NCBI GenBank assembly: GCA_905479115.1 | Contig: CAJQLF010000006.1 | Span: 7,296-71,295, forward strand | DNA from: an uncultured Flavobacteriales bacterium | GTDB taxonomy: Bacteria; Bacteroidota; Bacteroidia; Flavobacteriales_D; Sanyastnellaceae | DNA: 64,000 bases | Direction: 5' to 3' | Part shown: positions 1-64,000 of the stretch, one piece after another | Numbering within the stretch: position 1 is the first letter of the stretch | Layout of the letters: each line of letters opens with the position of its first letter | Position numbers and translations under genes: made by a program | The notes under the pieces: model-generated | Database searches by the model: none | What the model was told of the DNA's origin: nothing | Seen by the model: the letters and a program-made list of their open reading frames with translations, nothing else

Positions 1-1
1 A

Positions 2-1876
2 TGTGTCTCTGAATACCGAGATGGTGAATTACTCAGCACGGTCATGCGGGATTTTCAGTTCAACGTGGTGATGTGTGACCCCACTATTATTTCTGCGGCA
101 CAACCTCAAGCGGATGATCAATTTTGCATCGGTGAAACGATTGAATTTTCAGAAAACAGCATCGGTGCTCAGAGCTTGTTGTGGGATTTTGGTGTGCCCG
201 GGATCACAACAGATATAAGCACGGCATCTGATCCTGTATACACCTACCCGGACACGGGTATTTTCGAGGTCATGTTGATTGCCAATCCATCCTGGCCATG
301 CGCCGATACCTCGAGCCAAGTTTTTTACATCTATGAGCCCATAGACCTCAGCATTGAAATGATTGACTTCGAATGCCTGAGTGGAATTGAAGCTTTTGAT
401 TTGGAGGCCAGTGGTGCCTTCACTGAGAACACCACCTTGGCTTGGAGCTTTTTGGGAGGCCTGCCGAGCACCGGCGATGAAATTACCACCGATTGGATCA
501 CCTTTAATAACGCCGATGAGTGGACCGTCACATTGGATGCTGAGCATTACGGATGTCAATCGAGCACGCAGTTTACCTGGGATGCACCGGAGACACCAGT
601 AGCCAGTATCGCAGATCAGTCATCGTTTTGCCAAGGGTTTGACTTTGATTTTGAGAATCTATCATCCAATGGGACCAACTGGAGTTGGGACTTCGGTGTT
701 TACGGTGACAACACAGACATTTCGAACGATGAATCTCCTTCATTCACCTATCCTGGCGACGGAGTCTACACCGTTCAATTGGTGGTGTCTGCTCCATACA
801 CATGCAGCGATACCGCTTTTGCAACGATAGAAATTTTCCCGGAAATCGATCCGTCATTCGAAGCGCCTGACCCCGAGTGTTTTTCGACGAACAATTTCAC
901 CATCAACCCCTTGATTGAAAATGACCCCATCACCGAATATGAATGGGATTTTGGTGGAGCTACCGTGAGCGCGAATATCAATGGCCCGCAAGTGAGCAAC
1001 CTCGTATATACGGAACCTGGAACATACACCGTGGAGGTCACAGCAACTGCCAACGGATGCGAGGTCACGGCTTCTGAAGATGTATGGGTCATTGTTGATC
1101 CAAGCATTGGTTTTCAAGGTGGCCCCCCGATAGGTTGCCCTCCCCACTCCGTTTCATTCACCAATACTAGTGAAACAGAAACCGCCACAACCTACCTGTG
1201 GGACTTTGGCGATGGAAGCACCAGCATCGCACCCAATCCAGTGCATGTGTATCAAAATTCAGGTGATTTTTCTGTCACATTGACCATGAACGCCTCCGGA
1301 TACTGCAGCACCGAATTGATTCTTTCACAACCCAATTTAATCGAAGTTTATCCCATTCCAGATGCCGGGTTTGACATCACTCCTAACCAGGTTGACATTC
1401 TCAACCCTAACGTCGAATTTGAATCGTTGGCTTCAGGAAACGTGGATTGCTTTTACAACTTTGGCGATGGTGGATCATCCAGCTCGTGCAATGGTTCGTA
1501 CACCTTTTCCGACGGCGGTTTGTTCAATGTCGTTCAAACCGTCGTGAATGAGGCTGGATGCACCAATACGGCGATCGGACAAGTCGCCGTTTCAGGTAGC
1601 GTTTTTTATGCTCCCAATGCCTTCACACCAAATCACGACGGACTCAACGATGTTTGGCAACCTGTCGCTCTAGGCATCACGCAATATCACTTGCAGATTT
1701 ACAACCGGTGGGGAGAAATGATTTGGGAAACGTGGGAGCCCAATACACCTTGGCTGGGTCAAGTAAAGGATGGACAGCACTTCGCAATCGATGGACTTTA
1801 CTTTTATGAAGCTTGGACCGAGGACCAATTGCAGTTCCCAAGAACCTACAGCGGCATCATTCAATTGACACGGTAA
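2..1876 (+). CDS. PKD-repeat surface protein with T9SS type-B (gliding-motility CHU_C-like) C-terminal sorting domain; 5' partial
   Basis: The frame is open from nt 2, with no stop before the first ATG at 44, so the 5' end lies outside the window. Five PKD-like units are marked by LLWDFGVPG, WSWDFGVYGDN, YEWDFGG, YLWDFGDGST and YNFGDGGS. The C-terminus FYAPNAFTPNHDGLNDVWQP...YFYEAW matches the type-B sorting domain. Confidence 0.85.
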   Translation, partial: CVSEYRDGELLSTVMRDFQFNVVMCDPTIISAAQPQADDQFCIGETIEFSENSIGAQSLLWDFGVPGITTDISTASDPVYTYPDTGIFEVMLIANPSWPCADTSSQVFYIYEPIDLSIEMIDFECLSGIEAFDLEASGAFTENTTLAWSFLGGLPSTGDEITTDWITFNNADEWTVTLDAEHYGCQSSTQFTWDAPETPVASIADQSSFCQGFDFDFENLSSNGTNWSWDFGVYGDNTDISNDESPSFTYPGDGVYTVQLVVSAPYTCSDTAFATIEIFPEIDPSFEAPDPECFSTNNFTINPLIENDPITEYEWDFGGATVSANINGPQVSNLVYTEPGTYTVEVTATANGCEVTASEDVWVIVDPSIGFQGGPPIGCPPHSVSFTNTSETETATTYLWDFGDGSTSIAPNPVHVYQNSGDFSVTLTMNASGYCSTELILSQPNLIEVYPIPDAGFDITPNQVDILNPNVEFESLASGNVDCFYNFGDGGSSSSCNGSYTFSDGGLFNVVQTVVNEAGCTNTAIGQVAVSGSVFYAPNAFTPNHDGLNDVWQPVALGITQYHLQIYNRWGEMIWETWEPNTPWLGQVKDGQHFAIDGLYFYEAWTEDQLQFPRTYSGIIQLTR

Positions 1877-1896
1877 TCAAAGGAGAAAACATAAAA

Positions 1897-1904
1897 TAGT
1901 TTTG
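1897..1904 (+). promoter_or_regulatory. Candidate Bacteroidota sigma-A -7 box (TAGTTTTG = TAnnTTTG)
   Basis: Exact match to the TAnnTTTG -7 consensus, 47 nt upstream of the ATG at 1951. No convincing -33 TTTG partner was seen. Confidence 0.35.
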
Positions 1905-1950
1905 CTTCTTGCATCTCGTCGAATATATTAGCCATGCTAGAGAACGAACG

Positions 1951-2361
1951 ATGAGTGATCAATACAACCGAGAGGAAATCTATTCCAGGCCAGTGCGAGC
2001 TGGAAAGCGCACGTACTTTTTTGATGTTAAAGCAACTCGAGGCCAAGATCTGTACATGACAATTACGGAGAGTAAGCGAAGATTTGACGACAATGGCAAT
2101 GTCCATTACCAAAAGCATAAGATTTTCTTATACCGGGAAGATTTCGCCAATTTCGAAGAAGGATTCGTCGATGCAGTAGAAAAAATCCAAGAGCTAATGG
2201 CAACGGGTAACTACCGCGACCCCATTGCTGAGCGAGAAGCCAAAGCCGAAACAGAGGAGAATTCTGCGGATGAGACGACTCAGCGAGATACTTTGGCGGA
2301 TACTCCAGAAGAGGAAACGACCGAATCTAGTTCAGACGACATCACTTTCGAAGACCTCTAA
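1951..2361 (+). CDS. PUR-alpha-like nucleic-acid-binding protein (DUF3276 family)
   Basis: SRPVRAGKRTYFFDVKATRGQDLYMTITESKRR...HKIFLYREDF resembles the PUR repeat of Bacteroidota DUF3276 proteins, followed by an acidic Glu/Asp/Thr-rich tail. The ORF opens at TTG 1909; the first ATG at 1951 is taken as the start. Confidence 0.7.
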   Translation: MSDQYNREEIYSRPVRAGKRTYFFDVKATRGQDLYMTITESKRRFDDNGNVHYQKHKIFLYREDFANFEEGFVDAVEKIQELMATGNYRDPIAEREAKAETEENSADETTQRDTLADTPEEETTESSSDDITFEDL

Positions 2362-2444
2362 GACGCCCTCTTCCCTCGTCGTAAACTTCACAAAAGCTCG
2401 CAGATTGGTGAATAACTTTTCTAGCAGCTCTATGCCTTGCCTAT

Positions 2445-2452
2445 TATCTTTG
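2445..2452 (+). promoter_or_regulatory. Candidate -7 box (TATCTTTG) upstream of parA
   Basis: TAnnTTTG match about 95 nt upstream of the parA ATG. No clear -33 element. Confidence 0.25.
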
Positions 2453-2546
2453 AGTGTACCGAAATAGTTGGAAAAGACACACGAAAAACACCTTTTTCTG
2501 CGTTGGATTCTACATCAATAACCACCGGTAACCTCAAGTAAATACC

Positions 2547-3356
2547 ATGGGCAAAATCATCTCAGTTGCGAACCAAAAAGGAGGTGTCGGAAAAACCACG
2601 ACCTCCATCAACTTGGGTGCATGTTTTGGTGTCCTTGAATACAAAACACTGCTGGTAGATGCTGACCCACAGGCCAATGCAACTTCCGGATTGGGCATTG
2701 AACCCACAACGGTGAAACGCGGAACGTATGAAGCCTTGCTTGGAGAAACCGACATTCAATCTTCCATTGTCGCCACGTCTTCGCCCAACTTGGATTTGCT
2801 CCCAGCTCGCATCGACCTGGTCGGTGCCGAAATTGAGTTGATCGGGCAAGAAGAGAGAGAGCACCAATTAAAGAGAGCCCTTGCCACAGTCAAGGATCAA
2901 TATGATTTCATCATCATTGACTGCTCCCCCAGCCTTGGATTGATCACGATCAATTCACTTGTAGCATCTGATGCTGTTCTGGTACCCGTGCAATGCGAGT
3001 ATTTCGCACTGGAAGGATTGGGCAAGTTGCTGAATACCATCAAAATTGTTCAATCTGGCCTGAATGAGGCGTTAGATGTAGAAGGCATTCTGCTGACGAT
3101 GTACGACACCCGATTGCGGCTGGCAAATCAAGTGGTGGATGAAGTTCGCACCCATTTTCAAGAATTGGTCCTCAAAACAATCATCCATCGGAACACACGC
3201 TTGGGTGAAGCACCTAGCTTCGGCGAGTCAATTATCATGCACGACGCGTCCTCCAAAGGTTCCGTGAACTATCTGAATCTCGCTCGGGAAATTCTTCAGC
3301 GCAATCAGATGACCCAGCTATCCGAAGAAGAAAAGGTCATCCCCCTCTCACAGTAA
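2547..3356 (+). CDS. parA: Chromosome-partitioning ATPase ParA/Soj
   Basis: N-terminal deviant Walker A ISVANQKGGVGKTTT, full-length ParA-like sequence, immediately upstream of parB. Confidence 0.95.
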   Translation: MGKIISVANQKGGVGKTTTSINLGACFGVLEYKTLLVDADPQANATSGLGIEPTTVKRGTYEALLGETDIQSSIVATSSPNLDLLPARIDLVGAEIELIGQEEREHQLKRALATVKDQYDFIIIDCSPSLGLITINSLVASDAVLVPVQCEYFALEGLGKLLNTIKIVQSGLNEALDVEGILLTMYDTRLRLANQVVDEVRTHFQELVLKTIIHRNTRLGEAPSFGESIIMHDASSKGSVNYLNLAREILQRNQMTQLSEEEKVIPLSQ

Positions 3357-3370
3357 CATCGGCGGTTGAT

Positions 3371-4276
3371 ATGGCCAAAAAGCAAGCGTTGGGACGCGGA
3401 TTGGGCGCCCTACTTCCGGGAGCACCATCTCCATCCACTCATTCAACTGCGGATGAACCTCAGGTCATTGGAAACATGGCAGGCCGTATTTGCCTTTTGA
3501 CCGTTTCTCAAATCGACAACAATCCAGACCAGCCGCGGAGAGAGTTTCCGAAAGAAGCCCTAGAAGAATTGGCACAAAGTATTCGCGAGCTGGGCATCAT
3601 TCAGCCTATTACCGTGCACAAAGTGCGGGCTGACAAATATCAAATCATAAGCGGTGAGCGACGCTTCCGAGCCTCCCAGATTGCAGGTCTCGACGAAATC
3701 CCCGCGTACATCCGAGAAGTGAACGATCAGACGCTTTTGGAAATGGCGCTGGTCGAAAACATTCAGCGTGAAGATCTGCATGCAATTGAAGTGGCCATTT
3801 CCTTTCAAAGATTAATTGAGGAATGCAAGCTCACCCATGAAGAATTGGGGCTTCGTCTGGGTAAAAACCGCTCAACCATTACCAATTACGTGAGGTTGTT
3901 GCAACTTCCGGCGGACATGCAGCTTGCGGTTCGGCACAAAGAGATATCCATGGGACATGCACGCGCCCTTATCGGCATAGATGACCCTGCATGGCAACAA
4001 ACGGTTTTTGATCGAATCCAATCGGAAAATTTATCTGTTCGAGCCGTGGAAGAACTCGCTCGAAGCGTAAAGCGAAATAGCCAAGAACAGAAATCCTCAA
4101 AAACACGAAACAGACCGGTTCTTACCTTTGATGAACAGCAAGTTCAGGCCGATTTGAAATTGAAGTTTGGTCATCAAACTGTTCTAACACGAAATGGACA
4201 AGGAGGAGGTAAAGTCCTGTTGAATTTTAGCGACTCGGATGACCTTGATCGTTTATTGAAGCAGTTGGGACTGTGA
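3371..4276 (+). CDS. parB: Chromosome-partitioning protein ParB/Spo0J
   Basis: ParB box IISGERRFRAS, an HTH region (KNRSTITNYVRLLQLP), and a position directly after parA. Confidence 0.95.
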   Translation: MAKKQALGRGLGALLPGAPSPSTHSTADEPQVIGNMAGRICLLTVSQIDNNPDQPRREFPKEALEELAQSIRELGIIQPITVHKVRADKYQIISGERRFRASQIAGLDEIPAYIREVNDQTLLEMALVENIQREDLHAIEVAISFQRLIEECKLTHEELGLRLGKNRSTITNYVRLLQLPADMQLAVRHKEISMGHARALIGIDDPAWQQTVFDRIQSENLSVRAVEELARSVKRNSQEQKSSKTRNRPVLTFDEQQVQADLKLKFGHQTVLTRNGQGGGKVLLNFSDSDDLDRLLKQLGL

Positions 4277-4857
4277 TCGGATTTCGCTGGATACTTTTCG
4301 TTGTAGCGACTGTTGGAACATGCCTTCAGGCCCCATCCTGTTTTGCAGGACAAGATCCGCTCCCTGAAATCTTCTCCCAAGCCACTTTACCAGATAGCAC
4401 TCGTTCCAAGCGAACGACACGCATGGCCGCTTTCATTCCCGGTGCGGGTCAAATCATGAACCGAAAATATTGGAAGGCGCCCCTTGTTTGGGGTGGCATC
4501 GCTTGGTGCATCAGCTTGATTGACTACAATACTAGCGCTCTTATACAAGCAAGGGCGGAACTCATTCTATTGGAGCAGAACCAGGCGAATGCATACGATC
4601 TTCAGCAAGCGAGAAATGAAGAAACATTTTATCGCCAGCAGCGCGACGTTTCTTGGTTTGCATTAACCGGGGTGCATCTGCTGAGCATTTTGGACGCCCA
4701 CGTTGATGCAAATTTGCTTGCTTTCGATGTGTCTGAGGATTTGTCAATGGAGTTTGCGCCTTTGATTCCCGCCGGGCAGGGTCCACAAGCCGCGGCATTG
4801 GGAATTGTACTTTCTTGGGAATTGAATCGTTCAAAACACCCGAAATTCACCCGGTAA
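4273..4857 (+). CDS. DUF5683 domain-containing membrane protein
   Basis: AAFIPGAGQIMNRKYWKAPLVWGG is the hallmark of the DUF5683 family that follows parB in Bacteroidota. The GTG start overlaps the parB stop (GTGA). Confidence 0.75.
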   Translation: MIGFRWILFVVATVGTCLQAPSCFAGQDPLPEIFSQATLPDSTRSKRTTRMAAFIPGAGQIMNRKYWKAPLVWGGIAWCISLIDYNTSALIQARAELILLEQNQANAYDLQQARNEETFYRQQRDVSWFALTGVHLLSILDAHVDANLLAFDVSEDLSMEFAPLIPAGQGPQAAALGIVLSWELNRSKHPKFTR

Positions 4858-4867
4858 ACAACAAGTT

Positions 4868-6451
4868 ATGGACTTAATTCCCTGGATTTTACTTGCTATT
4901 CTTCTGTTGGAGCACCTCTTTTTCCTTCCCCGATTATTTAGCCGGGCGGGTCAGAAAGCTTGGCATGGATATGTCCCTCTCTTGAATTATTACACGTGGC
5001 TCAAGGTCATTGGAAGACCTTGGTATTGGATTTTCTTGCTCATTGTTCCTGGCATCAATTTGATGATGCTGGTCATTATGCAAGTTGAATTGGGCATCTC
5101 CTTCGGACAGAGATCTACTGTAGATCAATGGAAAAGTGGCGCCGCTGCGTGGGTCGCCTTGCCGATGCTAGCCTTAGGACAGTCTGAGTATGTAGGTCCA
5201 AGAGATTGGCACAATAAAAAGAAATCGACAGGACGAGAATGGGGTGAATCGATTCTTTGGGCGCTCGTCGTAGCCAGCATTGTTCGGACGTTTCTATTTG
5301 AAGCGTTCATGATTCCAACAGGATCTATGGAGGGAAGCATGTTGGTAGGTGATTACCTCTACGTGAGCAAGACGGCGTACGGTCCCAAAGTTCCTCAGAC
5401 ACCTGTTTCAGTTCCTTTGATCCATAATGCCTTACCGGGCAGCATGATTCCCAGCTATACCGAGTGGTTTTCCCTGCCATTTTATCGGTTGCCTGGCATG
5501 AAAAAGGTCGAACGATACGATGCAGTTGTTTTCAATTTTCCCCATGGTGATACGATCATTGTCGATCCCCAGTGGGCTGGACATGACTACTACGGAATTT
5601 TACGAATGGAAGCCATTAAGCGAGCAAACGGAGATATCCCAGCTTATGTAAGCGACCCTGGGCGATACCAAGGTGAAGCTCGAAGTCTCTTGGAACGGCA
5701 ATTTGGAATTCGTCCACGTCCATTGGACAAAACAGAAAATTACGTGAAGCGATGCGTAGCGCTGCCCGGTGAGACGTTGTCAGCTGTGGACGGCACCCTC
5801 AACATCAATGGCAGTCCGCTCGAACCTCCTGCAGGGGTGCAATTCGAATACCGCATCACCTTCGAATCTCCTATGGAGAAGCGAAGAGCGCATCAAGGCT
5901 TGGGGCTCACCAACATTGACGGCACGTACAACGACCGCTCGCTGCAAGTCGCATGGGTTCTCACAGAAGATGAACGAGCACAATTGGAGTCCAGCGGAAT
6001 GGCGGTTACCATTGAACGCGTCGATCTGAGTTTCCGCAGAGGCAGGCTGGAGATGTTTCCCAATGCGTATTTACCTGAATTCAATCAATGGGACCCCGAT
6101 AACTTTGGCCCCATCACACTTCCCAATCGCGGAATGACCATTGAATTGAATCAACGCAATTTAGCCCTCTATCGCAGGGCCATTTCTACGTATGAAGGGC
6201 ACACGTTGGAAGAAGCAGAAGACAAAGTCTTCATAGATGGAGTCGAATCCACGAGTTATACATTTGAATTGGATTATTACTGGATGATGGGAGATAACCG
6301 CCATCGCTCTGCTGATTCAAGGATGTGGGGCTTTGTGCCTGAAACGCATATTGTAGGTCGAGCATCATTTGTTTGGTTCTCAAAGCAGAATAAAGAGCAA
6401 CACGGCGAAAGTAAAATTCGGTGGAACCGCATGTTCAAGTCCGTGAAATGA
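4868..6451 (+). CDS. lepB: Signal peptidase I (S26) with an N-terminal multi-TM extension
   Basis: Catalytic Ser box PTGSMEGSM, KRCVALPGE, and GDNRHRSADSRMWGFVP. Confidence 0.92.
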   Translation: MDLIPWILLAILLLEHLFFLPRLFSRAGQKAWHGYVPLLNYYTWLKVIGRPWYWIFLLIVPGINLMMLVIMQVELGISFGQRSTVDQWKSGAAAWVALPMLALGQSEYVGPRDWHNKKKSTGREWGESILWALVVASIVRTFLFEAFMIPTGSMEGSMLVGDYLYVSKTAYGPKVPQTPVSVPLIHNALPGSMIPSYTEWFSLPFYRLPGMKKVERYDAVVFNFPHGDTIIVDPQWAGHDYYGILRMEAIKRANGDIPAYVSDPGRYQGEARSLLERQFGIRPRPLDKTENYVKRCVALPGETLSAVDGTLNINGSPLEPPAGVQFEYRITFESPMEKRRAHQGLGLTNIDGTYNDRSLQVAWVLTEDERAQLESSGMAVTIERVDLSFRRGRLEMFPNAYLPEFNQWDPDNFGPITLPNRGMTIELNQRNLALYRRAISTYEGHTLEEAEDKVFIDGVESTSYTFELDYYWMMGDNRHRSADSRMWGFVPETHIVGRASFVWFSKQNKEQHGESKIRWNRMFKSVK

Positions 6452-7077
6452 CGGCCGTTTTGCCGCTTTGTCCTTTTCCATCGTTGCATTGGTGGGCATT
6501 GGCACGGCGCGGAGCTGCCATTGACCCTCACGAATCCTATCAAAAGCAAACCATGCGCAATCGGATTCGGATCGCCGGACCTCAGGGTCTTCAGATCATC
6601 ACGTTTGCCGTCCAACACTCTCCTGATTCCAAATCATGGCCCCAGCTCTCCAGCCACATTTCGCCTAAAAACAGTTGGAAGGCCATTCGCACTGCCTACG
6701 GCAACAGTCCATTTTTTGAGCATTTTGAGGAGGAACTGGAAGCCTTATGGGAACAAGGGTTGCCCCATTCTGAGTCAGATGAAAAGCACCTTCAGGCTTG
6801 GGCTTGGAAAACCATCCAATGGACCCAAAAAACCTGTGGATGGACCTTCGAAAATCAAGTTTGCTCGGAATCACCCTCCTTTGGTTCGTGCTCGATTGAT
6901 TTGAGGGAAAAAGCCCAACTCGAAGGTGTGGGCTGGAATTTTGTTCGCTATCCCCAGTTGTTTGAATCCCAGTTCAGCTTTATTCCAGGGTGTTCCATTT
7001 TGGATGGCCTTTTCATCATCGGACCGAGCGAACTCAACAGGCAACTTGACCAACTGACTGGGCTCCACCCATCCTAA
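6448..7077 (+). CDS. WbqC family protein
   Basis: PFPSLHWW...ESYQKQTMRNRIRIAGPQG is typical of WbqC-like proteins. The ATG at 6448 overlaps the lepB stop (ATGA). Confidence 0.75.
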   Translation: MTAVLPLCPFPSLHWWALARRGAAIDPHESYQKQTMRNRIRIAGPQGLQIITFAVQHSPDSKSWPQLSSHISPKNSWKAIRTAYGNSPFFEHFEEELEALWEQGLPHSESDEKHLQAWAWKTIQWTQKTCGWTFENQVCSESPSFGSCSIDLREKAQLEGVGWNFVRYPQLFESQFSFIPGCSILDGLFIIGPSELNRQLDQLTGLHPS

Positions 7078-7094
7078 CTTAAATTCGCAGCCTT

Positions 7095-8180
7095 ATGGAA
7101 AGCACAGGATTGACCCGAACCTCATTATTTGAAGCGCATCGCGCTGCAGGCGGCAAGATGGTTCCTTACGCGGGGTATGAAATGCCGGTATCCTACGCCG
7201 GGTTGGTTGAAGAACACCACGCAGTCCGAAATGACTGTGGAATGTTCGACGTTTCACACATGGGAGAGTTCAGGGTCACAGGTCGCGAAGCCTTGAATTT
7301 AATTCAGTGGATATCGAGCAACGACGCGAGTACTTTGGTCCCCGGAAAAGTCCAATACAGCTGCATGCCCAATGGGCAAGGAGGAATCGTAGACGACCTA
7401 CTCGTCTACTGTATTTCAAGTGAAGAATTCATGCTCGTGGTCAATGCCTCTAACCGTCAAAAGGATTGGGATTGGATTCAAGCGAATAACCAATGGGATG
7501 CCCAGGTAACAGATGAATCTGATTCATGGTCATTGATTGCTTTGCAAGGACCGAATGCAGCGGCCTACCTCCGCCCTCTCACTCCGGATACGCCAGTTGA
7601 CACGATGGGATACTATACGTTCAACCAAGGTCGTGTGGGGGGCAAAGCATGCCTCATCAGTGCTACAGGCTACACCGGCGCAGGAGGCTTTGAATTGTAT
7701 CTAAAAAACGAGGATGCTCCAGCGATTTGGGCGGCACTTTTCGAGGCAGGAGTTCCCCCATGTGGACTCGGAGCGCGTGATACCTTAAGGCTTGAAGCGG
7801 GTTTTTGCCTCTACGGGAATGATATCAGCGACGAGACCTCTCCTCTATCAGCTGGACTTGGTTGGATTACTAAATTCACCAAGGATTTTGTCGATTCCAA
7901 GCGGCTTGCATTGGAAAAAGAAGCGGGTTCGGAAAAGATTCTCCGGGGACTCTCCGTCACTGAGCGGGGAATTCCTCGCAAAGATTATCTCATCGAAAAT
8001 GCTGCAGAAGAAGTCATTGGCATCGTAACGAGCGGTACGTCATCTCCCACATTAGGCCATGGAATCGCGCTGGGTTACATCGACAAATCTCATGCGAAAA
8101 TTGGAGAGACTGTTTTTATCCGAATCCGGAAAAACGCAATTCCAGCAGAGGTGATGCGCCCAGGCTTTTTAAAGAAATAA
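7095..8180 (+). CDS. gcvT: Glycine cleavage system aminomethyltransferase (T protein)
   Basis: GYEMPVSYAGLVEEHHAVRNDCGMFDVSHMGEF plus full-length GcvT similarity. Confidence 0.95.
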   Translation: MESTGLTRTSLFEAHRAAGGKMVPYAGYEMPVSYAGLVEEHHAVRNDCGMFDVSHMGEFRVTGREALNLIQWISSNDASTLVPGKVQYSCMPNGQGGIVDDLLVYCISSEEFMLVVNASNRQKDWDWIQANNQWDAQVTDESDSWSLIALQGPNAAAYLRPLTPDTPVDTMGYYTFNQGRVGGKACLISATGYTGAGGFELYLKNEDAPAIWAALFEAGVPPCGLGARDTLRLEAGFCLYGNDISDETSPLSAGLGWITKFTKDFVDSKRLALEKEAGSEKILRGLSVTERGIPRKDYLIENAAEEVIGIVTSGTSSPTLGHGIALGYIDKSHAKIGETVFIRIRKNAIPAEVMRPGFLKK

Positions 8181-8259
8181 TCAATTCGAGTGGAATTTGT
8201 ATCTTCAGAAAGATTTCAAACCGAGGCGACTTATTTTCATTTCATAACCACAGAGAACC

Positions 8260-9033
8260 TTGAATTACGTAGAAGTTTGTTTTTCTCCTGCCGAATATCC
8301 GCTGTATCGAGAGCACTTTGAATTGGTCGTCGTGATTGATGTGCTCCGCGCGACCTCAGCGATATGCACAGCCTTGGAAAATGGAATCTCCAAAATTAAG
8401 CCCGTTGCTTCGGTGGAAGATGCCAAATATTGGCAGGATAAGGGCTTCATTGGTGCCGCTGAGCGCAATGGTGAAATCGTTGAAGGATTCGATTTGGGCA
8501 ACAGCCCGATCGCTTACATAGAACGCGCTCAAGAACTTGCTGGAAAAACCGTCGTATTGACTACCACCAACGGCACCAAAGCAATCGACATTGCGAGCGA
8601 GAAAGAAACGGTGGTCATAGGAGCATTGAACAACCTTGATGCCCTGTGCGACTGGCTCAAGTTACAGGATGAAAATATTCTGATCCTCGGCTCTGGCTGG
8701 AAGGATAAGTTCAACCTAGAGGACACCATATGTGCGGGTGCCATCGCTGACCGCTTAATTGATACCGGACTCTTTAAAGCCGACGAGGACAGCACTGTGG
8801 CGGCAAAATTCATCTATCGTTCTGCCCGGGACAACATGTTTGCATTCCTGCGCGCTTCCTCCCATCGAAGACGACTTCGCAAACTCAATTTGAGTGAAGA
8901 TGTCAAGTACTGCCTGACGCCTAACAATTCAACGACCATTCCGATCCTAGAAGATGGATTTTTGGTGCGTCTTGAAGATTCAAAGAGATCATCCTCACCA
9001 ACGGCTGCCAAGCAAAATTTGCCAGTTTCTTAA
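8260..9033 (+). CDS. 2-phosphosulfolactate phosphatase (ComB) family protein
   Basis: VVIDVLRATSAICTALENG and GERNG..EGFDLGNSP motifs of the ComB family. The start is an apparent TTG with no in-frame upstream ATG. Confidence 0.7.
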   Translation: MNYVEVCFSPAEYPLYREHFELVVVIDVLRATSAICTALENGISKIKPVASVEDAKYWQDKGFIGAAERNGEIVEGFDLGNSPIAYIERAQELAGKTVVLTTTNGTKAIDIASEKETVVIGALNNLDALCDWLKLQDENILILGSGWKDKFNLEDTICAGAIADRLIDTGLFKADEDSTVAAKFIYRSARDNMFAFLRASSHRRRLRKLNLSEDVKYCLTPNNSTTIPILEDGFLVRLEDSKRSSSPTAAKQNLPVS

Positions 9034-9070
9034 GGAGACATCGCTCGGCCTGCGATCTTGTTGGCTCCTG

Positions 9071-9988
9071 ATGGCAAGCCTCATTTTTCCAGTAACCTCA
9101 TCAAGTTGGGGGTTCACTGCGCACCGTCATATCGTCGATGTAGCCATTGCTTGGCTGCCCTTGCAGCTCCAACCATTCTTTAAATACCACCGTTCTTGGC
9201 TGATTGAGCATGCGCTTGATGCAGACTTACGCAAGCATACCATTTCCGATGAGAAACCAAGACATTACATTGACCTTGACCGGTATGGCCCACCCGATTC
9301 TCTAGGCTGTGTATTTCCAGTGTCTTGGTCCGTCGCAGTTGATCATTGGAGCGAGGATAGCTTGATGGCCCACGGCATTGGCCCATGGCATGCACAACAA
9401 GTATATAAGCGGCTAATACACGCATTTGAACTGCGTGATTCACTCGCAATACTGAGGCATGCCGTGGATTTGGCTCATTACATCGCTGATTTAAATGTCC
9501 CCTTGCACACGACATCCAATTACAACGGCCAAGAAACCGGCCAAAAAGGCATCCACTCGCTGTGGGAAACTCAAATCCCAGAGCAACATCAGCAATCGTT
9601 TCACCTGGTTCCCATGCGCGACTCACTCCAATGCGTTTATCTCGTCGACATGGAACGGCAGATATGGTCTACGGTATTGAACAGCCACAGTCAATTGCCA
9701 TCTGTTTTTCAATGTGAAAATGAGGTGCGAAAACAACTAGAAGGACAAGCCATTGATCAATACATCGTTCGAGGACGAGCTCGCCAATTGATGCGTTCAC
9801 CGGAATTTGTAGACGCCTACCATGAACTCCTCGATGGACAAGTTCAAAACCAAATGCAGCAGAGCATTCAGGTCATAAGCTCAGCTTGGTACAGCGCTTG
9901 GATCGATGCTGGGCAACCTCCTCTTCCGACAATCAACCGCTCCAATTCAACCCATTGGAAAAAGGCCTTAGATTGGTTGTTAAGATGA
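9071..9988 (+). CDS. S1/P1 nuclease / zinc-dependent phospholipase C superfamily protein (secreted)
   Basis: Signal-like MASLIFPVTSSS followed by WGFTAHRHI. His/Asp-rich metal-site segments follow (HYIDLD, HYIADLNVPLHTT). The ATG at 9071 was chosen over the longer ORF that overlaps the upstream gene. Confidence 0.6.
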   Translation: MASLIFPVTSSSWGFTAHRHIVDVAIAWLPLQLQPFFKYHRSWLIEHALDADLRKHTISDEKPRHYIDLDRYGPPDSLGCVFPVSWSVAVDHWSEDSLMAHGIGPWHAQQVYKRLIHAFELRDSLAILRHAVDLAHYIADLNVPLHTTSNYNGQETGQKGIHSLWETQIPEQHQQSFHLVPMRDSLQCVYLVDMERQIWSTVLNSHSQLPSVFQCENEVRKQLEGQAIDQYIVRGRARQLMRSPEFVDAYHELLDGQVQNQMQQSIQVISSAWYSAWIDAGQPPLPTINRSNSTHWKKALDWLLR

Positions 9989-11091
9989 ATATTTTGCTAA
10001 TCAACCCCTTTCATACTGGATCACATGCCAATTGGGTGAATGGACTCGTGAAGTACCTGCCAGAGATCCAAAACGATCATCTTACCTGCTGGACTCTTAC
10101 CGGTAAACATTGGAAGTGGCGGATGCACGGCGCTGGAGGGCACTTCGCAGACCGAGCTCGAAGTGTAGATTGGGTGCCTGACCTTGTCATCACTACCGAC
10201 ATGATGGATGTGGCTAGCTTTCGAGGACTGCTTCCAGCGCACTGGAGAAAAATCCCAATCGTTCAATATTTTCATGAGAATCAACTGACCTTTCCGTGGA
10301 GTCCAAATGACCCAGAGCTCAAGACGGGACGCAATCGGACGTATGAGTTCATGAACATTCAGTCTGCGGCTGCGGCCGATTCAATTTGGTTTAACTCAGC
10401 ATACCATCGAGATGTATTTATCGCCGCTGCATCATCGTTTCTCAAAGGCATGCCTGATCATACAGCAGCATATAGCCCAAAGAAAATTCATGCTAAATCT
10501 CGTATCGTGCCTCTGGGAATTCGGGATAAGCCAAGCCCTGAACAACGGAGGACCATGAATAGGCCTCCTGTCATTTTATGGAATCATCGCTGGGAATACG
10601 ACAAGGGGCCTGATGCATTTTTTGATAAGTTAAATCTACTTATTCAGTCAGGCGAGAATTTTCAATTAATTCTATGTGGCGAGCAATTCAATGCCATCCC
10701 GGAAGCCTTTCAGAGAATACAAGATTCACATGGTGCCCGAGTCATTCATTCAGGTTTCGCGGAGAGTCAAGCCCAATACGGAGAACTGTTGCAGCAAAGT
10801 GATTTATTGATCCATTTACCTCTGCAAGAATATTTTGGTCTTAGTGTAGCGGAAGCCATGTCAAGCGGAGTCATTCCTTTGCTACAACGTGACCAAGCCT
10901 ATCCTGAGTGGGTTCCAGATGAGTTTTTATTCGATAGTGACGAAGAGTTCTTGGCCAAATGGAGAGCTGCCTTAAAACGCCCTTCAGCCTTGCGTCTGCG
11001 AGCCCATGCCGCAGTTGAGCCCTTCTTCTGGTCCAATGTTGCCATCCAATTTATCGACGAGTGCAGAATGGTTACACCTCATGCTCATTGA
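9985..11091 (+). CDS. DUF3524 + GT1-type glycosyltransferase (tRNA-queuosine mannosyltransferase/GTDC1-like)
   Basis: N-terminus MNILLINPFHTGSHANWVNGL...TGKHWKWRMHGAG resembles DUF3524. The C-terminal half is GT-B-like (EYFGLSVAEAMSSG). The ATG overlaps the upstream stop (ATGA). Confidence 0.65.
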   Translation: MNILLINPFHTGSHANWVNGLVKYLPEIQNDHLTCWTLTGKHWKWRMHGAGGHFADRARSVDWVPDLVITTDMMDVASFRGLLPAHWRKIPIVQYFHENQLTFPWSPNDPELKTGRNRTYEFMNIQSAAAADSIWFNSAYHRDVFIAAASSFLKGMPDHTAAYSPKKIHAKSRIVPLGIRDKPSPEQRRTMNRPPVILWNHRWEYDKGPDAFFDKLNLLIQSGENFQLILCGEQFNAIPEAFQRIQDSHGARVIHSGFAESQAQYGELLQQSDLLIHLPLQEYFGLSVAEAMSSGVIPLLQRDQAYPEWVPDEFLFDSDEEFLAKWRAALKRPSALRLRAHAAVEPFFWSNVAIQFIDECRMVTPHAH

Positions 11092-11540
11092 CTACACAGC
11101 CCAGGAGGCAGACGTTTTGGTCGCCAAGAATCACGATCTAGGCAGGCCAATTCTACCTCAGCTTCAACAATTTTACGATCGTCTATGTAAATGGTACTCT
11201 CGAAGGCGACGCGCACCTCACTGCGCGTATGTATGATTGTCTCAATTCGGATCACATCATCATACTCTGCTCCACCGAGGTAACGCACTTGCAGGTGAAT
11301 CACGGGAAGAATGTAACCGTCCTTCTCCATTTCAGCGTATGAAAAACCTCGTGAACGCAACATCTCAATTCGCGCTACTTCCAAGTATTCCGCATACGCA
11401 GCATGGTGCATTCGTTTCATTTGATCGGTATCGGAATACCGCACTCTCATTTCACACTTATGAACCATCATTTCGGGATAAGTGTCAAAGGTCTTGTAAA
11501 AAGAATTGGATACAAGGAATTCGCTTTCTGCACCAACCAT
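11085..11540 (-). CDS. Acyl-CoA thioesterase, 4HBT (YbgC/FadM-like) hot-dog fold
   Basis: EMRVRYSDTDQMKRMHHAAYAEYLEVARIEMLR. The start is uncertain: ATG 11540, or more typically the MMVHKCEMRV start at 11471/11468. Confidence 0.8.
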   Translation of the reverse strand: MVGAESEFLVSNSFYKTFDTYPEMMVHKCEMRVRYSDTDQMKRMHHAAYAEYLEVARIEMLRSRGFSYAEMEKDGYILPVIHLQVRYLGGAEYDDVIRIETIIHTRSEVRVAFESTIYIDDRKIVEAEVELACLDRDSWRPKRLPPGLCSQ

Positions 11541-11808
11541 GATGATATAAAAAATGCTGTAAATCAGTATTTTATCATTGTATAAATTTACTAAACCAAT
11601 ATAGTTGACGACTAAAATTGGCTAGAACTTATATTCGTCACTTCCGGAATTGAAAAATTCAAAAAGTCAATAGCCATTTCATTTTTTTTTACGGGAGTTT
11701 ATCAGAACCTTGCACCGGAAAATGAACAGGTGTTAATAACACATTAATCCCCGTTTTTTTTCACCTTCGTATTCAACATTCAACTTGACCTCCAGATAAC
11801 CTAGAAGC

Positions 11809-13251
11809 ATGAGCCAGGATCACTTGACCATTTGGAAGAATTGCCTTTGCATCATAAAAGACAACATAAGCAGCCAAGCATTCAAAACATGGTTCGAGCC
11901 TATTAAGGCGCTGAAAATCGAAAATAATGTTTTGACGATTCAAGTGCCTTCTCAATTTTTCTACGAATGGTTAGAAGAACACTACATTCAGCTGTTAAGC
12001 AAAACCATTCACAAGGAATTAGGTCCTGACGCTCGATTAGAGTACAGTATTATCATGGAAAACTCGCGGACCAATAGCTCCGGTTCGAGCAACCCATATG
12101 CGGTCAAGGTTCCGATGACCAATCGGCAAGCAACACAAAATCCATCTGTCCCTCTTTCAACTGGAATCCACAACACACCGATAAAGAATCCTTTTGTGAT
12201 TCCCGGTTTGCGAAAGCTCAATATCGATTCCAACCTGAATCCCAATTACCACTTTGGTCAATTCATTGAAGGAGAATGCAACAGGTTAGCGCGCTCGGCA
12301 GGTTTTGCCGTTGCCAACAAGCCTGGCGGAACATCCTTCAACCCGTTGTTAATTTATGGATCCACCGGTTTAGGGAAAACGCACCTCGCTCATGCCATTG
12401 GACTTGAGATCAAGGAGCGCAATCCGGAGTTGACCGTGCTATATGTGAGTTCAGAGAAGTTCACCCATCAATTCATTGATGCCGTTCGTAATAACTCGGT
12501 GAATGACTTCAGTCACTTCTATCAGATGGTCGATGTTTTGTTGATCGATGATGTACAGTTCTTCAGTGGAAAGGAGAAAACACAGGATGTATTCTTTCAC
12601 ATCTTCAATCACCTGCATCAAACAGGGAAGCAAATCGTCTTGACCAGTGACAAGCCACCTGTAGAAATGCAAGGCATGGAACAGCGATTACTCAGCCGTT
12701 TCAAATGGGGCTTGAGTGCAGATTTACAGGTACCCTCCCTGGAAACGCGCATGGCCATACTCGAGAAGATGATGTACGCCGATGGCATCGAATTGCCACG
12801 TGAGGTAGTCGAATATTTGGCCTACAGCATCACATCGAATGTTCGGGAACTCGAGGGCGCTCTCATTTCTTTAATTGCTCAGAGCAGCCTTAACAAAAAG
12901 GCAATCACCCTGGACTTGGCCAAACAAATGATAGACAAGTTCGTTAAGAACACGGCCCGCGAAGTCAGCATTGACTACATCCAAAAAGTAGTGTGCGATT
13001 ATTTTGACTTGCCGCTAGAGCTACTCAAGTCCAAGACACGGAAACGTGAAATAGTACAAGCGCGTCAAATTGCCATGTATTTCTCGAAAAAAATGACGAA
13101 AAGTTCATTGGCCAACATTGGCTTGCACTGCGGAGGAAAGGATCACGCAACTGTATTGCATGCTTGCAGAACGGTAAATAACTTGCAAGAAACAGACAAG
13201 CACTTCCGCAAGTACTTGGACGATTTGGAAAAGAAGCTAGCGATTCACTAA
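11809..13251 (+). CDS. dnaA: Chromosomal replication initiator DnaA
   Basis: Walker A GSTGLGKTHLAHAIG, Walker B LLIDDVQF, and C-terminal DNA-binding domain RQIAMYFSKKMT...GGKDHATVLHACR. Confidence 0.97.
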   Translation: MSQDHLTIWKNCLCIIKDNISSQAFKTWFEPIKALKIENNVLTIQVPSQFFYEWLEEHYIQLLSKTIHKELGPDARLEYSIIMENSRTNSSGSSNPYAVKVPMTNRQATQNPSVPLSTGIHNTPIKNPFVIPGLRKLNIDSNLNPNYHFGQFIEGECNRLARSAGFAVANKPGGTSFNPLLIYGSTGLGKTHLAHAIGLEIKERNPELTVLYVSSEKFTHQFIDAVRNNSVNDFSHFYQMVDVLLIDDVQFFSGKEKTQDVFFHIFNHLHQTGKQIVLTSDKPPVEMQGMEQRLLSRFKWGLSADLQVPSLETRMAILEKMMYADGIELPREVVEYLAYSITSNVRELEGALISLIAQSSLNKKAITLDLAKQMIDKFVKNTAREVSIDYIQKVVCDYFDLPLELLKSKTRKREIVQARQIAMYFSKKMTKSSLANIGLHCGGKDHATVLHACRTVNNLQETDKHFRKYLDDLEKKLAIH

Positions 13252-13257
13252 ACCAGG

Positions 13258-13698
13258 ATGCGCGCTTTGGTTGTCTGCTTGGGGAATATTTGCCGATCCC
13301 CGATTGGAGAAGGCCTTTTGAAACATCATGCCGCGTTGACTGGCTTGCCCCTAACCGTTGATTCAGCGGGGACATCAGGTTGGCATCAAGGCGATTTGCC
13401 CGATGAACGAAGCATCGCAGTCATGAAGCACCATGGCCACGACATTCGTGATCAAAGGTCTCGAGCCCTTACCCAAGAGGACCTCTATCTATTTGATTTC
13501 ATTCTGGTGATGGATGAACAAAACGAGCAGGATGTTATGGCCCTAGGACACGGAACCGCGCGTGTTGCTCGATTTGTCCCGGGCCAAGATGTGCCCGACC
13601 CCTACTTCGGAGGCACCAATGGATTTGAAACCGTTTACACAATGGTCGACCAAGCGGCTCAAAATTGGATCAAAGAATGGCACACCACAAAACTGTAA
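13258..13698 (+). CDS. Low-molecular-weight protein-tyrosine phosphatase
   Basis: P-loop VCLGNICRSP (CX5R) and DPYFGG Asp loop. Confidence 0.9.
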   Translation: MRALVVCLGNICRSPIGEGLLKHHAALTGLPLTVDSAGTSGWHQGDLPDERSIAVMKHHGHDIRDQRSRALTQEDLYLFDFILVMDEQNEQDVMALGHGTARVARFVPGQDVPDPYFGGTNGFETVYTMVDQAAQNWIKEWHTTKL

Positions 13699-13703
13699 AC
13701 GAC

Positions 13704-14408
13704 ATGCCCACCCTTCACCTGATTCCAAATACATTGGGTTGCCGTTATCCCCACGCCGTTTTGGCCCCTTCCGCCATTCAAGCATTGCAATCGTGCGAAA
13801 GGATGATTGTAGAAAGTGATCGGTTTGCCCGTCGATTGCTCAAAGATGCATTTCCCGAAGAAAGCCCACAAAGGAAGCTAAGCTTCCCCTTAAATGAGCA
13901 CACGACGCCAGAAGACTTAGTTGATTTAATTCAATGGTTCAAGGGAGACTCAGACATTGCTTTAGTCTCTGATGCAGGCGCACCCGCAGTAGCAGACCCC
14001 GGTGCCGCTGCCGTCCGAATGGCACACAATGCGGGCTGGAACGTCCAACCCCATGTAGGGCCTAGCTCCATCTTATTAGCCCTAATGGCTTCTGGACTGA
14101 ATGGACAGCAATTTGCATTCAAAGGTTATCTACCTCGGGATCGAAGCATACGGGATCGGCTTTGGAGAGAAATGAAAGAAGGCTTGCAGCGAAGGCGAGA
14201 AACCCAAATTTTTATGGAGCCTCCCTACCGCAACATGCAAGCATTCTCAGAATGCCTTGATCGTCTAGACCTAGATCAGCAAATGTGTATAGCAGTGGAC
14301 TTAACCTTGGAAACGGAATGGATTAGATCACAGACTGTTGAGGAATGGAAAAAAGGACAGCAACCCGATCTAGACAAGCGCCCATGCCTCTTTCTTATCG
14401 GCCAATAA
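13704..14408 (+). CDS. SAM-dependent methyltransferase, tetrapyrrole-methylase/RsmI-like family
   Basis: SDAGAPAVADPGAAAV resembles the SDAGxPxxSDPG motif of RsmI-like enzymes. The internal ATG at 13704 (MPTLHLIPNTLG) was chosen. Confidence 0.7.
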   Translation: MPTLHLIPNTLGCRYPHAVLAPSAIQALQSCERMIVESDRFARRLLKDAFPEESPQRKLSFPLNEHTTPEDLVDLIQWFKGDSDIALVSDAGAPAVADPGAAAVRMAHNAGWNVQPHVGPSSILLALMASGLNGQQFAFKGYLPRDRSIRDRLWREMKEGLQRRRETQIFMEPPYRNMQAFSECLDRLDLDQQMCIAVDLTLETEWIRSQTVEEWKKGQQPDLDKRPCLFLIGQ

Positions 14409-15420
14409 GCGCCGCAGTCTTCAGCGGTTCTACCTCAGTCAAGGCCCACTGAAAACCAACAACCTCGGACGGACTCATGCCAGCTTCCGGCACACCTTCT
14501 TGTCCGAACGCTAAATCCACTGGACACCAGCACTCCCATTTTTTTTGTTTGGGGTACATCTGCAATAGCTCTTGGAGCACTGGCAACAACTGCCCCTCGT
14601 CTTGTCGACTGAATTCCCATGCTGTCAAGCCCAAACTCAGCGGCGCCAATTCCCTTCCCTGCCATTTAAATGTGCGCAGCTCAATGTTCAATGCCGACGG
14701 CACCGTATCAAAAGAATCTGCCGCATCGAACCATGCAAGACACGGCGATCCTGCCAACTGACGGTGAGAAATCCAATCGGAGCCGCCTGGCCAATGTCCA
14801 AGCTCAAACGCATTGAGCATCTCGTTCCATTGCAGGCGGCCAGAATATGGAGCCAAGGATACCGATGCGTTGTTCGATGCATTTTGACTGATATTCAGCC
14901 AAAGCACAGCTTCTTGCGGAATCAATGGAGGCCAGCCGGACAGACCCCAGCCTAAATGCGACGGAATTAAGCACTCCCCTTCCCCTACTTCTCCTAGCAA
15001 ATTCGCAAACTCATGAAATCCCCGAGGCCAATCCGATCGATTCCAGATAAATTGAAAAGGTGCTTCATCCGTCCACTCCATAACGAGGGTCGAATCAATC
15101 AGCCGCATTTCTCCAATCCAGGATACCGTGTCTCCAACCTCCAATTCACGCAACCGGCTTTCCCACGGCTGTTCAGACCATGCACGCAAGCCAGCGGGTG
15201 TAATTGTATCATGCGTCATTTTGTGCATGACAGACCATTGCAAGGATATGGAGTCCAGCATCGCCTCCTCAACCACCAATTTATTGCGGTTAAATTGAAT
15301 CAAATCTTCTTGCGATACTCCTGCCGCTGGTTGAGACTCATTCGGCGCTTGACATCCCAATCCTCCAATTCCGATGGCGAAAAGCAGTGCAACATGGGAT
15401 GAAAATGACCAGCGACTCAT
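14395..15420 (-). CDS. Lipoprotein with two degenerate FKBP-like domains (possible GldI-like PPIase relative)
   Basis: Lipobox LFAIGIGGLGC. Two segments show an FKBP-like pattern (GDTVSW..FIW....GFHEFANLLGEVGEGECLIPSHLGWG...IPQEAVLWLNI, and ...LLPVLQELLQMYPKQKKWECWCPVDLAFG). The ATG overlaps the nrnA stop (ATGA). Confidence 0.4.
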   Translation of the reverse strand: MSRWSFSSHVALLFAIGIGGLGCQAPNESQPAAGVSQEDLIQFNRNKLVVEEAMLDSISLQWSVMHKMTHDTITPAGLRAWSEQPWESRLRELEVGDTVSWIGEMRLIDSTLVMEWTDEAPFQFIWNRSDWPRGFHEFANLLGEVGEGECLIPSHLGWGLSGWPPLIPQEAVLWLNISQNASNNASVSLAPYSGRLQWNEMLNAFELGHWPGGSDWISHRQLAGSPCLAWFDAADSFDTVPSALNIELRTFKWQGRELAPLSLGLTAWEFSRQDEGQLLPVLQELLQMYPKQKKWECWCPVDLAFGQEGVPEAGMSPSEVVGFQWALTEVEPLKTAALIGR

Positions 15421-16472
15421 GGGCGAGGAAACCAATGCAGCAATTGAGACTCAATGTGGCTCACTAGGGATAGCGCAGTTGATCCGTGGTAAATACCACC
15501 TGCTGCGTTGCGATGACCTCCTCCCTCGAAGTGCTCAGCTGCGATATCGCGAACGCTCAAATCTCCAGTTGATCGGAAACTCATTTTAAACAAGCCTCCC
15601 TTGGACTCTTTTGCAAATATCGCCACGTGAATGCCCTCTAGTGCTAGGGCCCGATTCACCACTCCTTCTGTATCGCCAGGTTGGTAATTAAAACGCTCTA
15701 ACGTCTCTAAATCCAAAACGATTAAAGCAACCCCAAAATCCATCCATGTGTATAATTTATCGCTCAAGGCATGTCCTTCAAGCTGCACTTGGTTGAGAGA
15801 TCGCTGATCAAATGTCTGCTCGTGAATTCGAGCGTGATCAATTCCGAGCCCTACCAAATGGGACAGAACGAGGTGCGTGTGAGCAGAGACCGATGAAAAT
15901 CTAAAAGACCCCGTATCCGTCATGATTCCTGTATACATGCAGATAGCTGAAGCCTGCGACAAGGACTCCAATCTCCTCCAACTTGCTATCAAATCAAAAA
16001 CCAGTTCACAAGTCGATCCGCAAGCAGGGTCGGAGAATAAATGATCCGCAAAATCTTCGGGAAGTTGGTGGTGATCGACCACCCATTTTTTGGCAGGGGA
16101 TGTTCGCAAGGCTTCTTCCATGCTTCCCGTACGCCCTGGACCGTTGAAATCAAGGCACCAAATGAGCTCAGCCCTCCCTAATAACTCCCCAGTCGCTTCT
16201 GGATTTTCCTCAAAAAAATGAATGGAATCTGAACCGGGCAACCACGCTAAGTTCCTTGGAAATCGATCGGGTAAAACTGCTTCGACGTTGAGCCCCGCTT
16301 CTTTTAGATGATGCGTTAAAGCAAGCACGGAACCCACAGCATCACCATCGGGAGACCGATGAGCCGTTACCACGATCAAATCGAGCGCAGCCAACTCAAC
16401 CCAGGTCGACTGGGCCGCTTCAGAACGCATAACATTTGACGCTGTGTCCAATAAGTTTGTAGCCAGATTCAT
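15417..16472 (-). CDS. nrnA: DHH-family oligoribonuclease / pAp phosphatase NrnA
   Basis: HRSPDGDAVGS, VVDHHQ and GGGHRNAAG (DHH/DHHA1 motifs). The ATG at 16472 (MNLATNLL) is preferred to the longer ORF. Confidence 0.85.
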   Translation of the reverse strand: MNLATNLLDTASNVMRSEAAQSTWVELAALDLIVVTAHRSPDGDAVGSVLALTHHLKEAGLNVEAVLPDRFPRNLAWLPGSDSIHFFEENPEATGELLGRAELIWCLDFNGPGRTGSMEEALRTSPAKKWVVDHHQLPEDFADHLFSDPACGSTCELVFDLIASWRRLESLSQASAICMYTGIMTDTGSFRFSSVSAHTHLVLSHLVGLGIDHARIHEQTFDQRSLNQVQLEGHALSDKLYTWMDFGVALIVLDLETLERFNYQPGDTEGVVNRALALEGIHVAIFAKESKGGLFKMSFRSTGDLSVRDIAAEHFEGGGHRNAAGGIYHGSTALSLVSHIESQLLHWFPRP

Positions 16473-16505
16473 GCGTAGCAAGTTACCACGTCCTACTTTT
16501 GTTCC

Positions 16506-17063
16506 ATGCGCAACGCTGCTATCATTCTTACGATGTTTTTCACAGCCCTCGTGAATGAAACGACGAGCAGCCTGCCCCATGATGCTTCAGCTGATGCAAT
16601 CATTCATCATGACTTTCATTACAGCAGACTGGTCATTGACTGGAATCATCAGACACAGACTTGGCAAGGCATACTGAGAGTTTTTACAGACGATATAGAA
16701 GTGGCGTTGAATCGAATGAAAGGAACTGAGACCGCATGGCGGCTGGGCGACAACCGCGAGCACCCTTCAGCGGATGAAGCCCTTTTCGCATACGCCAGCG
16801 GCCACTGGCATCTCATTTCACCGCACTCAGAAACTGTGAGTTGGACGTTCATTGGCAAGGAAGTAGATTATGATTTGACTTTCATCTACCTCGAAAGTGC
16901 CCGTGCGCATCCCGATTCGTTGGCGACTATGGAGAGCGATGGGTTGTTTGAATTGTTTGAGGACCAGGTCAATGAGGTTACCATTCAGCGGGGTGATTCA
17001 TCCAGCCGATTCTGGTTAACGGCGGAAGATCCATCCAAACCTGTTCAATTCATTGATCCATGA
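16506..17063 (+). CDS. DUF6702 family protein
   Basis: HDFHYSRLVIDWNHQTQTWQGILRVFTDDIEVAL resembles the conserved N-terminal block of DUF6702 proteins. An N-terminal hydrophobic segment is present. Confidence 0.6.
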   Translation: MRNAAIILTMFFTALVNETTSSLPHDASADAIIHHDFHYSRLVIDWNHQTQTWQGILRVFTDDIEVALNRMKGTETAWRLGDNREHPSADEALFAYASGHWHLISPHSETVSWTFIGKEVDYDLTFIYLESARAHPDSLATMESDGLFELFEDQVNEVTIQRGDSSSRFWLTAEDPSKPVQFIDP

Positions 17064-17716
17064 AAAAGGCAGATAAAGTGGCGCTCATCTTGGAAACTCT
17101 CCAAGCCTATTATCCCAATCCTCCGGTGCCATTGGACCACAGGGATCCATATACACTTTTGATTGCCGTTCTGCTTTCTGCGCAGTGCACTGACCAGCGG
17201 GTGAATACCGTCACGCCAGCCTTATTCGAAGCCGCCAACACGCCAGCACAAATGGTTCAGATGCAAGTCGAAGACATCCAAGCCATCATCCGGCCATGCG
17301 GTCTTTCACCGGCCAAATCCAAAAATATCCATCGGCTTTCTGAACTATTGATACGAGATCATCAAGGCGAGGTACCTCAAGATTTGGAAGCGCTGGAAGC
17401 CCTTCCTGGAGTGGGTCACAAAACAGCTTCCGTCGTTATGGCGCAGTCATTCGGCGTTCCCTCGTTTCCCGTGGACACCCACATCCATCGATTGATGTAC
17501 CGTTGGGGCTTGACGAACGGCAAAAACGTCGAACAAACTGAGCGTGATGCAAAGCGGCTCTTCCCGAAGGAGCGATGGAATGATCTCCACCTTCAAATCA
17601 TTTTTTACGGCCGTGAATTTAGTCCAGCCCGGGGCTTGAAATGGGAACATGATTTCTTGCTCCAACAGTGTGGCCGACCGTCTGAACAACGAAAATGGCA
17701 GCCGAGCACCGCATAA
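17060..17716 (+). CDS. nth: Endonuclease III family DNA glycosylase/AP lyase (variant lacking Fe-S ligands)
   Basis: HhH-GPD motifs LPGVGHKTASVV and VDTHIHRL. The C-terminus YGREFSPARGLKWEHDF carries no Cys-X6-C-X2-C-X5-C cluster. The ATG overlaps the upstream stop (ATGA). Confidence 0.85.
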   Translation: MKKADKVALILETLQAYYPNPPVPLDHRDPYTLLIAVLLSAQCTDQRVNTVTPALFEAANTPAQMVQMQVEDIQAIIRPCGLSPAKSKNIHRLSELLIRDHQGEVPQDLEALEALPGVGHKTASVVMAQSFGVPSFPVDTHIHRLMYRWGLTNGKNVEQTERDAKRLFPKERWNDLHLQIIFYGREFSPARGLKWEHDFLLQQCGRPSEQRKWQPSTA

Positions 17717-17718
17717 AA

Positions 17719-18615
17719 ATGGAGAACTCAGGCGTCCGACTCCCTGCCGACATGCCGTGGTTCGAGCAACAAATCAAGCAGATTCGTCATCGAGCTTGGC
17801 TCTTAAGACAATGCCTTAGGAAGGGCAAACGGCCTCCCGTGTTGTATGTATGGCCAGAGTTTCCCTCAAAAAGAGCAGCTCTTTACAAAATGGCACGATC
17901 CCTCGGCTGGGAATTAACAAATGTGCCCCGTGGTGCAGCGTTGGGTGGTATTCGATTTGAAGACACCACAGAACAATTTACACAGAACAGCACATGGCCA
18001 GCGAATATGCAATCGTCTCGTGTTTGGAATGACCAGTGTTCAGACATCCGAAAAACCACTCTTGAAAGAGCACATGTCAAGGCCTTTGGGTATGGCATGG
18101 CTGTCAATCCCATTACGCATGATGGATTGATGGTGGTCAAAAGCGACGAAAACGCGAAGCACGATGGTCAATTGGTACAAGGACCTCTCGATTCTGAGAA
18201 CGTTTGCAGCGATGTGGTATATCAATTGAACATCAACAACCGAGATGACTCTGGTCGATACTACGACTACCGAATCGTCTGGATAGGAGGCCAGATTCCT
18301 TTGATTTATCAAAAGTTCAAAGTTCCCGATGCACGATTCACGAATGCGACGGTAGATGCAAAAATATTACCGGATGTTTCGCAAGTACTATCCAATTCAG
18401 AGCTTGAGGCCATCAGGCATCTTACAAGCATAATGTGCGTAGACTATGCTGAATTGGATGCACTCCGAGATCGGCAATCAGGTCGACTCTTCGTTGTGGA
18501 TGTCAACCCAACGCCCTGGGGGCCACCTGCTGGGCTGAATCGTGCGAGTGCTGAAGAGGCCATTCATCGCATGGCCCAATGCCTCAAAGATCAACTGCTT
18601 CCATCCAGCAAGTAA
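17719..18615 (+). CDS. Hypothetical protein, ATP-grasp-like
   Basis: The order of segments resembles an ATP-grasp fold: VVKSDENAKHDG, DYRIVWIGGQ, then DYAELDALRDRQSGRLFVVDVNPTPWGP. An alternative start at ATG 17695 would overlap nth by 22 nt. Confidence 0.4.
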   Translation: MENSGVRLPADMPWFEQQIKQIRHRAWLLRQCLRKGKRPPVLYVWPEFPSKRAALYKMARSLGWELTNVPRGAALGGIRFEDTTEQFTQNSTWPANMQSSRVWNDQCSDIRKTTLERAHVKAFGYGMAVNPITHDGLMVVKSDENAKHDGQLVQGPLDSENVCSDVVYQLNINNRDDSGRYYDYRIVWIGGQIPLIYQKFKVPDARFTNATVDAKILPDVSQVLSNSELEAIRHLTSIMCVDYAELDALRDRQSGRLFVVDVNPTPWGPPAGLNRASAEEAIHRMAQCLKDQLLPSSK

Positions 18616-19859
18616 TGACGGAATTCAGCGTATTCAGCGCTCATTTCAATACTCACTTTCTTCTTCAATAAACAGCCTTGCAGGCGCTCAGGAATGGTTG
18701 GCTCCTTCCCTATCGCTGAGGTAACGACGTCTCCAAATTTTGCTGGATCGGCAGTAGATAAAACTGCACGTGGCCCATTCACTTTTAACAGCTGCGCCGC
18801 TCGAACTCCAACGGCCGTATGCGGGCATACCTCCCGTTGATGTTCCTCCCACGTATTTCGCATACTTTCCTTTGTCAACTCGTCATCAACGGATATGACA
18901 CGAAACGACTTTTGAAGCTTAGCTATGTCATGACCGCAAAGCCACTCCAGCCTCGGTCTGTTACTGGGATCCCCAACATCCATCGCGTTCGAAATTGTTT
19001 GAATCGAAGGCCTTGGTTCAAAATGCCCCACTTCCATGAACTCCTTCATGCCTTCGTTGGCGTTAACCGCAGCACAAAATGAAAGAGCCGGCATCCCCAT
19101 GTGATTCGCGAGCATACCTGCGGCAATGTTTCCAAAGTTTCCACTTGGAACAATAAAGTTTAACGGCTCTTGTGCCTGTGCAGTTGCCCACGCATAGTAG
19201 ATGCCTTGTGGCATCCAGCGCCCGATGTTGATCGAATTGGCGCTTGTGAGCGGTCGAGCTTTTTGGACTGCCTGATCCAAGAACGCCTCCTTGACCATGG
19301 CTTGACAATCATCAAATGAGCCCTGCACTTCGATGGCCGCGACATTGCCCCCGACCGTGGTTAGTTGCTGCTCTTGAATGTGGCTTATGCGCCCACTTGG
19401 ATACAGGATTACCACGTCAATATTCGGAACTTGATAAAAACCTTGTGCGACTGCTGAACCCGTATCTCCTGAAGTTGCCACCAGGACCGTCAGCCGTTCA
19501 TTGGATGTAGCTCCGAGTAATCGGGACATGATTCGCGCACCAACATCCTTGAAGGCTGCTGTTGGACCATGAAACAATTCCAAATATTGCAGATTCCCCT
19601 CCTTTTCCGTCAGCGGTATATCAAAATCTAACGCATCGTCAATTAATCGCTCTAAATCACTAAATTTCAAATCATTACCAACGAGCGGCTCAAGGAATTT
19701 CGCTCCCATTTCAGGGAGACTCATGCCCTTCATTTCAGACCAATTCAATGCCGGCACGGACTCCGGAACGTAGAGACCCCGATCCGGTGCCAAGCCCTCC
19801 CTGAGCGCCTCTGCGAATGATCGGCGAATGCTATTGTTTGTCAAACTATGATACATCAT
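18591..19859 (-). CDS. thrC: Threonine synthase
   Basis: PLP-lysine motif FHGPTAAFKD plus full-length ThrC similarity. 4-nt overlap with thrB. Confidence 0.93.
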   Translation of the reverse strand: MMYHSLTNNSIRRSFAEALREGLAPDRGLYVPESVPALNWSEMKGMSLPEMGAKFLEPLVGNDLKFSDLERLIDDALDFDIPLTEKEGNLQYLELFHGPTAAFKDVGARIMSRLLGATSNERLTVLVATSGDTGSAVAQGFYQVPNIDVVILYPSGRISHIQEQQLTTVGGNVAAIEVQGSFDDCQAMVKEAFLDQAVQKARPLTSANSINIGRWMPQGIYYAWATAQAQEPLNFIVPSGNFGNIAAGMLANHMGMPALSFCAAVNANEGMKEFMEVGHFEPRPSIQTISNAMDVGDPSNRPRLEWLCGHDIAKLQKSFRVISVDDELTKESMRNTWEEHQREVCPHTAVGVRAAQLLKVNGPRAVLSTADPAKFGDVVTSAIGKEPTIPERLQGCLLKKKVSIEMSAEYAEFRHYLLDGSS

Positions 19860-20779
19860 GGCATCAAGTGCGCCCCTTGGGTCGCAATACGCGTAGAATA
19901 AAGTTTAAAATCCATCGACTTCGAGCGCATGAATAGCTCGATAGCATCCCGGATCGATTGCGCGTCTTCGGTGTTAAGAGAAATCCAAAATGTCGAAGGT
20001 CCACTGCCAGAAATCCCGCCTGCACGGGCTCCGCCCCCCCGAGCTATTTCGCGAATTTCATCAAAGAAAGGAATCAGCTTCGCTCGATGCGGTCCCACCA
20101 TGACATCTTCAAGCCCGAGAGCCGCCCGGCTCCCATCACCTTCATAGCATGCCGACACAAAAGAGGCAAACCAAGCTGCTTGTTGCGCAGCCACATTCAA
20201 ATCAACCTGCGCCGGCAACACGCCTCTGGCATCCGATGTCCGAATTTCAATTTGAGGATGAAGAACCGTAACGTGCCAATCGGTAGGAATAGGAATCGAC
20301 TGAACTTGACCTTCGGGGGTACTTAGGATGATTCCACCTAACAATGCTGGTGCCACATTATCCGCATGACGAGCGCCGCTTGCAAATGCTTCTCCATCCA
20401 GTGCATACGGAATAAGCTCAACAGGACGCAAGCCTGCATTAAGCAACTCGTTCACCCCCACAACAGCTGCTGCTGCACTTGCTGCACTGGATCCAATTCC
20501 ACTGCCCGGTTGAATGGACTTATGAATCTCCAACTCCAAACCGCATGGATTTCCCAGAGATTCGAGCAAGCTCTTTGCAGCAATTGAAGCCACATTGCGG
20601 TCAGCACGAAGGTCGAGGGACGCTCCATGAATTCGGGCGATGCGCACCACACCGTTGTCTTCTGTCCGGCGCACAATCATCTCTTCTCCGGGTGCCTCCA
20701 ATGCACATCCCAAAGCGTCAAAACCCACGTTCAGGTTCGCAATGGTAGCGGGCGACCAAATTTTGACTTGATTCTTCAT
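19856..20779 (-). CDS. thrB: Homoserine kinase
   Basis: GHMP kinase motif PGSGIGSSAASAAAAV. Located between thrA and thrC with 4-nt overlaps. Confidence 0.92.
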   Translation of the reverse strand: MKNQVKIWSPATIANLNVGFDALGCALEAPGEEMIVRRTEDNGVVRIARIHGASLDLRADRNVASIAAKSLLESLGNPCGLELEIHKSIQPGSGIGSSAASAAAAVVGVNELLNAGLRPVELIPYALDGEAFASGARHADNVAPALLGGIILSTPEGQVQSIPIPTDWHVTVLHPQIEIRTSDARGVLPAQVDLNVAAQQAAWFASFVSACYEGDGSRAALGLEDVMVGPHRAKLIPFFDEIREIARGGGARAGGISGSGPSTFWISLNTEDAQSIRDAIELFMRSKSMDFKLYSTRIATQGAHLMP

Positions 20780-23247
20780 GCGATGCCTCGTGTTTTCCCC
20801 GCTCGTTGCCCAGCTAGATCATATAGATCAGAGAGCACGCCGCTTGCCGTTAGCTCCGCTCCCGCGCCGGCTCCTTGTATTACCAATGGATTGCCCTGGT
20901 ACCGGTCACTTTCGATGGACACGGCATTATCCGTTCCGTCCAATCCAAAGAATGGATGATCCGGTTCTAATTCACGCAAGGAACAGACGCATCCTGCTTT
21001 GGCCGACCAAGAAGCTACAAATCGAAGTCGGTTTCCTCGGTTTGCTGCGGCAGCCACTAAATCATCCATTGCAGAGGACCACGATACCATGCCTTTCATG
21101 AAATCTTCTGCAGTTCCCTCCAATGTCTCCTTGGGCAAGAAACCTTCGACAGCGACATCCTGTAATTCCATCTTCGCACCAGAAAGTCGAGCTAGAATGA
21201 GCAACTTTCGCGCAACGTCGGTGCCGCTCAGATCCAAACGGGGATCCGGCTCGGTGTAACCCTCTGATTGAGCGCGTTCAACCATTGTTGAGAAGCTGTT
21301 TCCTTGGTCGCAACCGCTAAAAATAAAATTCAACGACCCACTCAGCACTGCTTCAATGCGATGCATCCGATCGCCTGTCTCGGCCATTCCTTTCAAGGTT
21401 CGAATAATCGGTAAAGCCGCTCCAACATTGGTCTCATTCCTGAACTGGCGCTGACCAATTTCTCCTTTCGTGAGAAAATCCCAATCCTCCATCTTGCCCG
21501 TTGCAGCAATTTTATTTGAACAAATGTAGGCCCAGCCTCGTTCTATTGCGGCCCTTGCTGTGCTCGCAACGTCGAATGATGCAGTATTATCAATCCAAAC
21601 CCGTTCCGAACTAGGAAGAGCGGAAAAGGCATCAAACGCTTCGTTGATGGAGTCCATTTTCGTTCCGTTTTGTATTTCGGAAAGCGCTTCAACCGTCAAG
21701 CCTTGCTTGTTTATTTTGTAGTGCCGACTATTGGCGATTCCGATCAGCCTTATGTCCATCGACAATCTCGTTTCAACTTCGTGCTTTGTATTCAGGAATT
21801 GCCTTACAAACGCAGATCCTACTTGGCCAATCCCTGCACAAAAGACCTGGATCACAGGCCGTTGAGACTGAAAGAACTCACCATGCAAAGCTCGGAGCGC
21901 TCTTGTCACCTCGGAAGAAGCTACTACGATGCTGATGTTTCTCTCGGTGCTCCCTTGCGCAATGGCACGAATGTTCACGCCGGCATCACCCAGCGCCTTG
22001 AAAGCGGCGCCGCTCACTCCGGCCTCGCTCACCATTCCTCCGCCTACCAGAGCGATGATGCTCAATTCCCGGTCCACTTGAATGGGTTCCAAACGCCCTA
22101 ATGCAACATCTGGCATCAAATCCGATTTCAAGGAATCCAGACCTGCCTCTAGGTCACTTTCAGCAATACCAATGGTCAAACTATTTTCGGAGGAGCTTTG
22201 GGTAATAAAGGTGGCATTTACAGACGCCTGGGCTAAAGCGGAGAAAATCCGACTAGCAAAACCCGGACGACCTATCAAAGAACCGCCCTCCATGGTTAAC
22301 AAGGCAATACCATCAAGGCTAGAGAGTCCTCGCACAATGGCCTTCGAAGCAGGGTTAGAAACGATCCGGGTACCCGGTGAATCGGAGTCAAACGTGCTGC
22401 GAACCACCAGTGGAATACCTTTGCCGCGCAAAGGTGCAATGGTTGGATGGTAGATGACCTTGGCACCAAAGTGGCACAATTCCATGGCCTCTTCGTAGCT
22501 CATTTCTTCAATGACCTGAGCGTCCTCCACAATGCGCGGATCCGCGGTCATCATCCCAGTCACATCCGTTGATTTCTCCATGCAAACCGCATTGATTGCG
22601 CTGGCAATCAACGAAGCCGAATAATCGCTTCCCCCTCGGCCCAAAGTCGTCGTTTCCCCTGCTGAATTGCTCCCAATGAACCCTTCGGTTATGAGGATCT
22701 CGAAATCCAAGTTATCCTCTACATCCTGTTTAATGCGGAGTTCAGAAGCTGGCACATCAACTTCCGCAGCTCCAAAGCGATCGTTCGTCGTAATCCAATT
22801 TCGCGCATCGACCCGTCGCATTTTCAGCCCAGACTCGACCAGCCAAGCATGCACCATGGAAACCGCGAATCGTTCGCCGTGAGAAACCAATTGATCCATG
22901 CTCTTGGCACTCAACTCGCTGATCAAACTAATTCCGTCACACAGGGATCTTAATCCTGCAAATCCTTCATTCAACTCCACTACGAGTGCCGAATCTTTTG
23001 AAAATCCCAAGGCGGTCATGGTAGATTGGTGACGATTTTCAAGCTCATCTAGCATGGGCAGAAAAGAACGGTCACCTCGAGATGCGCGTAATCCGATCCG
23101 AATCAATTCGTTCGTAACTCCCCCCATCGCAGAGCACACAACAATGCGCTGCTGATCTCGCCTTGCCAATAAGACGTCTCTCACACGAATCATTGCTTCG
23201 GCCGAAACCAAAGATGACCCCCCAAATTTCAGAACTTCCATGCCCAT
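20776..23247 (-). CDS. thrA: Bifunctional aspartokinase / homoserine dehydrogenase
   Basis: N-terminal VLKFGGSS aspartokinase, ACT-like middle region, and C-terminal homoserine dehydrogenase (VFCAGIGQVGSAF NAD-binding). Confidence 0.93.
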   Translation of the reverse strand: MGMEVLKFGGSSLVSAEAMIRVRDVLLARRDQQRIVVCSAMGGVTNELIRIGLRASRGDRSFLPMLDELENRHQSTMTALGFSKDSALVVELNEGFAGLRSLCDGISLISELSAKSMDQLVSHGERFAVSMVHAWLVESGLKMRRVDARNWITTNDRFGAAEVDVPASELRIKQDVEDNLDFEILITEGFIGSNSAGETTTLGRGGSDYSASLIASAINAVCMEKSTDVTGMMTADPRIVEDAQVIEEMSYEEAMELCHFGAKVIYHPTIAPLRGKGIPLVVRSTFDSDSPGTRIVSNPASKAIVRGLSSLDGIALLTMEGGSLIGRPGFASRIFSALAQASVNATFITQSSSENSLTIGIAESDLEAGLDSLKSDLMPDVALGRLEPIQVDRELSIIALVGGGMVSEAGVSGAAFKALGDAGVNIRAIAQGSTERNISIVVASSEVTRALRALHGEFFQSQRPVIQVFCAGIGQVGSAFVRQFLNTKHEVETRLSMDIRLIGIANSRHYKINKQGLTVEALSEIQNGTKMDSINEAFDAFSALPSSERVWIDNTASFDVASTARAAIERGWAYICSNKIAATGKMEDWDFLTKGEIGQRQFRNETNVGAALPIIRTLKGMAETGDRMHRIEAVLSGSLNFIFSGCDQGNSFSTMVERAQSEGYTEPDPRLDLSGTDVARKLLILARLSGAKMELQDVAVEGFLPKETLEGTAEDFMKGMVSWSSAMDDLVAAAANRGNRLRFVASWSAKAGCVCSLRELEPDHPFFGLDGTDNAVSIESDRYQGNPLVIQGAGAGAELTASGVLSDLYDLAGQRAGKTRGIA

Positions 23248-23349
23248 TTATCTTGAGTACACCTCGATTCCAACTGAGCATTACAGCGCGAAGTGTCCCC
23301 CACTGTTACGGCTTGAACACACAAAAAGTTGCGGAAAACCAGCTAATTC

Positions 23350-24180
23350 TTAGGCTTCTTCGGGCCCGAATTTTCCGATGACTTCTTGGCTCACTCCCGT
23401 ATTCGAGAAACCACCGTCGTGGAACAAGTTTTGCATCGTTACAAAGCGGGTCAGATCACTGAAAAGTGAAACGCAATAATCGGCGCACGCTTGGCCGTCC
23501 GCATTGCCGAGCGGACTCATGGATTCACTGTAGGCGATGAACTCATCAAATCCTTTCACACCGCTGCCGGCTGTCGTGATGGTAGGACTCTGACTAACGG
23601 TATTAATTCGAACCTTCTTTGCTACACCGTAGTGATAACCAAAGCTCCGCGTGATGCTCTCCAACAGGCTCTTCGCATCTGCCATATCTCCATAATCCGG
23701 AAAAATGCGTTGGGCAGCGATATAGGTCAAGGCCACAACGCTACCCCATTCGCTGATCGCGTCCATCTTCTTGGCCACAGCCAACGTCTTATGCAGGCTG
23801 ATTGCGGAAACATCCAAAGTCGTTGAGAGCCAATTGTAGTTGATGTCCGTGTAATGCTTGCCTTTGCGGACGTTAGGACTCATTCCGATGGAATGCAGCA
23901 CAAAATCCACCTGCCCTCCGAAATGTTCCATGGCCTGTTCAAACAAATTGGTTAGATCTTCTACACTCGTCGCGTCCGCTGGAACTACGGGTGCATCACC
24001 GACTTGTTTAGCCAATTCATGGATCTCCCCCATTCTCATGGCCACAGGCGCATTTGTCAATACCAACTCCGCGCCTTGAGAGTGCGCCTGAAGCGCTGTT
24101 TTCCAGGCAATTGACTGGTCATTCAACGCTCCGAATATGATGCCTTTTTTTCCTTTTAAGAGATTCTCTGCCATGGTCAT
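23350..24180 (-). CDS. fabI: Enoyl-[acyl-carrier-protein] reductase (NADH) FabI
   Basis: LKGKKGIIFGALNDQSIAW and the Tyr/Lys region YIAAQRIFPDYGDMADAKSLLE. Confidence 0.9.
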   Translation of the reverse strand: MTMAENLLKGKKGIIFGALNDQSIAWKTALQAHSQGAELVLTNAPVAMRMGEIHELAKQVGDAPVVPADATSVEDLTNLFEQAMEHFGGQVDFVLHSIGMSPNVRKGKHYTDINYNWLSTTLDVSAISLHKTLAVAKKMDAISEWGSVVALTYIAAQRIFPDYGDMADAKSLLESITRSFGYHYGVAKKVRINTVSQSPTITTAGSGVKGFDEFIAYSESMSPLGNADGQACADYCVSLFSDLTRFVTMQNLFHDGGFSNTGVSQEVIGKFGPEEA

Positions 24181-24201
24181 GAATTGAAGGACAAACCTAC
24201 T

Positions 24202-25623
24202 TCAGATTTTTGAATCCACCGAAGGCCAAATCTTCAAAGGGTTCAGTAAATTTTTTGGATCAAAGACCGACTTGATGTTGAGCTGCAATTGGATGCTCTC
24301 TTTGGAAAAAGCCAAATCCATGTAGGGCTTCTGAACCCATCCTATTCCATGTTCCCCGCTCAGCGTTCCTCCTAAAGCCCTTACCACCTTAAAAATTTCA
24401 CGAACCGCAACGGACAATTCTGTTTCCCAAAATTCATCTGTGACGCCGTCTTTCAAAATATTGACATGCAGGTTTCCATCGCCTGCGTGACCATAGCAGA
24501 TACTCTCAAACCCGAATTCAGTTCCAATCCGCTTAACTGCTTCCAAAAGTTCAGGCAACCTCCCCCTTGGAACGACGGTGTCCTCTTCCTTGTATGGACA
24601 TTTCGATTTGACCGCCTCACCCACAATCCGTCGCAATCGCCAGAGCTTCTCTTTCGCTGCATCATCCTCTGCCATGAGGGGATCACCTGAGCCAATTCTA
24701 CTCAAAACAGCATAGATACGCTCTAGTTGCGGCATGAGCGAATCCGGTTCAAACCCGTCGACTTCAATGAGCAAATGTGCTGCAACCTGAGGATCCAATT
24801 CTGTCGCATCCAATCCTTCATGTTCCATGGCCAACGTGATCGCCGAACGCTCCATGAATTCCAATGCGGACGGTTGGGCACCCGCAATGAAAATCTCCGA
24901 GACTGCCCGGCATGCAAGAGACGCACTTGAAAATGGCACCAGCATCAAGGCGTTGTGCCGCGGCCATGGAAGTAATTTTAGTGTGGCTTGGGTGATGTAG
25001 CCCAATGTTCCTTCGCTTCCGACCATCAGAGAAGTCAGGTTATAGCCGGTGCTGTTCTTCAATGTGTTCGCTCCCGTCTCGATCACTGTTCCATCCATCA
25101 AGACGACCTGAAGGTTTAACACCCAATCCTTGGTCACACCGTATTTTACAGCACGCGGGCCCCCGCTGTTCTCCGCTAGGTTTCCCCCAATCGTGCAGCT
25201 TCCGCGTGAAGCAGGGTCCACCGCATAGAAAAGCGACTTCTCTTGGACCGCTTCCTGCAATTCTTGGACAATAACACCGGGTTCCACAATCACTTGATGA
25301 TTGAGTTCATCGATAGCCACAATGCGGTTCATTCGACAAGAGGAAAGTGAAATTCCTCCTTGGACCGGAAGTGCCCCTCCACTTAAACCCGTCATCGCTC
25401 CCGCTGGGGTAACCGGGACATCGTGGGCATGAGCCCACTTCAAGACCTGCTGTACTTCAATCGTTGACTGAGGCTCAACTACCACGTCAGGCATGAACAC
25501 CAAATCCTCTGTGTAATCTGAAGCCATTCGCCTTAAAGCCGCTTCTCCGGTGCTCCAGTGAAGGAACCCGTCAAATTCTTCTTGGAATGATTTTATCCAC
25601 ATTTCTCCCATGTGACCAAACAT
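24202..25623 (-). CDS. FAD-binding oxidoreductase (GlcD / D-lactate dehydrogenase-like)
   Basis: FAD-binding PCMH-type N-terminal half (PAGAMTGLSGGALP) and C-terminal GEHGIGW motif. Confidence 0.85.
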   Translation of the reverse strand: MFGHMGEMWIKSFQEEFDGFLHWSTGEAALRRMASDYTEDLVFMPDVVVEPQSTIEVQQVLKWAHAHDVPVTPAGAMTGLSGGALPVQGGISLSSCRMNRIVAIDELNHQVIVEPGVIVQELQEAVQEKSLFYAVDPASRGSCTIGGNLAENSGGPRAVKYGVTKDWVLNLQVVLMDGTVIETGANTLKNSTGYNLTSLMVGSEGTLGYITQATLKLLPWPRHNALMLVPFSSASLACRAVSEIFIAGAQPSALEFMERSAITLAMEHEGLDATELDPQVAAHLLIEVDGFEPDSLMPQLERIYAVLSRIGSGDPLMAEDDAAKEKLWRLRRIVGEAVKSKCPYKEEDTVVPRGRLPELLEAVKRIGTEFGFESICYGHAGDGNLHVNILKDGVTDEFWETELSVAVREIFKVVRALGGTLSGEHGIGWVQKPYMDLAFSKESIQLQLNIKSVFDPKNLLNPLKIWPSVDSKI

Positions 25624-25702
25624 AATTCATGGCTGCGAAGAATTCATTCGGACCTAGGACTTCTTATCTTTCTCATTCCAAAAGAAATCAACGTAAAACT
25701 CG

Positions 25703-27916
25703 ATGCAGTTTCTAAAGCAACCACTCCATCTGCTCGGACTCTATGTCCTGGCTATCGGCCTGTCTTCAGCGAACGCTCAAGACTTTCCCTTTGAGATTTT
25801 AAGCAACGACCTGATCTGGTACAGCAACGAGTTCCGCGAAGAGCGCGTCGGTGGTATCCGCTCCATGAACGACGGGGACCATTACACAAGCCTGGAGCGA
25901 GACACCAACGGCAGTTCCATTGTCAAATATGAATACCGAACTGGAATCGCCGTGGATACGTTGGCGACGAGTATGTCGGTGTTTGGCAATGCAGCACAAG
26001 GATTTAGCGGCTACTCCTTTTCAGCAGACGAGCGACACATTTTGGTTCATAATGACGTGGAGTCCATTTACCGGCATTCGTTTGCCGCCAATTTCTATGT
26101 CCACGATTTGAGCGATGGAACAACAAAAGAACTAACCAACTTTGATCTCGGACGGCAGCGACTCGCTTCCTTTTCTCCCAACGCCCAGCATGTTGCGTAC
26201 ATGCGAGACAACAATGTCTTTATCGTTGAGATCGCCACGATGCGTGAGACTCAAGTAACATTTGATGGTGAGGTGAATCGCATCATCAACGGCGCCACCG
26301 ATTGGGTGTATGAAGAAGAATTTGGGGATGACAATGGAATGTTTTGGTCTCCGGATGGTCAATTTTTGGCATTCATGCGCTTTGACGAGTCCAACGTTCG
26401 CGAATTTGGAATGCCCATGTACGGTGAGCTCTACCCTGATCCATACGTTTTCAAGTACCCCAAAGCTGGAGAGGCCAATGCGACTGTAGAAGTCAAGGTT
26501 TTCGATGTGAAAACCAATAAAACGGTTCCTGTGATGCATCCAAAAACAGAATACATACCCCGTGTAAAGTGGGGAGCAAACAATGAGCAATTGCTCGTTT
26601 TCACGATGAATCGACATCAGAATATCCTCAGCATTCACATGGGCAACTGCAGCCAAAGTGCGACCCAAATCATCACCCGCAAAATTTGGAGAGAACAATG
26701 CATGACCTACCTCGATATCACAGATGACATCATATTTCTTCCCAATGGCAACTCATTCTTGATGACCAGTAAACGTGATGGATACAATCACATTTATCAA
26801 TTCTCATTGGACGCTGATGAGGACCCCATTCAATTGACTTCCGGTTCATGGGATGTGCTTTCCATGCAAGGGTTTGACAAAAAGAGAACCGAGGTGTATT
26901 ACACATCCTCAGAACAAGGAGCTACACAAACCCATCTCGGAAGAGTTGACTTGAAGGGCCGGGCAGAACTGCTTCATTTAGAAGCCGGAACCCACCGTGC
27001 TGCTTATTCCAATTCATTCAACTACTACATCCATACACACCACACCGCGGATACACCACCGGTCTACACCCTGAGGAACAAAGCGGGAAAGGTCGTTCGA
27101 GAATTGAAGAACAACGCGCCATTGAAAGAAACGATTGGCAAATACAACATGCAGCCCAAGGAGTTCTTCACCTTCACCAACGACGCTGGGACGGAATTGA
27201 ACGCCTGGATGATCAAACCTCCGGGCTTCAGTCCAGAGTTGACCTACCCTGTTTACGTGGCCATTTATGGAGGCCCTGGAGTAAACACCGTTACGGATAG
27301 TTGGGGAGGATCCAATTACTACTGGCATCAATTGCTTGCACAACAAGGCTACATCGTGGCCAGCTGCGATCCACGAGGCACGCCGAAGCGCGGACGTGAA
27401 TTTGAACACAGCACCTACAAGGAATTAGGAAAACTTGAAACCGAAGATTTCATTGACTTTGGTGAACATCTCGGCGGGTTGAAGTATGTGAATTCTGACC
27501 GGATTGGCATCCAAGGATGGTCTTACGGCGGTTTCATGACGTTGCTGTGCATGACCAAAGGTGCCGACGTGTTCAAAGCTGGGATTTCTGTCGCTCCCGT
27601 AACGAATTGGCGGTATTACGACACCATTTATACCGAACGGTTTATGCAGACACCCGCCGAAAACGAAAGCGGATACGATGACAACAGCCCTGTGAATCAT
27701 GCAAAGAAGTTGAAAGGTTCGTTGCTATTGGTGCACGGCTCTGCGGATGACAATGTTCATTTCCAGAACTCCATGGAAATGGTAAATGCGCTCGTGGCAG
27801 TTGGAAAGGACTTTGACTTCTTTGCTTATCCGGACCGCAATCACGGAATCTACGGTGGGAACACCCGCTTGCATCTGTTCGATATGATGCTCGATTTCGT
27901 CCGTGAAAACCTCTAA
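25703..27916 (+). CDS. Dipeptidyl-peptidase IV (S9B prolyl dipeptidyl aminopeptidase), secreted
   Basis: Signal peptide. Catalytic triad motifs GWSYGGFMT (Ser), GSADDNVHF (Asp) and DRNHGI (His). DPP-IV N-terminal beta-propeller region. Confidence 0.92.
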   Translation: MQFLKQPLHLLGLYVLAIGLSSANAQDFPFEILSNDLIWYSNEFREERVGGIRSMNDGDHYTSLERDTNGSSIVKYEYRTGIAVDTLATSMSVFGNAAQGFSGYSFSADERHILVHNDVESIYRHSFAANFYVHDLSDGTTKELTNFDLGRQRLASFSPNAQHVAYMRDNNVFIVEIATMRETQVTFDGEVNRIINGATDWVYEEEFGDDNGMFWSPDGQFLAFMRFDESNVREFGMPMYGELYPDPYVFKYPKAGEANATVEVKVFDVKTNKTVPVMHPKTEYIPRVKWGANNEQLLVFTMNRHQNILSIHMGNCSQSATQIITRKIWREQCMTYLDITDDIIFLPNGNSFLMTSKRDGYNHIYQFSLDADEDPIQLTSGSWDVLSMQGFDKKRTEVYYTSSEQGATQTHLGRVDLKGRAELLHLEAGTHRAAYSNSFNYYIHTHHTADTPPVYTLRNKAGKVVRELKNNAPLKETIGKYNMQPKEFFTFTNDAGTELNAWMIKPPGFSPELTYPVYVAIYGGPGVNTVTDSWGGSNYYWHQLLAQQGYIVASCDPRGTPKRGREFEHSTYKELGKLETEDFIDFGEHLGGLKYVNSDRIGIQGWSYGGFMTLLCMTKGADVFKAGISVAPVTNWRYYDTIYTERFMQTPAENESGYDDNSPVNHAKKLKGSLLLVHGSADDNVHFQNSMEMVNALVAVGKDFDFFAYPDRNHGIYGGNTRLHLFDMMLDFVRENL

Positions 27917-27966
27917 GGCAGAGTTTGTATCATTTGAAGTAGATTACCGCAAAAATTATTACCCCC

Positions 27967-29454
27967 ATGACTGACTCCAATACTTTGAATTCTGGCCATC
28001 CAAAAGGCCTATACACCCTCTTCTTTTCGGAGATGTGGGAAAGGTTCTGCTATTATGGTATGCGCGTTTTGCTCACCTTGTTCTTGGTCAAGTCGCTGAT
28101 GAATGGAGACAAAGAAGCAAGTCTCATTTACGGAGCGTATACCGCACTCATCTATGCGGCACCCGTGCTCGGTGGTCGCATGGCAGATAAATACTTGGGA
28201 TACCGGTACGCTATTCTGCTGGGTGCGGTTATGATGGCCATTGGAGAATTCTTCATGGTCGGTGCTGGAGTCTGGAAAAGCGATACGGTAATGCTGTTCG
28301 GAATGGGTGCGCTGATTGTAGGCAACGGATACTTCAAGGCGAACATCTCCACCATTGTAGGAAAACTATATGAGGACGGAGATCCACGCCGAGACTCAGG
28401 CTTCACCATCTTTTACATTGGCATCAACATTGGCGCATTGCTGGCTACGACAGTGGTAGCGTATGTTGGAGAGACTTATGGTTTTGAATACGGATTTGGC
28501 TTGGCAGGCATCGGCATGTTGGCCGGGCTCCTGATTTTTTGGACGGGCCGCGACAACTATGCTGCAGCACCCGGTCTGGAAATCACCGAAGAAGGCCACA
28601 AAGCAATAGGTCCATTGAAAATGTATCAAGCCATCTCCATCGGTTCACTGGCGCTGATTCCTTTGTGCTATTTTTTGATCTCTCAGAATGACTGGATGAC
28701 CTATCTGTTAACTGGATTGTTCATCCTGGTCGCAGCATCGCTCGTTCGAGCGGGTATCCAAGAAGGAAAAATATGGCGAGATCGAATGATTGCTCTTGTC
28801 ATATTCATGATTATCAACATTGTTTTCTGGGCCTGCTTTGAACAAGCTGGTACGTCATTGACCTTGTTTGCAGACCGCAACGTGAGCCGTGACATTCTCG
28901 GCTGGACCATGCCCGCGTCCATGACGCAGTTCTTCAACCCCGCCTTCATCATCATATTTGGATCCATTTTCTCTGTAATGTGGGTCAAGCTCGACAAAAT
29001 CGGGAAAAACCCAAGCATACCGATGAAGTTTGCCCTTGGTATACTGCAATTGGGGCTGGGATTCTTGATCACGCTTATTGGATTGAAGTTTGCGGATGAC
29101 CAAGCACTGGTTCCATTGCTGACATTGGTGTTCTTATACATGCTCCACACCACCGGCGAATTATTTTTGTCCCCCATTGGTTTGTCGATGGTTACCAAAC
29201 TTTCTCCAAAAAACATGGCGGGCACTGCCATGGGCGGATGGTTTCTCAGCTTCGCTATAGCCAATTACGCTGGTGGCATCATTGCTTCATTGACCGGGGG
29301 CCACGGGGATTCCGGGGAAACGTTAACGGCTGCGGAAGGCCTCGTGAAATACACAGATGTATTCTCCACGATCGGTTTGGTATTGGTCGCGTTTGCTGTC
29401 CTCATTACGCTGTTCAATAAACCCTTGAACAAACTAATGCACGGAGTGCGTTAA
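27967..29454 (+). CDS. POT/PTR2 family di-/tripeptide:proton symporter
   Basis: PTR2 signature FSEMWERFCYYGMR. Multi-TM protein. Confidence 0.92.
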   Translation: MTDSNTLNSGHPKGLYTLFFSEMWERFCYYGMRVLLTLFLVKSLMNGDKEASLIYGAYTALIYAAPVLGGRMADKYLGYRYAILLGAVMMAIGEFFMVGAGVWKSDTVMLFGMGALIVGNGYFKANISTIVGKLYEDGDPRRDSGFTIFYIGINIGALLATTVVAYVGETYGFEYGFGLAGIGMLAGLLIFWTGRDNYAAAPGLEITEEGHKAIGPLKMYQAISIGSLALIPLCYFLISQNDWMTYLLTGLFILVAASLVRAGIQEGKIWRDRMIALVIFMIINIVFWACFEQAGTSLTLFADRNVSRDILGWTMPASMTQFFNPAFIIIFGSIFSVMWVKLDKIGKNPSIPMKFALGILQLGLGFLITLIGLKFADDQALVPLLTLVFLYMLHTTGELFLSPIGLSMVTKLSPKNMAGTAMGGWFLSFAIANYAGGIIASLTGGHGDSGETLTAAEGLVKYTDVFSTIGLVLVAFAVLITLFNKPLNKLMHGVR

Positions 29455-29500
29455 CCGTCCACTGCAACGACAAGATCTTCCTCGTTTCATAACCTTTCAG

Positions 29501-29527
29501 AAAAGCGCCGTCCGGCGCTTTTCTTTT
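29501..29527 (+). terminator. Rho-independent terminator after the POT transporter gene
   Basis: Stem AGCGCC/GGCGCT with a GTCC loop, followed by TTTCTTTT. Confidence 0.7.
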
Positions 29528-29552
29528 GCGATATTGCGAAAAATTCTATGCC

Positions 29553-30104
29553 ATGCCCTTTAGAGTATTTTACCTCCCGTTTATCCTGCTTTTTGGTTCG
29601 TTAGGAACTGGTCTTGCACAATATTCAGGCATCAATTGGATGTCGCTGGAGGAAGCCATCGCTGCCCAGAAAGAAGAGCCGCGCAAAATTGTGATGGACG
29701 TTTATACCCAATGGTGCGGGCCGTGTAAGATGATGATGAGAAACACCTTCACATCAGAGGACGTCATTGCTTATATGAATGCCAATTACTATGCCGTCAA
29801 GTTTGATGCAGAATCTCCTGACCCTGTCACATACCAAGGCAAGACGTTTACTAACCCGGGGTGGAATCCCAACGCACGCGGACGGAATAGCACCCATGAG
29901 CTATCAAGAGCGCTTGGCGTAAACGCCTACCCTACGTTGGTTTACTTCGACGAAAAAGCGACGATTATCGCTCCCATTCCCGGTTACAAAACACCGCCGC
30001 AGCTGGAAATGTATCTCAAATTCTTTGTGAACCAATTTGAGCCCAACGTTCAACAAGCAGAATGGGAAGCCTACCGCAATTCCTTTGTGCCAAGCTTCCA
30101 ATGA
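29553..30104 (+). CDS. Thioredoxin-fold protein (secreted, WCGPC active site)
   Basis: Signal-like N-terminus. VYTQWCGPCKMM CxxC motif. The ATG at 29553 was chosen; the ORF opens at TTG 29526. Confidence 0.8.
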   Translation: MPFRVFYLPFILLFGSLGTGLAQYSGINWMSLEEAIAAQKEEPRKIVMDVYTQWCGPCKMMMRNTFTSEDVIAYMNANYYAVKFDAESPDPVTYQGKTFTNPGWNPNARGRNSTHELSRALGVNAYPTLVYFDEKATIIAPIPGYKTPPQLEMYLKFFVNQFEPNVQQAEWEAYRNSFVPSFQ

Positions 30105-30154
30105 GGTTGTTTTCTGACGTTCAAGCTGAACAGCAGCAGTCAAGCGCAATCCCC

Positions 30155-30162
30155 TATATTTG
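30155..30162 (+). promoter_or_regulatory. Candidate -7 box (TATATTTG) upstream of gltA
   Basis: TAnnTTTG match 61 nt upstream of the ATG at 30223. Confidence 0.3.
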
Positions 30163-30222
30163 CAAGCGCATCCGGCCGAAAAGGCTCCGTAAGAAATCGT
30201 TTAACCATCACCTCGTCACAAA

Positions 30223-31512
30223 ATGAGTGAGACAGTCCAAATTATCATAGAAGGAAAGGAGTATGAATTTCCTGTTGTCGAAGGTTCCGAGCAGGAAAAA
30301 GCCATCGATATTTCCAAGTTACGGGCCCAAACAGGATACATCACCCTGGATTATGGTTTCAAGAATACGGGCTCTACGAAAAGCGCGATCACCTATTTAG
30401 ACGGCGAAAATGGCATCCTGCGGTACAGAGGTTACTCCATTGAAGAATTAGCAGAAAAAGCTTCCTTTCTCGAAGTCGCATTTTTGTTGATTTATGGGGA
30501 ATTACCGAACAAGAAACAGCTGGACTATTTCCAAGAAAGCATAACCCAGCACACCCTCGTCCATGAGAATATGAAGCGCTTTTTTGAAGCGTTTCCGCAA
30601 GGAGCACATCCCATGGGCATGCTCAGTTCGATGATCTCCAGTTTGAGTACGTTTTATCCTGAGTCTCAGAACCCAAACAGATCGGTGGTGGATATTGAAA
30701 AAACGATTCACCGTTTGATCGCCAAGCTACCTACCCTTGCATCACAGGCCTACAAGCACAACATGGGCCATCCAACGGTGTATCCTTCGAATGACCTCAG
30801 CTATTGTGGGAATTTCCTGAAAATGATGTTCTCGCTGCCAACGGAACCATACGAAGTCGATTCTGTGGTGGAGCGTGCTTTGAATAAATTGTTGATTCTG
30901 CATGCTGATCATGAGCAGAATTGCTCAACCTCAACTGTTCGTGTTGTTGGGTCATCTCAAGCCAACTTATACAGCTCCGTTTCAGCTGGGATCGCTGCAC
31001 TTTGGGGACCTTTGCATGGAGGAGCCAATCAGGCCGTAATTGAAATGCTCGAGTCAATTCGAGAGGACGGCGGTGACTTGCAGAAATGGATCGACAAAGC
31101 CAAGGACAAAAATGACTCATTCCGATTGATGGGCTTTGGCCATCGGGTTTACAAGAATTTTGACCCCAGGGCTCGTATCATCAAAAAAGCCGCAGATGAA
31201 GTGCTGGAGCAACTTGGCGTCGACGATCCTGTTTTGGACATCGCGAAGCAACTCGAACAAGTCGCATTGAATGACTCCTACTTTGTTGAACGCGGCCTTT
31301 ATCCAAATGTTGATTTTTACTCTGGGATTATCTACCGAGCATTGAACATTCCTACCGACATGTTTACGGTGATGTTTGCGCTTGGACGTCTTCCCGGTTG
31401 GATCGCCCAATGGAAAGAAATGGTTGAAAACCGCGAGCCCATTGGACGACCACGCCAAGTGTTCACCGGATCGAAGGAAAGGTCATTTGTTGTGTTGGCA
31501 GACCGCGACTAA
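30223..31512 (+). CDS. gltA: Citrate synthase
   Basis: GFGHRVYKNFDPRA and LHADHEQNCSTSTVR signatures. Confidence 0.96.
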   Translation: MSETVQIIIEGKEYEFPVVEGSEQEKAIDISKLRAQTGYITLDYGFKNTGSTKSAITYLDGENGILRYRGYSIEELAEKASFLEVAFLLIYGELPNKKQLDYFQESITQHTLVHENMKRFFEAFPQGAHPMGMLSSMISSLSTFYPESQNPNRSVVDIEKTIHRLIAKLPTLASQAYKHNMGHPTVYPSNDLSYCGNFLKMMFSLPTEPYEVDSVVERALNKLLILHADHEQNCSTSTVRVVGSSQANLYSSVSAGIAALWGPLHGGANQAVIEMLESIREDGGDLQKWIDKAKDKNDSFRLMGFGHRVYKNFDPRARIIKKAADEVLEQLGVDDPVLDIAKQLEQVALNDSYFVERGLYPNVDFYSGIIYRALNIPTDMFTVMFALGRLPGWIAQWKEMVENREPIGRPRQVFTGSKERSFVVLADRD

Positions 31513-31518
31513 TCTCAT

Positions 31519-32295
31519 ATGACCAAGGCAACTGGAATCGGAAGAGTTGAATGCAATTTGGACCAACAGGGAGTCCTGACCATTCAGTTTGATCACCCTG
31601 CTAGTAACTCGCTGCCTGGATCTCTTCTTTCCGCGTTAGCAGATTCGATAGATCAAGCCGGTAAGGAGGCTGGATGTCGGGTGATTTTATTAAAATCAGG
31701 TGGAAGCCGGGCGTTTTGCGCTGGTGCCAGTTTTGATGAATTAATTGACATACAGGACGAGAAACAGGGCTTAGCATTTTTCAGTGGGTTCAGCAAGGTC
31801 ATTTTGGCCATACGACGAAGTTCAAAATTCGTCGTCTGTCGCGTTCAAGGGAAAGCAGTTGGCGGAGGTGTCGGTATCGCTGCAGCTGCCGATATCACCT
31901 ATGGGACGCACCATGCAGCCGTGAAGCTATCCGAGCTGGCCATTGGCATCGGTCCATTTGTTGTTGGACCTGCCGTCGAGAGAAAGGTTGGCAAAGCAGC
32001 CTTTACCGCTATGGCCATTGATGCTACCTCGTGGTATTCAGCTGAGTGGGCAAAATCACAAGGACTTTATGCTGAGGTTTTCCAAACCACCGATGAACTG
32101 GATCAAGCGATCAACGACCTCACTCGTCAATTGGCTTCTTCCAGTCCAGAGGCCATGGAGGAGCTTAAAAACGTTTTTTGGGAAGGCACCGACCACTGGG
32201 AAAAACTTCTGCCAGAGCGCGCTGCAATTTCAGGGAAATTAGTACTCAGTGAATTCACGCGCAGTGCCATTTCACGTTTCAAATCCAAGGCATAA
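31519..32295 (+). CDS. Enoyl-CoA hydratase/isomerase (crotonase) family protein
   Basis: GGSRAFCAGASFDEL oxyanion-hole region and crotonase-fold length. Confidence 0.85.
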   Translation: MTKATGIGRVECNLDQQGVLTIQFDHPASNSLPGSLLSALADSIDQAGKEAGCRVILLKSGGSRAFCAGASFDELIDIQDEKQGLAFFSGFSKVILAIRRSSKFVVCRVQGKAVGGGVGIAAAADITYGTHHAAVKLSELAIGIGPFVVGPAVERKVGKAAFTAMAIDATSWYSAEWAKSQGLYAEVFQTTDELDQAINDLTRQLASSSPEAMEELKNVFWEGTDHWEKLLPERAAISGKLVLSEFTRSAISRFKSKA

Positions 32296-32344
32296 TCAAG
32301 GGAAGCGCTTTATAATCTTGCTGCCGACACAATAAGTTGAAAGC

Positions 32345-32376
32345 AAAAAAGGGCACCGAAGAGTGCCCTTTTTTTT
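32345..32376. terminator. Bidirectional hairpin terminator between convergent genes
   Basis: AAAAAA-GGGCAC-cgaaga-GTGCCC-TTTTTTTT. A- and T-tracts flank a 6-bp GC stem, so it can serve both the crotonase gene (+) and cluster gene A (-). Confidence 0.8.
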
Positions 32377-32391
32377 GTACTAATGAATGGT

Positions 32392-34917
32392 TCAGTGAAC
32401 CAAAAGTCGTGACGTCCCCACCTGGTTAGAATTGCGCAACACCACCAAGTAGTATCCAGTTTCAACTCCTCCCAAATCTAACTGCATTGGAGCATCATTA
32501 AAGTAAAGTTCTTTGCTGGTAACCAACCGACCTGAAGCATCCATGACTTCTACAGTAGCCAACCCTGAAAGGGCTGTGCCTCCTTGAATCCAAAATGTCC
32601 CGTTCGAGGGATTCGGATAAACATCGAATACCAAGGCATGAATCTCTGCAACGTTCACAACATTTTCAATAATCACATCAATAGAAGCTGTGCATCCATT
32701 CGCATCTGTAATCGTCAAAACATAGGTTCCAGCAGACAAATTAGAGAGAGTCGGTTCTGAACTGGTAAACGAATCAGGACCTGTCCAGCTGAACTCATAA
32801 GGGAAGGATCCTCCAGAAACAATCAAGCTGATGGAACCCGAACCATCCCCATCGGTTTCATTGGATGAATCCGCGATGACATCAATGTCACAGTAGTAGC
32901 AGCTTCCATCGTCTTCGGTCGCATCGGCATTGTAGTTCTCCGCTTCTGGGTCCGTGCAGCCCTCGACTTCTAACTCGTCGCAAACGCCGTCACCATCAAC
33001 GTCGTTCAAGCAGTTGCCGTCGCAGTCATAGAATTCTTCGGCGTAGGTGCACGATTCATCATCGTCCGTGGCTGTCGCATCGTAGTTACAGGCCATCTCG
33101 TCTGTACAGCCCTCGATTTCCAACTCGTCACAAATACCGTCACCGTCCATGTCGTTCAAGCAGTTGCCGTCGCAGTCGTAGAGTGCTTCGGCATATTCAC
33201 ACATCCCGTCATCATCCGTTGCGGAAGGATCATAGTTGCAAGCTAACTCGTCCATGCACCCTGCAATTTCGAATACATCACAGATACCATCCATATCGGC
33301 GTCATTGAGGCAGTTGCCGTCGCAATCGTACGCTTCGGCAGCATACTCACACGATTCGTCATCGTCCGTTGCTGTCGCATCGTAGTTGCAAGCCGACTCG
33401 TCCATACAGCCTGCAATCTCGAATACATCACATACGCCATCCATATCGGCATCATTGAGGCAATTGCCGCTACAGTCGTAGAATTCTTCCGCGTATTCAC
33501 ACATGCCACCTTCGTCTGTTGCAGCCATATCATAATTACATGCCATCATATCCATGCATCCCACGACTTCCAATTCATCACAAACACCATCCATGTCAGC
33601 GTCATTGAGGCAGTTGCCATCGCAGTCATAATATGTCACTGCAAATTCACACGAACCATCATTGTTGGTCGCATTCGAGTCATAGTTACACGCCATCATA
33701 TCCGTGCAGCCTGCGACTTCCAATTCATCGCATACGCCATCTCCATCCATATCCATCACGCAGTTTCCATCGCAATCGTAATATTCCACAGCATATTCGC
33801 ATGATCCATTGTCCTGGGTAAAGATTGGATCATAGTTGCATGCACTTTCATCCGTGCAGCCTACGCAAGATGTGTATTCGCACGATCCATCCTCTGCATC
33901 CGCTTCAGGATTATAATTGCACGCATTGGAGTTTGTGCATCCCGGGGTACCGCAACTCGTGTAGTCACATGAACCATCATTGTAGACCGCCTCAGGATCG
34001 TAATTGCACGCATCAACATCGGTGCAACCTAAGCAAGAGGAATATTCACACGACCCATTTTCATCCGTTGCTGCAGCGTCATAGTTGCAGGCAAATACAT
34101 CTGTACAGCCTGGAATTTCGAATTCATCGCAAATTCCATCACCGTCCACATCCGAAAGGCAGTTGCCATCGCAGTCATAACCCGTCTGAGCAAATTCACA
34201 TGATCCGTCGTCTGCCGCAGCATCCGGATCATAATTGCATGCTGCTGCATCGGTGCATCCATCGCCCTCAACCTCTGGCGCGTACGTTCCAACACCACAG
34301 AAGGTGTAAGTGAGTCGCAGGTCACCGTCTTGACCATCTCCGTTCACGAAGATTTGAAAATTCATGGTTCCGCAAATTTCTCCGTCCGTCGTCATTTGCA
34401 TCACCAACACACGCAGGTTTTCATCGGGCAACCCATTGGGTGCTCCGTTCAGTATGTACCATGCTCCTCCCGTCTCGTCATCGATGAACACATCTTGGCC
34501 ATCCATCGCAGAGCCAGAAGCGAAGCAATCCGTCCAAGGCTGTTCGGTGCTCTGCAGAGTTGAAGGTGGAACTTGATCACCTGAAGATTGCCCATCAATC
34601 CCGATGGTGACCCAGCTGTCTGCAGCCATTTCAGGGAAAAATGCCAAAAATGCAGGATTAATTCCGTCGGCCGTTACGGCGCCAAAAGGGTCGTTGTAAA
34701 ATCCCGTCGTCGTCGTAATTGAAAGAGGATCCGTATCGCCTCCATAAACGGAAGACAAAAAGTCATCCGCATTGATCATGTCGAAGTACAAGCGGTAAGT
34801 TGTTTGTTCCGGGACGATGTCTGTTGCGTGCTCTTCAAGCGTGATGGTGTATTCCTGAGCCTGTCCAAGGGAAAATACAAATGCCAAGGACAAAAAAAGA
34901 GAAGTGAATCGATACAT
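32392..34917 (-). CDS. T9SS type-A cargo, modular surface protein 'A': signal peptide, unassigned ~190-aa domain, 11 Cys-rich ACNYD modules with 7 TSP3-like linkers, 1 SprB-like repeat, CTD
   Basis: Start MYRFTSLFLSLAFVFSLGQAQ (ATG 34917; the ORF opens at 34950). Repeats of GCTDxxACNYDxxATxDDGSCEY and YDCDGNCLNDxDxDGxCDELE. FSWTGPD...LSAGTYVLTITDANGC. C-terminus VYPNPSNGTFWIQ...GYYLVVLRN is a Por/T9SS type-A tail. Confidence 0.9.
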   Translation of the reverse strand: MYRFTSLFLSLAFVFSLGQAQEYTITLEEHATDIVPEQTTYRLYFDMINADDFLSSVYGGDTDPLSITTTTGFYNDPFGAVTADGINPAFLAFFPEMAADSWVTIGIDGQSSGDQVPPSTLQSTEQPWTDCFASGSAMDGQDVFIDDETGGAWYILNGAPNGLPDENLRVLVMQMTTDGEICGTMNFQIFVNGDGQDGDLRLTYTFCGVGTYAPEVEGDGCTDAAACNYDPDAAADDGSCEFAQTGYDCDGNCLSDVDGDGICDEFEIPGCTDVFACNYDAAATDENGSCEYSSCLGCTDVDACNYDPEAVYNDGSCDYTSCGTPGCTNSNACNYNPEADAEDGSCEYTSCVGCTDESACNYDPIFTQDNGSCEYAVEYYDCDGNCVMDMDGDGVCDELEVAGCTDMMACNYDSNATNNDGSCEFAVTYYDCDGNCLNDADMDGVCDELEVVGCMDMMACNYDMAATDEGGMCEYAEEFYDCSGNCLNDADMDGVCDVFEIAGCMDESACNYDATATDDDESCEYAAEAYDCDGNCLNDADMDGICDVFEIAGCMDELACNYDPSATDDDGMCEYAEALYDCDGNCLNDMDGDGICDELEIEGCTDEMACNYDATATDDDESCTYAEEFYDCDGNCLNDVDGDGVCDELEVEGCTDPEAENYNADATEDDGSCYYCDIDVIADSSNETDGDGSGSISLIVSGGSFPYEFSWTGPDSFTSSEPTLSNLSAGTYVLTITDANGCTASIDVIIENVVNVAEIHALVFDVYPNPSNGTFWIQGGTALSGLATVEVMDASGRLVTSKELYFNDAPMQLDLGGVETGYYLVVLRNSNQVGTSRLLVH
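32893..33861 (-). repeat. In-frame tandem array, 150-bp (50-aa) period, about 6.5 units, inside gene A
   Basis: GC(T/M)D starts fall at aa 364, 414, 464, 514, 564, 614 and 664 of the 852-aa ORF, exactly 50 aa apart. At the DNA level, tccatgcaccctgcaatttcgaatacatca at 33251 recurs as tccatacagcctgcaatctcgaatacatca at 33401. Confidence 0.9.
34300..34854 (-). other. Copy 1 of 5 of the unassigned ~190-aa domain 'X' (in protein A)
   Basis: TTYRLYFDM..DDFLSSVYGGDTDP...FFPEMAADSWVTIG...DDETGGAWYILNGAPNGLPDENLRVLVMQMTTDG..GTMNFQIFVNGDG. Confidence 0.8.
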
Positions 34918-34988
34918 GGTTTTGATTGGGAGAATTCGTTGCGCAGCCAAGTTAGGTCGAATCCGCTAAATCATTAAACGCAAAGGAC

Positions 34989-35022
34989 AAAAAAAAAGCC
35001 AGATGTTCTCACCTGGCTTTTT
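34989..35022 (-). terminator. Rho-independent terminator of gene B
   Basis: AGCCAG/CTGGCT stem with a 10-nt loop. An A9 tract on the + strand gives the U-tract on the - strand, 22 nt past the stop. Confidence 0.75.
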
Positions 35023-35043
35023 GTCTTATTTCTTGCACCAAAT

Positions 35044-38000
35044 TCACCTCACAACTTTTATTTTCTTTTGAATGATACGATTGGTGGCTTTAATCCTCAT
35101 CACATACAAACCATTCGACCAATCGCTGACGTCCAATTTAAACACGTTCTCGTGCGGCACGATAACCCTAGAGGCCATCAGCTTTCCCTGCATATCATAC
35201 CAATCGAGTTGAGAAAACTCCTGATTCATCGGCAACGTCACCTGCACGAAATCATGGGCAGGGTTTGGAAAGACCCGAATGTCCGAGTCCAAAAGCTCGG
35301 CCACGGATACGATGGATTCAACCACAATTTCGAATGATGTTGTCGAGCAGCCATTGCTATCTGTCACCACCAACTGGTAGGTACCTGGATTGAGATTCGT
35401 GATGTCTTCTTCATCGCTTATGAATGCTCCGTCCAGCTGAATCCAACTGAACACATAAGGTCCCACTCCGCCCGTGATAGAGACTGAGATACTGCCTTCT
35501 TCGGCATCGGGAACGGATCCTGTCACATCGTCCAAGAGAGCCAATAATGGATCTGGCTCCTCTACAACTAATTCGAGAACTGCCTCACAACCGGATTCAT
35601 CCGCAACGATGATTACATAGGCCCCACCTGAAAGCCCTGCGAACATTGAATCGGTTTGTATGAGATCTTGCGGCAACAATTGATACGTGATTTCGCTGCT
35701 ATCTGGATACGCCCCTTGAACCGAAATCTCCAACGAACCATCAGCTTCCCCTGCGCATGAAACATCAGAAACACTTGCCGCTGCCGTTATTGTGCAATAA
35801 ACACAGGAACCATCATCGTCGGTTGCTAGCCCATCGAAGTTAATAGCAGAAGTGTCCGTGCATCCAGGCACCTCAAACTCATCACAAATTCCATCAGAAT
35901 CGGCATCTAATAGGCAATCACCGGCGCAGTCCAAAGCTGGCTCGGGGTAGGTGCAAGAACCGTCGTCATCGGTTGCGATTTCGTCGTAATTGCACGCTGC
36001 GGTATCCGTGCAGCCCAATACAGGGTATGCACACGAATCATTGTCGTACTCAGCCTCAGAATCGTAATTCAACGCTTCGCTATCCAAGCATCCACATGCA
36101 TTGGGAAAAACGGGGGGATTCGTCCATGTCGTGCCATCGAATTGAAATTGGTGCAGCGAAGAAGCCGTGTTGTCCCCTCCATTAAACACCTGCACATTCA
36201 ATTGACCATGCATACCTCCCAACGTCGTTACTTGGGCTATCAACACCCGCAGATCATCCCCGGCGACGCCGTTCGAACCTCCATTCAATATGAACCAAGA
36301 GCCACCCACCTCGTCATCCATGACCAGATCATTTCCGGATTCGAATTGAGAGACCCATCCCTCCGGTCCTGAAGAGCCAACAGCGTTAACAGAGTTTTCT
36401 GTATCTGCCGCAGGTCCATCAACTCCAATCGTCACCCAACTATCATATGCTAGTTGAGGGAAAGAACCAATCAGATCTAGATTTATTCCTTGGGCCAAGT
36501 GGGATCCCATCTCGTCCTGGTGCCATCCGGACTCAGCGGCCAGCAGCAAGGTATCTTCGTCGTTGCCATATACAGCGGATACGAAATCCGTCTCAAGAAT
36601 AGTCGTAACAAACATTCTGTACGTAATCATCCCTGCCATTGAACCCGTATCGTGGACCGCTATGGTGTCAATCTCCAAGCCGAAGCTCAAAATTTCATCC
36701 TCTTCACAAGAGCAGAAGTCACAGGTACCGTCATCATCCGTAAAGGCTTCGTCATAATTGCAAGCCGTCGGAGCCGTGCACCCCCCTAACTCTAGCTCGT
36801 CGCACACGCCATCACCATCCGAATCATATAAACAGAGTCCATCACAATCCACAAATTCCCCCGCATACGTGCACGAACCATCCTCGTTCGTCGCGGCAGG
36901 GTTAAAATTACAAGCCGCAGCATCGGTGCACCCCTCAATCGCAATGATCACATGGATGGTTTGCGTCCAATCCGCCTCGTTTCCGCAAGCATCAAATGTG
37001 GTGTAGGTGCGATGGTAGGTCACCGTATCTCCGGACTGAACTACCGTTTCATCTGCAGAAGACCATTGCGCATTTCCATCGCATGCATCTTGCACGGCAA
37101 TGAAGGGTGTCGGAATTTCTTCTCCTTCTTGTTCATTTATCCAAATTTCTGCTGCAGGCAAATTCAAAATTTCCGGTGCCAATGTATCTGCCACACTGAT
37201 CATTTGGATCGCTTGTGCCTGATTCCCTGCATCATCAGTCGCAAAAAATGTTCGTGTGCACAAATAATTGTACGGAGGACAGTCGTAAACGAACTCGATA
37301 GGACCATCGACGAACATGACTTGAACCGTTTCATCACATTCGTCTTCCGCTGTAGCCATTGTGGTTGGCATCGCCTGGTCGCATTGAACAGTCGAATCAG
37401 CGGGAACAAACGTAAAGACCGGTGGAATGATATCATCTAAGCAGGGATCAACAAAATAGTCGCATGAGCCATCCTCATCCGTTGCATCAGCCACATAATT
37501 CGTCGCTTCAGGATCCGTGCATCCCTCAATTTCCAGTTCGTTGCAAACGCCATCTCCATCGTCATCCGCCACGCAGACTCCATCGCAATCGTATGCGACC
37601 TCAGGATATTCACAGCCCGCAAATGACGGCAAACCACAAGCATCTTGCAGACCGATCATTTTGTTGAATCCACCATCCATTCCATCGCCATTTTCGAAAA
37701 ACTGGACATAGAGCTGGCCGTCGAGATTTCCATCGGTGGTAAACTGTCCGAGTAAAACCTTTAAATCCTCACCAGCCACACCGTTCGAAGCCCCATTCAA
37801 AATATACCAAACACCACCTAGGTCGTCTGACATTTCCAAAGAGCCACCCAATTCAAATGGTTCAACCCAAGGATCGAGACCTTCCAAAATACTTATTCCA
37901 GATTCTCCTGCATCCCCTTCGGCTGCAGATTCCAAACCAATGGTAACCCACGAATCATACGCCGCATCCGGTATGAAAGGAAAAACCAGCGGATTCACAC

Positions 38001-39984
38001 TCTGGCCTAATACGCCTCCCGCCTCATGTTGAAAGAAAGAAGTGGTCGTATGAACGAAAGAGGGATTCACATCATCACCTGCAACGGCGCTGACAAAATC
38101 ATCTTGATTCTCGCACAAAGCATAGATTCGATAGGTAACGAATCCTGTCAAATCACTTTCCCCTACAAAACCATCATGCACAACAAATGGCTCTACCTCA
38201 ATGCAATAGCCCTCATATGCCTCATAATTGCATGCCGCTGAATCATGGCATGAAGCGGGATATTCACACGATCCATCATTGTCTGTCGCATTAGCATCAA
38301 AATTCAATGCCATCGCATCCGTGCATCCTATAACTTCCAATTCATTGCAAATTCCATCGCCGTCGTTGTCTCCGATGCAATCCCCTGAACAATCGTAAAA
38401 CTCTTCGGCAAACAGGCACGAAGCATTATCAGCCGTTGTATACGCCGCGTCATAATTGCACGCTTCAACCTCCATGCAACCTATGCAACTTGTGAAGTCA
38501 CAACTGCCGTCGGACGAGGTAGCGTCTGGATTGAAATTGCATGCCAGTGGATTGGTGCAGCCGCTAAGAGCATACACGCAGCTTCCATCATCCTCTGTAG
38601 CCAAGGAATTAAAATTCTCGGCCTCCCCATCTGTGCAACCTAGCACTTCAAATTCGTCGCATACCAGATCACCATCTGCATCGAAAAGACACCCCCCTGC
38701 GCAATCATATCCTTCTTCCGCGAATTGACAATCGGCGGGATCTGAGATGGTATAGGTGGAATCAAAATTGCAAGCCGTGGAATCCATGCAGCCAATGCAA
38801 CTGGTATACTCACAGCTACCATCCGAGGTATTTGCTGTTGGATCGTAATTGCATGCCAATGGATTAAGGCAACCATTGAAAGCACAACTTCCATCATCTA
38901 GTGTAGCAGTAGGGTCGTAATTATCTGCATCCATGTCGGTGCAACCAGCGCATGAACTGTACTCGCATGAACCGTCATTAACGGTTGCCTCAGGATCGTA
39001 GTTACACGCATTGGAAAAGGTACACCCTAGATTTTCGCAGCTTGCATACTCACAACTGCCATCATTGTAAATTGCTTCGGGATCATAGTTGCACGCGGCG
39101 GCATCCGTGCAGCCCGCGCAGGCTAAATAATCGCACGACCCATCTTCTTCCGTAGCATTCGGATCGAAATTACATGCCCAAACATCGGTACATCCTGCGC
39201 ATGTGCCATATTCGCAACTTCCGTCATCCTCGGTAGCGCTTTCATCAAAATTACAGGCTGCAGGATCCGTACAGCCAGGGTAAGCTGCAGAAGGCATCAA
39301 ATCCCAAACATCTGTCCCGTTAAATCCTTGTTGCACTTGTTCCGCATCCAATGCCGGATCAGCTGGAATGATTTGCGCATTCAAAGTTCCTGATGGAACA
39401 CCTGAAGTCGTCACCTGCATAACCAATACCTTCAAATCTTCACCCGCATAACCGTTGGGGGTTCCGCTGAGTAAAAACCATGCGCCACCCAATTCATCAT
39501 CCACAACAAAACCATCTCCATCCGTTGGCGAACCTGCGACGAAATTTTGCAAAAAAGGCTGTTCCTCACTTTGCAAAGCAGAAACATCAGCCTCTCCACC
39601 TCCGCTTGGAGAACTCTCCAAACCAATGGTTACCCAACTATCGTAGGCCACTTCGGGAAAATAGTTTACCACAATGGGTAATATTCCTCCGGCCGTAGAG
39701 CCCGTCGCAAACGGACTGTTGAACATGGGCGCGTCCAAGGACAGCGTCATTGGCGCTGTATCTCCTCCATAAACGGCTGAAACAAAATCATCCGGATCAT
39801 TCAATTCGAGATAAAAACGATAAGTCGTTTGGCCTGCCAATTCCGCCACGCCTTGCTGACCATCGTGAACCATGTACTCTTCGACTACGAACGTACTTCC
39901 TTGTGACCAAGCGAAGGACATGCCGGCGAGTAAATAAATCAATGCTGCGTGAATCACGCCTAAAAGTCGGAAAGAATAGCCCAT
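35044..39984 (-). CDS. Giant T9SS type-A cargo 'B': three copies of domain X, ~18 ACNYD-type modules, 5 TSP3-like linkers, two HYR/Ig-like modules, two SprB-like repeats, CTD
   Basis: The ORF is open to GTG 40035 (1663 aa). ATG 40026 or ATG 39984 (MGYSFRLLGVIHAALIYLLAGMSFAWSQ, signal-like) are the likelier starts. The C-terminus RVFPNPAHDFVQVTL...GLYVMRIKA is a T9SS type-A tail. Confidence 0.9.
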   Translation of the reverse strand: MGYSFRLLGVIHAALIYLLAGMSFAWSQGSTFVVEEYMVHDGQQGVAELAGQTTYRFYLELNDPDDFVSAVYGGDTAPMTLSLDAPMFNSPFATGSTAGGILPIVVNYFPEVAYDSWVTIGLESSPSGGGEADVSALQSEEQPFLQNFVAGSPTDGDGFVVDDELGGAWFLLSGTPNGYAGEDLKVLVMQVTTSGVPSGTLNAQIIPADPALDAEQVQQGFNGTDVWDLMPSAAYPGCTDPAACNFDESATEDDGSCEYGTCAGCTDVWACNFDPNATEEDGSCDYLACAGCTDAAACNYDPEAIYNDGSCEYASCENLGCTFSNACNYDPEATVNDGSCEYSSCAGCTDMDADNYDPTATLDDGSCAFNGCLNPLACNYDPTANTSDGSCEYTSCIGCMDSTACNFDSTYTISDPADCQFAEEGYDCAGGCLFDADGDLVCDEFEVLGCTDGEAENFNSLATEDDGSCVYALSGCTNPLACNFNPDATSSDGSCDFTSCIGCMEVEACNYDAAYTTADNASCLFAEEFYDCSGDCIGDNDGDGICNELEVIGCTDAMALNFDANATDNDGSCEYPASCHDSAACNYEAYEGYCIEVEPFVVHDGFVGESDLTGFVTYRIYALCENQDDFVSAVAGDDVNPSFVHTTTSFFQHEAGGVLGQSVNPLVFPFIPDAAYDSWVTIGLESAAEGDAGESGISILEGLDPWVEPFELGGSLEMSDDLGGVWYILNGASNGVAGEDLKVLLGQFTTDGNLDGQLYVQFFENGDGMDGGFNKMIGLQDACGLPSFAGCEYPEVAYDCDGVCVADDDGDGVCNELEIEGCTDPEATNYVADATDEDGSCDYFVDPCLDDIIPPVFTFVPADSTVQCDQAMPTTMATAEDECDETVQVMFVDGPIEFVYDCPPYNYLCTRTFFATDDAGNQAQAIQMISVADTLAPEILNLPAAEIWINEQEGEEIPTPFIAVQDACDGNAQWSSADETVVQSGDTVTYHRTYTTFDACGNEADWTQTIHVIIAIEGCTDAAACNFNPAATNEDGSCTYAGEFVDCDGLCLYDSDGDGVCDELELGGCTAPTACNYDEAFTDDDGTCDFCSCEEDEILSFGLEIDTIAVHDTGSMAGMITYRMFVTTILETDFVSAVYGNDEDTLLLAAESGWHQDEMGSHLAQGINLDLIGSFPQLAYDSWVTIGVDGPAADTENSVNAVGSSGPEGWVSQFESGNDLVMDDEVGGSWFILNGGSNGVAGDDLRVLIAQVTTLGGMHGQLNVQVFNGGDNTASSLHQFQFDGTTWTNPPVFPNACGCLDSEALNYDSEAEYDNDSCAYPVLGCTDTAACNYDEIATDDDGSCTYPEPALDCAGDCLLDADSDGICDEFEVPGCTDTSAINFDGLATDDDGSCVYCTITAAASVSDVSCAGEADGSLEISVQGAYPDSSEITYQLLPQDLIQTDSMFAGLSGGAYVIIVADESGCEAVLELVVEEPDPLLALLDDVTGSVPDAEEGSISVSITGGVGPYVFSWIQLDGAFISDEEDITNLNPGTYQLVVTDSNGCSTTSFEIVVESIVSVAELLDSDIRVFPNPAHDFVQVTLPMNQEFSQLDWYDMQGKLMASRVIVPHENVFKLDVSDWSNGLYVMRIKATNRIIQKKIKVVR
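36124..36687 (-). other. Copy 4 of 5 of domain X (third copy in protein B)
   Basis: ITYRMFV..ETDFVSAVYGNDED...FPQLAYDSWVTIGVDG...DDEVGGSWFILNGGSNGVAGDDLRVLIAQVTTLG..GQLNVQVFNGGD. Confidence 0.8.
36946..37449 (-). other. Two HYR/Ig-like modules inserted between domain X copies in protein B
   Basis: DDIIPPVFTFVPADSTVQCDQ...AEDECDETVQV...TRTFFATDDAGNQAQAIQMISVADTLAPEI...VQDACDGNAQW...YTTFDACGNEADWTQTIHVI. The conserved Cys/Asp spacing is typical of HYR-like Ig folds. Confidence 0.5.
37636..38205 (-). other. Copy 3 of 5 of domain X (second copy in protein B)
   Basis: VTYRIYALCENQDDFVSAVAGDDVNP...FIPDAAYDSWVTIGLES...SDDLGGVWYILNGASNGVAGEDLKVLLGQFTTDG..GQLYVQFFENGDG. Confidence 0.8.
39301..39897 (-). 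other. Copy 2 of 5 of domain X (first copy in protein B)
   Basis: TTYRFYLELNDPDDFVSAVYGGDTAP...YFPEVAYDSWVTIGLES...DDELGGAWFLLSGTPNGYAGEDLKVLVMQVTTSG..GTLNAQI. Confidence 0.8.
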
Positions 39985-40059
39985 AATCAAATCAAGAGGT
40001 TGAGAGATACGCTTTGTTCTACGCATATCTCGCACCTACGGTTTCGATTTTTGGGCATT

Positions 40060-40085
40060 AAAAAAGGGCCCGGAGGCCCTTTTTA
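40060..40085 (-). terminator. Rho-independent terminator of gene C
   Basis: AAAAAGGGCC-cgga-GGCCCTTTTT perfect hairpin, 19 nt past the gene C stop. It lies just upstream of gene B. Confidence 0.8.
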
Positions 40086-40103
40086 AAAAGATGGATGCGG
40101 AAT

Positions 40104-42512
40104 CTATTGCTTCAACAATTGAAGCGTATGCCGAGCTTCATTAGAGGACAACTCCAATTGATAAGCTCCTGCTGCCATTCCAGTTAAGTCAATCGCCGCC
40201 TGCATTGAACCCCACGCCTGATTAATCGTTTGAGACCAAACAACACGCGCCTGAGCGTCATAAACATTCAAAACAATTGCCTCGCCGTTCGCACTGAAAA
40301 TAGCCAGGTTGTACATACCGAAACTTGGATTTGGACTCACTACAACGTCCTGCAGAAACGAATACTCATCCACACCAAGAGGTAATCCGAAAACTTCAGT
40401 TATGGAGCAACCATTCGCATCGGTCACTGTAACTGAATACTCTCCAGCAAAAAGACCGGTCAAGTCTTCATCGGCACTGGTGAAGTTATCCGGACCTTCC
40501 CAAGCGAATGTATTGCCACCGTTTCCGCCCGCTACCGTGATATCAAGTTCACCGTCACCTGCACCCGAATCATTGGTAAGGACGCCTGTAACAGAGAGTG
40601 CCTCTGGCTCTTCCACTGTAACCTCTGCAGATGCCTGACATCCATTAGAGTCCTGCACATAGAACGTGTAAGACCCAGGAGCGATTTCAGTGAACATCGG
40701 TGAAGAGCCAAAATCACTACCGTCAGAACTGTACTCGAACAAGCTCGTTCCACCTGACGCTCCAACCTCAACCAATCCATCAGTATCACCGTTGCACGAA
40801 ACCGCTGTAGAGGTTGCAGTAGCTTCTACCGCACTAATATCATCCACAGTGAATGTGGTTTCGGCGGTGCACCCTTCCATGTCCGTTACCAGCACTACGT
40901 AGTCGCCTGGCAACAAATCCCCAACTGAATTCGATCCATCTGTATCTTCTCCATTGAATGAAAACATAAGGCCTCCATTCCCACCTGTTGCATCGAAAGA
41001 GACCGCTCCGTTTTGGTCTCCGTTGCATGAAATACCGCTGGCATTGCCGGTTATGACAATCGCATCTGGTGCTTCTACTGTGTATTCATTCGCAGAAGAT
41101 GCAATGCACCCGTTCACATCCATTGCATAAAAGGTATACGTACCACCAGCTATATTGAGAATATTACCGGGCGAAAAGTTGATTCCATCCGCACTGTACT
41201 GCATACCAGCTGAAGTTCCAGATCCACCAATGGTAATCAAAGAAACTACACCATCCTCACTATCAGAACATGTCGCTGGTGCAATACCAGATTGTCCATT
41301 TGCTACTGAGACCGTCAACGCCTGGGGATTCGCGATGGAAATGCCTCCGCTTTCCGCAACACAACCGTTGGCGTCCATTGCATAAACCGTATAAAGTCCG
41401 GAACCCAGGTTATCAAAGTAAAGCTCACTTGAGCTGTCTTCAAACGTCGAAGACAAACTATAGTTCATTGCACCAGAACCTCCTGAAGATGACCCAGAGA
41501 TCACGGCATCAGAACCACCATTGCAACTAACGGACTCCGTCATTGCCGCAGAAATCACAACGGCCTCTGGAGCGACAATTTCCACTTCGATCGATGTCTC
41601 ACACCCTGCACCATCAATCGCAGAAATAGTGTAAACACCTCCCGATAGATCATCAAAACTTCCCACTGCCGAAGCTGGTGTCTCACCGTCAATTCCAAAC
41701 AGAACCCCTAACTGCGCTCCTTCTGCATCGACTGAAATCTCTCCATCCGCCACGCCAGGGCATGTGTTTTGAACAATCTCTGCAACCGACAAATTCAATG
41801 AACAAGGAAAGATACATACCTCTCCGGCCTCTGTGGCATCTGGATTGTAGTTGATCGCTTCTGGATCCATGCAACCAAAGACTGCGCCTTCTGAAGAACT
41901 AAATGGAATACTTTCATAAAGTACAGATTCCGACTGCTCGCCATTCACGAAAATCTGGATATTGAAGTTACCTGTAATAACAGCATCATTTTCAACCGTC
42001 AGCTGAGCTATGAGGACTTTCAAATCATCTCCTGCTTGTGCAACGGGATCTCCAAATAACGTAAACCAAGACCCCCCGTTATCAGAGTTCACAATAAAGT
42101 CGCCTCCTGCAGAGAATGAATTGAATGCATCCGTTAAACCAACGGTGTTGTTGGAACCAGATGCTTCGTTTACATTCATGGCACCAATGGTGATCCAAGA
42201 ATCGTATTCAATTGCTGGAAATGCACCAAAAAAAGCAGGGTTCACTTGCCATCCTTCGTTATTGCCAAGAGAGTTTTGATAGAAACCCAAGGTAGAAGTC
42301 AGTGATAAAGGTGCTGTCGCATCACCATACACTGCCGAAATTTCGTCCGCAGGGTTCGTGCACATGGCGAAGACATGGTATGTCGTCATTCCGTCTAGCT
42401 CTCCAATACTCCCGTCGTGTATGACGTAAGGCTCGACACTAATCTCGACTAGTTGTGCAAAGCTGCTTCCAAACAGTAAAAAGCTCGCAGCAAGAAGTAA
42501 AACGTGTTTCAT
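40104..42512 (-). CDS. T9SS type-A cargo 'C': signal peptide, domain X, one ACNYD-type module, six SprB-like repeats, CTD
   Basis: MKHVLLLAASFLLFGSSFAQ. One Cys module (GCMDPEAINYNPDATEAGEVC). Six units of the C(N/S)G..DG...GG....Y.....G.Y...V.D.NGC pattern. The C-terminus VVVSPNPSFGMYNLAI...GAYQLELSS is a type-A tail. Confidence 0.9.
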   Translation of the reverse strand: MKHVLLLAASFLLFGSSFAQLVEISVEPYVIHDGSIGELDGMTTYHVFAMCTNPADEISAVYGDATAPLSLTSTLGFYQNSLGNNEGWQVNPAFFGAFPAIEYDSWITIGAMNVNEASGSNNTVGLTDAFNSFSAGGDFIVNSDNGGSWFTLFGDPVAQAGDDLKVLIAQLTVENDAVITGNFNIQIFVNGEQSESVLYESIPFSSSEGAVFGCMDPEAINYNPDATEAGEVCIFPCSLNLSVAEIVQNTCPGVADGEISVDAEGAQLGVLFGIDGETPASAVGSFDDLSGGVYTISAIDGAGCETSIEVEIVAPEAVVISAAMTESVSCNGGSDAVISGSSSGGSGAMNYSLSSTFEDSSSELYFDNLGSGLYTVYAMDANGCVAESGGISIANPQALTVSVANGQSGIAPATCSDSEDGVVSLITIGGSGTSAGMQYSADGINFSPGNILNIAGGTYTFYAMDVNGCIASSANEYTVEAPDAIVITGNASGISCNGDQNGAVSFDATGGNGGLMFSFNGEDTDGSNSVGDLLPGDYVVLVTDMEGCTAETTFTVDDISAVEATATSTAVSCNGDTDGLVEVGASGGTSLFEYSSDGSDFGSSPMFTEIAPGSYTFYVQDSNGCQASAEVTVEEPEALSVTGVLTNDSGAGDGELDITVAGGNGGNTFAWEGPDNFTSADEDLTGLFAGEYSVTVTDANGCSITEVFGLPLGVDEYSFLQDVVVSPNPSFGMYNLAIFSANGEAIVLNVYDAQARVVWSQTINQAWGSMQAAIDLTGMAAGAYQLELSSNEARHTLQLLKQ
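41898..42452 (-). other. Copy 5 of 5 of domain X (in protein C)
   Basis: TTYHVFAMCTNPADEISAVYGDATAP...FPAIEYDSWITIG...NSDNGGSWFTLFGDPVAQAGDDLKVLIAQLTVEN..GNFNIQIFVNGE. Confidence 0.8.
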
Positions 42513-42541
42513 GGGTTTTTTTTGGTTGTGATTTTCTCTCT

Positions 42542-42549
42542 CAAATATA
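42542..42549 (-). promoter_or_regulatory. Candidate -7 box for gene C (TATATTTG on the minus strand)
   Basis: The + strand reads CAAATATA, which is TAnnTTTG on the - strand, 30 nt upstream of the ATG at 42512. An A8 tract lies between the box and the start. Confidence 0.35.
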
Positions 42550-42652
42550 GATGTATCCTACTCTGCAGAATATGGGAATACAGAAAATTATTCATGAGTT
42601 TTCACCCAACTTATCGACAAGGAGAATCACGCTTACGAGCTAAAATAAAGGC

Positions 42653-42680
42653 AAAAAAAATGGGAGGTCTCCCTCCCATT
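42653..42680 (-). terminator. Rho-independent terminator of gene D
   Basis: A8 tract followed by the ATGGGAGG-tctc-CCTCCCAT hairpin, 33 nt past the gene D stop. Confidence 0.8.
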
Positions 42681-42712
42681 TCCAAGTTGCTAAAAAGGTG
42701 AATAATGCCTAA

Positions 42713-44506
42713 TCATTCATATTTAATGAACATCCTTCCTTGAGACACCCCCTTCCGAGTGACTTGGACGACGTACGAACCCGCAGGAAGGCTTGACGTT
42801 TCGAAAACAACCACGCCCGTTCCAGGCGCAATCTGTTCTTGGATCACTTCACGGCCCGAAAGGTCAGTAACGGTCAACTGCGCTGCCATTGGATTGGATT
42901 GAAAGTTAACCGTCAACGAACCATAAAATGGATTCGGATATGCTTCGAAGGCATGCTGCTCGAGCTCATCCACAGAGACCACACATGTCGTGCACTTATT
43001 AAAGCAAACGGCTTCTAAAATTTCGGCTTCGCCACTGCGCTCATGGATTCGGTTGTAGGCTCCGAAGCCGTTGGCCAATCCACAGCCTCCCAGTTCGAAA
43101 TTGGTCAATTCATTCCCCTCCTCATCCAATAGAATTCCTGATTCCTCCACATAATCTACACCGTTGTCACCAGTGGATGGATCACCATTGACAAATTTAT
43201 AGAGCACCGTCGAAGCTCCGCTAACTGTTGCCGTTACTTCATACACACCATCCGCATCCGCATCTGTCAATTGCATGGCGCCCGCTTGCCAATTAGGTGC
43301 GGTGAAATTTCCAATGACCCAGACACCGCTTGCGCTCACTTCTTCTTCCGACATTTCTACTCGGAACGTAATATCTGCAGGATCTGGATTTTCGATGCAA
43401 CCCGCTTCACACGAATTGTAGCAAACTTCATAAACAAGGTCCTCTGCGCCAACGGTTAATAACCGGTTATCACTGCCTTCTGCCGCGCAATCTCCTACAA
43501 TGAGTTCATTGTCCACATTTCCGTCACCGTTGCCACTCCAATCGTTGCCATTGACAAACTTAAATTGGATGTCACCGGCGGCAATGCCAATGGTTGCCTC
43601 CCAAATCCCGTCTCCATCGTCATCCGCCAACGGGTTCGCAGAAGGAGTCCAACCTTGAAAACTTCCAGCGATGTGCACTCCATTCACAGAGACCGTTTCT
43701 TGCGTCGTCATGTCCACTCGAAATGTCACTTGCGTTGGAGAAAGACAGGTTCCACAAGCATTATAACAGGGAGCAGCATTTGTCGCCGCATCACCCACCA
43801 TCACCATATTCAGATCCGTGAATTCAAGGATTCGGTTTCCGAAGTCATCTGCACAGTCTTCCCCTGTCAAATTTTCGTTCGGATTGGTCCAGCTGTTGCC
43901 ATTGATAAACTTGAAGACCAAGTTGCCTTCATCCAATGAATCCGCGTAAAATGAAGCCCAGTATTCCCAAACTCCATCGCCATCAGCGTCGGTCATAGCG
44001 CTTCCAGCCGGATCCCAGCCTTGAAAGTTACCTGCAACGTGAACCCCATTAGGTGAGACAGCAGCTTCAACACTCATGTCCACACGCATGCGCACTGTAG
44101 TCATACCGCATGCCGCACAACTCGCATAGCAGACATGATAGGTCACATCGGTATCGTCAGCCCCAACATGAATAAAACGATTGTCATTTCCTGCAACTTC
44201 GACTTGGCACGTGGGCGGCACATCTTCAACGAAATCCCATGATGCTCCATTGATGAACTTAAATTCGTAGGTGCTATCCGATGGTAGTTCGATGGTCACT
44301 TCATAGACGCCATCCATATCGTCGTCCGTGAGCGCAGTGGCTGCAGGATCCCATCCCTGAAAATTCCCGGCTATATGCACGCCTTCTGCAGCCACCACTT
44401 CATTCGTCATATCCACCTGGAACATGACGTTTGACTGAGCGATGCTCAAGGACGAAAAGAGCGAGGTCACAAATAAGAGAGAACTGAATGCGCAAAAATC
44501 TTTCAT
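42713..44506 (-). CDS. T9SS type-A cargo 'D': four CBM20/CBM48-like beta-sandwich repeats plus CTD
   Basis: Start MKDFCAFSSLLFVTSLFSSLSIAQ (ATG 44506). Four ~120-aa repeats carry V(D/E)M....GVH(I/V)AGNFQGWDP....(T/A)D.D.DG(V/I)(Y/W)E....(Y/F)KF(I/V)NG, each ending in C(Y/F)xxCxxC. The C-terminus AYPNPFYGSLTVNF...GSYVVQV is a type-A tail. Confidence 0.88.
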   Translation of the reverse strand: MKDFCAFSSLLFVTSLFSSLSIAQSNVMFQVDMTNEVVAAEGVHIAGNFQGWDPAATALTDDDMDGVYEVTIELPSDSTYEFKFINGASWDFVEDVPPTCQVEVAGNDNRFIHVGADDTDVTYHVCYASCAACGMTTVRMRVDMSVEAAVSPNGVHVAGNFQGWDPAGSAMTDADGDGVWEYWASFYADSLDEGNLVFKFINGNSWTNPNENLTGEDCADDFGNRILEFTDLNMVMVGDAATNAAPCYNACGTCLSPTQVTFRVDMTTQETVSVNGVHIAGSFQGWTPSANPLADDDGDGIWEATIGIAAGDIQFKFVNGNDWSGNGDGNVDNELIVGDCAAEGSDNRLLTVGAEDLVYEVCYNSCEAGCIENPDPADITFRVEMSEEEVSASGVWVIGNFTAPNWQAGAMQLTDADADGVYEVTATVSGASTVLYKFVNGDPSTGDNGVDYVEESGILLDEEGNELTNFELGGCGLANGFGAYNRIHERSGEAEILEAVCFNKCTTCVVSVDELEQHAFEAYPNPFYGSLTVNFQSNPMAAQLTVTDLSGREVIQEQIAPGTGVVVFETSSLPAGSYVVQVTRKGVSQGRMFIKYE

Positions 44507-44626
44507 GAATTCGGTGTTTTTGATTGTTGAGTGTCGAAAGTACACGAACCAAATTAATGGAAAGTTTTCTCCCGACCCTATTCGGGAAACAAAAACTTTT
44601 CAACTGACGCAGATTTTACTCCAGAC

Positions 44627-45070
44627 TTAAAAACTTGGCCGACCCGTGCCAAACTGTGCTATAGGCTCGGACATTTGCAATGGCCACGCAATCGATTTCC
44701 CAGAAACATGGTTAAAGGATACCATTACGGTTTTCGCTGTGGCCAGATTCACCCACTTCCCTTCAACAGCCTTCAAGACTTCATAAGCAGCGGTCATGCT
44801 CTTTTCACCCACTCGCTCAATCCAAGTCACAATTCTAATATCGTCATTGAACAAAATGGGCATCCGGTAGTCAATTTCATGCCGTGCAACGACCATACCT
44901 GCCTCATGCCAATTCCATTTTCTGCCAACGAGCCCTTCAAAGAAATGAATTCTACTTTGCTCAAAATAATTAAAGTAGGTGGCATTGTTTACGATTCCTG
45001 CAGCGTCAATGTCGACAAATCGAATCTCTGGCTGGTACACCTGGCATGCAGGTAAATTAAATGAATTCAT
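44627..45070 (-). CDS. Acyl-CoA thioesterase, 4HBT hot-dog fold
   Basis: EIRFVDIDAAGIVNNATYFNYFEQSRIHFFE, the second such gene in the window. Confidence 0.8.
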   Translation of the reverse strand: MNSFNLPACQVYQPEIRFVDIDAAGIVNNATYFNYFEQSRIHFFEGLVGRKWNWHEAGMVVARHEIDYRMPILFNDDIRIVTWIERVGEKSMTAAYEVLKAVEGKWVNLATAKTVMVSFNHVSGKSIAWPLQMSEPIAQFGTGRPSF

Positions 45071-45102
45071 GAAGCAAAGGTACCTGCTCGTAATTTTGAA
45101 CC

Positions 45103-45438
45103 ATGAAAAAAGGTTTGGTCTTTTCTAGGGGGATTTGGTGTGCGCTCTCCATTGCAGGTGTTTGGGGATTTTCGGCCCATTTGGATTCTATCGCGTGGCT
45201 TATGGCTTTCCTTGCCTCTGCCGTGCCTCTTTTTGTGAGCCTGATCAGTTCGAACAAGGCATGGGACCGCGCCTTTCTGTCGATTTTGGTCGTATCCCTG
45301 CAGAGTGTAGCCGTTGCTGTGAGTTGGGCTCAATGGTTCATTCTTGATGCCAGCTCTCTGCATGTCGTATGGATTCCGGCCCTCTCCTTGCTGTTTTGGG
45401 GCATCCACGAGCGGGTCACCCGAGTGAAAACAAGCTGA
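45103..45438 (+). CDS. Small hypothetical membrane protein (about 4 TM)
   Basis: Four hydrophobic stretches (IWCALSIAGVWGF, IAWLMAFLASAVPLFVSLI, FLSILVVSLQSVAVAVSW, VVWIPALSLLFWGI). It competes with a 171-aa minus-strand ORF of non-protein-like composition. Confidence 0.45.
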   Translation: MKKGLVFSRGIWCALSIAGVWGFSAHLDSIAWLMAFLASAVPLFVSLISSNKAWDRAFLSILVVSLQSVAVAVSWAQWFILDASSLHVVWIPALSLLFWGIHERVTRVKTS

Positions 45439-45560
45439 AATCCGCTGTTGACCTTGGATTTTGACTGAAATCCCTGCCTGAATCTCATGCTTATCAACAA
45501 AAAGCACTGCTTTATTCACGAAATAACCGGAACCCCTTGCCAGCCTTGAATTCTCACCTA

Positions 45561-45568
45561 TATATTTG
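45561..45568 (+). promoter_or_regulatory. Candidate -7 box (TATATTTG) upstream of hup
   Basis: TAnnTTTG match 35 nt upstream of the ATG at 45603. Confidence 0.4.
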
Positions 45569-45602
45569 AACTCGTTGAACAAATTTATTTAATCTCTATA
45601 CC

Positions 45603-45872
45603 ATGAACAAAGCAGAATTGGTAGATGCTATGGCCGAAGGAGCCGGTATCTCAAAAGCAGACGCAAAGCGTGCATTGGACGCATTCGTTGACTCTACAGC
45701 AAGTGCATTGGGCAAAGGTGACCGTGTTTCCCTCGTAGGATTCGGATCATTCTCTGTCTCTCACCGAGCAGAGCGTCAAGGCCGAAACCCACAAACGGGC
45801 AAGGCAATCACCATCAAGGCAAAGAACGTAATCAAGTTCAAGGCCGGTGCTGAATTGAGCTCAAAGGTTTAA
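45603..45872 (+). CDS. hup: HU family DNA-binding protein
   Basis: MNKAELVDAMAE...GFGSFSVSHRAERQGRNPQTGKAITIKAKNVIKFKAG. Confidence 0.95.
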   Translation: MNKAELVDAMAEGAGISKADAKRALDAFVDSTASALGKGDRVSLVGFGSFSVSHRAERQGRNPQTGKAITIKAKNVIKFKAGAELSSKV

Positions 45873-45890
45873 TTCCAACCTTCTTTATTG

Positions 45891-45926
45891 AAAAGGCTCC
45901 GGGACGTGTTCTCGGAGCCTTTTTTA
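45891..45926 (+). terminator. Rho-independent terminator of hup
   Basis: AAAAGGCTCCG ... CGGAGCCTTTTTT, an 11-bp stem followed by a T-tract. Confidence 0.85.
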
Positions 45927-45936
45927 ATTTTACCCC

Positions 45937-46632
45937 ATGCAGGATGCTCGGTTAGAAGCGCTAGCTCCATTTTTGAGCGAAGAACGCAAGAAGAAATTTG
46001 ACGAGGCTATTGCTCAAAGAACTCGCCAACTATGCCTTGTTCTAGAGAATGTATACCAGAGCAGGAATGCGAGCGCGGTCATGCGCACATGCGATGGGCT
46101 CGGTGTACAAGATGTGCACCTCATAGAAGACATCAATCCTTGGGTCTACAACCGAGTCGTATCAAAGGGCACACCGTCATGGCTAACCATTCACCGATAT
46201 CAAGCTGCAGAACAACCGATATCAGCGTGCATTGATCGGCTGAAAAAATTGGGCTTCAAAATTGCGGTTACCTCACCACATGTCGATGGGTTTGAGCCTC
46301 ATGAACTCCCCACAGATCATCCAGTCGCCTTGGTGATGGGCACTGAATTCAAAGGCGTTTCGGATGAAATGATGGAGGCGGCAGATTATTGTGTTCACAT
46401 ACCCATGCTCGGCTTTAGTGAATCTCTTAACATCAGTGTGGCAGCTGGAGTCATCATGCATCGAATCCTCGAGAATATTCGGGAAAAGCCACGCTCCGAA
46501 TGGGAGATTCCCGAGGAAGAAGCCCATCAGTTGCGCATCAATTGGGCACTAAAATCTGTGCGAAAGTCAGCCAAATTATTAGCGCATCTTGGCATCCATC
46601 CAGAAACAGGCGAGGCGCTCGAAAATAAATAG
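45937..46632 (+). CDS. SpoU/TrmH family RNA 2'-O-methyltransferase
   Basis: SPOUT motifs VLENVYQSRNASAVMRTCDGLGV, ALVMGTEFKGVS and IPMLGFSESLNISVAAGVIM. Confidence 0.85.
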   Translation: MQDARLEALAPFLSEERKKKFDEAIAQRTRQLCLVLENVYQSRNASAVMRTCDGLGVQDVHLIEDINPWVYNRVVSKGTPSWLTIHRYQAAEQPISACIDRLKKLGFKIAVTSPHVDGFEPHELPTDHPVALVMGTEFKGVSDEMMEAADYCVHIPMLGFSESLNISVAAGVIMHRILENIREKPRSEWEIPEEEAHQLRINWALKSVRKSAKLLAHLGIHPETGEALENK

Positions 46633-46679
46633 CCGTTGCCCAAGTAAAAGCCTGTGATTTCCGTTGGATTTTTGCCGTC

Positions 46680-48026
46680 ATGAAAACGCAGGGATCACTT
46701 CAGTTGGGCTACCGTCACTTACTGCGGATGGCGGTCCCCATTTCCATGGGCACCTTGTTGCAATTCATCGTCCTACTCACGGACAACTTCTTTCTCGCGC
46801 GCTTGAGTGAAAATGCAATCAACGGTGCCGGAAATGCAGGATTGGTTTATCTCACGTTAGAAATGATTGTTGTGGGCAGCGGAGCAGCCTTGCAAATCGT
46901 TATTGCACGGCAGATTGGAGAAGGCCACCAAGAAAAGGCATACCGAACCTTTCGAAGCGGCTTGGCTTTGCATCTCCTTATGGGCGTTGGCTTAACATCC
47001 ATAGCCCTTGGCTTGAATTCAGGCATTTTACTCAACACCATTGCAGATCCAGGAATTCGTGATGTATTCCATACCTTCTTCACGATTCGGCTGTTGGGCT
47101 TTGTACCGTTTTCCATGCTGCTTGCCTTCAACGCTTTATACACTGGAACGACCCACACCTGGCCTATCCTCGTAGTAGGCGGGATCAGTGCCATCACCAA
47201 TGTTATTTTCGACGCCGCCTGGGTTGAAGGCATGTGGGGATTTGAGCCCATCGGGGCTGCTGGCGCGGCTTGGGCTTCCTTGTTGGCGGAAAGCGTTGGA
47301 TTTCTTGCGGCCCTTGCATTGACCCTTCGTATCCTTCCGAATGCCATCTCTCCCTGGACTTGGCTTCCGCAAGATGAACTCAAAGCGTGGTGGAAGCTCG
47401 CCTATCCCATGATGGGTCAATTTCTCCTGACGATTTCTACTTGGACGGCCTTTTTCTTTTTTGTGGAAAAAGTGGGCGGAATGGAGCTCAAGGTTTCGCA
47501 CCTCGCCCGCAATTTCTTCATGCTGGCCTTCATCGTCGCTCAAGGCATGCAGCAGACCACCAGAACCTACGTGAGCGGATTATTGGGAGAAGGACGCAAG
47601 CATGATCTCAAGCCCGTGCTGCAAAAAATAGTGCTCATCAATGTTTTGGGGATTGTTGTTCTTTGTCACGGCTACCTTTTTTATCCGGAGCTTCTTGTAG
47701 GCATTTTCTTCGAAGATGCGACCGGCCAATTCGCTATGGTCCAGACACTTTATGTTATTTTCTCAGCCGTTTGTATCTATTCCTTTACGGGCATCATGTT
47801 GGCGACTATCCAAGGAAGCGGTGCCACCAAAGCAGCATTTCGCATTGAACTATTCGCGGTTACTCTTTATATCATCGCGGCAGCTTCCATGACATTAATT
47901 TGGCCACAACCCGTATGGATCATTTGGCGAGTAGAATGGATCTATTTCAGCAGCATTGGACTCGGAAGTTGGTATTACCTTCGAAGTGGGCATTGGAAGT
48001 TGCCCGCACCCACTATGACAGCATAA
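46680..48026 (+). CDS. MATE family efflux transporter
   Basis: About 12 TM. The N-terminal YRHLLRMAVPISMGTLLQFIV pattern is typical of MATE/NorM-like proteins. Confidence 0.85.
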   Translation: MKTQGSLQLGYRHLLRMAVPISMGTLLQFIVLLTDNFFLARLSENAINGAGNAGLVYLTLEMIVVGSGAALQIVIARQIGEGHQEKAYRTFRSGLALHLLMGVGLTSIALGLNSGILLNTIADPGIRDVFHTFFTIRLLGFVPFSMLLAFNALYTGTTHTWPILVVGGISAITNVIFDAAWVEGMWGFEPIGAAGAAWASLLAESVGFLAALALTLRILPNAISPWTWLPQDELKAWWKLAYPMMGQFLLTISTWTAFFFFVEKVGGMELKVSHLARNFFMLAFIVAQGMQQTTRTYVSGLLGEGRKHDLKPVLQKIVLINVLGIVVLCHGYLFYPELLVGIFFEDATGQFAMVQTLYVIFSAVCIYSFTGIMLATIQGSGATKAAFRIELFAVTLYIIAAASMTLIWPQPVWIIWRVEWIYFSSIGLGSWYYLRSGHWKLPAPTMTA

Positions 48027-48033
48027 ATCCACG

Positions 48034-49017
48034 ATGTTCCCGACCCAACCTCTTCAACGTCCTCTTCGCGTGGTTTTTTTTGGAACCCCTGAATTTGCAG
48101 TGCGCTGCATGGAAGAAGTGTTGATGAGCCAGCACATTCTGGTCGGGGTGGTTACCGCACCCGACCGAAAGGCCGGCCGAGGGCAGCAACTGCAACAATC
48201 GGCGGTCAAATCCATTGCAATCAAAGCAGGATTACCTGTTTTGCAGCCCCTGAATTTGAAGGATGATGCATTCAATGATGCTCTTGCTCAATGGAATGCA
48301 GACCTCTTTCTTGTCGTAGCCTTTCGAATGCTGCCCGAACGAGTATGGAGCGCCCCACCCTTTGGCACCATCAATTTGCATGCATCTCTTCTGCCCCAAT
48401 TGCGCGGAGCGGCGCCCATCCAATGGGCCATTCGCTACGGATTCAAAACTACAGGCGTCACAACATTTTCCCTGCAACATCAGATTGATACCGGCGACAT
48501 CCTGAAGCAAGCATCTGTCCATCTAGACCCCGATGAAAATGGGTCAACGCTTCACGATAAATTGCTGGAACGAGGTAAAGTCTTGCTCGTAGAAACCCTT
48601 GAAGATTTGGCCAAAGGCGTCTTAAAATCGACCCCACAGTCCCAGCAAGATATAGATGGTCCTTCGCTCCATGCGCCGAAATTAAATCGGCAAAACACAC
48701 GAATCGAATGGTCTCAAGGAGTTGAAAATGTGAAGAATACGATTAACGGACTCTCACCGTTCCCAAAAGCCTGGACACCTACTCCGTTCGGAGACATTAA
48801 GCTTATCAAAGCCTCCATTCCGCAAACGCTCGTTCATTATGAGCACACCGTTGAACTTGGCCTCGCCGTCCCTCACCACAACCACCTCTGCATTTGGTGC
48901 GGTGATGGCTGGGTGCAGATCGATGAACTTACACCGCCAGGTAAACGATCCATGACGGGAGGAGAATGGCTCAATGGACTCAATGAACAAGCGGGCATTT
49001 GGGGTATAGACCCTTAA
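48034..49017 (+). CDS. fmt: Methionyl-tRNA formyltransferase
   Basis: [11 protein letters not shown] and [20 protein letters not shown]. Confidence 0.93.
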
Positions 49018-51056
49018 TTTCCGTAAGCCTCGAGTAAAATTTGAAGGATTTGACTAGCTGATTCCGTGATAGGTGTTCCAGGTCCGAAGACCCCCACCGC
49101 TCCCAAATCGTAGAGCACATCGTGGTCACGAGGGGGAATCACTCCCCCAACAACCACCAAAATATCACCGCGACTTCTGACTTTCAAGGCGCTAATCAAT
49201 GCTGGAACAAGCGCTTTATGCCCAGCAGCGAGCGTACTTACACCAATGACATGGACGTCATTGTCAACGGCCTGCTGCGCCACCTCATCCGGCGTTTGAA
49301 ACAAAGGACCTAAGTCTACGTCAAACCCCATATCCGCGAACGAAGAGGCTACCACTTTAGCTCCACGATCATGTCCGTCTTGTCCCATTTTAGCAATCAA
49401 AATTCGCGGTTGACGACCTGCCAAAGCATTAAATTGCCTCGTCAACCCAACGACTTCTTCGTATGCCTTTTGGCCTTCCATTGCGCGTGAAAAGATACCA
49501 CTCACTTTTTGGACAGTCGGTTGATAGCGCCCAAAAACAGCTTCCAAGGCTGCACTAATTTCACCCAATGTTGCTCTTGCACGGGCAGCCACCACACACT
49601 GCAAGAGCAAATTATCTTCCCCATTTGCTGCCATCTTAACCTGTTCGAGCGCTGAAGCAACAGCAAGCTGATCGCGTTGAGCCCGAACCGCCTCTAATTT
49701 TTTAACCTGGTTTGCGAGTACAGCCTCCTGATCAATTTCCAAAATATCGAGTTCAGACTCATCCTCAATTGGAAAGAGATTTACGCCGATGATGCGGTCG
49801 TCCCCTCGATCAATGCGCGCTTGTTTTTCAGCCGCCGCCGCCTCAATGCGCAATTTGGGAATTCCTTGTTCGATTGCACGGGCCATCCCACCGGCCTCTT
49901 CAATCTCGCTCATTAACTCTTCAGCTTCTGCGACCATTGTTTCGGTCAATTGCTCCATCATTCGCGATCCGTGCCACGGATCAATGGCATCTGTAAACCC
50001 CGCACTTTCCTGCAGAAATTTTTGAGTGTTTCGAGCAATGCGCGCCGAGGCTTCCGTCGGCAGGGCGATGGCTTCGTCCATGGAATTTGTGTGCAAGGAT
50101 TGCGTCCCACCAAAAGCCGCGGCCATGGCCTCCAGTGCCGTGCGAGCCACATTGTTCCAAGGATCTTGTGCCGTAAGCGACCAGCCGCTGGTCTGCGTAT
50201 GGGTTCGGAGCATCAATGATTTGGGATTTTGAGCACCCATTGCACTCATCCGACTCGCCCAGATCATTCGAGCCGCTCTCATTTTAGCAATTTCTTCAAA
50301 ATGTTGCATGCCACTGGCCCAGAAAAAGCTTAATCGTGGGGCAAATGCATCAATGTCCAATCCCGCGGCAACCCCAGTTTTTACATATTCTATCCCATCC
50401 GCCAGGGTATATGCCAACTCCAAAGCCGGCGTAGCACCAGCTTCTTGCATGTGGTATCCCGAAATTGATATTGAATTGAACTTGGGCATGCACTCGGAGC
50501 TGTAGCGGAAAATATCGGAGACAATCCGCATGGATGGTGCGGGTGGATAGATGTACGTATTCCGAACCATGAACTCCTTTAAAATATCATTCTGGATGGT
50601 TCCAGACAATGCGGACTGGGCGACACCTTGTTCTTCAGCTGCGACGATATAGAATGCCAAAATGGGCAGAACAGCGCCGTTCATCGTCATACTGACCGAC
50701 ATCTTATCCAAAGGGATTCCTTCAAACAACCGCTTCATGTCTTCTACCGTGTCAATCGCTACACCAGCCATTCCCACATCCCCTGATACCCGGGAGTGAT
50801 CGCTGTCGTATCCTCGGTGGGTGGCTAAGTCAAATGCAACGCTCAGTCCCTTTTGACCTGCAGCAAGATTGGCCCGATAAAATGCATTGGAAGCTTCTGC
50901 CGTGGAAAAGCCCGCGTATTGGCGGATGGTCCAAGGCCGGGCGGCATACATAGATGGGTAAGGACCTCCCAAAAACGGCGCTTGTCCGGGACCAAATCGT
51001 TCATGTTCCCTGGCCGAATTTTCAGCAGGAGGATAATGCGACGAGTTTCGGTTCAT
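49014..51056 (-). CDS. Methylmalonyl-CoA mutase, large (catalytic, B12-binding) subunit
   Basis: [22 protein letters not shown] and the C-terminal B12 motif [12 protein letters not shown]. The ATG at 51056 (MNRNSSHY) overlaps the upstream stop by 4 nt. Confidence 0.93.
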
Positions 51057-52099
51057 GGGGCTGTTGCATTTGAACGTGAATAGGCAGCCCAAATGGCATC
51101 AACGATGGAATGAGTCCAGGCTTCAATGACCCGACTGCCTCCCATGGGGTCGAAGGTCGCATGCAAGTGAGATTCCTCTCGCATCAGGTGCTGGATGTTA
51201 CGAGCCCAGCGTAATCCGTCCTCAGAAGGAGATGCAGCAAGGAGATCATGGGGCAAAGTCTCGATGGAATCTGCTCCACCCATTGCCGCCGCATAGGTGG
51301 CAGAAGTCAACCCAACGAAGTGATCCGTTGGCTGGGATTCTATCATGAAATCCTCCGATGTTCGTGCATCAATCCAGATGGGAACAGAATCCAAGCTATT
51401 CTCTTCCAGCCACCGTTCCCAAACGAATCGTATGGCCCTTAAAAATGCTACCTCTTCCAAGGCATGAACGCCGGACTCCCACCTCCATTGAAAGGCGCTC
51501 CATTCTGCCGATGCATCCAGATCCAAGCTGCGGTATACGTCTCGCGCCCGATCAAGCTGGCGCAATGCATTTACCGCACGGTTTACCCGGTTGACATCCC
51601 TTCCTCCATCTACCGTCCATCGGCGTAACTCCTTTTGTTCAGCCCACAGCGTCAAATGCTCAGCAACATCAGCTGCTGTCATTGATTCACAGAACAGTCC
51701 ACACGTTCCCTTCCATGAGGCAGATTTCCAATGGGTCAATTCGAACGATTTGCGCTTTATTTCATTCGCATCCAATTCCAAACGAATCATATCCAGATGG
51801 ACGCCTTCGAGCCAGCTATCATTGGCCAAGCCTTTTGCAAAACGAAGTCCTTCCACTCCACCCTGCAAAGCAGGAATCACACTGCTTTTGCGAGATATGG
51901 TTTGGGTCAATATCCAAGGGTTACCTGCTGATCTGGGAGCAACACTCCGTTCAGGAAGTTCCTTTGACGCGCTATGTGGTGTCCAGAGCGGCTTCTTCCA
52001 TCCCTCTAAACCGTGCACAGCGTCCGCCGATTGAGGCACATCCTGCTCCCAAGCTTTTACATCAAAATCCGAAAAAAAAGACCAGCCCTTCGTCGTCAT
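51053..52099 (-). CDS. Methylmalonyl-CoA mutase small-subunit-like protein (short, 348 aa)
   Basis: Weak mutase-barrel-like similarity. It sits immediately upstream of, and translationally coupled to, the large subunit. No C-terminal Rossmann-like segment is present. Confidence 0.6.
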
Positions 52100-52150
52100 A
52101 CTCCAAATTTACAAAACCTCCCCCCTCCCTTTTCCACTTACATTTGGTTC

Positions 52151-52492
52151 ATGGATTTTGTACTTACATGGGAAGAGTTTGAAAAAACCCACATGCGTGT
52201 TGGACGCGTGGTCGAGGTCAAGCCATTTCCCGAAGCGCGCAATCCCGCGTATATCATCCAGGTTGACTTTGGAGAGCACTATGGAATAAAGAAAACTTCG
52301 GCTCAGCTCACGCAACGGTATACCCCTGATGAATTGCTGGGCAAGCACATCATTGGAGTCGTCAACTTCGCCCCGAAACAAATTGGCCCCATCCAATCGG
52401 AATTTTTAATCCTGGGTGCGGTGAATGGTACCCTTGGTACCGCCGTTCTGGAAGTTCCTTCCGATGTTCCCATTGGGAGCCCTGTGGCATAA
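52151..52492 (+). CDS. tRNA-binding (CsaA/EMAP-type OB-fold) protein
   Basis: MRVGRVVEVKPFPEARNPAYIIQVDFGE..GIKKTSAQLT...LLGKHIIGVVNFAPKQIG. The ATG at 52151 was chosen. Confidence 0.85.
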   Translation: MDFVLTWEEFEKTHMRVGRVVEVKPFPEARNPAYIIQVDFGEHYGIKKTSAQLTQRYTPDELLGKHIIGVVNFAPKQIGPIQSEFLILGAVNGTLGTAVLEVPSDVPIGSPVA

Positions 52493-52545
52493 AGATTGGG
52501 CAGTGAACCCGCTTTTGTTTAGCTTCGAACTTCCAGGTGAAATCC

Positions 52546-53097
52546 ATGAAGAATTCAAATCTTAAGCGAAAGGCCATTTTTCTTGACCGGGATGGAGTAA
52601 TCAATCACGATCCAGGGGATTACACCCGCTCTCTTGCTGAATTCAACGTCTTGCCCACCGTCTACGAGGCCCTGAAAGCCCTGCAAGAAAGTGGCTATTT
52701 ACTCATCCTCATCACCAACCAAGGGGGCATCGCAAAAGGCCAATACACCCATCAAGCCGTCGATCAAATCCACGGCGCATTTCGACAGGAATGCCGATCA
52801 CGGGACATTGAAATTACCGATGTTTTTTACAGTCCTCATCACCCTGATTATGGCGAAAGCTTGAGCAGAAAGCCGGGTAGTCTGATGATTGAACGAGCCT
52901 GCGCTAAGCATCAGATTGATCCGTCCCTTTCTTGGATGGTTGGAGATAAACCGCGCGACATTGAAGCAGGAAATTCAGCCGGAGTTGCTGGAATATTGAT
53001 TCCAGTTAATGGTGACCTTCTACAGCTCGTTCCAGCGCTTGCCAAGGCTCCAAGTGGAGAGAACCAACAAATGCCACGGTCCAATGGAACGATTTAA
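52546..53097 (+). CDS. HAD-IIIA phosphatase, D,D-heptose 1,7-bisphosphate phosphatase (GmhB)-like
   Basis: AIFLDRDGVIN (DxDGT-type motif I), LILITNQGG, and MVGDKPRDIEAG. Confidence 0.8.
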   Translation: MKNSNLKRKAIFLDRDGVINHDPGDYTRSLAEFNVLPTVYEALKALQESGYLLILITNQGGIAKGQYTHQAVDQIHGAFRQECRSRDIEITDVFYSPHHPDYGESLSRKPGSLMIERACAKHQIDPSLSWMVGDKPRDIEAGNSAGVAGILIPVNGDLLQLVPALAKAPSGENQQMPRSNGTI

Positions 53098-53953
53098 ATG
53101 GACACCTGAACCCCGACCGAAATTCCTTGTTAACGGTCAAGTCACCGGAACAGCGGACCTCCCTCATGCCATACAGAATCGAGCCTTTCTGTACGGCGAC
53201 GGGTTCTTTGAATCCGTGCGTATCTGTTACGGAAAGCCGCAGTTGGTTCCCTTTCATTGGAACCGTATTCAATCCAGTTTGAGGGCTCACAAAATGGATG
53301 CCAGTGGTTGGAATCTCTTCCATTTTGAATTGGCCCTCCATGAATTATGCGATGCCAATGGCATCGATGAGGGTGGACGAATCAGGTTGACATTTTTTCG
53401 AGACGGAGGTGGGCGATACACGCCGAATACCGATAAACTTTGCTGGATTGGCGAGGCCGAAAAACTGCCCCACTGCGAATTTGTCTTGAATGAGCAAGGA
53501 CTTGCCGTGGATGTCTTCCCTGAGATGAAAAAGCTTCAAGATTCCTTGGCAAATTTCAAAAATATCAGCGCCTCTATTTATGTCCAAGCTGGACTCTGGG
53601 CGAAGGAACAAGCCCTGGAAGATGCCCTGTTGAAGAATACTGGAAATCACATCATTGAGTCAACCACATCCAACTTGTTTTTGGTGAGCAACGGTGTGCT
53701 GTATACACCCGGTTTAGACGGAGGACCTGTAGGAGGTGTAATGCGCGCTGCGATCATCAACTTGGCGTTGAAAGAAGGGTACAAAGTCTACGAATGCAAC
53801 ATCTCACCACAGGAGATGCTCCGTGCCGATGAATTGTTCTTAACCAATGCCATTCGCGGCATACAGTGGGTGGCTCGCTATCGATCCAAGCGATATTTCA
53901 ATGCTACCTCCAAGGAATTAATTGGCCTACTCAATGCAGGCATCACGCGTTAA
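53084..53953 (+). CDS. Class IV aminotransferase (PabC / branched-chain aminotransferase-like)
   Basis: FLYGDGFFESVR, NIIESTTSNLFLV, and LFLTNAIRGIQWV. The ATG at 53084 overlaps the previous gene by 14 nt. Confidence 0.8.
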   Translation: MERFKWTPEPRPKFLVNGQVTGTADLPHAIQNRAFLYGDGFFESVRICYGKPQLVPFHWNRIQSSLRAHKMDASGWNLFHFELALHELCDANGIDEGGRIRLTFFRDGGGRYTPNTDKLCWIGEAEKLPHCEFVLNEQGLAVDVFPEMKKLQDSLANFKNISASIYVQAGLWAKEQALEDALLKNTGNHIIESTTSNLFLVSNGVLYTPGLDGGPVGGVMRAAIINLALKEGYKVYECNISPQEMLRADELFLTNAIRGIQWVARYRSKRYFNATSKELIGLLNAGITR

Positions 53954-54932
53954 TTCGCGTGCGAGGATCCAACCAACCATAGAGCACATCAACCAATCCA
54001 TTGATGACCACAAAGGTCGTGGCTACAACGGTCACACATCCCAAAATGATGGGCAAGTCACTCTGTTCTAATGCACGAAACATCAGCAACCCCATTCCTT
54101 GCCAACCGAAAACGAATTCAACAAACACGGCGCCGGCGAGCATACTCGCAAACCATCCAGAAGCAGCCGTCAGCACGGGATTGAGTGAATTCCGCATGAC
54201 GTGTTTGACCATAAGTCTTCCCGTGCTCAAACCTTTGGACCGTGCGGTACGCACGTAAGACTGCTTCAGCACTTCAGAAGCGCTGTTGCGCGTGAGCTGA
54301 ATGACGACTGATAATGGCCGTACGCCCAATGTACAGGCTGGTAAAAGCAAATGCTGCCAAGCAACGCGCGGCCCCTCAAAGGGATGTACCTCCCACAACC
54401 CACCGGTCATCGGCAGCCCAGTCCATTGATGCCATACAGAGCCAAAAAGCCACGAGACTCCTATGGCCATTACGAAGGAAGGCGCGCTCATGCCAAGCGC
54501 TGCAAACCCTAGCACCAAGCGATCCAACCAAGACCCGGTAATCAGCGACAGCCCAAAGCCAATGGCCAGCCCCATGCAGAGTGCCATGGCCATGGCCAAG
54601 CACGCGAGTACCAGCGTGGCAGGAAGAGCACCTGCAATCGCTTCCATCACAGATCGGTCCGTGATAAACGAACGGCCAAGGTTTACGCCAGACCATTGCA
54701 GCTGTCCAGAATGCATCTCCATCGGGATGAAGCCGCGCAAAAATTGTCCATAACGCACATGTGCTGGTTGATCCAATCCGTATTTCACCCGAATGGCTTC
54801 AACAACGGCTTCTTGCTCATTCTGACCCGCCAATTGACGAGCAGGGTCAGGAACCAACGTAAACAAGAAGAAAACGACCGTTAACGTTCCCCACAAAACT
54901 CCTAGACCGTGGAGCAGGCGCCTGATCATCAA
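53943..54932 (-). CDS. ABC transporter permease (DppB/OppB-like), orphan
   Basis: N-terminus MIRRLLHGLGVLWGTLTVVFFL and the EAA-loop region SYVRTARSKGLS. No adjacent ATPase or binding-protein gene. Confidence 0.85.
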   Translation of the reverse strand: MMIRRLLHGLGVLWGTLTVVFFLFTLVPDPARQLAGQNEQEAVVEAIRVKYGLDQPAHVRYGQFLRGFIPMEMHSGQLQWSGVNLGRSFITDRSVMEAIAGALPATLVLACLAMAMALCMGLAIGFGLSLITGSWLDRLVLGFAALGMSAPSFVMAIGVSWLFGSVWHQWTGLPMTGGLWEVHPFEGPRVAWQHLLLPACTLGVRPLSVVIQLTRNSASEVLKQSYVRTARSKGLSTGRLMVKHVMRNSLNPVLTAASGWFASMLAGAVFVEFVFGWQGMGLLMFRALEQSDLPIILGCVTVVATTFVVINGLVDVLYGWLDPRTRINA

Positions 54933-56317
54933 CGGTTCAATAGTTCACTGGCTTCTGGCACATCCTTCCACGCCCACTTTTCCTGAACCACCCCTTCCCT
55001 AATCCATACCAGTCCTGGATTGGAGCGGACGATGATTTTCAATTCAGTCTGATCGCAGGTGAACATGGAATAGGTCACATCATTTTCGTCCTGAAATGCC
55101 TTGTTCTGATCGGCAGGCGCATTGGTCAGCCCCATGTTCATCCATCCTGCTGCAGATAGTTCCGTGGCTAGAGCATTCATCTCTTGCTGGTTCGCTGTCT
55201 CAGCCTCATCCAGATTCTTGGATACATACAACATGATGTTTCCCTTTGCATTTAGAAATTCATCCGTCCGATCTTCGCCCTTCTCATCTAAAATCTGAAA
55301 GTCCATGATGCGAGGCTCATAGCCATCTGACACTTTGACTTCCTTTCCATCAAACGATACCGTTTCATACGTGTTTTTAAACCAAGCCTCATTGTAAATC
55401 TTCAGCCATTCGGAACTCAACACAACGGTATCAGCACCTGTGTTCAAATTTCGGAAGGTATACTCCGTCGCATACACAGGTCCCGGAACACCTAAGTCCT
55501 CCGCCGTCTTTCGGTTTTCGATGATGCTCTCGCCGACAGCATAAGCTCGGTAATCCTTCAACGGAAGGTGATTCAGCGTATGAAATTGAAAGACCAAGCA
55601 AGCCGCTGTAACGGACAATGCCATTATCCATTCTTTGGCTGCTCCGCTCCATCGCATTTTTACCGCTTCCGCCACCGCATACGCTATAGCAGCGAAGAGT
55701 ACAGGGAAATTCCATTCCAACATCAATTCACCAAACAAGTAGATCATCATCAAACTCCCTGCAATCATGACCATCCCCAATTGCTTTGAATTCAATGCAA
55801 TCCGGTTCGTGAAGGCACCCCAAACGATTGGAATCGTCAAAACGGAGAGGACGATATCCTTCAAAAAACTCTCATAAGGAGTCAGCGGTATAGCATTGCC
55901 AAAGCACCCGCATGCGAGCACACACTGATTGTCTATTTCAACTAGACTGCCCACAGCATCCACAATCATTTTGGTTCCGAAGGGATCGCAATTCGCGGTG
56001 TACCATGTTAACCAGGTAAAGAAGGCCATGAGCACACCCGTAAACGAAGCCGTCAAACGCGGAAGTGCCCCGAGTACCATGGCGACACCAAGCAAAATTT
56101 CACCGACGCAAATGAAGACGGCCAAAGGCAACGCCCACTCTGTCAGCCCCGGCAAGTTCAATGCACCAGGCTCAAAGTACTCTTCCAATTTGTACATGAA
56201 CCCAAGGGCATCATTGGACTTGATGAGTCCGGAGACGATAAAAAGGGAACCAACGACCAATCGACAGGCGTGTACTATGGTATTCAAAATGGACGATTCT
56301 TTCATGGGTTGAAACAT
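54929..56317 (-). CDS. DoxX-like membrane domain fused to a C-terminal soluble domain (BT_3928-like family)
   Basis: RLVVGSLFIVSGLIKSNDALGF DoxX-type N-terminus, then several TM segments and a ~200-aa hydrophilic C-terminal half. The stop overlaps the permease start by 4 nt. Confidence 0.65.
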   Translation of the reverse strand: MFQPMKESSILNTIVHACRLVVGSLFIVSGLIKSNDALGFMYKLEEYFEPGALNLPGLTEWALPLAVFICVGEILLGVAMVLGALPRLTASFTGVLMAFFTWLTWYTANCDPFGTKMIVDAVGSLVEIDNQCVLACGCFGNAIPLTPYESFLKDIVLSVLTIPIVWGAFTNRIALNSKQLGMVMIAGSLMMIYLFGELMLEWNFPVLFAAIAYAVAEAVKMRWSGAAKEWIMALSVTAACLVFQFHTLNHLPLKDYRAYAVGESIIENRKTAEDLGVPGPVYATEYTFRNLNTGADTVVLSSEWLKIYNEAWFKNTYETVSFDGKEVKVSDGYEPRIMDFQILDEKGEDRTDEFLNAKGNIMLYVSKNLDEAETANQQEMNALATELSAAGWMNMGLTNAPADQNKAFQDENDVTYSMFTCDQTELKIIVRSNPGLVWIREGVVQEKWAWKDVPEASELLNR

Positions 56318-56343
56318 GTATCGAAAATAAACAACACGGCAAA

Positions 56344-56913
56344 TTAAGTCCCGGAAACGTCCGTTAAATCAAGTAAAATCAAAGCAAATAGCGCATAATT
56401 GGCCATGTCTTGATAGTTCGCTTCCACACCTTCAGAAACGTTCGTTTGGCCGTCATTGTTCTCGATTTGTTTGACACGCAAAACTTTCATCAGAATCAAA
56501 TCGGTCAATGAGCTGACCCGCATATCCCGCCATGCCTCTCCGTAATCATGGTTTTTTGCAATCATAAGTGAGCGAGTCGCTTCAAATGCACTTCGGTACC
56601 GAACACGTGCTTCCTCCAATGGCAATTCCATGGGGTGATCAGCTGGCAATCCGCATTGGATCATAGCCATCAGGCTGTAATTCACAATGCCAATAAATTC
56701 TGAATCAATGCCCTCATCCACCATCGCTTCGTCCGATTGCTGCAACGTTCGAATGCGGTTGGCTTTGATGAAAAGTTGATCCGTGAGGGACGACGGCCTC
56801 AAGATGCGCCAAGCCGTTCCATAATCGGCAGTTTTTGCTTCAAATAGCTCCGCACACCGTGAAAACACACGGTCATACTGCTCTAACGTTTCTTCAATCG
56901 TATGCGCGTCCAT
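56344..56913 (-). CDS. DUF1599 domain-containing protein
   Basis: Two internal copies of YG.AWR..R..SLTD...(I/M)K..R. It is divergent from folP, as is usual in Bacteroidota. The ATG at 56913 is preferred to the longer ORF that overlaps folP. Confidence 0.75.
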   Translation of the reverse strand: MDAHTIEETLEQYDRVFSRCAELFEAKTADYGTAWRILRPSSLTDQLFIKANRIRTLQQSDEAMVDEGIDSEFIGIVNYSLMAMIQCGLPADHPMELPLEEARVRYRSAFEATRSLMIAKNHDYGEAWRDMRVSSLTDLILMKVLRVKQIENNDGQTNVSEGVEANYQDMANYALFALILLDLTDVSGT

Positions 56914-56975
56914 CAATCTTGATATCTTTCGGCAAGATACAACTCGGTAACCAGCAACTTTTGGCCCATTCACGA

Positions 56976-57827
56976 ATGTCTTCACCATTTTATCAACTCC
57001 AAAACGGAGCAAAATCACTGGATTTCTCTTCCCCTCGCATTATGGGGATTGTGAATTGCACCGCCGATTCGTTCTACAGCGGCAGCCGCTTTATGGAAAA
57101 CGAAGCGGTCTCGGCAGGAATCAAAATGCTCGAATCTGGCGCGGATCTCTTGGACATCGGCGGACAATCCTCTAGGCCTGGAGCAATCGAAGTTGGAGCG
57201 CATGAAGAATGGCGTAGCATTGAGACTCCACTCAAAGGCATCTTAGATGCTGCCCCTGAAGCGTTGATTTCAATCGATACGTTTCATGCAGAGGTCGCTC
57301 ATAAGGCGCTCGAGGCCGGCGCCTTTCTCATCAATGACATATACGGTGGAACACGAGATGACAAAATGATAGAGGTCATTAAAGCAATGGGGTGCCCCTA
57401 TGCCATCATGCACATGCAAGGCACACCTCAAACCATGCAAACCGACCCCACTTATTTGGATCCGGTAACCGATGTCATTCAGTGGCTCCAGTCGAGGCTG
57501 GATCATCTGCGAAAAGAAGGAATCGATCAATGCATGATTGATCCAGGATTTGGATTTGGAAAGAACCTCCGGCACAATTTTGATTTGCTCAACCGACTGG
57601 ATTCGATGCACGTCCTGGACTGCCCCATTTTGGTCGGTGTGAGCCGGAAGTCCATGATTTGGAAATCCCTTCAATGCACTCCCGAGGAAGCACTCAATGG
57701 AAGCACAGCTTTGCATGCGTGGGCACTCCAACGAGGAGCCCATTTACTCCGAGTTCACGATGTGAGGGCTGCGCGCGAAGTGGTGACCCTGCACCACCAG
57801 CTGATTTCAGCTTCTACCGCTGGATAA
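56976..57827 (+). CDS. folP: Dihydropteroate synthase
   Basis: IMGIVNCTADSFYSG, DIGGQSSRPG, and IDPGFGFGK. Confidence 0.93.
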   Translation: MSSPFYQLQNGAKSLDFSSPRIMGIVNCTADSFYSGSRFMENEAVSAGIKMLESGADLLDIGGQSSRPGAIEVGAHEEWRSIETPLKGILDAAPEALISIDTFHAEVAHKALEAGAFLINDIYGGTRDDKMIEVIKAMGCPYAIMHMQGTPQTMQTDPTYLDPVTDVIQWLQSRLDHLRKEGIDQCMIDPGFGFGKNLRHNFDLLNRLDSMHVLDCPILVGVSRKSMIWKSLQCTPEEALNGSTALHAWALQRGAHLLRVHDVRAAREVVTLHHQLISASTAG

Positions 57828-59709
57828 CGAATCGAGCAGATTCACCCGACTCGGTTCCTTTCAACACGTACACACCGTCCCTCAAGTCCTGAACCATCAA
57901 GTACAATTGGTCTTGCACAGGCAAGGCTGACCAGCTCTTGACCAACCGACCATTGAGGTCGTAGACCTCCAAGTTAGCATTCCCCTCGAAACCGACGATT
58001 TGAATGGCATCGCTTGCAGGGTTTGGAAATACAGCCGCTGGATTTGGCGCCACAAGAGTCTCCACTGAGACAGCGTTTGGAGCTATATCATCAGACGGGC
58101 GAACCATGAAGAAATGTGTGAACGTGCTGACCGCCACATTTCCACTGGGGTAATAAGGGAAGTTGCTCCATGTTCCATTGAAAGAAGGAGCATCGGATTC
58201 CGGATTTGTATCAAAATAGCCGACCAGCTCCAGTTCTCCATTCGCTGCGTCACTCACGTCCAAGATTCTCAAGCCGCTCAAGTAATTGGACTGATACATC
58301 TTGTCCCCAATGATGTACAAATTGTGGTCGATGGCTTCCACCGGAGCTTCGAAATACCCTGTAATCTGAGGAGCATCCAAATCGCTCATGTCCATGATGT
58401 ACGTTCGGGTATTGTTGCCGAAATTCATCTCATCCAGCTCGTCGTTGAAAAAGCAGTACCGGTGATTCTCTCCCACCCAGCCTTGGTGTGTGTATCCAGA
58501 TTGAGCGTAAGAGAGTTGCGAGATTAACTGCGTATCCGATTTGTCCTCAACATCGACAATTGAAATTCCAGCGTTCCCATTGAAACACACAACAATCTCG
58601 CGGCCCGCATAATCGCTGTCAGGTCCTTGGTAGAGAATGGGATGAATATCGTGAGAATACGCTCCTTCGTAGGCGCCCACCAAAGTAGGATTCAATGGAT
58701 CCTGAATATCCAAAATATGCATGCCACCGTTGAACGTATTGGTCCCGATGGCATAGGCAAATCCCGTTTCCTCGTTGATCATGATGTTATGAGCATTGCC
58801 GAAGCCACTGTATGTTGCATCCGGTTGAATGGATGCTACCTCATCGGTAGGCAGTTCCATCAATGCATTTAAATCGACGACCTGAAGGCCGTGGCCTCCC
58901 GCCTCAGAGACGATGAACGCGTGGCCATCGTAGACTTTGATGTCACGCCACAGACTCGCGTCTGTTGCCGTTGGCAAACTGGCGAAAAATTTGATGTCCG
59001 TTGCGTCCGTGACATCGATGAACGAGGTCCCTGACGAACGACCATAAATCGCGATTTCACGGCCTGTTTCATGATCCACCCATCCCCAACAATCGTTGCC
59101 ATTCGCTCCTCCACCGAGATCCTCCAAGGACTCTACATCCATCAATTCTACGTTTGAACAGGGGTAACCGCCTGAATTGACTGTCGGTCCTTGTGGAGCC
59201 AGCGTTACGTCGTAGCAGAAATAGTAGTAATTGAATTCGTTTTCTCCCTGAATACTCGTGCCGGTAATTGCACCATATTCACCGATCGCATAGGGGTAGT
59301 TGATGTCGCTGTTTAAATCGTCGCGCCAAAGCTGCGGATTGTCCGAGAGGCAACCTAAACCCACTACTCCGGGGCCCATTGGCCAATCGAATTCCACTAT
59401 ACTTTCTCCATTAGGCACTTCAAACACCTCTGCCTCCAGCACATCTCCATCTAACGAAAACAACGCGAACGTACGCGGGCCTGCTCCGTTCGCAAACACC
59501 TTCGCTGAAACCAGCGTGACCGGCTCATACAATTCGATGATATTAAAGAAATTGCTGTTGTCGTGGTATTGCCCTTGCTGCATATCAGACAAACCACCCG
59601 TTGCAGGATCACCGTCCCCTCCTGAAAGTTCGCACGGAAAAGGAGATTGGGCCAACATAGAAAGGCTGATGAACAGAACTCCAAAGAACAATGAGAATCT
59701 TTTAGACAT
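57814..59709 (-). CDS. Choice-of-anchor-B / LVIVD-repeat beta-propeller protein with T9SS type-A CTD
   Basis: Signal MSKRFSLFFGVLFISLSMLAQ. Repeated G...(V/L)D(V/I)SD-type propeller blades (GLQVVDLN, MHILDIQDP, ISIVDVEDK, LRILDVSDA). The C-terminus VFPNPASDAIQIVG...GVYVLKG is a type-A tail. Confidence 0.75.
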   Translation of the reverse strand: MSKRFSLFFGVLFISLSMLAQSPFPCELSGGDGDPATGGLSDMQQGQYHDNSNFFNIIELYEPVTLVSAKVFANGAGPRTFALFSLDGDVLEAEVFEVPNGESIVEFDWPMGPGVVGLGCLSDNPQLWRDDLNSDINYPYAIGEYGAITGTSIQGENEFNYYYFCYDVTLAPQGPTVNSGGYPCSNVELMDVESLEDLGGGANGNDCWGWVDHETGREIAIYGRSSGTSFIDVTDATDIKFFASLPTATDASLWRDIKVYDGHAFIVSEAGGHGLQVVDLNALMELPTDEVASIQPDATYSGFGNAHNIMINEETGFAYAIGTNTFNGGMHILDIQDPLNPTLVGAYEGAYSHDIHPILYQGPDSDYAGREIVVCFNGNAGISIVDVEDKSDTQLISQLSYAQSGYTHQGWVGENHRYCFFNDELDEMNFGNNTRTYIMDMSDLDAPQITGYFEAPVEAIDHNLYIIGDKMYQSNYLSGLRILDVSDAANGELELVGYFDTNPESDAPSFNGTWSNFPYYPSGNVAVSTFTHFFMVRPSDDIAPNAVSVETLVAPNPAAVFPNPASDAIQIVGFEGNANLEVYDLNGRLVKSWSALPVQDQLYLMVQDLRDGVYVLKGTESGESARFVIQR

Positions 59710-59788
59710 GGGAAAAAGTAGTTTCAATTACAGGGTGGACCTCTCCAGCGCAAAAAAGGTTGCTTTCACGAGGGCCTATTGGAATAAC

Positions 59789-61897
59789 TCAAGGTTGGTA
59801 GTCGTTGTTCAATGGCAAGAACCCGTAGTTTTTGCTGTATCCAAGCATTTGAGTGGCAAAATCATCGGGATAAATCAGGGCGATGTCTCCAATCATTCCA
59901 TCTTCGACGAAGACCGGCTGCATTTCTGGATTGATGAAACCACCGTAGGGAGCAATGCCCAATAATGCGGACCGATCCAGCACTTCTTGATGAATGGATT
60001 GATCCACCTTGACACCATACCCTTCCACCAATGCTTTCGCCGCATCGTAATCGCCTTGAGATTTGATGCGCTGCACTTCCTGCAACAATTCGCCAAACAA
60101 ACCCCTTAATCCCTCATAATCTTTGACGTCCAAATACGTCTTGCCTTCGCGCACGACCTGTTCGATGATGCCAGCTTCTTGGCCCTTTTCAAAGCACCAG
60201 TGGCTGATCCATGCGCGGTTTCGCATGTGGGCTTCTTCGATATCGGCTCCCAATTCCAGCCTGCGCAATTGCAACATCATTCCGTTGCGAATGTAACTGT
60301 CGTATTCGGCCTTTCCTGTTTCGAGGGTCTTCATCAAACCTAGTTCTACCATTTTCTCATCCAGCATGAAGTACAAGGCCACTAAATCGGCCCGGCCTTC
60401 CTCCAAGGTTGAGCTATACTCTTTGATGGTCTGCTTGGGTTCTCCTACTCCCTCTTCCAATTTACCCGATGCATGCCCAATGACTTCGTGCATCGCCGTG
60501 TGCAATTTTCCAGCGAGTGAGCTGTGGCTCTCTGTTCGTGCCATCTCCACCTCGTCATGCGCAAATTCAGCAAGCAAGCCTCCACCGCTTGCTTGATCGT
60601 AAGCGCTGACAATGTTTCCAAGGCTGACGGATTTAGATCCGTGAACAACTCGAATCCAATTGGAATTGGGCAAGTTCACGCCAATGGGAGTGCTGGGAGA
60701 TGCATCACCTGCCTCACCCGCAACGTTCACAACATTGTAGGTGATGCCCACCACTTCCTTCTTTTTGTGCTCATCCATGAATGGCATGTTGTCCTCGAAC
60801 CACTGCGCATTTTCCATCAAAACCTTCATTCGCTCACTTGCGTCAAAATCTTTGATTTGGACAATCGTCTCGTAACTACCTGTATAACCAAGGGGATCAT
60901 TGTATACCTCGACAAAGCCATTGATATAATCAACATCGCCTTCCGTATCCTGCACCCAATTGATGTTGTACAATTGCCACTTTTCGAGATCTCCTGTTTC
61001 GTAATACGCGATGAGGTTTCTCAAAGCAGCTGCTTGCTTATCATTTTCAGCATATTGACCTGCTTGATTAAGCCAAAAGACCACTTGCTCCAATGCTTCA
61101 CCGTACAGTCCACCCACACGATAAGGCTGCTCTTCGATCTGGCCGTCTGCGTTCTTTACTAAGCGCGAGTTGAGACTGTACTCAACGGGTGTGCGAGTCC
61201 CTTCAACCACAATGCTCTCGAGGTAGGCCTGGGCCTCTTCAGTGCTCACGTCCGGGGCATAAAAATTGACGGCTGAAGCCTCGACCAATCCTTTCGATGC
61301 ATCTTGTTCAACTTTCTTTGCCTCTACCGTCGGATCGAAGATTACCGCAAGCAACTCCTCGCTGATCTCACGTCCTACGTTTTCGAGTAGCTCGTTAAAA
61401 TAGTCCTTTGAGAACTCAGGTAAAATCTTGGTATTGGCATAGTGGTGATGAATTCCATTTGAAAACCATATGCGTTTCAGGTAAGTTTCAAATCTATTCC
61501 AGCCTATGGTGCCTTTGTCTCCAGCGTACCCTGTGTAAATCGCCTCACAAAGGTCTCGCACGCGCAAATTGAATCGGTTGTTTTGATCGTACATCATGTC
61601 TCGTCCGCTGAGGCCTGCTTGATTGAGGCAATAAACGAGGGCTTTTTGACGTGCGGTAAGCTTTTCCCAGCCAGGCACCTGATACCGAACAATTTTCAAA
61701 TCAGCGAATTGCTCCGTTTGCCATGTGAACCCGCTGGCATCCGGTTCACTTGCGCCGGATGCTTGTTCAACATAGACTGACCAGTCATTCACGACTGCGT
61801 CGCTAGAACTTGAATTTTCAGACTCACTGCAGGCCGTGAGCAATAAAAAAGCCACAACGGATGCAGCTGAAGCTAAGTGTAATAATTTTGAGGCCAT
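59789..61897 (-). CDS. Dipeptidyl-peptidase III (M49 zinc peptidase), lipoprotein
   Basis: Lipobox LLLTAC and the M49 zinc motifs HEVIGHASGK and EEGRADLVALY. Confidence 0.88.
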   Translation of the reverse strand: MASKLLHLASAASVVAFLLLTACSESENSSSSDAVVNDWSVYVEQASGASEPDASGFTWQTEQFADLKIVRYQVPGWEKLTARQKALVYCLNQAGLSGRDMMYDQNNRFNLRVRDLCEAIYTGYAGDKGTIGWNRFETYLKRIWFSNGIHHHYANTKILPEFSKDYFNELLENVGREISEELLAVIFDPTVEAKKVEQDASKGLVEASAVNFYAPDVSTEEAQAYLESIVVEGTRTPVEYSLNSRLVKNADGQIEEQPYRVGGLYGEALEQVVFWLNQAGQYAENDKQAAALRNLIAYYETGDLEKWQLYNINWVQDTEGDVDYINGFVEVYNDPLGYTGSYETIVQIKDFDASERMKVLMENAQWFEDNMPFMDEHKKKEVVGITYNVVNVAGEAGDASPSTPIGVNLPNSNWIRVVHGSKSVSLGNIVSAYDQASGGGLLAEFAHDEVEMARTESHSSLAGKLHTAMHEVIGHASGKLEEGVGEPKQTIKEYSSTLEEGRADLVALYFMLDEKMVELGLMKTLETGKAEYDSYIRNGMMLQLRRLELGADIEEAHMRNRAWISHWCFEKGQEAGIIEQVVREGKTYLDVKDYEGLRGLFGELLQEVQRIKSQGDYDAAKALVEGYGVKVDQSIHQEVLDRSALLGIAPYGGFINPEMQPVFVEDGMIGDIALIYPDDFATQMLGYSKNYGFLPLNNDYQP

Positions 61898-61953
61898 AGA
61901 ATACGTTGTTCATTGGTTAACGACGGCAAGTTACTGCATCCTATCTTTGAATC

Positions 61954-63372
61954 GTGCGACGTTTTTCCCGCCTCCTCCTGCGTTCGTTCATGGCTCCATT
62001 TGCAGTGACCATGCCCGTTGCATTATTCATATTGGACATGCAGTTCCTCTGGGTGTATGCGGATGATCTAATTGGCAAGGGGCTCGCTCCTTGGGTCATC
62101 GCCGAATTGATGATGTATGCTTCGGCGCGTTTAGTAAACCTCGCTCTTCCACTGGCCATTTTAGTCGCGTCGATCATGGCGTTTGGATCACTTTCTGAAC
62201 GCAATGAATTAACCGCATTGAAATCGGCTGGACTCTCCATTTTCAGGATCTTTCGACCGCTGGTGGTCACCATGCTGCTCATCTCCTTTGGCGCCTTCTG
62301 GTTTTCAAATGCCGCATGGCCTGTTGCAAATCTGAAATTTCGGGCACTACTCTTTTCAGTAACGCAAAAAAAACCAACCCTCAATTTGGTGCCCGGTGCA
62401 TTTTACAATGGGATAGAAGGCTTTGCTATTCGAGTAGATTCGAAGGAAGAAAACGGCGTGTTGAATGACTTATTCATCCACGATCACCGAGAAGGTGAAA
62501 CAGGCGTCTCGCGCGTCATTCGAGCTGAAAGAGGACAAATGGAGCAACAAGGGGACCGATTGATTATGACCCTCCACAACGGGGTGTCATATGAGGAAGA
62601 CTTGGAACAATCCAAACGTCGGAAAGAAAGGTTGCAGCCCCACATATCTTCTTCGTTTGAACGGCAACTTTTTGAAATCGATTTGGCCTCCTTGGATTTC
62701 AGCAAAGTAGATGAGGGCCTATTTAAACGAGCGCATGAAATGATGACCATTGCGCAGCTTCAACTAGCCATCGATTCAATCGAAGGCATGGCGAACGATC
62801 GCTTGCATGAAATCCAGTTGTACGGAGCGCGTCAAACCGCTCTGTTTCGAGATTCTATCGAAACCGCGGGTGCACCATTCGCAGCAGGCGGCATTTGGAA
62901 CGCGCTCAGTCCTACGCAACGAAGAATGGCCTTTGATGGCGCTAGAAGCCTTGCTCGAAACGGGCAGCAGGGCATTGCAAATGGTTTAGAAGATGCACGT
63001 GGACGACGAAAAGCGATGGATCGGCATGCCATCGAGTGGCACCGAAAGTTCTTTCTCGCACTGAGTTGTATCCTGTTATTCTTCATCGGTGCTCCGTTAG
63101 GAGCGATCATCCGAAAAGGAGGCTTGGGTATGCCCACTGTGCTGGCGATTGGCATTTTCTTGGCGTTTTACGTTCTCTCCATGCTAGGAGAGCAAATGGT
63201 AAAGTCCGGTCAAGTTTCTCCTGTTATTGGAATGTGGATGAGCTCCCTCATTTTACTTCCTTTGGCAGTCTTTCTGACCCGACAGGCCATGCGAGATGCC
63301 AGTGCTTTTCAAATCAAGTGGCCCAGCATCCTGAAGGGTGTATTTCGAATGAAACCAACCCCGACAACCTGA
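61954..63372 (+). CDS. LptF/LptG (YjgP/YjgQ) family LPS export permease
   Basis: The N-terminus RFSRLLLRSFMAPFAVT and the TM/periplasmic-loop/TM topology match the family. Apparent GTG start. Confidence 0.8.
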   Translation: MRRFSRLLLRSFMAPFAVTMPVALFILDMQFLWVYADDLIGKGLAPWVIAELMMYASARLVNLALPLAILVASIMAFGSLSERNELTALKSAGLSIFRIFRPLVVTMLLISFGAFWFSNAAWPVANLKFRALLFSVTQKKPTLNLVPGAFYNGIEGFAIRVDSKEENGVLNDLFIHDHREGETGVSRVIRAERGQMEQQGDRLIMTLHNGVSYEEDLEQSKRRKERLQPHISSSFERQLFEIDLASLDFSKVDEGLFKRAHEMMTIAQLQLAIDSIEGMANDRLHEIQLYGARQTALFRDSIETAGAPFAAGGIWNALSPTQRRMAFDGARSLARNGQQGIANGLEDARGRRKAMDRHAIEWHRKFFLALSCILLFFIGAPLGAIIRKGGLGMPTVLAIGIFLAFYVLSMLGEQMVKSGQVSPVIGMWMSSLILLPLAVFLTRQAMRDASAFQIKWPSILKGVFRMKPTPTT

Positions 63373-63375
63373 CAC

Positions 63376-64000
63376 ATGCGCATACTCCAAATTTGCCATA
63401 AACCTCCACAACCAAGCAGAGACGGGGGATGCAGAGCCATGGATGCCATGACACGTGGACTGATTGCCGACAGTAACACAGTCAAGGTACTCACCATCGC
63501 AACAGAGAAGCACCCTTGGCTCCCTGAAGAGCTTTCAGAGGAATACATGGCTCAAACACGCATTGAAGCGTTAATGGTGGATACAGAGTTAAACCGCGTT
63601 GATGCACTTTCGAACATACTCACCGGTGACAGCTACAACATCAGCCGATTTTTTTCCTCTGATTTTGATCGATTACTCACTGATGTGCTTCGGAAAGAGG
63701 TCTTTGACTTGATCATTTTCGAGAGCCTGTTCACTGCTCCCTATCTCAAAACGGTTCGGCACTTAAGTGACGGACTTGCAATTTTGAGAACGCACAATGT
63801 AGAACATAGGATTTGGGAGCAAATGGCCCAGGAGACAGAGGCCCTGACCAAGCGGCTGTATCTCAAGCATCTCGCGGAGCGTCTCAGAGGATACGAGGTG
63901 AACGCGCTCAAAGATTTTGACGCCTTGGCTTCCATTTCGGAAGACGACACCCGCCATTTTAAATCATTGGGATGCGACTCTCCAATTTTCCTTGTTCCCT
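63376..64000 (+). CDS. Glycosyltransferase (GT4-like N-terminal domain); 3' partial, runs off the window
   Basis: My own translation from ATG 63376 is open to nt 64000: MRILQICHKPPQPSRDGGCRAMDAMTRGL...LIIFESLFTAPYLKTVR...ILRTHNVEHRIWEQMA. It is absent from the ORF track because there is no stop in the window. Confidence 0.65.
   Translation, partial: MRILQICHKPPQPSRDGGCRAMDAMTRGLIADSNTVKVLTIATEKHPWLPEELSEEYMAQTRIEALMVDTELNRVDALSNILTGDSYNISRFFSSDFDRLLTDVLRKEVFDLIIFESLFTAPYLKTVRHLSDGLAILRTHNVEHRIWEQMAQETEALTKRLYLKHLAERLRGYEVNALKDFDALASISEDDTRHFKSLGCDSPIFLVP

Follow-up and report, generated by a model that had tools for sequence, protein, structure and literature searches.

Type-A cargo of type IX secretion systems (T9SS), as known from the gingipains of P. 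gingivalis and from proteins of Flavobacterium johnsoniae, combines an SPI signal with Gln at +1, an Ig-rich modular body and a C-terminal β-sandwich of ~75 aa (Por_Secre_tail/TIGR04183). In the best-studied systems the type-A CTD is cut off and the new C-terminus is fixed to the cell surface; in F. johnsoniae, several type-A CTD proteins occur in the medium. The T9SS also exports SprB and RemA of F. johnsoniae, long repetitive surface proteins with PF13573 repeats. Non-catalytic tandem arrays of starch-binding-type carbohydrate-binding modules (CBMs) bound for the cell exterior are represented by SusE and SusF of Bacteroides thetaiotaomicron. Here we describe four neighbouring genes, all on the minus strand, of an uncultured aquatic member of the Flavobacteriales, which code for exported modular proteins. 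Their products resemble type-A cargo in signal, tail and body, but are without a protease, glycosidase or other catalytic domain, contain two undescribed modules, and are encoded by a conserved tandem cassette of four.

Gene calls and conservation of the cassette

In the window, that is, the whole 64,000-nt stretch of DNA that was analysed, the cassette consists of minus-strand ORFs at 32392-34950 (g1), 35044-40035 (g2), 40104-42512 (g3) and 42713-44545 (g4). With the first Met ahead of the hydrophobic segment taken as the protein start, the products matched exactly the 841, 1646, 802 and 597 aa of the original prediction, and all of its module counts were reproduced as well (N-domain 1/3/1, ACNYD 11/18/1, TSP3-like 7/5, SprB 1/2/6, CBM 4). 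The features are listed in Table 1.

Table 1. Features of the cassette and other T9SS cargo genes in the window
Feature	Position	Strand	Description and evidence
g1, 841-aa T9SS cargo	32392..34917	-	signal peptide, one N-domain, ACN/TSP3 stalk, one SprB-type repeat, type-A CTD
g1 N-domain (aa 22-213), modelled copy	34279..34854	-	AF2 pLDDT 97.4, pTM 0.92
g1 stalk (aa 220-676)	32890..34260	-	11 ACN modules, 7 DxDxDGxCDxxE Ca²⁺-loop motifs
g1 150-bp (50-aa) tandem array	32950-33865		TRF: ~6 copies, 73-77% identity
g1 single SprB-type repeat (aa 677-742)	32692..32889	-	regex; PF13573 24.8 bits, under cut-off 28
g1 type-A CTD	32401..32622	-	PF18962 50.4, TIGR04183 46.5 bits
g1 terminator hairpin AAAAAAAAGGGCAC-TCTTCG-GTGCCCTTTTTT	32345..32376	-	-14.6 kcal/mol; conserved
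g2, 1646-aa T9SS cargo	35044..39984	-	three N-domains among ACN/TSP3 arrays, two HYR-like Ig, two SprB, type-A CTD
g2 N-domain a (aa 30-230)	39295..39897	-	hmmsearch 282.5 bits, alignment
g2 first ACN/TSP3 array (aa 237-594)	38203..39276	-	12 of the 18 ACN modules of g2, 2 TSP3-like loops
g2 N-domain b (aa 592-789)	37618..38211	-	hmmsearch 287.7 bits
g2 HYR-like Ig pair (aa 846-1013)	36946..37449	-	PF23237 HYR_4C 28.0 bits (cut-off 27)
g2 N-domain c (aa 1100-1289)	36118..36687	-	hmmsearch 272.9 bits
g2 SprB-type repeats ×2 (aa 1399-1546)	35347..35790	-	Pfam, regex
g2 type-A CTD	35056..35274	-	PF18962 48.5, TIGR04183 43.0 bits
g2 terminator hairpin AAAAAGCCAGGTG-AGAA-CATCTGGCTTTTTTTTT	34989..35022	-	-15.1 kcal/mol; conserved; one of two flagged by loose scan
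Exact Bacteroidetes-type -7 box TATATTTG	42542..42549	-	29 nt upstream of g3 ATG
g3, 802-aa T9SS cargo	40104..42512	-	signal peptide, one N-domain, a single ACN module with 2 Cys, six SprB-type repeats, type-A CTD
g3 N-domain (aa 21-204), β-sandwich family copy	41901..42452	-	alignment, profile match
g3 SprB-type repeats ×6 (aa 226-702)	40407..41837	-	~77-85 aa each, ending GxYxxxxxDxxGC; regex; PF13573 50.9 bits
g3 type-A CTD	40131..40337	-	PF18962 30.9, TIGR04183 30.3 bits
g3 terminator hairpin AAAAAGGGCC-TCCG-GGCCCTTTTTT	40060..40084	-	-14.3 kcal/mol; conserved
g4, 597-aa T9SS cargo	42713..44506	-	signal peptide, four CBM20/48-like modules, type-A CTD
g4 CBM-like modules 1-4 (aa 25-505)	42992..44434	-	G[VW][HW][IV][AI]G[NS]F anchors at aa 42, 154, 276, 394
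g4 type-A CTD	42746..42940	-	PF18962 33.9, TIGR04183 38.8 bits
g4 terminator hairpin GGAAATGGGAGG-GAGA-CCTCCCATTTTTTTT	42653..42683	-	-16.2 kcal/mol; position conserved in relatives; one of two flagged by loose scan
Other T9SS cargo	44-1876		PKD, CHU_C type-B tail
Other T9SS cargo	57814-59727		type-A tail

The gene order thioesterase–g4–g3–g2–g1–ECH–citrate synthase is shared by 14 or more species-level Flavobacteriales MAGs, either complete or interrupted by a contig end only; the flanking citrate synthase was 84-97% identical across at least 14 species-representative genomes. For each of the four genes the best match in every relative was the positional counterpart, colinear end to end. Within the species, five contigs were 98.6-98.8% identical to the block over the ~12 kb covered; gaps took up no more than 4 positions of that span, in which neither rearrangement nor a change in repeat number was seen. 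The G+C content of the block showed no anomaly, being equal to that of the flanks. Relative to one related genome (L046), g1-g4 were 76-85% identical and four of the five flanking genes 86-97% (ECH, 82%). One relative (L074) is without g4 and another (L071) without g1. Orthologues of g1 are between 802 and 1141 aa long, which means that stalk length varies between species; those of g3 are 802-809 aa long and colinear. No SusC/SusD genes, amylases or any transporter adjoin the cassette, and T9SS machinery genes are absent from the window.

The block bears no trace of continuing shuffling. The original prediction had regarded it as the only clearly accessory region, which was not supported: the housekeeping neighbours are the same in the species representatives, with G+C like the flanks and stable conspecific contigs. 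Nor is the block the window's sole T9SS-cargo region, two further ones being present (Table 1). Likewise, of the claim that the genes are paralogous, recombining and built from a shared module kit, the shared kit was borne out by the profile and motif counts but recombination was not, since the positional orthologues are colinear, identity between paralogous N-domains is as low as 33-43%, and the copies of the 150-bp array in g1 are old. The conserved four-gene arrangement does favour a dedicated set, as order and flanks recur among the species representatives, orthologues are colinear, terminators are kept, and the block is stable within the species.

Export signals, terminators and promoter

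By inspection, the N-termini of g1-g4 are signal peptides ending in A or S, followed by Q (...SLGQA/QEY, ...FAWS/QGS, ...SSFA/QLV and ...LSIA/QSN, with a slash at the end of the signal peptide). Q after the cleavage site is what PMC5837995 gives as the Bacteroidetes Q-rule, and all four N-termini fit it. At the C-termini, PF18962 (Por_Secre_tail) and TIGR04183 scored over their curated cut-offs (27 and 23 bits, respectively) in 4/4 proteins, so that a signal peptide and a type-A T9SS tail in each, as originally predicted, were recovered. Furthermore, the CTD model of g4 superposed on the CTD of a T9SS-bound substrate, NucA (Foldseek, complex 8glk_D, TMt 0.83). Searches with Pfam and NCBIfam found no catalytic domain in any of the four proteins.

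All four genes have an A-tract/GC-stem/T-tract hairpin 10-50 nt past the stop codon. When positions 32250 to 44700 were scanned on the minus strand under strict settings (a run of at least five T after a hairpin with -10 kcal/mol or a lower energy), six sites were obtained, four of which end at 42653, 40060, 34989 and 32345 (-14.3 to -16.2 kcal/mol), where the original prediction had placed a GC-stem/U-tract hairpin for each gene. A loose consensus scan gave no overall enrichment and flagged only two of the four. Across 14 syntenic loci a hairpin plus T-run followed 48 of the 57 gene ends, with differing stem sequences. Because of this placement and conservation, the hairpins are taken to be more than chance occurrences. 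The Bacteroidetes -7 promoter consensus is TAnnTTTG; an exact match was found upstream of g3 only, with none upstream of g1, g2 or g4.

Cys-rich, Ca²⁺-loop and Ig-like modules

The g1-g4 proteins contain 11, 18, 1 and 0 ACNYD-like motifs (motif count), each marking a module of 26 aa (the ACN module), and 7, 5, 0 and 0 DxDxDGxCDxxE motifs. No Pfam or NCBIfam family matched the ACN module in the g1 and g2 proteins at E<=0.01, and Pfam TSP3 models matched no protein of the window, the TSP3-like loops being known by motif alone. A Binary_toxB Ca-binding domain was scored in g1 (30.5 bits, cut-off 25). Together with this match, the acidic DxDxDGxxDxxE loop, present 12 times, and the occurrence of TSP3_bac in 4 of 52 N-domain family members liken the loops to those of thrombospondin type-3 (TSP3), bacterial TSP3 and anthrax PA; in contrast to these, the loop of the block has a conserved Cys (DGxC) and always forms part of an unvarying 50-aa unit together with an ACN module.

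When a profile of 26 ACN modules was compared with the PDB, the sole family match was human MPEG1 (residues 331-353, E 1.6e-4), with mouse MPEG1 matching at the same place (E 0.15). According to PMC7593815, the matched region between MACPF and MABP of MPEG1 (perforin-2) is a small linker of EGF-like type. MPEG1, a pore-forming protein, has just one copy, whereas here 30 tandem copies are found in a bacterial stalk, and the likeness spans 23 residues only and does not establish common ancestry.

SprB-type units number 1, 2 and 6 in g1, g2 and g3 (regex and unit listing), and PF13573 exceeds its cut-off in g2 and g3. The g2 protein also contains two HYR-like Ig modules that had been overlooked before; every g2 orthologue has kept this region.

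The N-domain

The domain of ~190 aa in g1, g2 and g3 (the N-domain; 1, 3 and 1 copies, pairwise identity 33-43%) belongs to a family of ~2,800 clusters at 50% identity. Even at E<=10, nothing convincing was found in Pfam or NCBIfam, the best matches being at chance level (DUF4859, E 0.041; NCBIfam, E 0.066-0.2), in line with its original listing as unassigned. Nor was a fold relative of the g1 N-domain model found in the PDB (best E 1.6e-3, TM 0.29) or BFVD (best E 8e-3). Judged from these profile searches, the N-domain and the 26-aa Cys module are thus two building blocks that appear to be without a described family. The N-domain is predicted to be an autonomous folded unit, because it is modelled with high confidence (Table 1), because ~300-aa proteins consisting of an N-domain and a T9SS tail exist (P0100, P0101 and P0104), and because of the size of the family. 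Many paralogues contain N-domains, including giants of 3,900-4,700 aa with up to seven copies. In 52 diverse N-domain proteins, the co-occurring Pfam families were Por_Secre_tail (14), SprB (10), TSP3_bac (4), LTD (4) and CBM48/X25 (1), and none was catalytic. Over 8 orthologous loci, mean identity was 65-73% for the N-domains, 65-86% for the CBMs and 36-59% for the CTDs; that is, the heads are more strongly constrained than the tails.

The CBM-like protein g4

The g4 family has at least 2422 homologues, and any name given to them is 'T9SS type A sorting domain-containing protein'; phmmer found no sequence relative of g4 in the PDB. In Pfam, CBM_48 (59.5 bits), X25 (53.6), AMPK1_CBM (49.8) and CBM_20 (32.6) were above their gathering scores, and PF26120 (CBM_1st_SusF) matched faintly. 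The AF2 model (pLDDT 89.7) has the CBM20 fold, aligning in Foldseek with the maltotetraose-bound CBM20 of STBD1 (8x8k, TMt 0.77, rmsd 2.6 Å, 24% identity), which upholds the earlier idea of one putative glycan-binding member. In modules 1-3, all 57 orthologues compared have the pattern GxFxxW…K-x6-W without variation, and module 4 is without the second Trp. The pattern matches the glycogen-binding residues W100/K126/W133 of AMPK-β. Most likely, the modules bind α-1,4-glucan (glycogen or starch-like polymers). They share the fold and GxFxxW…KFxxGxxW with CBM20/CBM48 modules (STBD1 CBM20, the AMPK β-subunit CBM and the isoamylase N-domain) but, at ~110-130 aa, have an extra Cys-rich C-terminal extension and four invariant Cys per module. 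As a non-catalytic tandem array with PF26120 and X25/CBM20/CBM48 matches, g4 recalls SusE/SusF, but an SPI signal together with a T9SS tail takes the place of a lipoprotein anchor, and the gene lies outside any SusC/SusD/amylase polysaccharide utilisation locus. A nutritional role for g4 is without support from gene context, because no SusC/SusD, amylase or transporter gene adjoins.

Discussion

The explanation that we consider somewhat probable is that the cassette encodes lineage-conserved 'head-on-stalk' binding proteins, stiffened by Ca²⁺ and disulfides, together with an α-glucan binder, which would be exported by the T9SS and form a multivalent capture surface. Sec/SPI would carry the four proteins over the inner membrane and the T9SS over the outer membrane. 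Because removal of the type-A CTD would tie the new C-terminus to the surface, the C-terminal SprB/Ig repeats would be cell-proximal and the N-terminus distal, and g1 and g3 would therefore each carry one N-domain on the far end of a stalk; this stalk would be built in g1 from disulfide-knotted ACN modules in alternation with DxDxDGxCDxxE loops that bind Ca²⁺, and in g3 from the six SprB-type repeats. Three N-domains would be strung on the longer stalk of g2, and g4 would display its four CBM20/48-fold modules. With the N-domain as a ligand-binding head, the four proteins may jointly bind or capture polymers, particles or other cells. For the N-domain, no structural relative is present in the PDB or BFVD to lend it a function, which counts against capture. 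Further points on the negative side are the release of some T9SS effectors into the medium (PMC10202324), the gene context of g4, the recognition of the TSP3-like loops by motif alone, the promoter box seen for g3 only, and the lack of T9SS machinery genes in the window.

A different role would be that of abundant building material for a protective or spacing coat, S-layer- or glycocalyx-like, that keeps phages, grazers or surfaces off the outer membrane, with N-domains as lattice contacts and not as binders of external ligands. The place of the cassette in the conserved lineage backbone and not in an island, its location ~20-30 kb from dnaA and parAB with high gene dosage, and a strong conserved terminator per gene, as expected for highly expressed units, would agree with this, as would the S-layer protein (7ptp) that Foldseek ranks first for the g4 model as a whole, although this alignment is of a generic Ig-chain kind (TM 0.12). 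We nevertheless judge a coat unlikely: the starch-binding fold of g4, with its conserved aromatic and lysine positions, points to an outward ligand, and the many N-domain paralogues, giants included, are typical of adhesins rather than of lattice subunits. It is distinctly unlikely, too, that the proteins, once exported and freed of the CTD, drift off as soluble binders instead of remaining cell-anchored adhesins, and aggregate polysaccharide or particles or condition surfaces in the manner of exo-lectins or flocculants. T9SS effectors are described in PMC10202324 as released into the medium or anchored, type-A CTD cargo not being invariably cell-retained, and arrays of CBMs and N-domains, being multivalent, would cross-link polymers; yet such a 'public good' without an enzyme or uptake partner would bring no obvious return in dilute seawater, and rigid modules (Ca²⁺ loops, disulfide knots and Ig repeats) between head and tail suit projection from an anchor.

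Gliding-motility adhesins of the SprB/RemA kind, moved over the cell surface by the gliding machinery, would likewise be T9SS-dependent cargo, as the block proteins are predicted to be, and would account for the PF13573 matches and the six units of g3. This possibility appears quite improbable, since the block proteins are 4-10 times smaller than SprB, have N-terminal heads and Cys/Ca²⁺ modules that are absent from SprB, and contain SprB repeats that are widespread as Ig-like spacers. Moreover, their CTDs are of type A and not of type B, the cargo of which is stated in PMC9143113 to associate with PorP-like proteins, and no PorP/SprF-like or sprC/sprD-like partner adjoins. As for the originally predicted variable, recombining island of paralogous surface proteins differing among strains or relatives, g1-g4 do evolve somewhat faster than their neighbours (with ECH inside their range), the stalk length of g1 shifts, and some relatives lack g4 or g1. 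That reading is hardly credible, being contradicted by conserved synteny, colinear orthologues and conspecific stability, as well as by the unremarkable G+C and the low identity between paralogous N-domains.

In the capture-surface reading, the cassette proteins may serve adhesion or particle capture. Because at least 14 related species keep the four genes in one place, these belong to the core of the lineage rather than being a variable add-on, as a surface apparatus whose role is probably ligand binding.

Gene organization, export signals and module content

The four minus-strand genes of the cassette, numbered g1 to g4 by rising coordinate and transcribed in the direction g4→g1, are listed in the table below together with the other features of the window and the module content of the four products. 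The protein lengths were counted from the first Met before the hydrophobic segment, and our independent ORF calls gave the same values as the original prediction. Likewise, an independent recount returned equal numbers for all five module types.

Features of the window, with the module counts of the four cassette proteins and the end positions of the hairpins that follow their genes
Feature	Position	Strand	Product or content	N-domain	ACNYD-like modules	DxDxDGxCDxxE loops	SprB-type units	CBM-like units	Hairpin end
g1 ORF	32392-34950	-	841 aa	1	11	7	1	0	32345
g2 ORF	35044-40035	-	1646 aa	3	18	5	2	0	34989
g3 ORF	40104-42512	-	802 aa	1	1	0	6	0	40060
g4 ORF	42713-44545	-	597 aa	0	0	0	0	4	42653
Tandem array in g1	32950-33865		150-bp (50-aa) unit						
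ACN modules considered for the MPEG1 match	32890-34260								
ACN modules considered for the MPEG1 match	38203-39276								
Weaker hairpin/T-run site in g2	39813-39853	-	-13.4 kcal/mol						
Weaker hairpin/T-run site in g2	39551-39592	-	-11.6 kcal/mol						
Thioredoxin-like gene	29526-30104	+	Thioredoxin_2 / DsbH-like						
PKD-repeat T9SS cargo	44-1876	+	610 aa, CHU_C type-B tail						
Type-A T9SS cargo	57814-59727	-	637 aa, Por_Secre_tail; other ~560 aa without Pfam match at E≤1e-8						
Small hydrophobic ORF	45103-45438	+	111 aa, between thioesterase and HU, no Pfam match						
parA, parB	2547-4276								
dnaA	11809-13251								
Unmatched ORF	8954-9988								
Unmatched ORF	13665-14408								
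Unmatched ORF	14395-15435								
Unmatched ORF	17695-18615								

Read by eye, each of the four N-termini has a hydrophobic core that precedes A/S|Q, which is of the signal-peptidase-I type (cleavage sites SLGQA|QEY in g1, FAWS|QGS in g2, SSFA|QLV in g3 and LSIA|QSN in g4), and PMC5837995 describes Gln at +1 after signal peptidase I cleavage as the Bacteroidetes 'Q-rule'. The C-termini match PF18962 at 30.9-50.4 bits (cut-off 27) and TIGR04183 at 30.3-46.5 bits (cut-off 23). The type-A sorting tails that had been proposed for all four products score above the curated cut-offs. Signal peptides had been proposed as well, and g1 to g4 carry export signals for both Sec and the T9SS, alike in both respects to known T9SS cargo with a type-A C-terminal sorting domain (CTD). 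A catalytic domain was found in none of the four. The window contains six CTD-bearing genes in total and no gene of the T9SS machinery (SprA, PorV, GldKLMN etc.). The number of these genes, together with the affiliation of all relatives to the Flavobacteriales, is indirect evidence that the organism may encode this machinery. T9SS cargo is not confined to the cassette, as the two remaining CTD-bearing genes encode it too; neither product contains N-domain or ACN modules.

The N-domain (the ~190-aa domain of g1 to g3) occurs in copies that are 33-43% identical to each other in pairwise comparison. The PF13573 SprB repeats (cut-off 28) score 50.9 bits in g3 and 41.7 bits in g2, and 24.8 bits in g1, i.e. 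under the cut-off. An HYR-like Ig pair in g2, which the original prediction had overlooked, matches PF23237 marginally (28.0 bits vs a cut-off of 27) and is kept in all g2 orthologues. The tandem array of g1 comprises about six copies of its unit with 73-77% identity, and a duplication leaving copies merely this similar must be old. Over eight orthologous loci, the best-conserved parts within each protein are the N-domains (mean identity 65-73%) and the CBMs (65-86%), and the least conserved are the sorting tails (36-59%).

The g1 and g2 products are rich in cysteine, with 61 and 86 residues, respectively. A thioredoxin-like gene lies two genes away from g1, and its synteny with g1 and g2 is kept in all relatives examined; it could aid disulfide formation of the two proteins, or its proximity could be coincidental. 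Elsewhere in the window, the small hydrophobic ORF is called at identical length in all five of the conspecific contigs described below, the four ORFs of 247-346 aa listed as unmatched have no Pfam match at E≤1e-8, and an Rfam scan of the whole window returned no RNA family.

Conservation of the cassette

On the g1 side the cassette is flanked by genes for DPP-IV, a POT transporter, the thioredoxin-like protein, citrate synthase and enoyl-CoA hydratase (ECH), and on the g4 side by genes for a 4HBT thioesterase, HU, a SpoU methylase, MatE and Fmt. The presence of dnaA and parAB places the window near the chromosomal replication origin. The cassette is separated from dnaA by ~20-30 kb, and genes so placed have a high dosage while cells grow.

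A scan with an N-domain profile, using one genome per GTDB species, returned 438 stretches with a match and 75 loci, almost all of them in metagenome-assembled genomes (MAGs) of uncultured Flavobacteriales from marine samples and lakes. In 14 of these loci, each species-representative (L001, L004, L005, L006, L007, L016, L031, L044, L045, L046, L051, L053, L066 and L075), the order thioesterase–g4–g3–g2–g1–ECH–citrate synthase–Trx–POT–DPP-IV is complete or ended only by a contig edge. The gene architectures are unchanged, and the flanking citrate synthase and ECH are 84-97% and 62-82% identical, respectively. Each of g1, g2, g3 and g4 finds its best match in the positional counterpart at every syntenic locus, mostly colinear over the full length; the g3 orthologues measure 802-809 aa and are 44-85% identical, and for g2 the alignments span ~1,650 aa with identities of up to 80%. 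Among the 14 loci, L044 and L045 have two N-domains in g1, and L066 has an extra 314-aa N-domain fragment overlapping the start of the g2 reading frame. Beyond them, further loci are partial or variant: in L074 the thioesterase gene is followed directly by g3, without g4, and L071 has the order g3-g2-ECH, without g1.

Within the species, alignment of the window with five contigs, which stem from different metagenomes, shows 98.6-98.8% identity across the ~12 kb that they cover of the block, with at most four gap positions and unchanged repeat number; their coverage ends ~400 bp before the 3′ end of g1. These contigs were reached via P0260, a 99%-identical g4 homologue, as the exact g3 sequence had no match in the contig collection. 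Taken together, the synteny, the colinear orthologues and the conspecific identity indicate that the cassette is a stable, vertically inherited part of the genome of this lineage. The description of the block as accessory therefore does not fit the same gene order and flanks in 14 species-representative loci and a G+C content (0.469-0.491) equal to that of the window; nor does its description as recombining fit best matches that are positional and colinear and conspecific contigs without any change in repeat number. The finding that the four genes are not scattered in relatives, their order being conserved, instead strengthens the idea that they form a dedicated set.

Terminators and promoters

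A hairpin composed of an A-tract, a GC stem and a T-tract lies 10-50 nt past the stop codon of each of the four genes. A strict scan of the minus strand over 12.4 kb, which required at least 5 T after a hairpin of -10 kcal/mol or better, gave six sites, four of which are the post-gene hairpins (-14.3 to -16.2 kcal/mol) at the very coordinates proposed in the original prediction. In the other species, a hairpin with a T-run follows 48 of the 57 gene ends at the 14 syntenic loci, at the same relative position and with differing stem sequences. Because of the post-gene hairpins and their conservation in the syntenic loci, independent termination of the genes is well supported, conservation across species being a stronger argument for it than the strict scan of the minus strand. 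A loose consensus terminator scan showed no enrichment of the region and flagged two of the four post-gene hairpins. The two weaker sites inside the 5′ part of g2 are probably due to chance, or could serve in attenuation of transcription.

A search for TAnnTTTG found an exact Bacteroidetes -7 box, TATATTTG, 29 nt 5′ of the ATG of g3, and none 5′ of g1, g2 or g4. A sigma-70 promoter scan gave results below the shuffle expectation, the sigma-70 consensus not being meaningful for Bacteroidetes.

The N-domain

The N-domain had been described as unassigned, and it has remained so in the sequence and fold searches run. With Pfam at E≤10 the best match was DUF4859 (E 0.041), found for one of the five copies and not convincing, with NCBIfam at E≤10 the best E-value was 0.066, and a profile search of PDB sequences gave no match (best E 0.58). 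AlphaFold2, provided with an alignment of 82 sequences, returned a very confident β-sandwich model (pLDDT 97.4, pTM 0.92), for which Foldseek detected no real relative in either the PDB (best E 1.6e-3, TM 0.29-0.34) or BFVD (best E 8e-3). FnBPA, DUF4466, cohesins and CBM3 appeared as weak fold matches only (TM ~0.3) and were not used. A diverged CBM20/48 was also considered and rejected, as hhalign against the g4 profile gave a probability of 0.4%.

The family is large. An exhaustive HMMER search of 1.84 billion cluster representatives retrieved 2,800 proteins with the threshold set to E≤1e-3, and 1,479 with E≤1e-10, the size of ~2,800 being counted in 50%-identity clusters. Wherever the homologues are named they are called 'hypothetical protein', and the precomputed Pfam field is empty for nearly all of the 120 listed. 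In 52 diverse members, the Pfam families found beside the N-domain were Por_Secre_tail, SprB, TSP3_bac, LTD, CBM48/X25 and a few other non-catalytic families, which are β-rich or Ca²⁺-binding; no enzyme domain was found by Pfam in these members. Some proteins of ~300 aa comprise an N-domain and a T9SS tail (P0100, P0101 and P0104), which indicates that the N-domain is an autonomous unit. At the other extreme, relatives encode giant proteins that share the same modules and reach 4,688 aa, 7 N-domains, 40 ACN modules and 29 Ca²⁺ loops. Giant paralogues are found at other loci of the same genomes (L011, L012, L020, L024, L060 and L062), and in MAG L_MB10, the closest relative, at least five loci contain N-domain genes.

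The ACN module and the Ca²⁺ loops

The ACN (ACNYD) module, a 26-aa Cys module of g1 to g3, has the consensus xGCTDxxACNYDPxATxxDGSCEY and exists in 3-Cys and 2-Cys forms. Scans of g1 and g2 revealed no Pfam or NCBIfam family for it. When a profile of 26 copies was compared with solved structures, the sole family obtained was MPEG1/perforin-2, at residues 331-353 of the human protein (6u2j; E 1.6e-4); mouse MPEG1 was matched at the same place with E 0.15, and no other structure family fell below E 0.9. This region of MPEG1 is a small 'EGF-like' linker joining the MACPF and MABP domains (PMC7593815). The match is a lead and not proof of homology; the ACN module may be truly homologous to the linker of animal perforin-2, in which case the two would share an ancient disulfide mini-module. 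A viral link was also pursued and discarded. Five IMG/VR contigs (L081-L085) contain ACN modules, but of two ACN proteins of L082 inspected by eye, one has a T9SS-tail-like end (…VYPNPVS…) and the other appears to have one, L081 representing the same region; the contigs are therefore probably Bacteroidota DNA.

The DxDxDGxCDxxE loops of g1 and g2 had been called TSP3-like. As the Pfam TSP_3 and TSP3_bac models match neither protein at E≤0.01, this label refers to the motif itself (12 copies). The nearest model is the Ca-binding domain of Binary_toxB (binary toxin B / anthrax PA), with scores in g1/g2 of 30.5 and 20.3 bits, the higher one in g1.

The CBM-like protein g4

For g4, matches above the Pfam gathering cut-offs were obtained with CBM_48 (59.5 bits, cut-off 22.4), X25 (53.6, 27), AMPK1_CBM (49.8, 26.8) and CBM_20 (32.6, 23.3), and precomputed tables contain a faint match to 'CBM_1st_SusF'. 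A phmmer search of PDB sequences gave nothing at E≤0.01, the relation to CBM20 in that database being identified by fold search only. The AlphaFold2 model (pLDDT 89.7) contains a module that superposes on 8x8k_A, the CBM20 of STBD1 with maltotetraose, with TMt 0.77 and an rmsd of 2.6 Å over 113 columns at 24% identity (probability 1.00). The CTD of the model superposes on 8glk_D, the CTD of a substrate trapped within the T9SS translocon (TMt 0.83). In both sequence scores and β-sandwich fold, g4 is thus like the CBM20/CBM48 starch-binding modules, and the proposal that one member of the set is a putative glycan-binding protein is borne out. Foldseek also paired g4 with the grappling-hook protein GhpA, with an S-layer protein and with Ig-chain receptors of animals; these are generic multi-Ig alignments (TM ~0.1) and were set aside.

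In an alignment of 57 orthologues, modules 1-3 carry the motif GxFxxW…K-x6-W without variation (W52/K83/W90, W164/K199/W206 and W286/K316/W323), and module 4 is without the second Trp. This W/K/W spacing presumably corresponds to that of W100/K126/W133, with which the CBM of the AMPK β-subunit contacts glycogen. At least 2,422 matches to g4-like proteins were found, with 'T9SS type A sorting domain-containing protein' as sole annotation. No SusC/SusD, glycoside hydrolase or amylase was present among the Pfam matches of the 39 scanned window ORFs of at least 200 aa, four of which had no Pfam match at the threshold used.

Proposed role and relation to known systems

In their bodies, g1 to g4 combine Ig-like repeats, mini-modules rich in disulfides and acidic loops of the Ca²⁺ type with N-domain or CBM20-fold modules. 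We consider it somewhat probable that the cassette constitutes a multivalent surface for binding and capture. According to PMC9143113, proteins with a type-A CTD are attached by their processed C-terminus to anionic lipopolysaccharide, and with such anchoring the C-terminal SprB repeats would be cell-proximal and the N-terminus distal. In that arrangement g1 and g3 would be 'head-on-stalk' proteins showing one N-domain each, g2 would have three N-domain heads on a longer stalk, and g4 would act as a predicted four-fold α-glucan binder.

Other readings of the same proteins have lower probability. That they form a structural coat is unlikely. A role as soluble binders released from the cell is quite unlikely as well, although T9SS effectors can also be released (PMC10202324). 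Gliding adhesins of the SprB type share the PF13573 repeats with g2 and g3, which score above the cut-off; however, such adhesins are expected to have a type-B CTD (TIGR04131 / CHU_C) and a PorP/SprF-like partner, whereas all four tails are type-A and the neighbours of the cassette encode thioesterase, HU, ECH and citrate synthase. With the wrong tail type and no adjacent PorP-like partner, g1 to g4 do not belong to the SprB family, and a SprB-like gliding function is very improbable. The variable island of the original prediction is hardly tenable in view of the stability of the cassette. SusE/SusF proteins were compared in the same way: they have a lipoprotein anchor and belong to a SusC/SusD polysaccharide utilisation locus, whereas the g4 signal is of the SPI type without a lipobox Cys at +1 and no such locus was found in the scanned window ORFs, so that the cassette is not of the SusE/F family either.

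The multivalent binding surface favoured here belongs to a known kind, the T9SS-exported modular adhesin-like proteins of Bacteroidota. New are the ~190-aa unannotated domain family, with a confident model and without fold relative, the unannotated 26-aa disulfide module, and the fact that both modules occur beside a CBM20/48 array protein in one four-gene cassette, which many species of an uncultured lineage have conserved. Neither these domains nor the cassette were found described in open-access papers and bioRxiv preprints, which is absence of evidence.

Organic matter from algae has major consumers in the Flavobacteriales, for whose way of working attachment is central; the surface proteins of their uncultured lineages, however, are almost all annotated as 'hypothetical'. 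The cassette is no surprise in principle, and it is useful for annotation and as an experimental entry to attachment in the uncultured members of this order. It gives a clean definition of a large unannotated N-domain family, and an ACN profile could bring order into how many giant proteins of Bacteroidota are annotated. Furthermore, a compact four-gene set in which one member has a predicted ligand, α-glucan, would offer a practical entry to what the cells bind. A broader reading is possible, if doubtful: the N-domain may be a new ligand-binding fold of the lectin/adhesin type which, together with ACN modules and Ca²⁺ loops, would form a lineage-wide 'head-on-stalk' system and the main means of attachment of a widespread group of uncultured marine and freshwater Flavobacteriales to phytoplankton, particles or polymers, with the origin-near cassette as its core and the giant paralogues (7 N-domains, 40 ACN modules) as extensions. 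Should the N-domain turn out to be a lectin that recognizes a polymer of algae or particles, its gene would serve as a marker of attachment in metagenomic and metatranscriptomic data.

Follow-up and report, generated by a model that had tools for sequence, protein, structure and literature searches.

The closest described counterpart of the module reported here belongs to perforin-2 (MPEG1), an animal pore-forming protein; the perforin-2 papers describe a 'truncated EGF-like' module there, a small linker with a fold of its own that serves as a hinge between MACPF and P2. Other described systems resemble the present arrays in layout: SprB, Ig-like/Big and HYR repeats of T9SS cargo and the Pro/Thr linkers of cellulosomal scaffoldins likewise lie between a head and a surface anchor, vary in copy number and occur with many different partners. 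Thrombospondin type-3 (TSP3) repeats and other DxDxDG loops, such as those of EF-hands and Binary_toxB, share with the arrays an acidic loop, flanking cysteines, tandem repetition and an extracellular protein setting. The GC-type dockerin is the usual neighbour of the module, which lies just upstream of the tail in 23 of the 32 dockerin-tailed open reading frames (ORFs) of the genome studied here.

We compared these systems with a stretch of 64,000 nucleotides (the window) from a marine Flavobacteriales bacterium, in which three neighbouring genes (A, B and C), all on the minus strand, encode putative surface proteins. Their module, hereafter the bead, measures 23 residues, whereas the surface linker repeats measure 80-100; it is apparently disulfide-based rather than a beta-sandwich, and it is coupled to Ca loops. 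The literature search returned nothing relevant on the ACNYD unit of the bead, on T9SS, TSP3 or cysteine-rich repeats, or on the GC-type dockerin.

Beads in three neighbouring genes

A hidden Markov model (HMM) built from the 11 modules of A found 30 modules in total, namely 11 in A, 17 complete and one truncated in B, and one in C (Table 1). These counts reproduce the 11, about 18 and 1 read from the translations in the first-pass annotation, and the range then given, 32890-39276, is matched by the end modules of A and B (32887-34263 and 35791-39279), with the module of C (41805-41879) outside it. A loose module pattern gave 27 matches in the real proteins and 0.0015 after shuffling. Start-to-start spacing in A runs 50, 27, 29 and 27 aa and then 50 aa six times. 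The 459-aa array of A contains 12.4% Cys, 28% Asp plus Glu and no Lys or Arg at all, and the proposed high Asp/Glu content and six cysteines per 50-aa unit were both right. In the DNA, the seven-module stretch of A forms a tandem array of about five copies with a 150-bp period and 73-77% matches (TRF). Each linker-less bead of A is joined to the next by a spacer of 4-7 residues carrying one extra cysteine. All three proteins end in a T9SS type-A C-terminal domain (CTD), with PF18962 scores of 50.4 (A), 48.5 (B) and 30.9 (C) bits against a cut-off of 27 and matches to TIGR04183 as well, which marks them as T9SS type-A cargo.

Table 1. Features of genes A, B and C in the window, and position of the related module in MPEG1 structures
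Feature	Position	Strand	Protein position and content	Basis
Gene A	32392..34950	-	852 aa; signal peptide, X domain, 11 beads with 7 Ca-loop linkers, SprB-type repeat, T9SS type-A CTD	ORF call; Pfam (Por_Secre_tail E=2.9e-13, SprB); modules by HMM, linkers by pattern
T9SS type-A CTD of A	32401..32622	-		PF18962 + TIGR04183
Bead and linker array of A	32887..34263	-	aa 230-688	HMM + pattern
Seven modules of A at an exact 50-aa spacing, six then with a Ca-loop linker	32887..33864	-	aa 363-688	
Four linker-less beads of A	33787..34113	-	aa 280-388; 4-Cys form	
X domain of A, beta-sandwich head	34264..34860	-	aa 31-229	jackhmmer
Gene B	35044..40035	-	1663 aa; three X domains, each then beads; HYR-like insert; two SprB repeats; T9SS CTD	ORF call; Pfam, module HMM, jackhmmer
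T9SS type-A CTD of B	35056..35274	-		PF18962 + TIGR04183
Bead, bead, Ca-loop linker, bead of B	35791..36096	-	aa 1314-1415	HMM + pattern
Bead, Ca-loop linker, bead of B	36709..36936	-	aa 1034-1109	HMM + pattern
Ca-loop linker and 2-Cys bead of B	37450..37587	-	aa 817-862	HMM + pattern
First bead array of B	38215..39279	-	aa 253-607; 11 complete beads, 2 Ca-loop linkers, 1 truncated bead	
Truncated bead of B		-	aa 594-607	HMM
Gene C	40104..42512	-	802 aa	ORF call
T9SS type-A CTD of C	40131..40337	-		PF18962 + TIGR04183
Single 2-Cys bead of C	41805..41879	-	aa 212-236; between X domain and SprB repeats of C	HMM, E=7.6e-10
MPEG1 'truncated EGF-like' module			human 6U23/6U2J 331-353; mouse 6SB3 332-354; 6SB1 4-25	

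The bead and its relative in perforin-2

Across 1273 unique modules from 120 homologues, G2, C3, Y/F11 and C22 are 100% conserved, A8 and N10 99% and A15 95%, while the positions between the conserved residues are free to vary. The cysteines named here are the first (C3) and the last (C22) of the module, so that a 'C1-C3' disulfide means first to last; their invariance bears out the earlier expectation that the cysteines are conserved in relatives. On this pattern, conservation of the bead appears to be structural only. The term '3-Cys module' fits the commonest form, but other forms exist (seven modules of A lack the middle cysteine or have the linker-less 27-aa spacing), and the core family is a 2-Cys bead with an add-on third cysteine.

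The middle cysteine is conditional, and its presence tracks an odd number of cysteines in the spacer that follows, giving units with 2, 4 or 6 cysteines. Among about 2,750 distinct units free of extra internal cysteines, those with a middle cysteine had an odd spacer count in 1514 cases and an even one in 156, so that about 9% violate the rule, and those lacking it had an even count in 1050 cases and an odd one in 28. Among units that bear the Ca linker, the middle cysteine is 99% conserved. We infer the actual disulfide pairs from this parity alone: the bead would be stapled by a disulfide joining its first and last cysteines, and in the 3-Cys form the middle cysteine would make a second disulfide, either to the single cysteine of a 4-7-residue spacer or to one of the three cysteines of the 24-residue linker. 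The third cysteine would thus be an add-on tying the bead to the following element. Natural co-loss of cysteines revealed no partner of the middle cysteine in the linker, an uninformative outcome because 665 of 677 units retain all five cysteines.

AlphaFold2 modelled three beads and two linkers of A with a mean pLDDT of 95.3 and a pTM of 0.64. The 126-residue model had no Foldseek match in the PDB at E ≤ 10, since it is short of secondary structure and the only relative is just 22 residues long. That relative came up only with a profile; phmmer with the whole of protein A gave chance-level PDB matches only, to the SprB-like region. With a 2-Cys bead profile, hmmsearch against the PDB retrieved MPEG1 from human at 27.9 bits and E=1.5e-5, aligned to profile positions 1-23, and from mouse at 23.2 bits, whereas the reversed-profile control reached at best 13 bits (E=0.61); a two-module profile matched MPEG1 at E=1.4e-4. 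MPEG1/perforin-2 was the only PDB family matched. Its module satisfies the full-length motif GCxDxxxxN[FY]xxxAxxDDxSC and shares with the bead the 22-23-residue motif G-C-T-D/N-x-x-x-x-N-F-N-x-x-A-N-x-D-D-G/D-S-C. It too is small and folded, and it joins two larger domains. Unlike the bacterial bead, it occurs in a single copy, with no Ca-loop linker and no array, and it has Ser-Pro in place of Ala-Cys, which makes it a 2-Cys form.

An EGF-like domain has six cysteines, paired 1-3, 2-4 and 5-6, in about 40 residues. The bead has two or three in 23 residues and matched no EGF family at E ≤ 10, and the published EGF-like name for the MPEG1 module appears to lack motif support. Giant-virus MACPF proteins (BFVD) gave local single-bead structural matches over 22-28 columns with rmsd 0.4-1.1, which are no more than suggestive. 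The first-pass annotation could not name a family for the ACNYD unit, and no Pfam or NCBIfam model covers the bead; the four linker-less beads of A had no Pfam match even at E ≤ 10. A family and a structure already defined for the unit would have told against the same annotation, and this came half true, in that the MPEG1 relative is solved but no family is defined.

The Ca-loop linker

The linker pattern C.G.C..D.D.D..C[DN]..E occurs 12 times, seven in A and five in B, and the DxDxDG core that had been read as a Ca loop is present as DxDxDGxCDxxE, with Ca binding predicted from the sequence. The loop pattern D.[DN].[DN]G.[CILV][DN]..[ED] was found in 582 of 647 50-aa units and corresponds to the canonical EF-hand loop, position 8 being Cys; residues D38, D40, D42, G43 and D46 are 91-98% conserved and loop position 12 is Glu in 99%. 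In an EF-hand the loop (DxDxDGxIxxxE) lies between two helices; here AlphaFold2 predicted a 3-residue helix after the loop and none before it, and this short element, one per linker, is the only helix in the three-unit model.

The proposed likeness to TSP3 repeats survives at the level of the loop only. In a fragment with six linkers, TSP3_bac (PF18884) scored 10.5 bits against a cut-off of 25 (E=0.59) and TSP_3 (PF02412) was not listed at E ≤ 10, and neither model matched the whole proteins at E ≤ 0.1. In contrast to TSP3 wires, with their DxDxDGxxDxxD loop, the linker here always alternates with a bead and has Glu at loop position 12, as in EF-hands. The linkers of A and B themselves had no Pfam EF-hand match (PF00036/PF13405). 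Binary_toxB (PF03495) was also considered, with a summed score of 28.9-30.5 bits against 25; membership fails because the profile has 78 positions and every matched stretch is confined to 2-18, the part that corresponds to the Ca loop. Precomputed matches to PF18884, PF03495 and, in some cases, PF00036 are attached to homologues. Neither Dockerin_1 (PF00404) nor NF041540 matched the internal linkers, unlike the true GC-type dockerin tails at the C-termini of 32 ORFs in the same genome, which match these models.

Spread and function of the arrays

Within this group of bacteria, the bead is very common. A two-module profile matched 41 ORFs with about 252 modules in the source genome (2.27 Mb). 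In its family, each of the 22 genomes sampled had matches, and in its order 77 of 151 did, with none among the other genomes of a 201-genome sample of the phylum. Globally, the same profile matched 19,121 clusters at 50% identity, and the first-pass description of such a dense array as unusual does not hold for this clade. The bead is an undescribed family, ordinary in kind, and this window is one ordinary instance of it. Apparent spread to Nitrosopumilus, Gammaproteobacteria and Pelagibacter metagenome-assembled genomes (MAGs) most likely reflects mis-binned Flavobacteriales contigs; in the two matches inspected, one labelled Nitrosopumilus and one Gammaproteobacteria, the encoded proteins share this X domain, and the sole complete ORF of these two has a T9SS-type tail at its end, LSIYPNPTNGNF. 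A Pfam PsaN match (E=2.6e-11) was seen in 2 of the 41 module-rich proteins and, being limited to these two, is not a property of the bead.

Orthologues of A with head identities of 62-86% carry 10-12 beads and 5-7 linkers, differing by whole units, and the same architecture recurs across independent assemblies. Elsewhere in the genome, beads have GH81, Endonuclease I, esterase, CBM20/48, FG-GAP/ASPIC and LTD domains as partners on their N-terminal side and a T9SS CTD or GC-type dockerin tail on their C-terminal side. We favour, with a probability of roughly 0.6, the reading that the array is an acidic spacer or stalk stabilised by disulfides and Ca. The first-pass proposal was a rigid stalk of this kind, and a stalk fits the context, the copy-number variation and the AlphaFold2 model. 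Each bead of about 23 residues would fold autonomously with almost no regular secondary structure; each 24-residue linker holds a 12-residue EF-hand-type loop (D-x-D-x-D-G-x-C-D-x-x-E). Sea water contains about 10 mM Ca2+, in which the loop would be expected to hold the ion. Strung together, beads and loops would make up a tether or stalk that is braced by covalent cross-links, very acidic and free of Lys and Arg, its length set by copy number, and that parts the N-terminal X heads from one another and from the T9SS CTD fixing A, B and C to the cell surface. Most likely, the arrays act as length-adjustable stalks. The data show the motif and its conservation, the cysteine parity, the EF-hand pattern, a confidently predicted fold, the range of partner domains and the changes in copy number; from these we infer which cysteines pair, that the loops bind Ca2+, and that the array is rigid and displayed at the surface. 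By analogy with perforin-2, where the homologous module is called a hinge, the array could be a flexible tether and not a rigid rod.

The array itself could instead do the work, through multivalent binding to cations, to the surfaces of minerals or particles, or to polysaccharides, with each bead presenting its conserved Asn-Tyr/Phe plus acidic residues and the copies giving avidity. N10 and Y/F11, at 99-100% conservation, could be a binding site instead of core residues, and the acidic composition with zero basic residues, the dozens to about 100 matched stretches in some proteins and the beads found in phage structural proteins also point this way. However, a 23-residue domain needs nearly all of its invariant residues for its fold, surface positions between them are unconstrained, binding in these proteins already has modules of its own (CBM20/48, X25, F5/8C, LamG) and perforin-2 uses a single bead as a plain linker; we regard such binding as unlikely. 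Still less probable is that the linkers are docking or self-association sites for Ca-dependent, dockerin- or cadherin-like adhesion, with the beads only as spacers. Loop and short helix do resemble one dockerin or EF-hand repeat, and true dockerin tails exist in the same genome, but the linkers lack Dockerin_1 and EF-hand matches and the long amphipathic helix of dockerins (three helical residues are predicted), their three cysteines would be committed to cross-links, and they are internal and not terminal, a single protein having as many as 15. A low-complexity acidic stretch, or an artefact of assembling a repeat, in either case with no defined fold, is what 150-bp tandem repeats in a short-read MAG might suggest, but this is already contradicted by the divergence of the copies in DNA, the recurrence of the architecture in independent assemblies, position-specific conservation and a pLDDT of 95, and we give it almost no credence.

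A broader proposal, which we hold to be rather improbable, would make the bead and Ca-loop arrays calibrated linkers between the modules of a cellulosome-like display at the surface of marine Flavobacteriales, with the X domain as a cohesin-like receptor, half-dockerin tails as ligands and an ancient bead shared with phages, giant-virus MACPF proteins and perforin-2. The ligands would be the cysteine-bracketed half-dockerin tails of 32 secreted ORFs, including GH81, Endonuclease I, esterase, CBM and FG-GAP/ASPIC proteins. The X domain is a beta-sandwich with 36 copies in this genome. Some lie on A, B and C, with their T9SS CTD, and others on multi-X proteins whose own C-terminus is a dockerin tail. 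AlphaFold2 modelled that of A with a pLDDT of 96.3 and a pTM of 0.92, and the Foldseek matches were weak, with adhesin Ig-like domains, cohesins and many other beta-sandwiches at a TM of about 0.3, so that X as a cohesin would be speculation.

A 23-residue domain with about 19,000 clusters accounts for a visible part of what abundant marine Flavobacteriales secrete, yet has neither a name nor a curated model. Its sequence link to the perforin-2 hinge and giant-virus MACPF proteins would correct the 'EGF-like' label, and the hinge can now be compared with a large family of natural sequences. A spacer of modular length, braced by disulfides and Ca and free of Lys and Arg, may help in engineering extracellular proteins. 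With a curated HMM, thousands of giant proteins now labelled 'hypothetical' would become readable as head, stalk and anchor.

Bead arrays on three surface proteins and their domain context

Three neighboring surface-protein genes, here named A, B, and C, encode arrays of a ~23-aa cysteine-containing module (the bead), and an HMM trained on the 11 copies in A recovered 30 in total: those 11, a single one in C, and 18 in B, of which 17 are complete and one is truncated. This confirmed the module array reported in the first-pass annotation, whose coordinates also agree with those of the outermost modules in A and B. A loose module pattern was observed 27 times, versus 0.0015 in shuffled proteins, and the linker pattern C.G.C..D.D.D..C[DN]..E was found seven times in A and five times in B. 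The 459-aa array of A comprises 12.4% Cys and 28% Asp plus Glu, with zero Lys or Arg. Part of the A coding sequence forms a tandem array of 150-bp repeats, whose copies have diverged from one another (73%–77% matches), making an artefactual origin during assembly highly improbable. Orthologues of A carry 10–12 beads and 5–7 linkers, with differences consisting of whole units.

All three proteins have a signal-peptide-like N-terminus, SprB-type repeats, and a C-terminal T9SS type-A sorting domain (CTD) scoring above curated Pfam and NCBIfam thresholds, with a HYR-like domain also present in B. Beads are placed between N-terminal or internal X domains (an unassigned head domain of ~195 aa) and the SprB repeats plus CTD. 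The X domain has 36 copies in the genome, five of them in A, B, and C; across the order, 44 of the 151 genomes contain it. Its AlphaFold2 model is a beta-sandwich (pLDDT 96.3, pTM 0.92), for which Foldseek returned only weak matches (TM ~0.3), among them adhesin Ig-like domains, MSCRAMM adhesin domains, and several cohesins. A gene ~2.3 kb away from A, beyond the genes for citrate synthase and an enoyl-CoA hydratase-like protein, encodes a secreted protein of the thioredoxin fold with a signal peptide and a WCGPCK motif, which may act as a disulfide oxidoreductase on these Cys-rich cargoes or have no connection with them.

Elsewhere in the genome, beads lie upstream of the C-terminus in a GH81 glucanase, an Endonuclease I/LTD protein, an esterase with a CBM, an X25/CBM48/CBM20 protein, three FG-GAP/ASPIC proteins, and an LTD/cupredoxin-like protein. 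Only 8 of 67 T9SS-CTD ORFs have beads, whereas 23 of the 32 ORFs ending in a cysteine-bracketed dockerin-type tail do. This tail (CPxDxNxDGxVxxxDLLxFLxxFGxxCxE, in one or two repeats) terminates proteins including the GH81, Endonuclease I, esterase, and CBM20/48 proteins and three tandem FG-GAP/ASPIC genes. Tails with two repeats score above the cut-off of 29 bits for the NCBIfam "GC-type dockerin" model NF041540 (37.1 and 33.1 bits) and also reach Pfam Dockerin_1, and those with one repeat align only with the second half of the NCBIfam model.

Coordinates of genes, X domains, and other loci
Feature	Coordinates	Strand	Details
Gene A	32392-34950	minus	852 aa
Gene B	35044-40035	minus	1663 aa
Gene C	40104-42512	minus	802 aa
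X domain	34264-34860		gene A
X domain	39295-39885		gene B
X domain	37627-38211		gene B
X domain	36109-36675		gene B
X domain	41877-42443		gene C
Thioredoxin-fold protein	29526-30104	plus
Dockerin-tail loci, e.g., L081-L092	G000:C9:97093-107358; C30:2971-5667; C57:2439-4184		own genome, outside the window

Bead anatomy, linker, and predicted fold

Conservation among 1273 unique modules from 120 homologues was concentrated at G2 (100%), C3 (100%), A8 (99%), N10 (99%), Y/F11 (100%), A15 (95%), D19 (84%), G20 (87%), C22 (100%), and Y/F24 (95%), with the remaining residues varying freely. The first-pass annotation had proposed a structural disulfide role that depended on Cys conservation in orthologues, and this conservation was found for the outer two residues. 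The middle Cys (position 9) was present in 85% of this set, and in only 58% of unique modules of the broader family, whose consensus is the 2-Cys bead GCxDxxAxNYxxxAxxDDGSC. The module originally described as having three Cys is therefore better regarded as a 2-Cys core, the third Cys being an optional, probable cross-link to the following element.

The number of Cys in the spacers tracks the middle Cys closely. Where it was missing, the short spacer was Cys-free in 73 of 74 cases; where it was present, 199 of 207 short spacers had a single Cys and 533 of ~556 long spacers had three. Among ~2,750 distinct units, which are not phylogenetically independent, a middle Cys was accompanied by an odd spacer count in 1514 versus 156, and its absence by an even count in 1050 versus 28, such that each unit holds 2, 4, or 6 Cys. 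From this parity we infer that a disulfide between the first and last Cys would staple every bead, while the middle Cys would form a second bond with whichever element comes next. Relatives use other linkers, including a ~30-residue 3-Cys element (PCDDxNxxTxxDxxxxxDCxC) and a short "LGDVNCPEPCNV" element, and in some of their beads a further Cys at position 16-17 (AxCDDGSC) appears to take the place of the spacer Cys.

The 50-aa bead-plus-linker unit has the consensus xGCTDxxACNYDxxATDDDGSCxYAExGYDCDGNCLNDxDGDGVCDE(F/L)E(V/I) (647 distinct units), and in these linker-bearing units the middle Cys is 99% conserved. Positions 38-49 (D-x-D-x-D-G-V/I-C-D-x-x-E) correspond to the canonical 12-residue EF-hand loop pattern with Cys at loop position 8, which 582 of the 647 units match. 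The linkers were initially likened to thrombospondin type-3 repeats, and the DxDxDG core of that comparison holds. However, the window's linkers scored 10.5 bits against TSP3_bac (cut-off 25), and the Binary_toxB Ca-binding model aligned only over the loop (profile positions 2-18 of 78), indicating a shared loop rather than family membership; the linker is instead a predicted EF-hand-type Ca loop.

Residues 413-538 of A (three beads, two linkers) were modeled by AlphaFold2 from a 54-row alignment of homologous fragments (mean pLDDT 95.3, pTM 0.64), giving almost no regular secondary structure other than a 3-residue helix after each Ca loop. Foldseek found no match to this three-bead model in the PDB. 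Profile searches of PDB sequences matched a single family, MPEG1/perforin-2, with the two-module profile (E = 1.4e-4) and with the 2-Cys bead profile (76 sequences; E = 1.5e-5, 27.9 bits, entire bead covered), compared with a best E of 0.61 for a reversed-sequence control profile. These profile matches point to one solved relative of the bead, human residues 331-353 and the corresponding residues of the mouse protein, among whose structures is the P2-domain crystal construct 6SB1 (2.05 Å). Structural papers refer to this stretch, located at the MACPF-P2/MABP hinge, as an "EGF-like repeat" or a "truncated EGF-like domain" (PMC6989145). That label suits the motif poorly, as it has two Cys rather than six.

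Distribution in bacteria and viruses

In line with the first-pass annotation, which could attach no family name to the unit, no Pfam or NCBIfam model matched the module, and four linker-less modules in a row had no Pfam match even at E ≤ 10. A Pfam match to PsaN (photosystem I subunit N; E = 2.6e-11) in 2 of 41 bead-rich global-library proteins is not a property of the bead itself. Such an array had also been considered unusual on a bacterial T9SS protein, which does not hold for this clade given its abundance in the family and order. The genome (2.27 Mb) encodes ~252 modules on 41 ORFs, and the module was found in 22 of 22 sampled genomes of the family and, within the order, in 77 of 151 genomes, which represent 38 of 70 genera; among 201 genomes sampled across the phylum only five had it, all within the order. 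A profile of two linker-less modules had 19,121 matches at E ≤ 0.001 among 1.84 billion 50%-identity cluster representatives, of which 10,350 reached E ≤ 1e-10, the largest proteins reaching 6,618 aa with 102 matched stretches. Searching with the A array, >7,000 of 8,000 candidates scored were significant; organism names among the listed matches were Flavobacteriales or Crocinitomicaceae MAGs, and source names, available for ~30 of 120 listed, were only "hypothetical" or "T9SS type A sorting domain-containing protein." Species-representative genomes yielded at least 594 matching stretches, nearly all in marine Flavobacteriales MAGs. A few module-bearing MAGs were labeled otherwise, and the two inspected (Nitrosopumilus and Gammaproteobacteria) were read as mis-binned, as both encode proteins with the X head domain, and a T9SS-type tail is present in one complete ORF.

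Among viral sequences, IMG/VR contigs yielded 349 stretches with the module, and BFVD contained marine phage proteins that carry it, with 13 viral models matching the three-bead model in Foldseek at E ≤ 0.001. The marine phage proteins from BFVD and from a 65-kb IMG/VR contig (L093) that bear the bead number among them the crass-like "muzzle protein" of Virus NIOZ-UU157 and cyanophage Rhs-like and PA14 proteins. A protein on a 322-kb "viral" contig (L137) is a Bacteroidota protein with a type-B T9SS C-terminal domain, so this contig may be a provirus or misclassified. Local single-bead Foldseek matches (22-28 columns, rmsd 0.4-1.1) to giant-virus MACPF proteins (BFVD A0A3G4ZMM5, Terrestrivirus; A0A2I2L4X5, Orpheovirus) suggest that the MACPF and bead pairing of animal perforin-2 may extend to giant viruses.

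Role of the array

The many partner types of the bead, its position always between domains, its variable copy number, and its connector homologue fit a structural spacer, and a stalk is the best-supported reading (probability about 0.6). We consider it unlikely that the array acts as a multivalent binder, and less likely still that its linkers mediate Ca-dependent docking. Rigidity, Ca binding, and the disulfide map of such a stalk are predicted properties. The module itself is an undescribed family of a known kind, and is commonplace in this bacterial family and its viruses.
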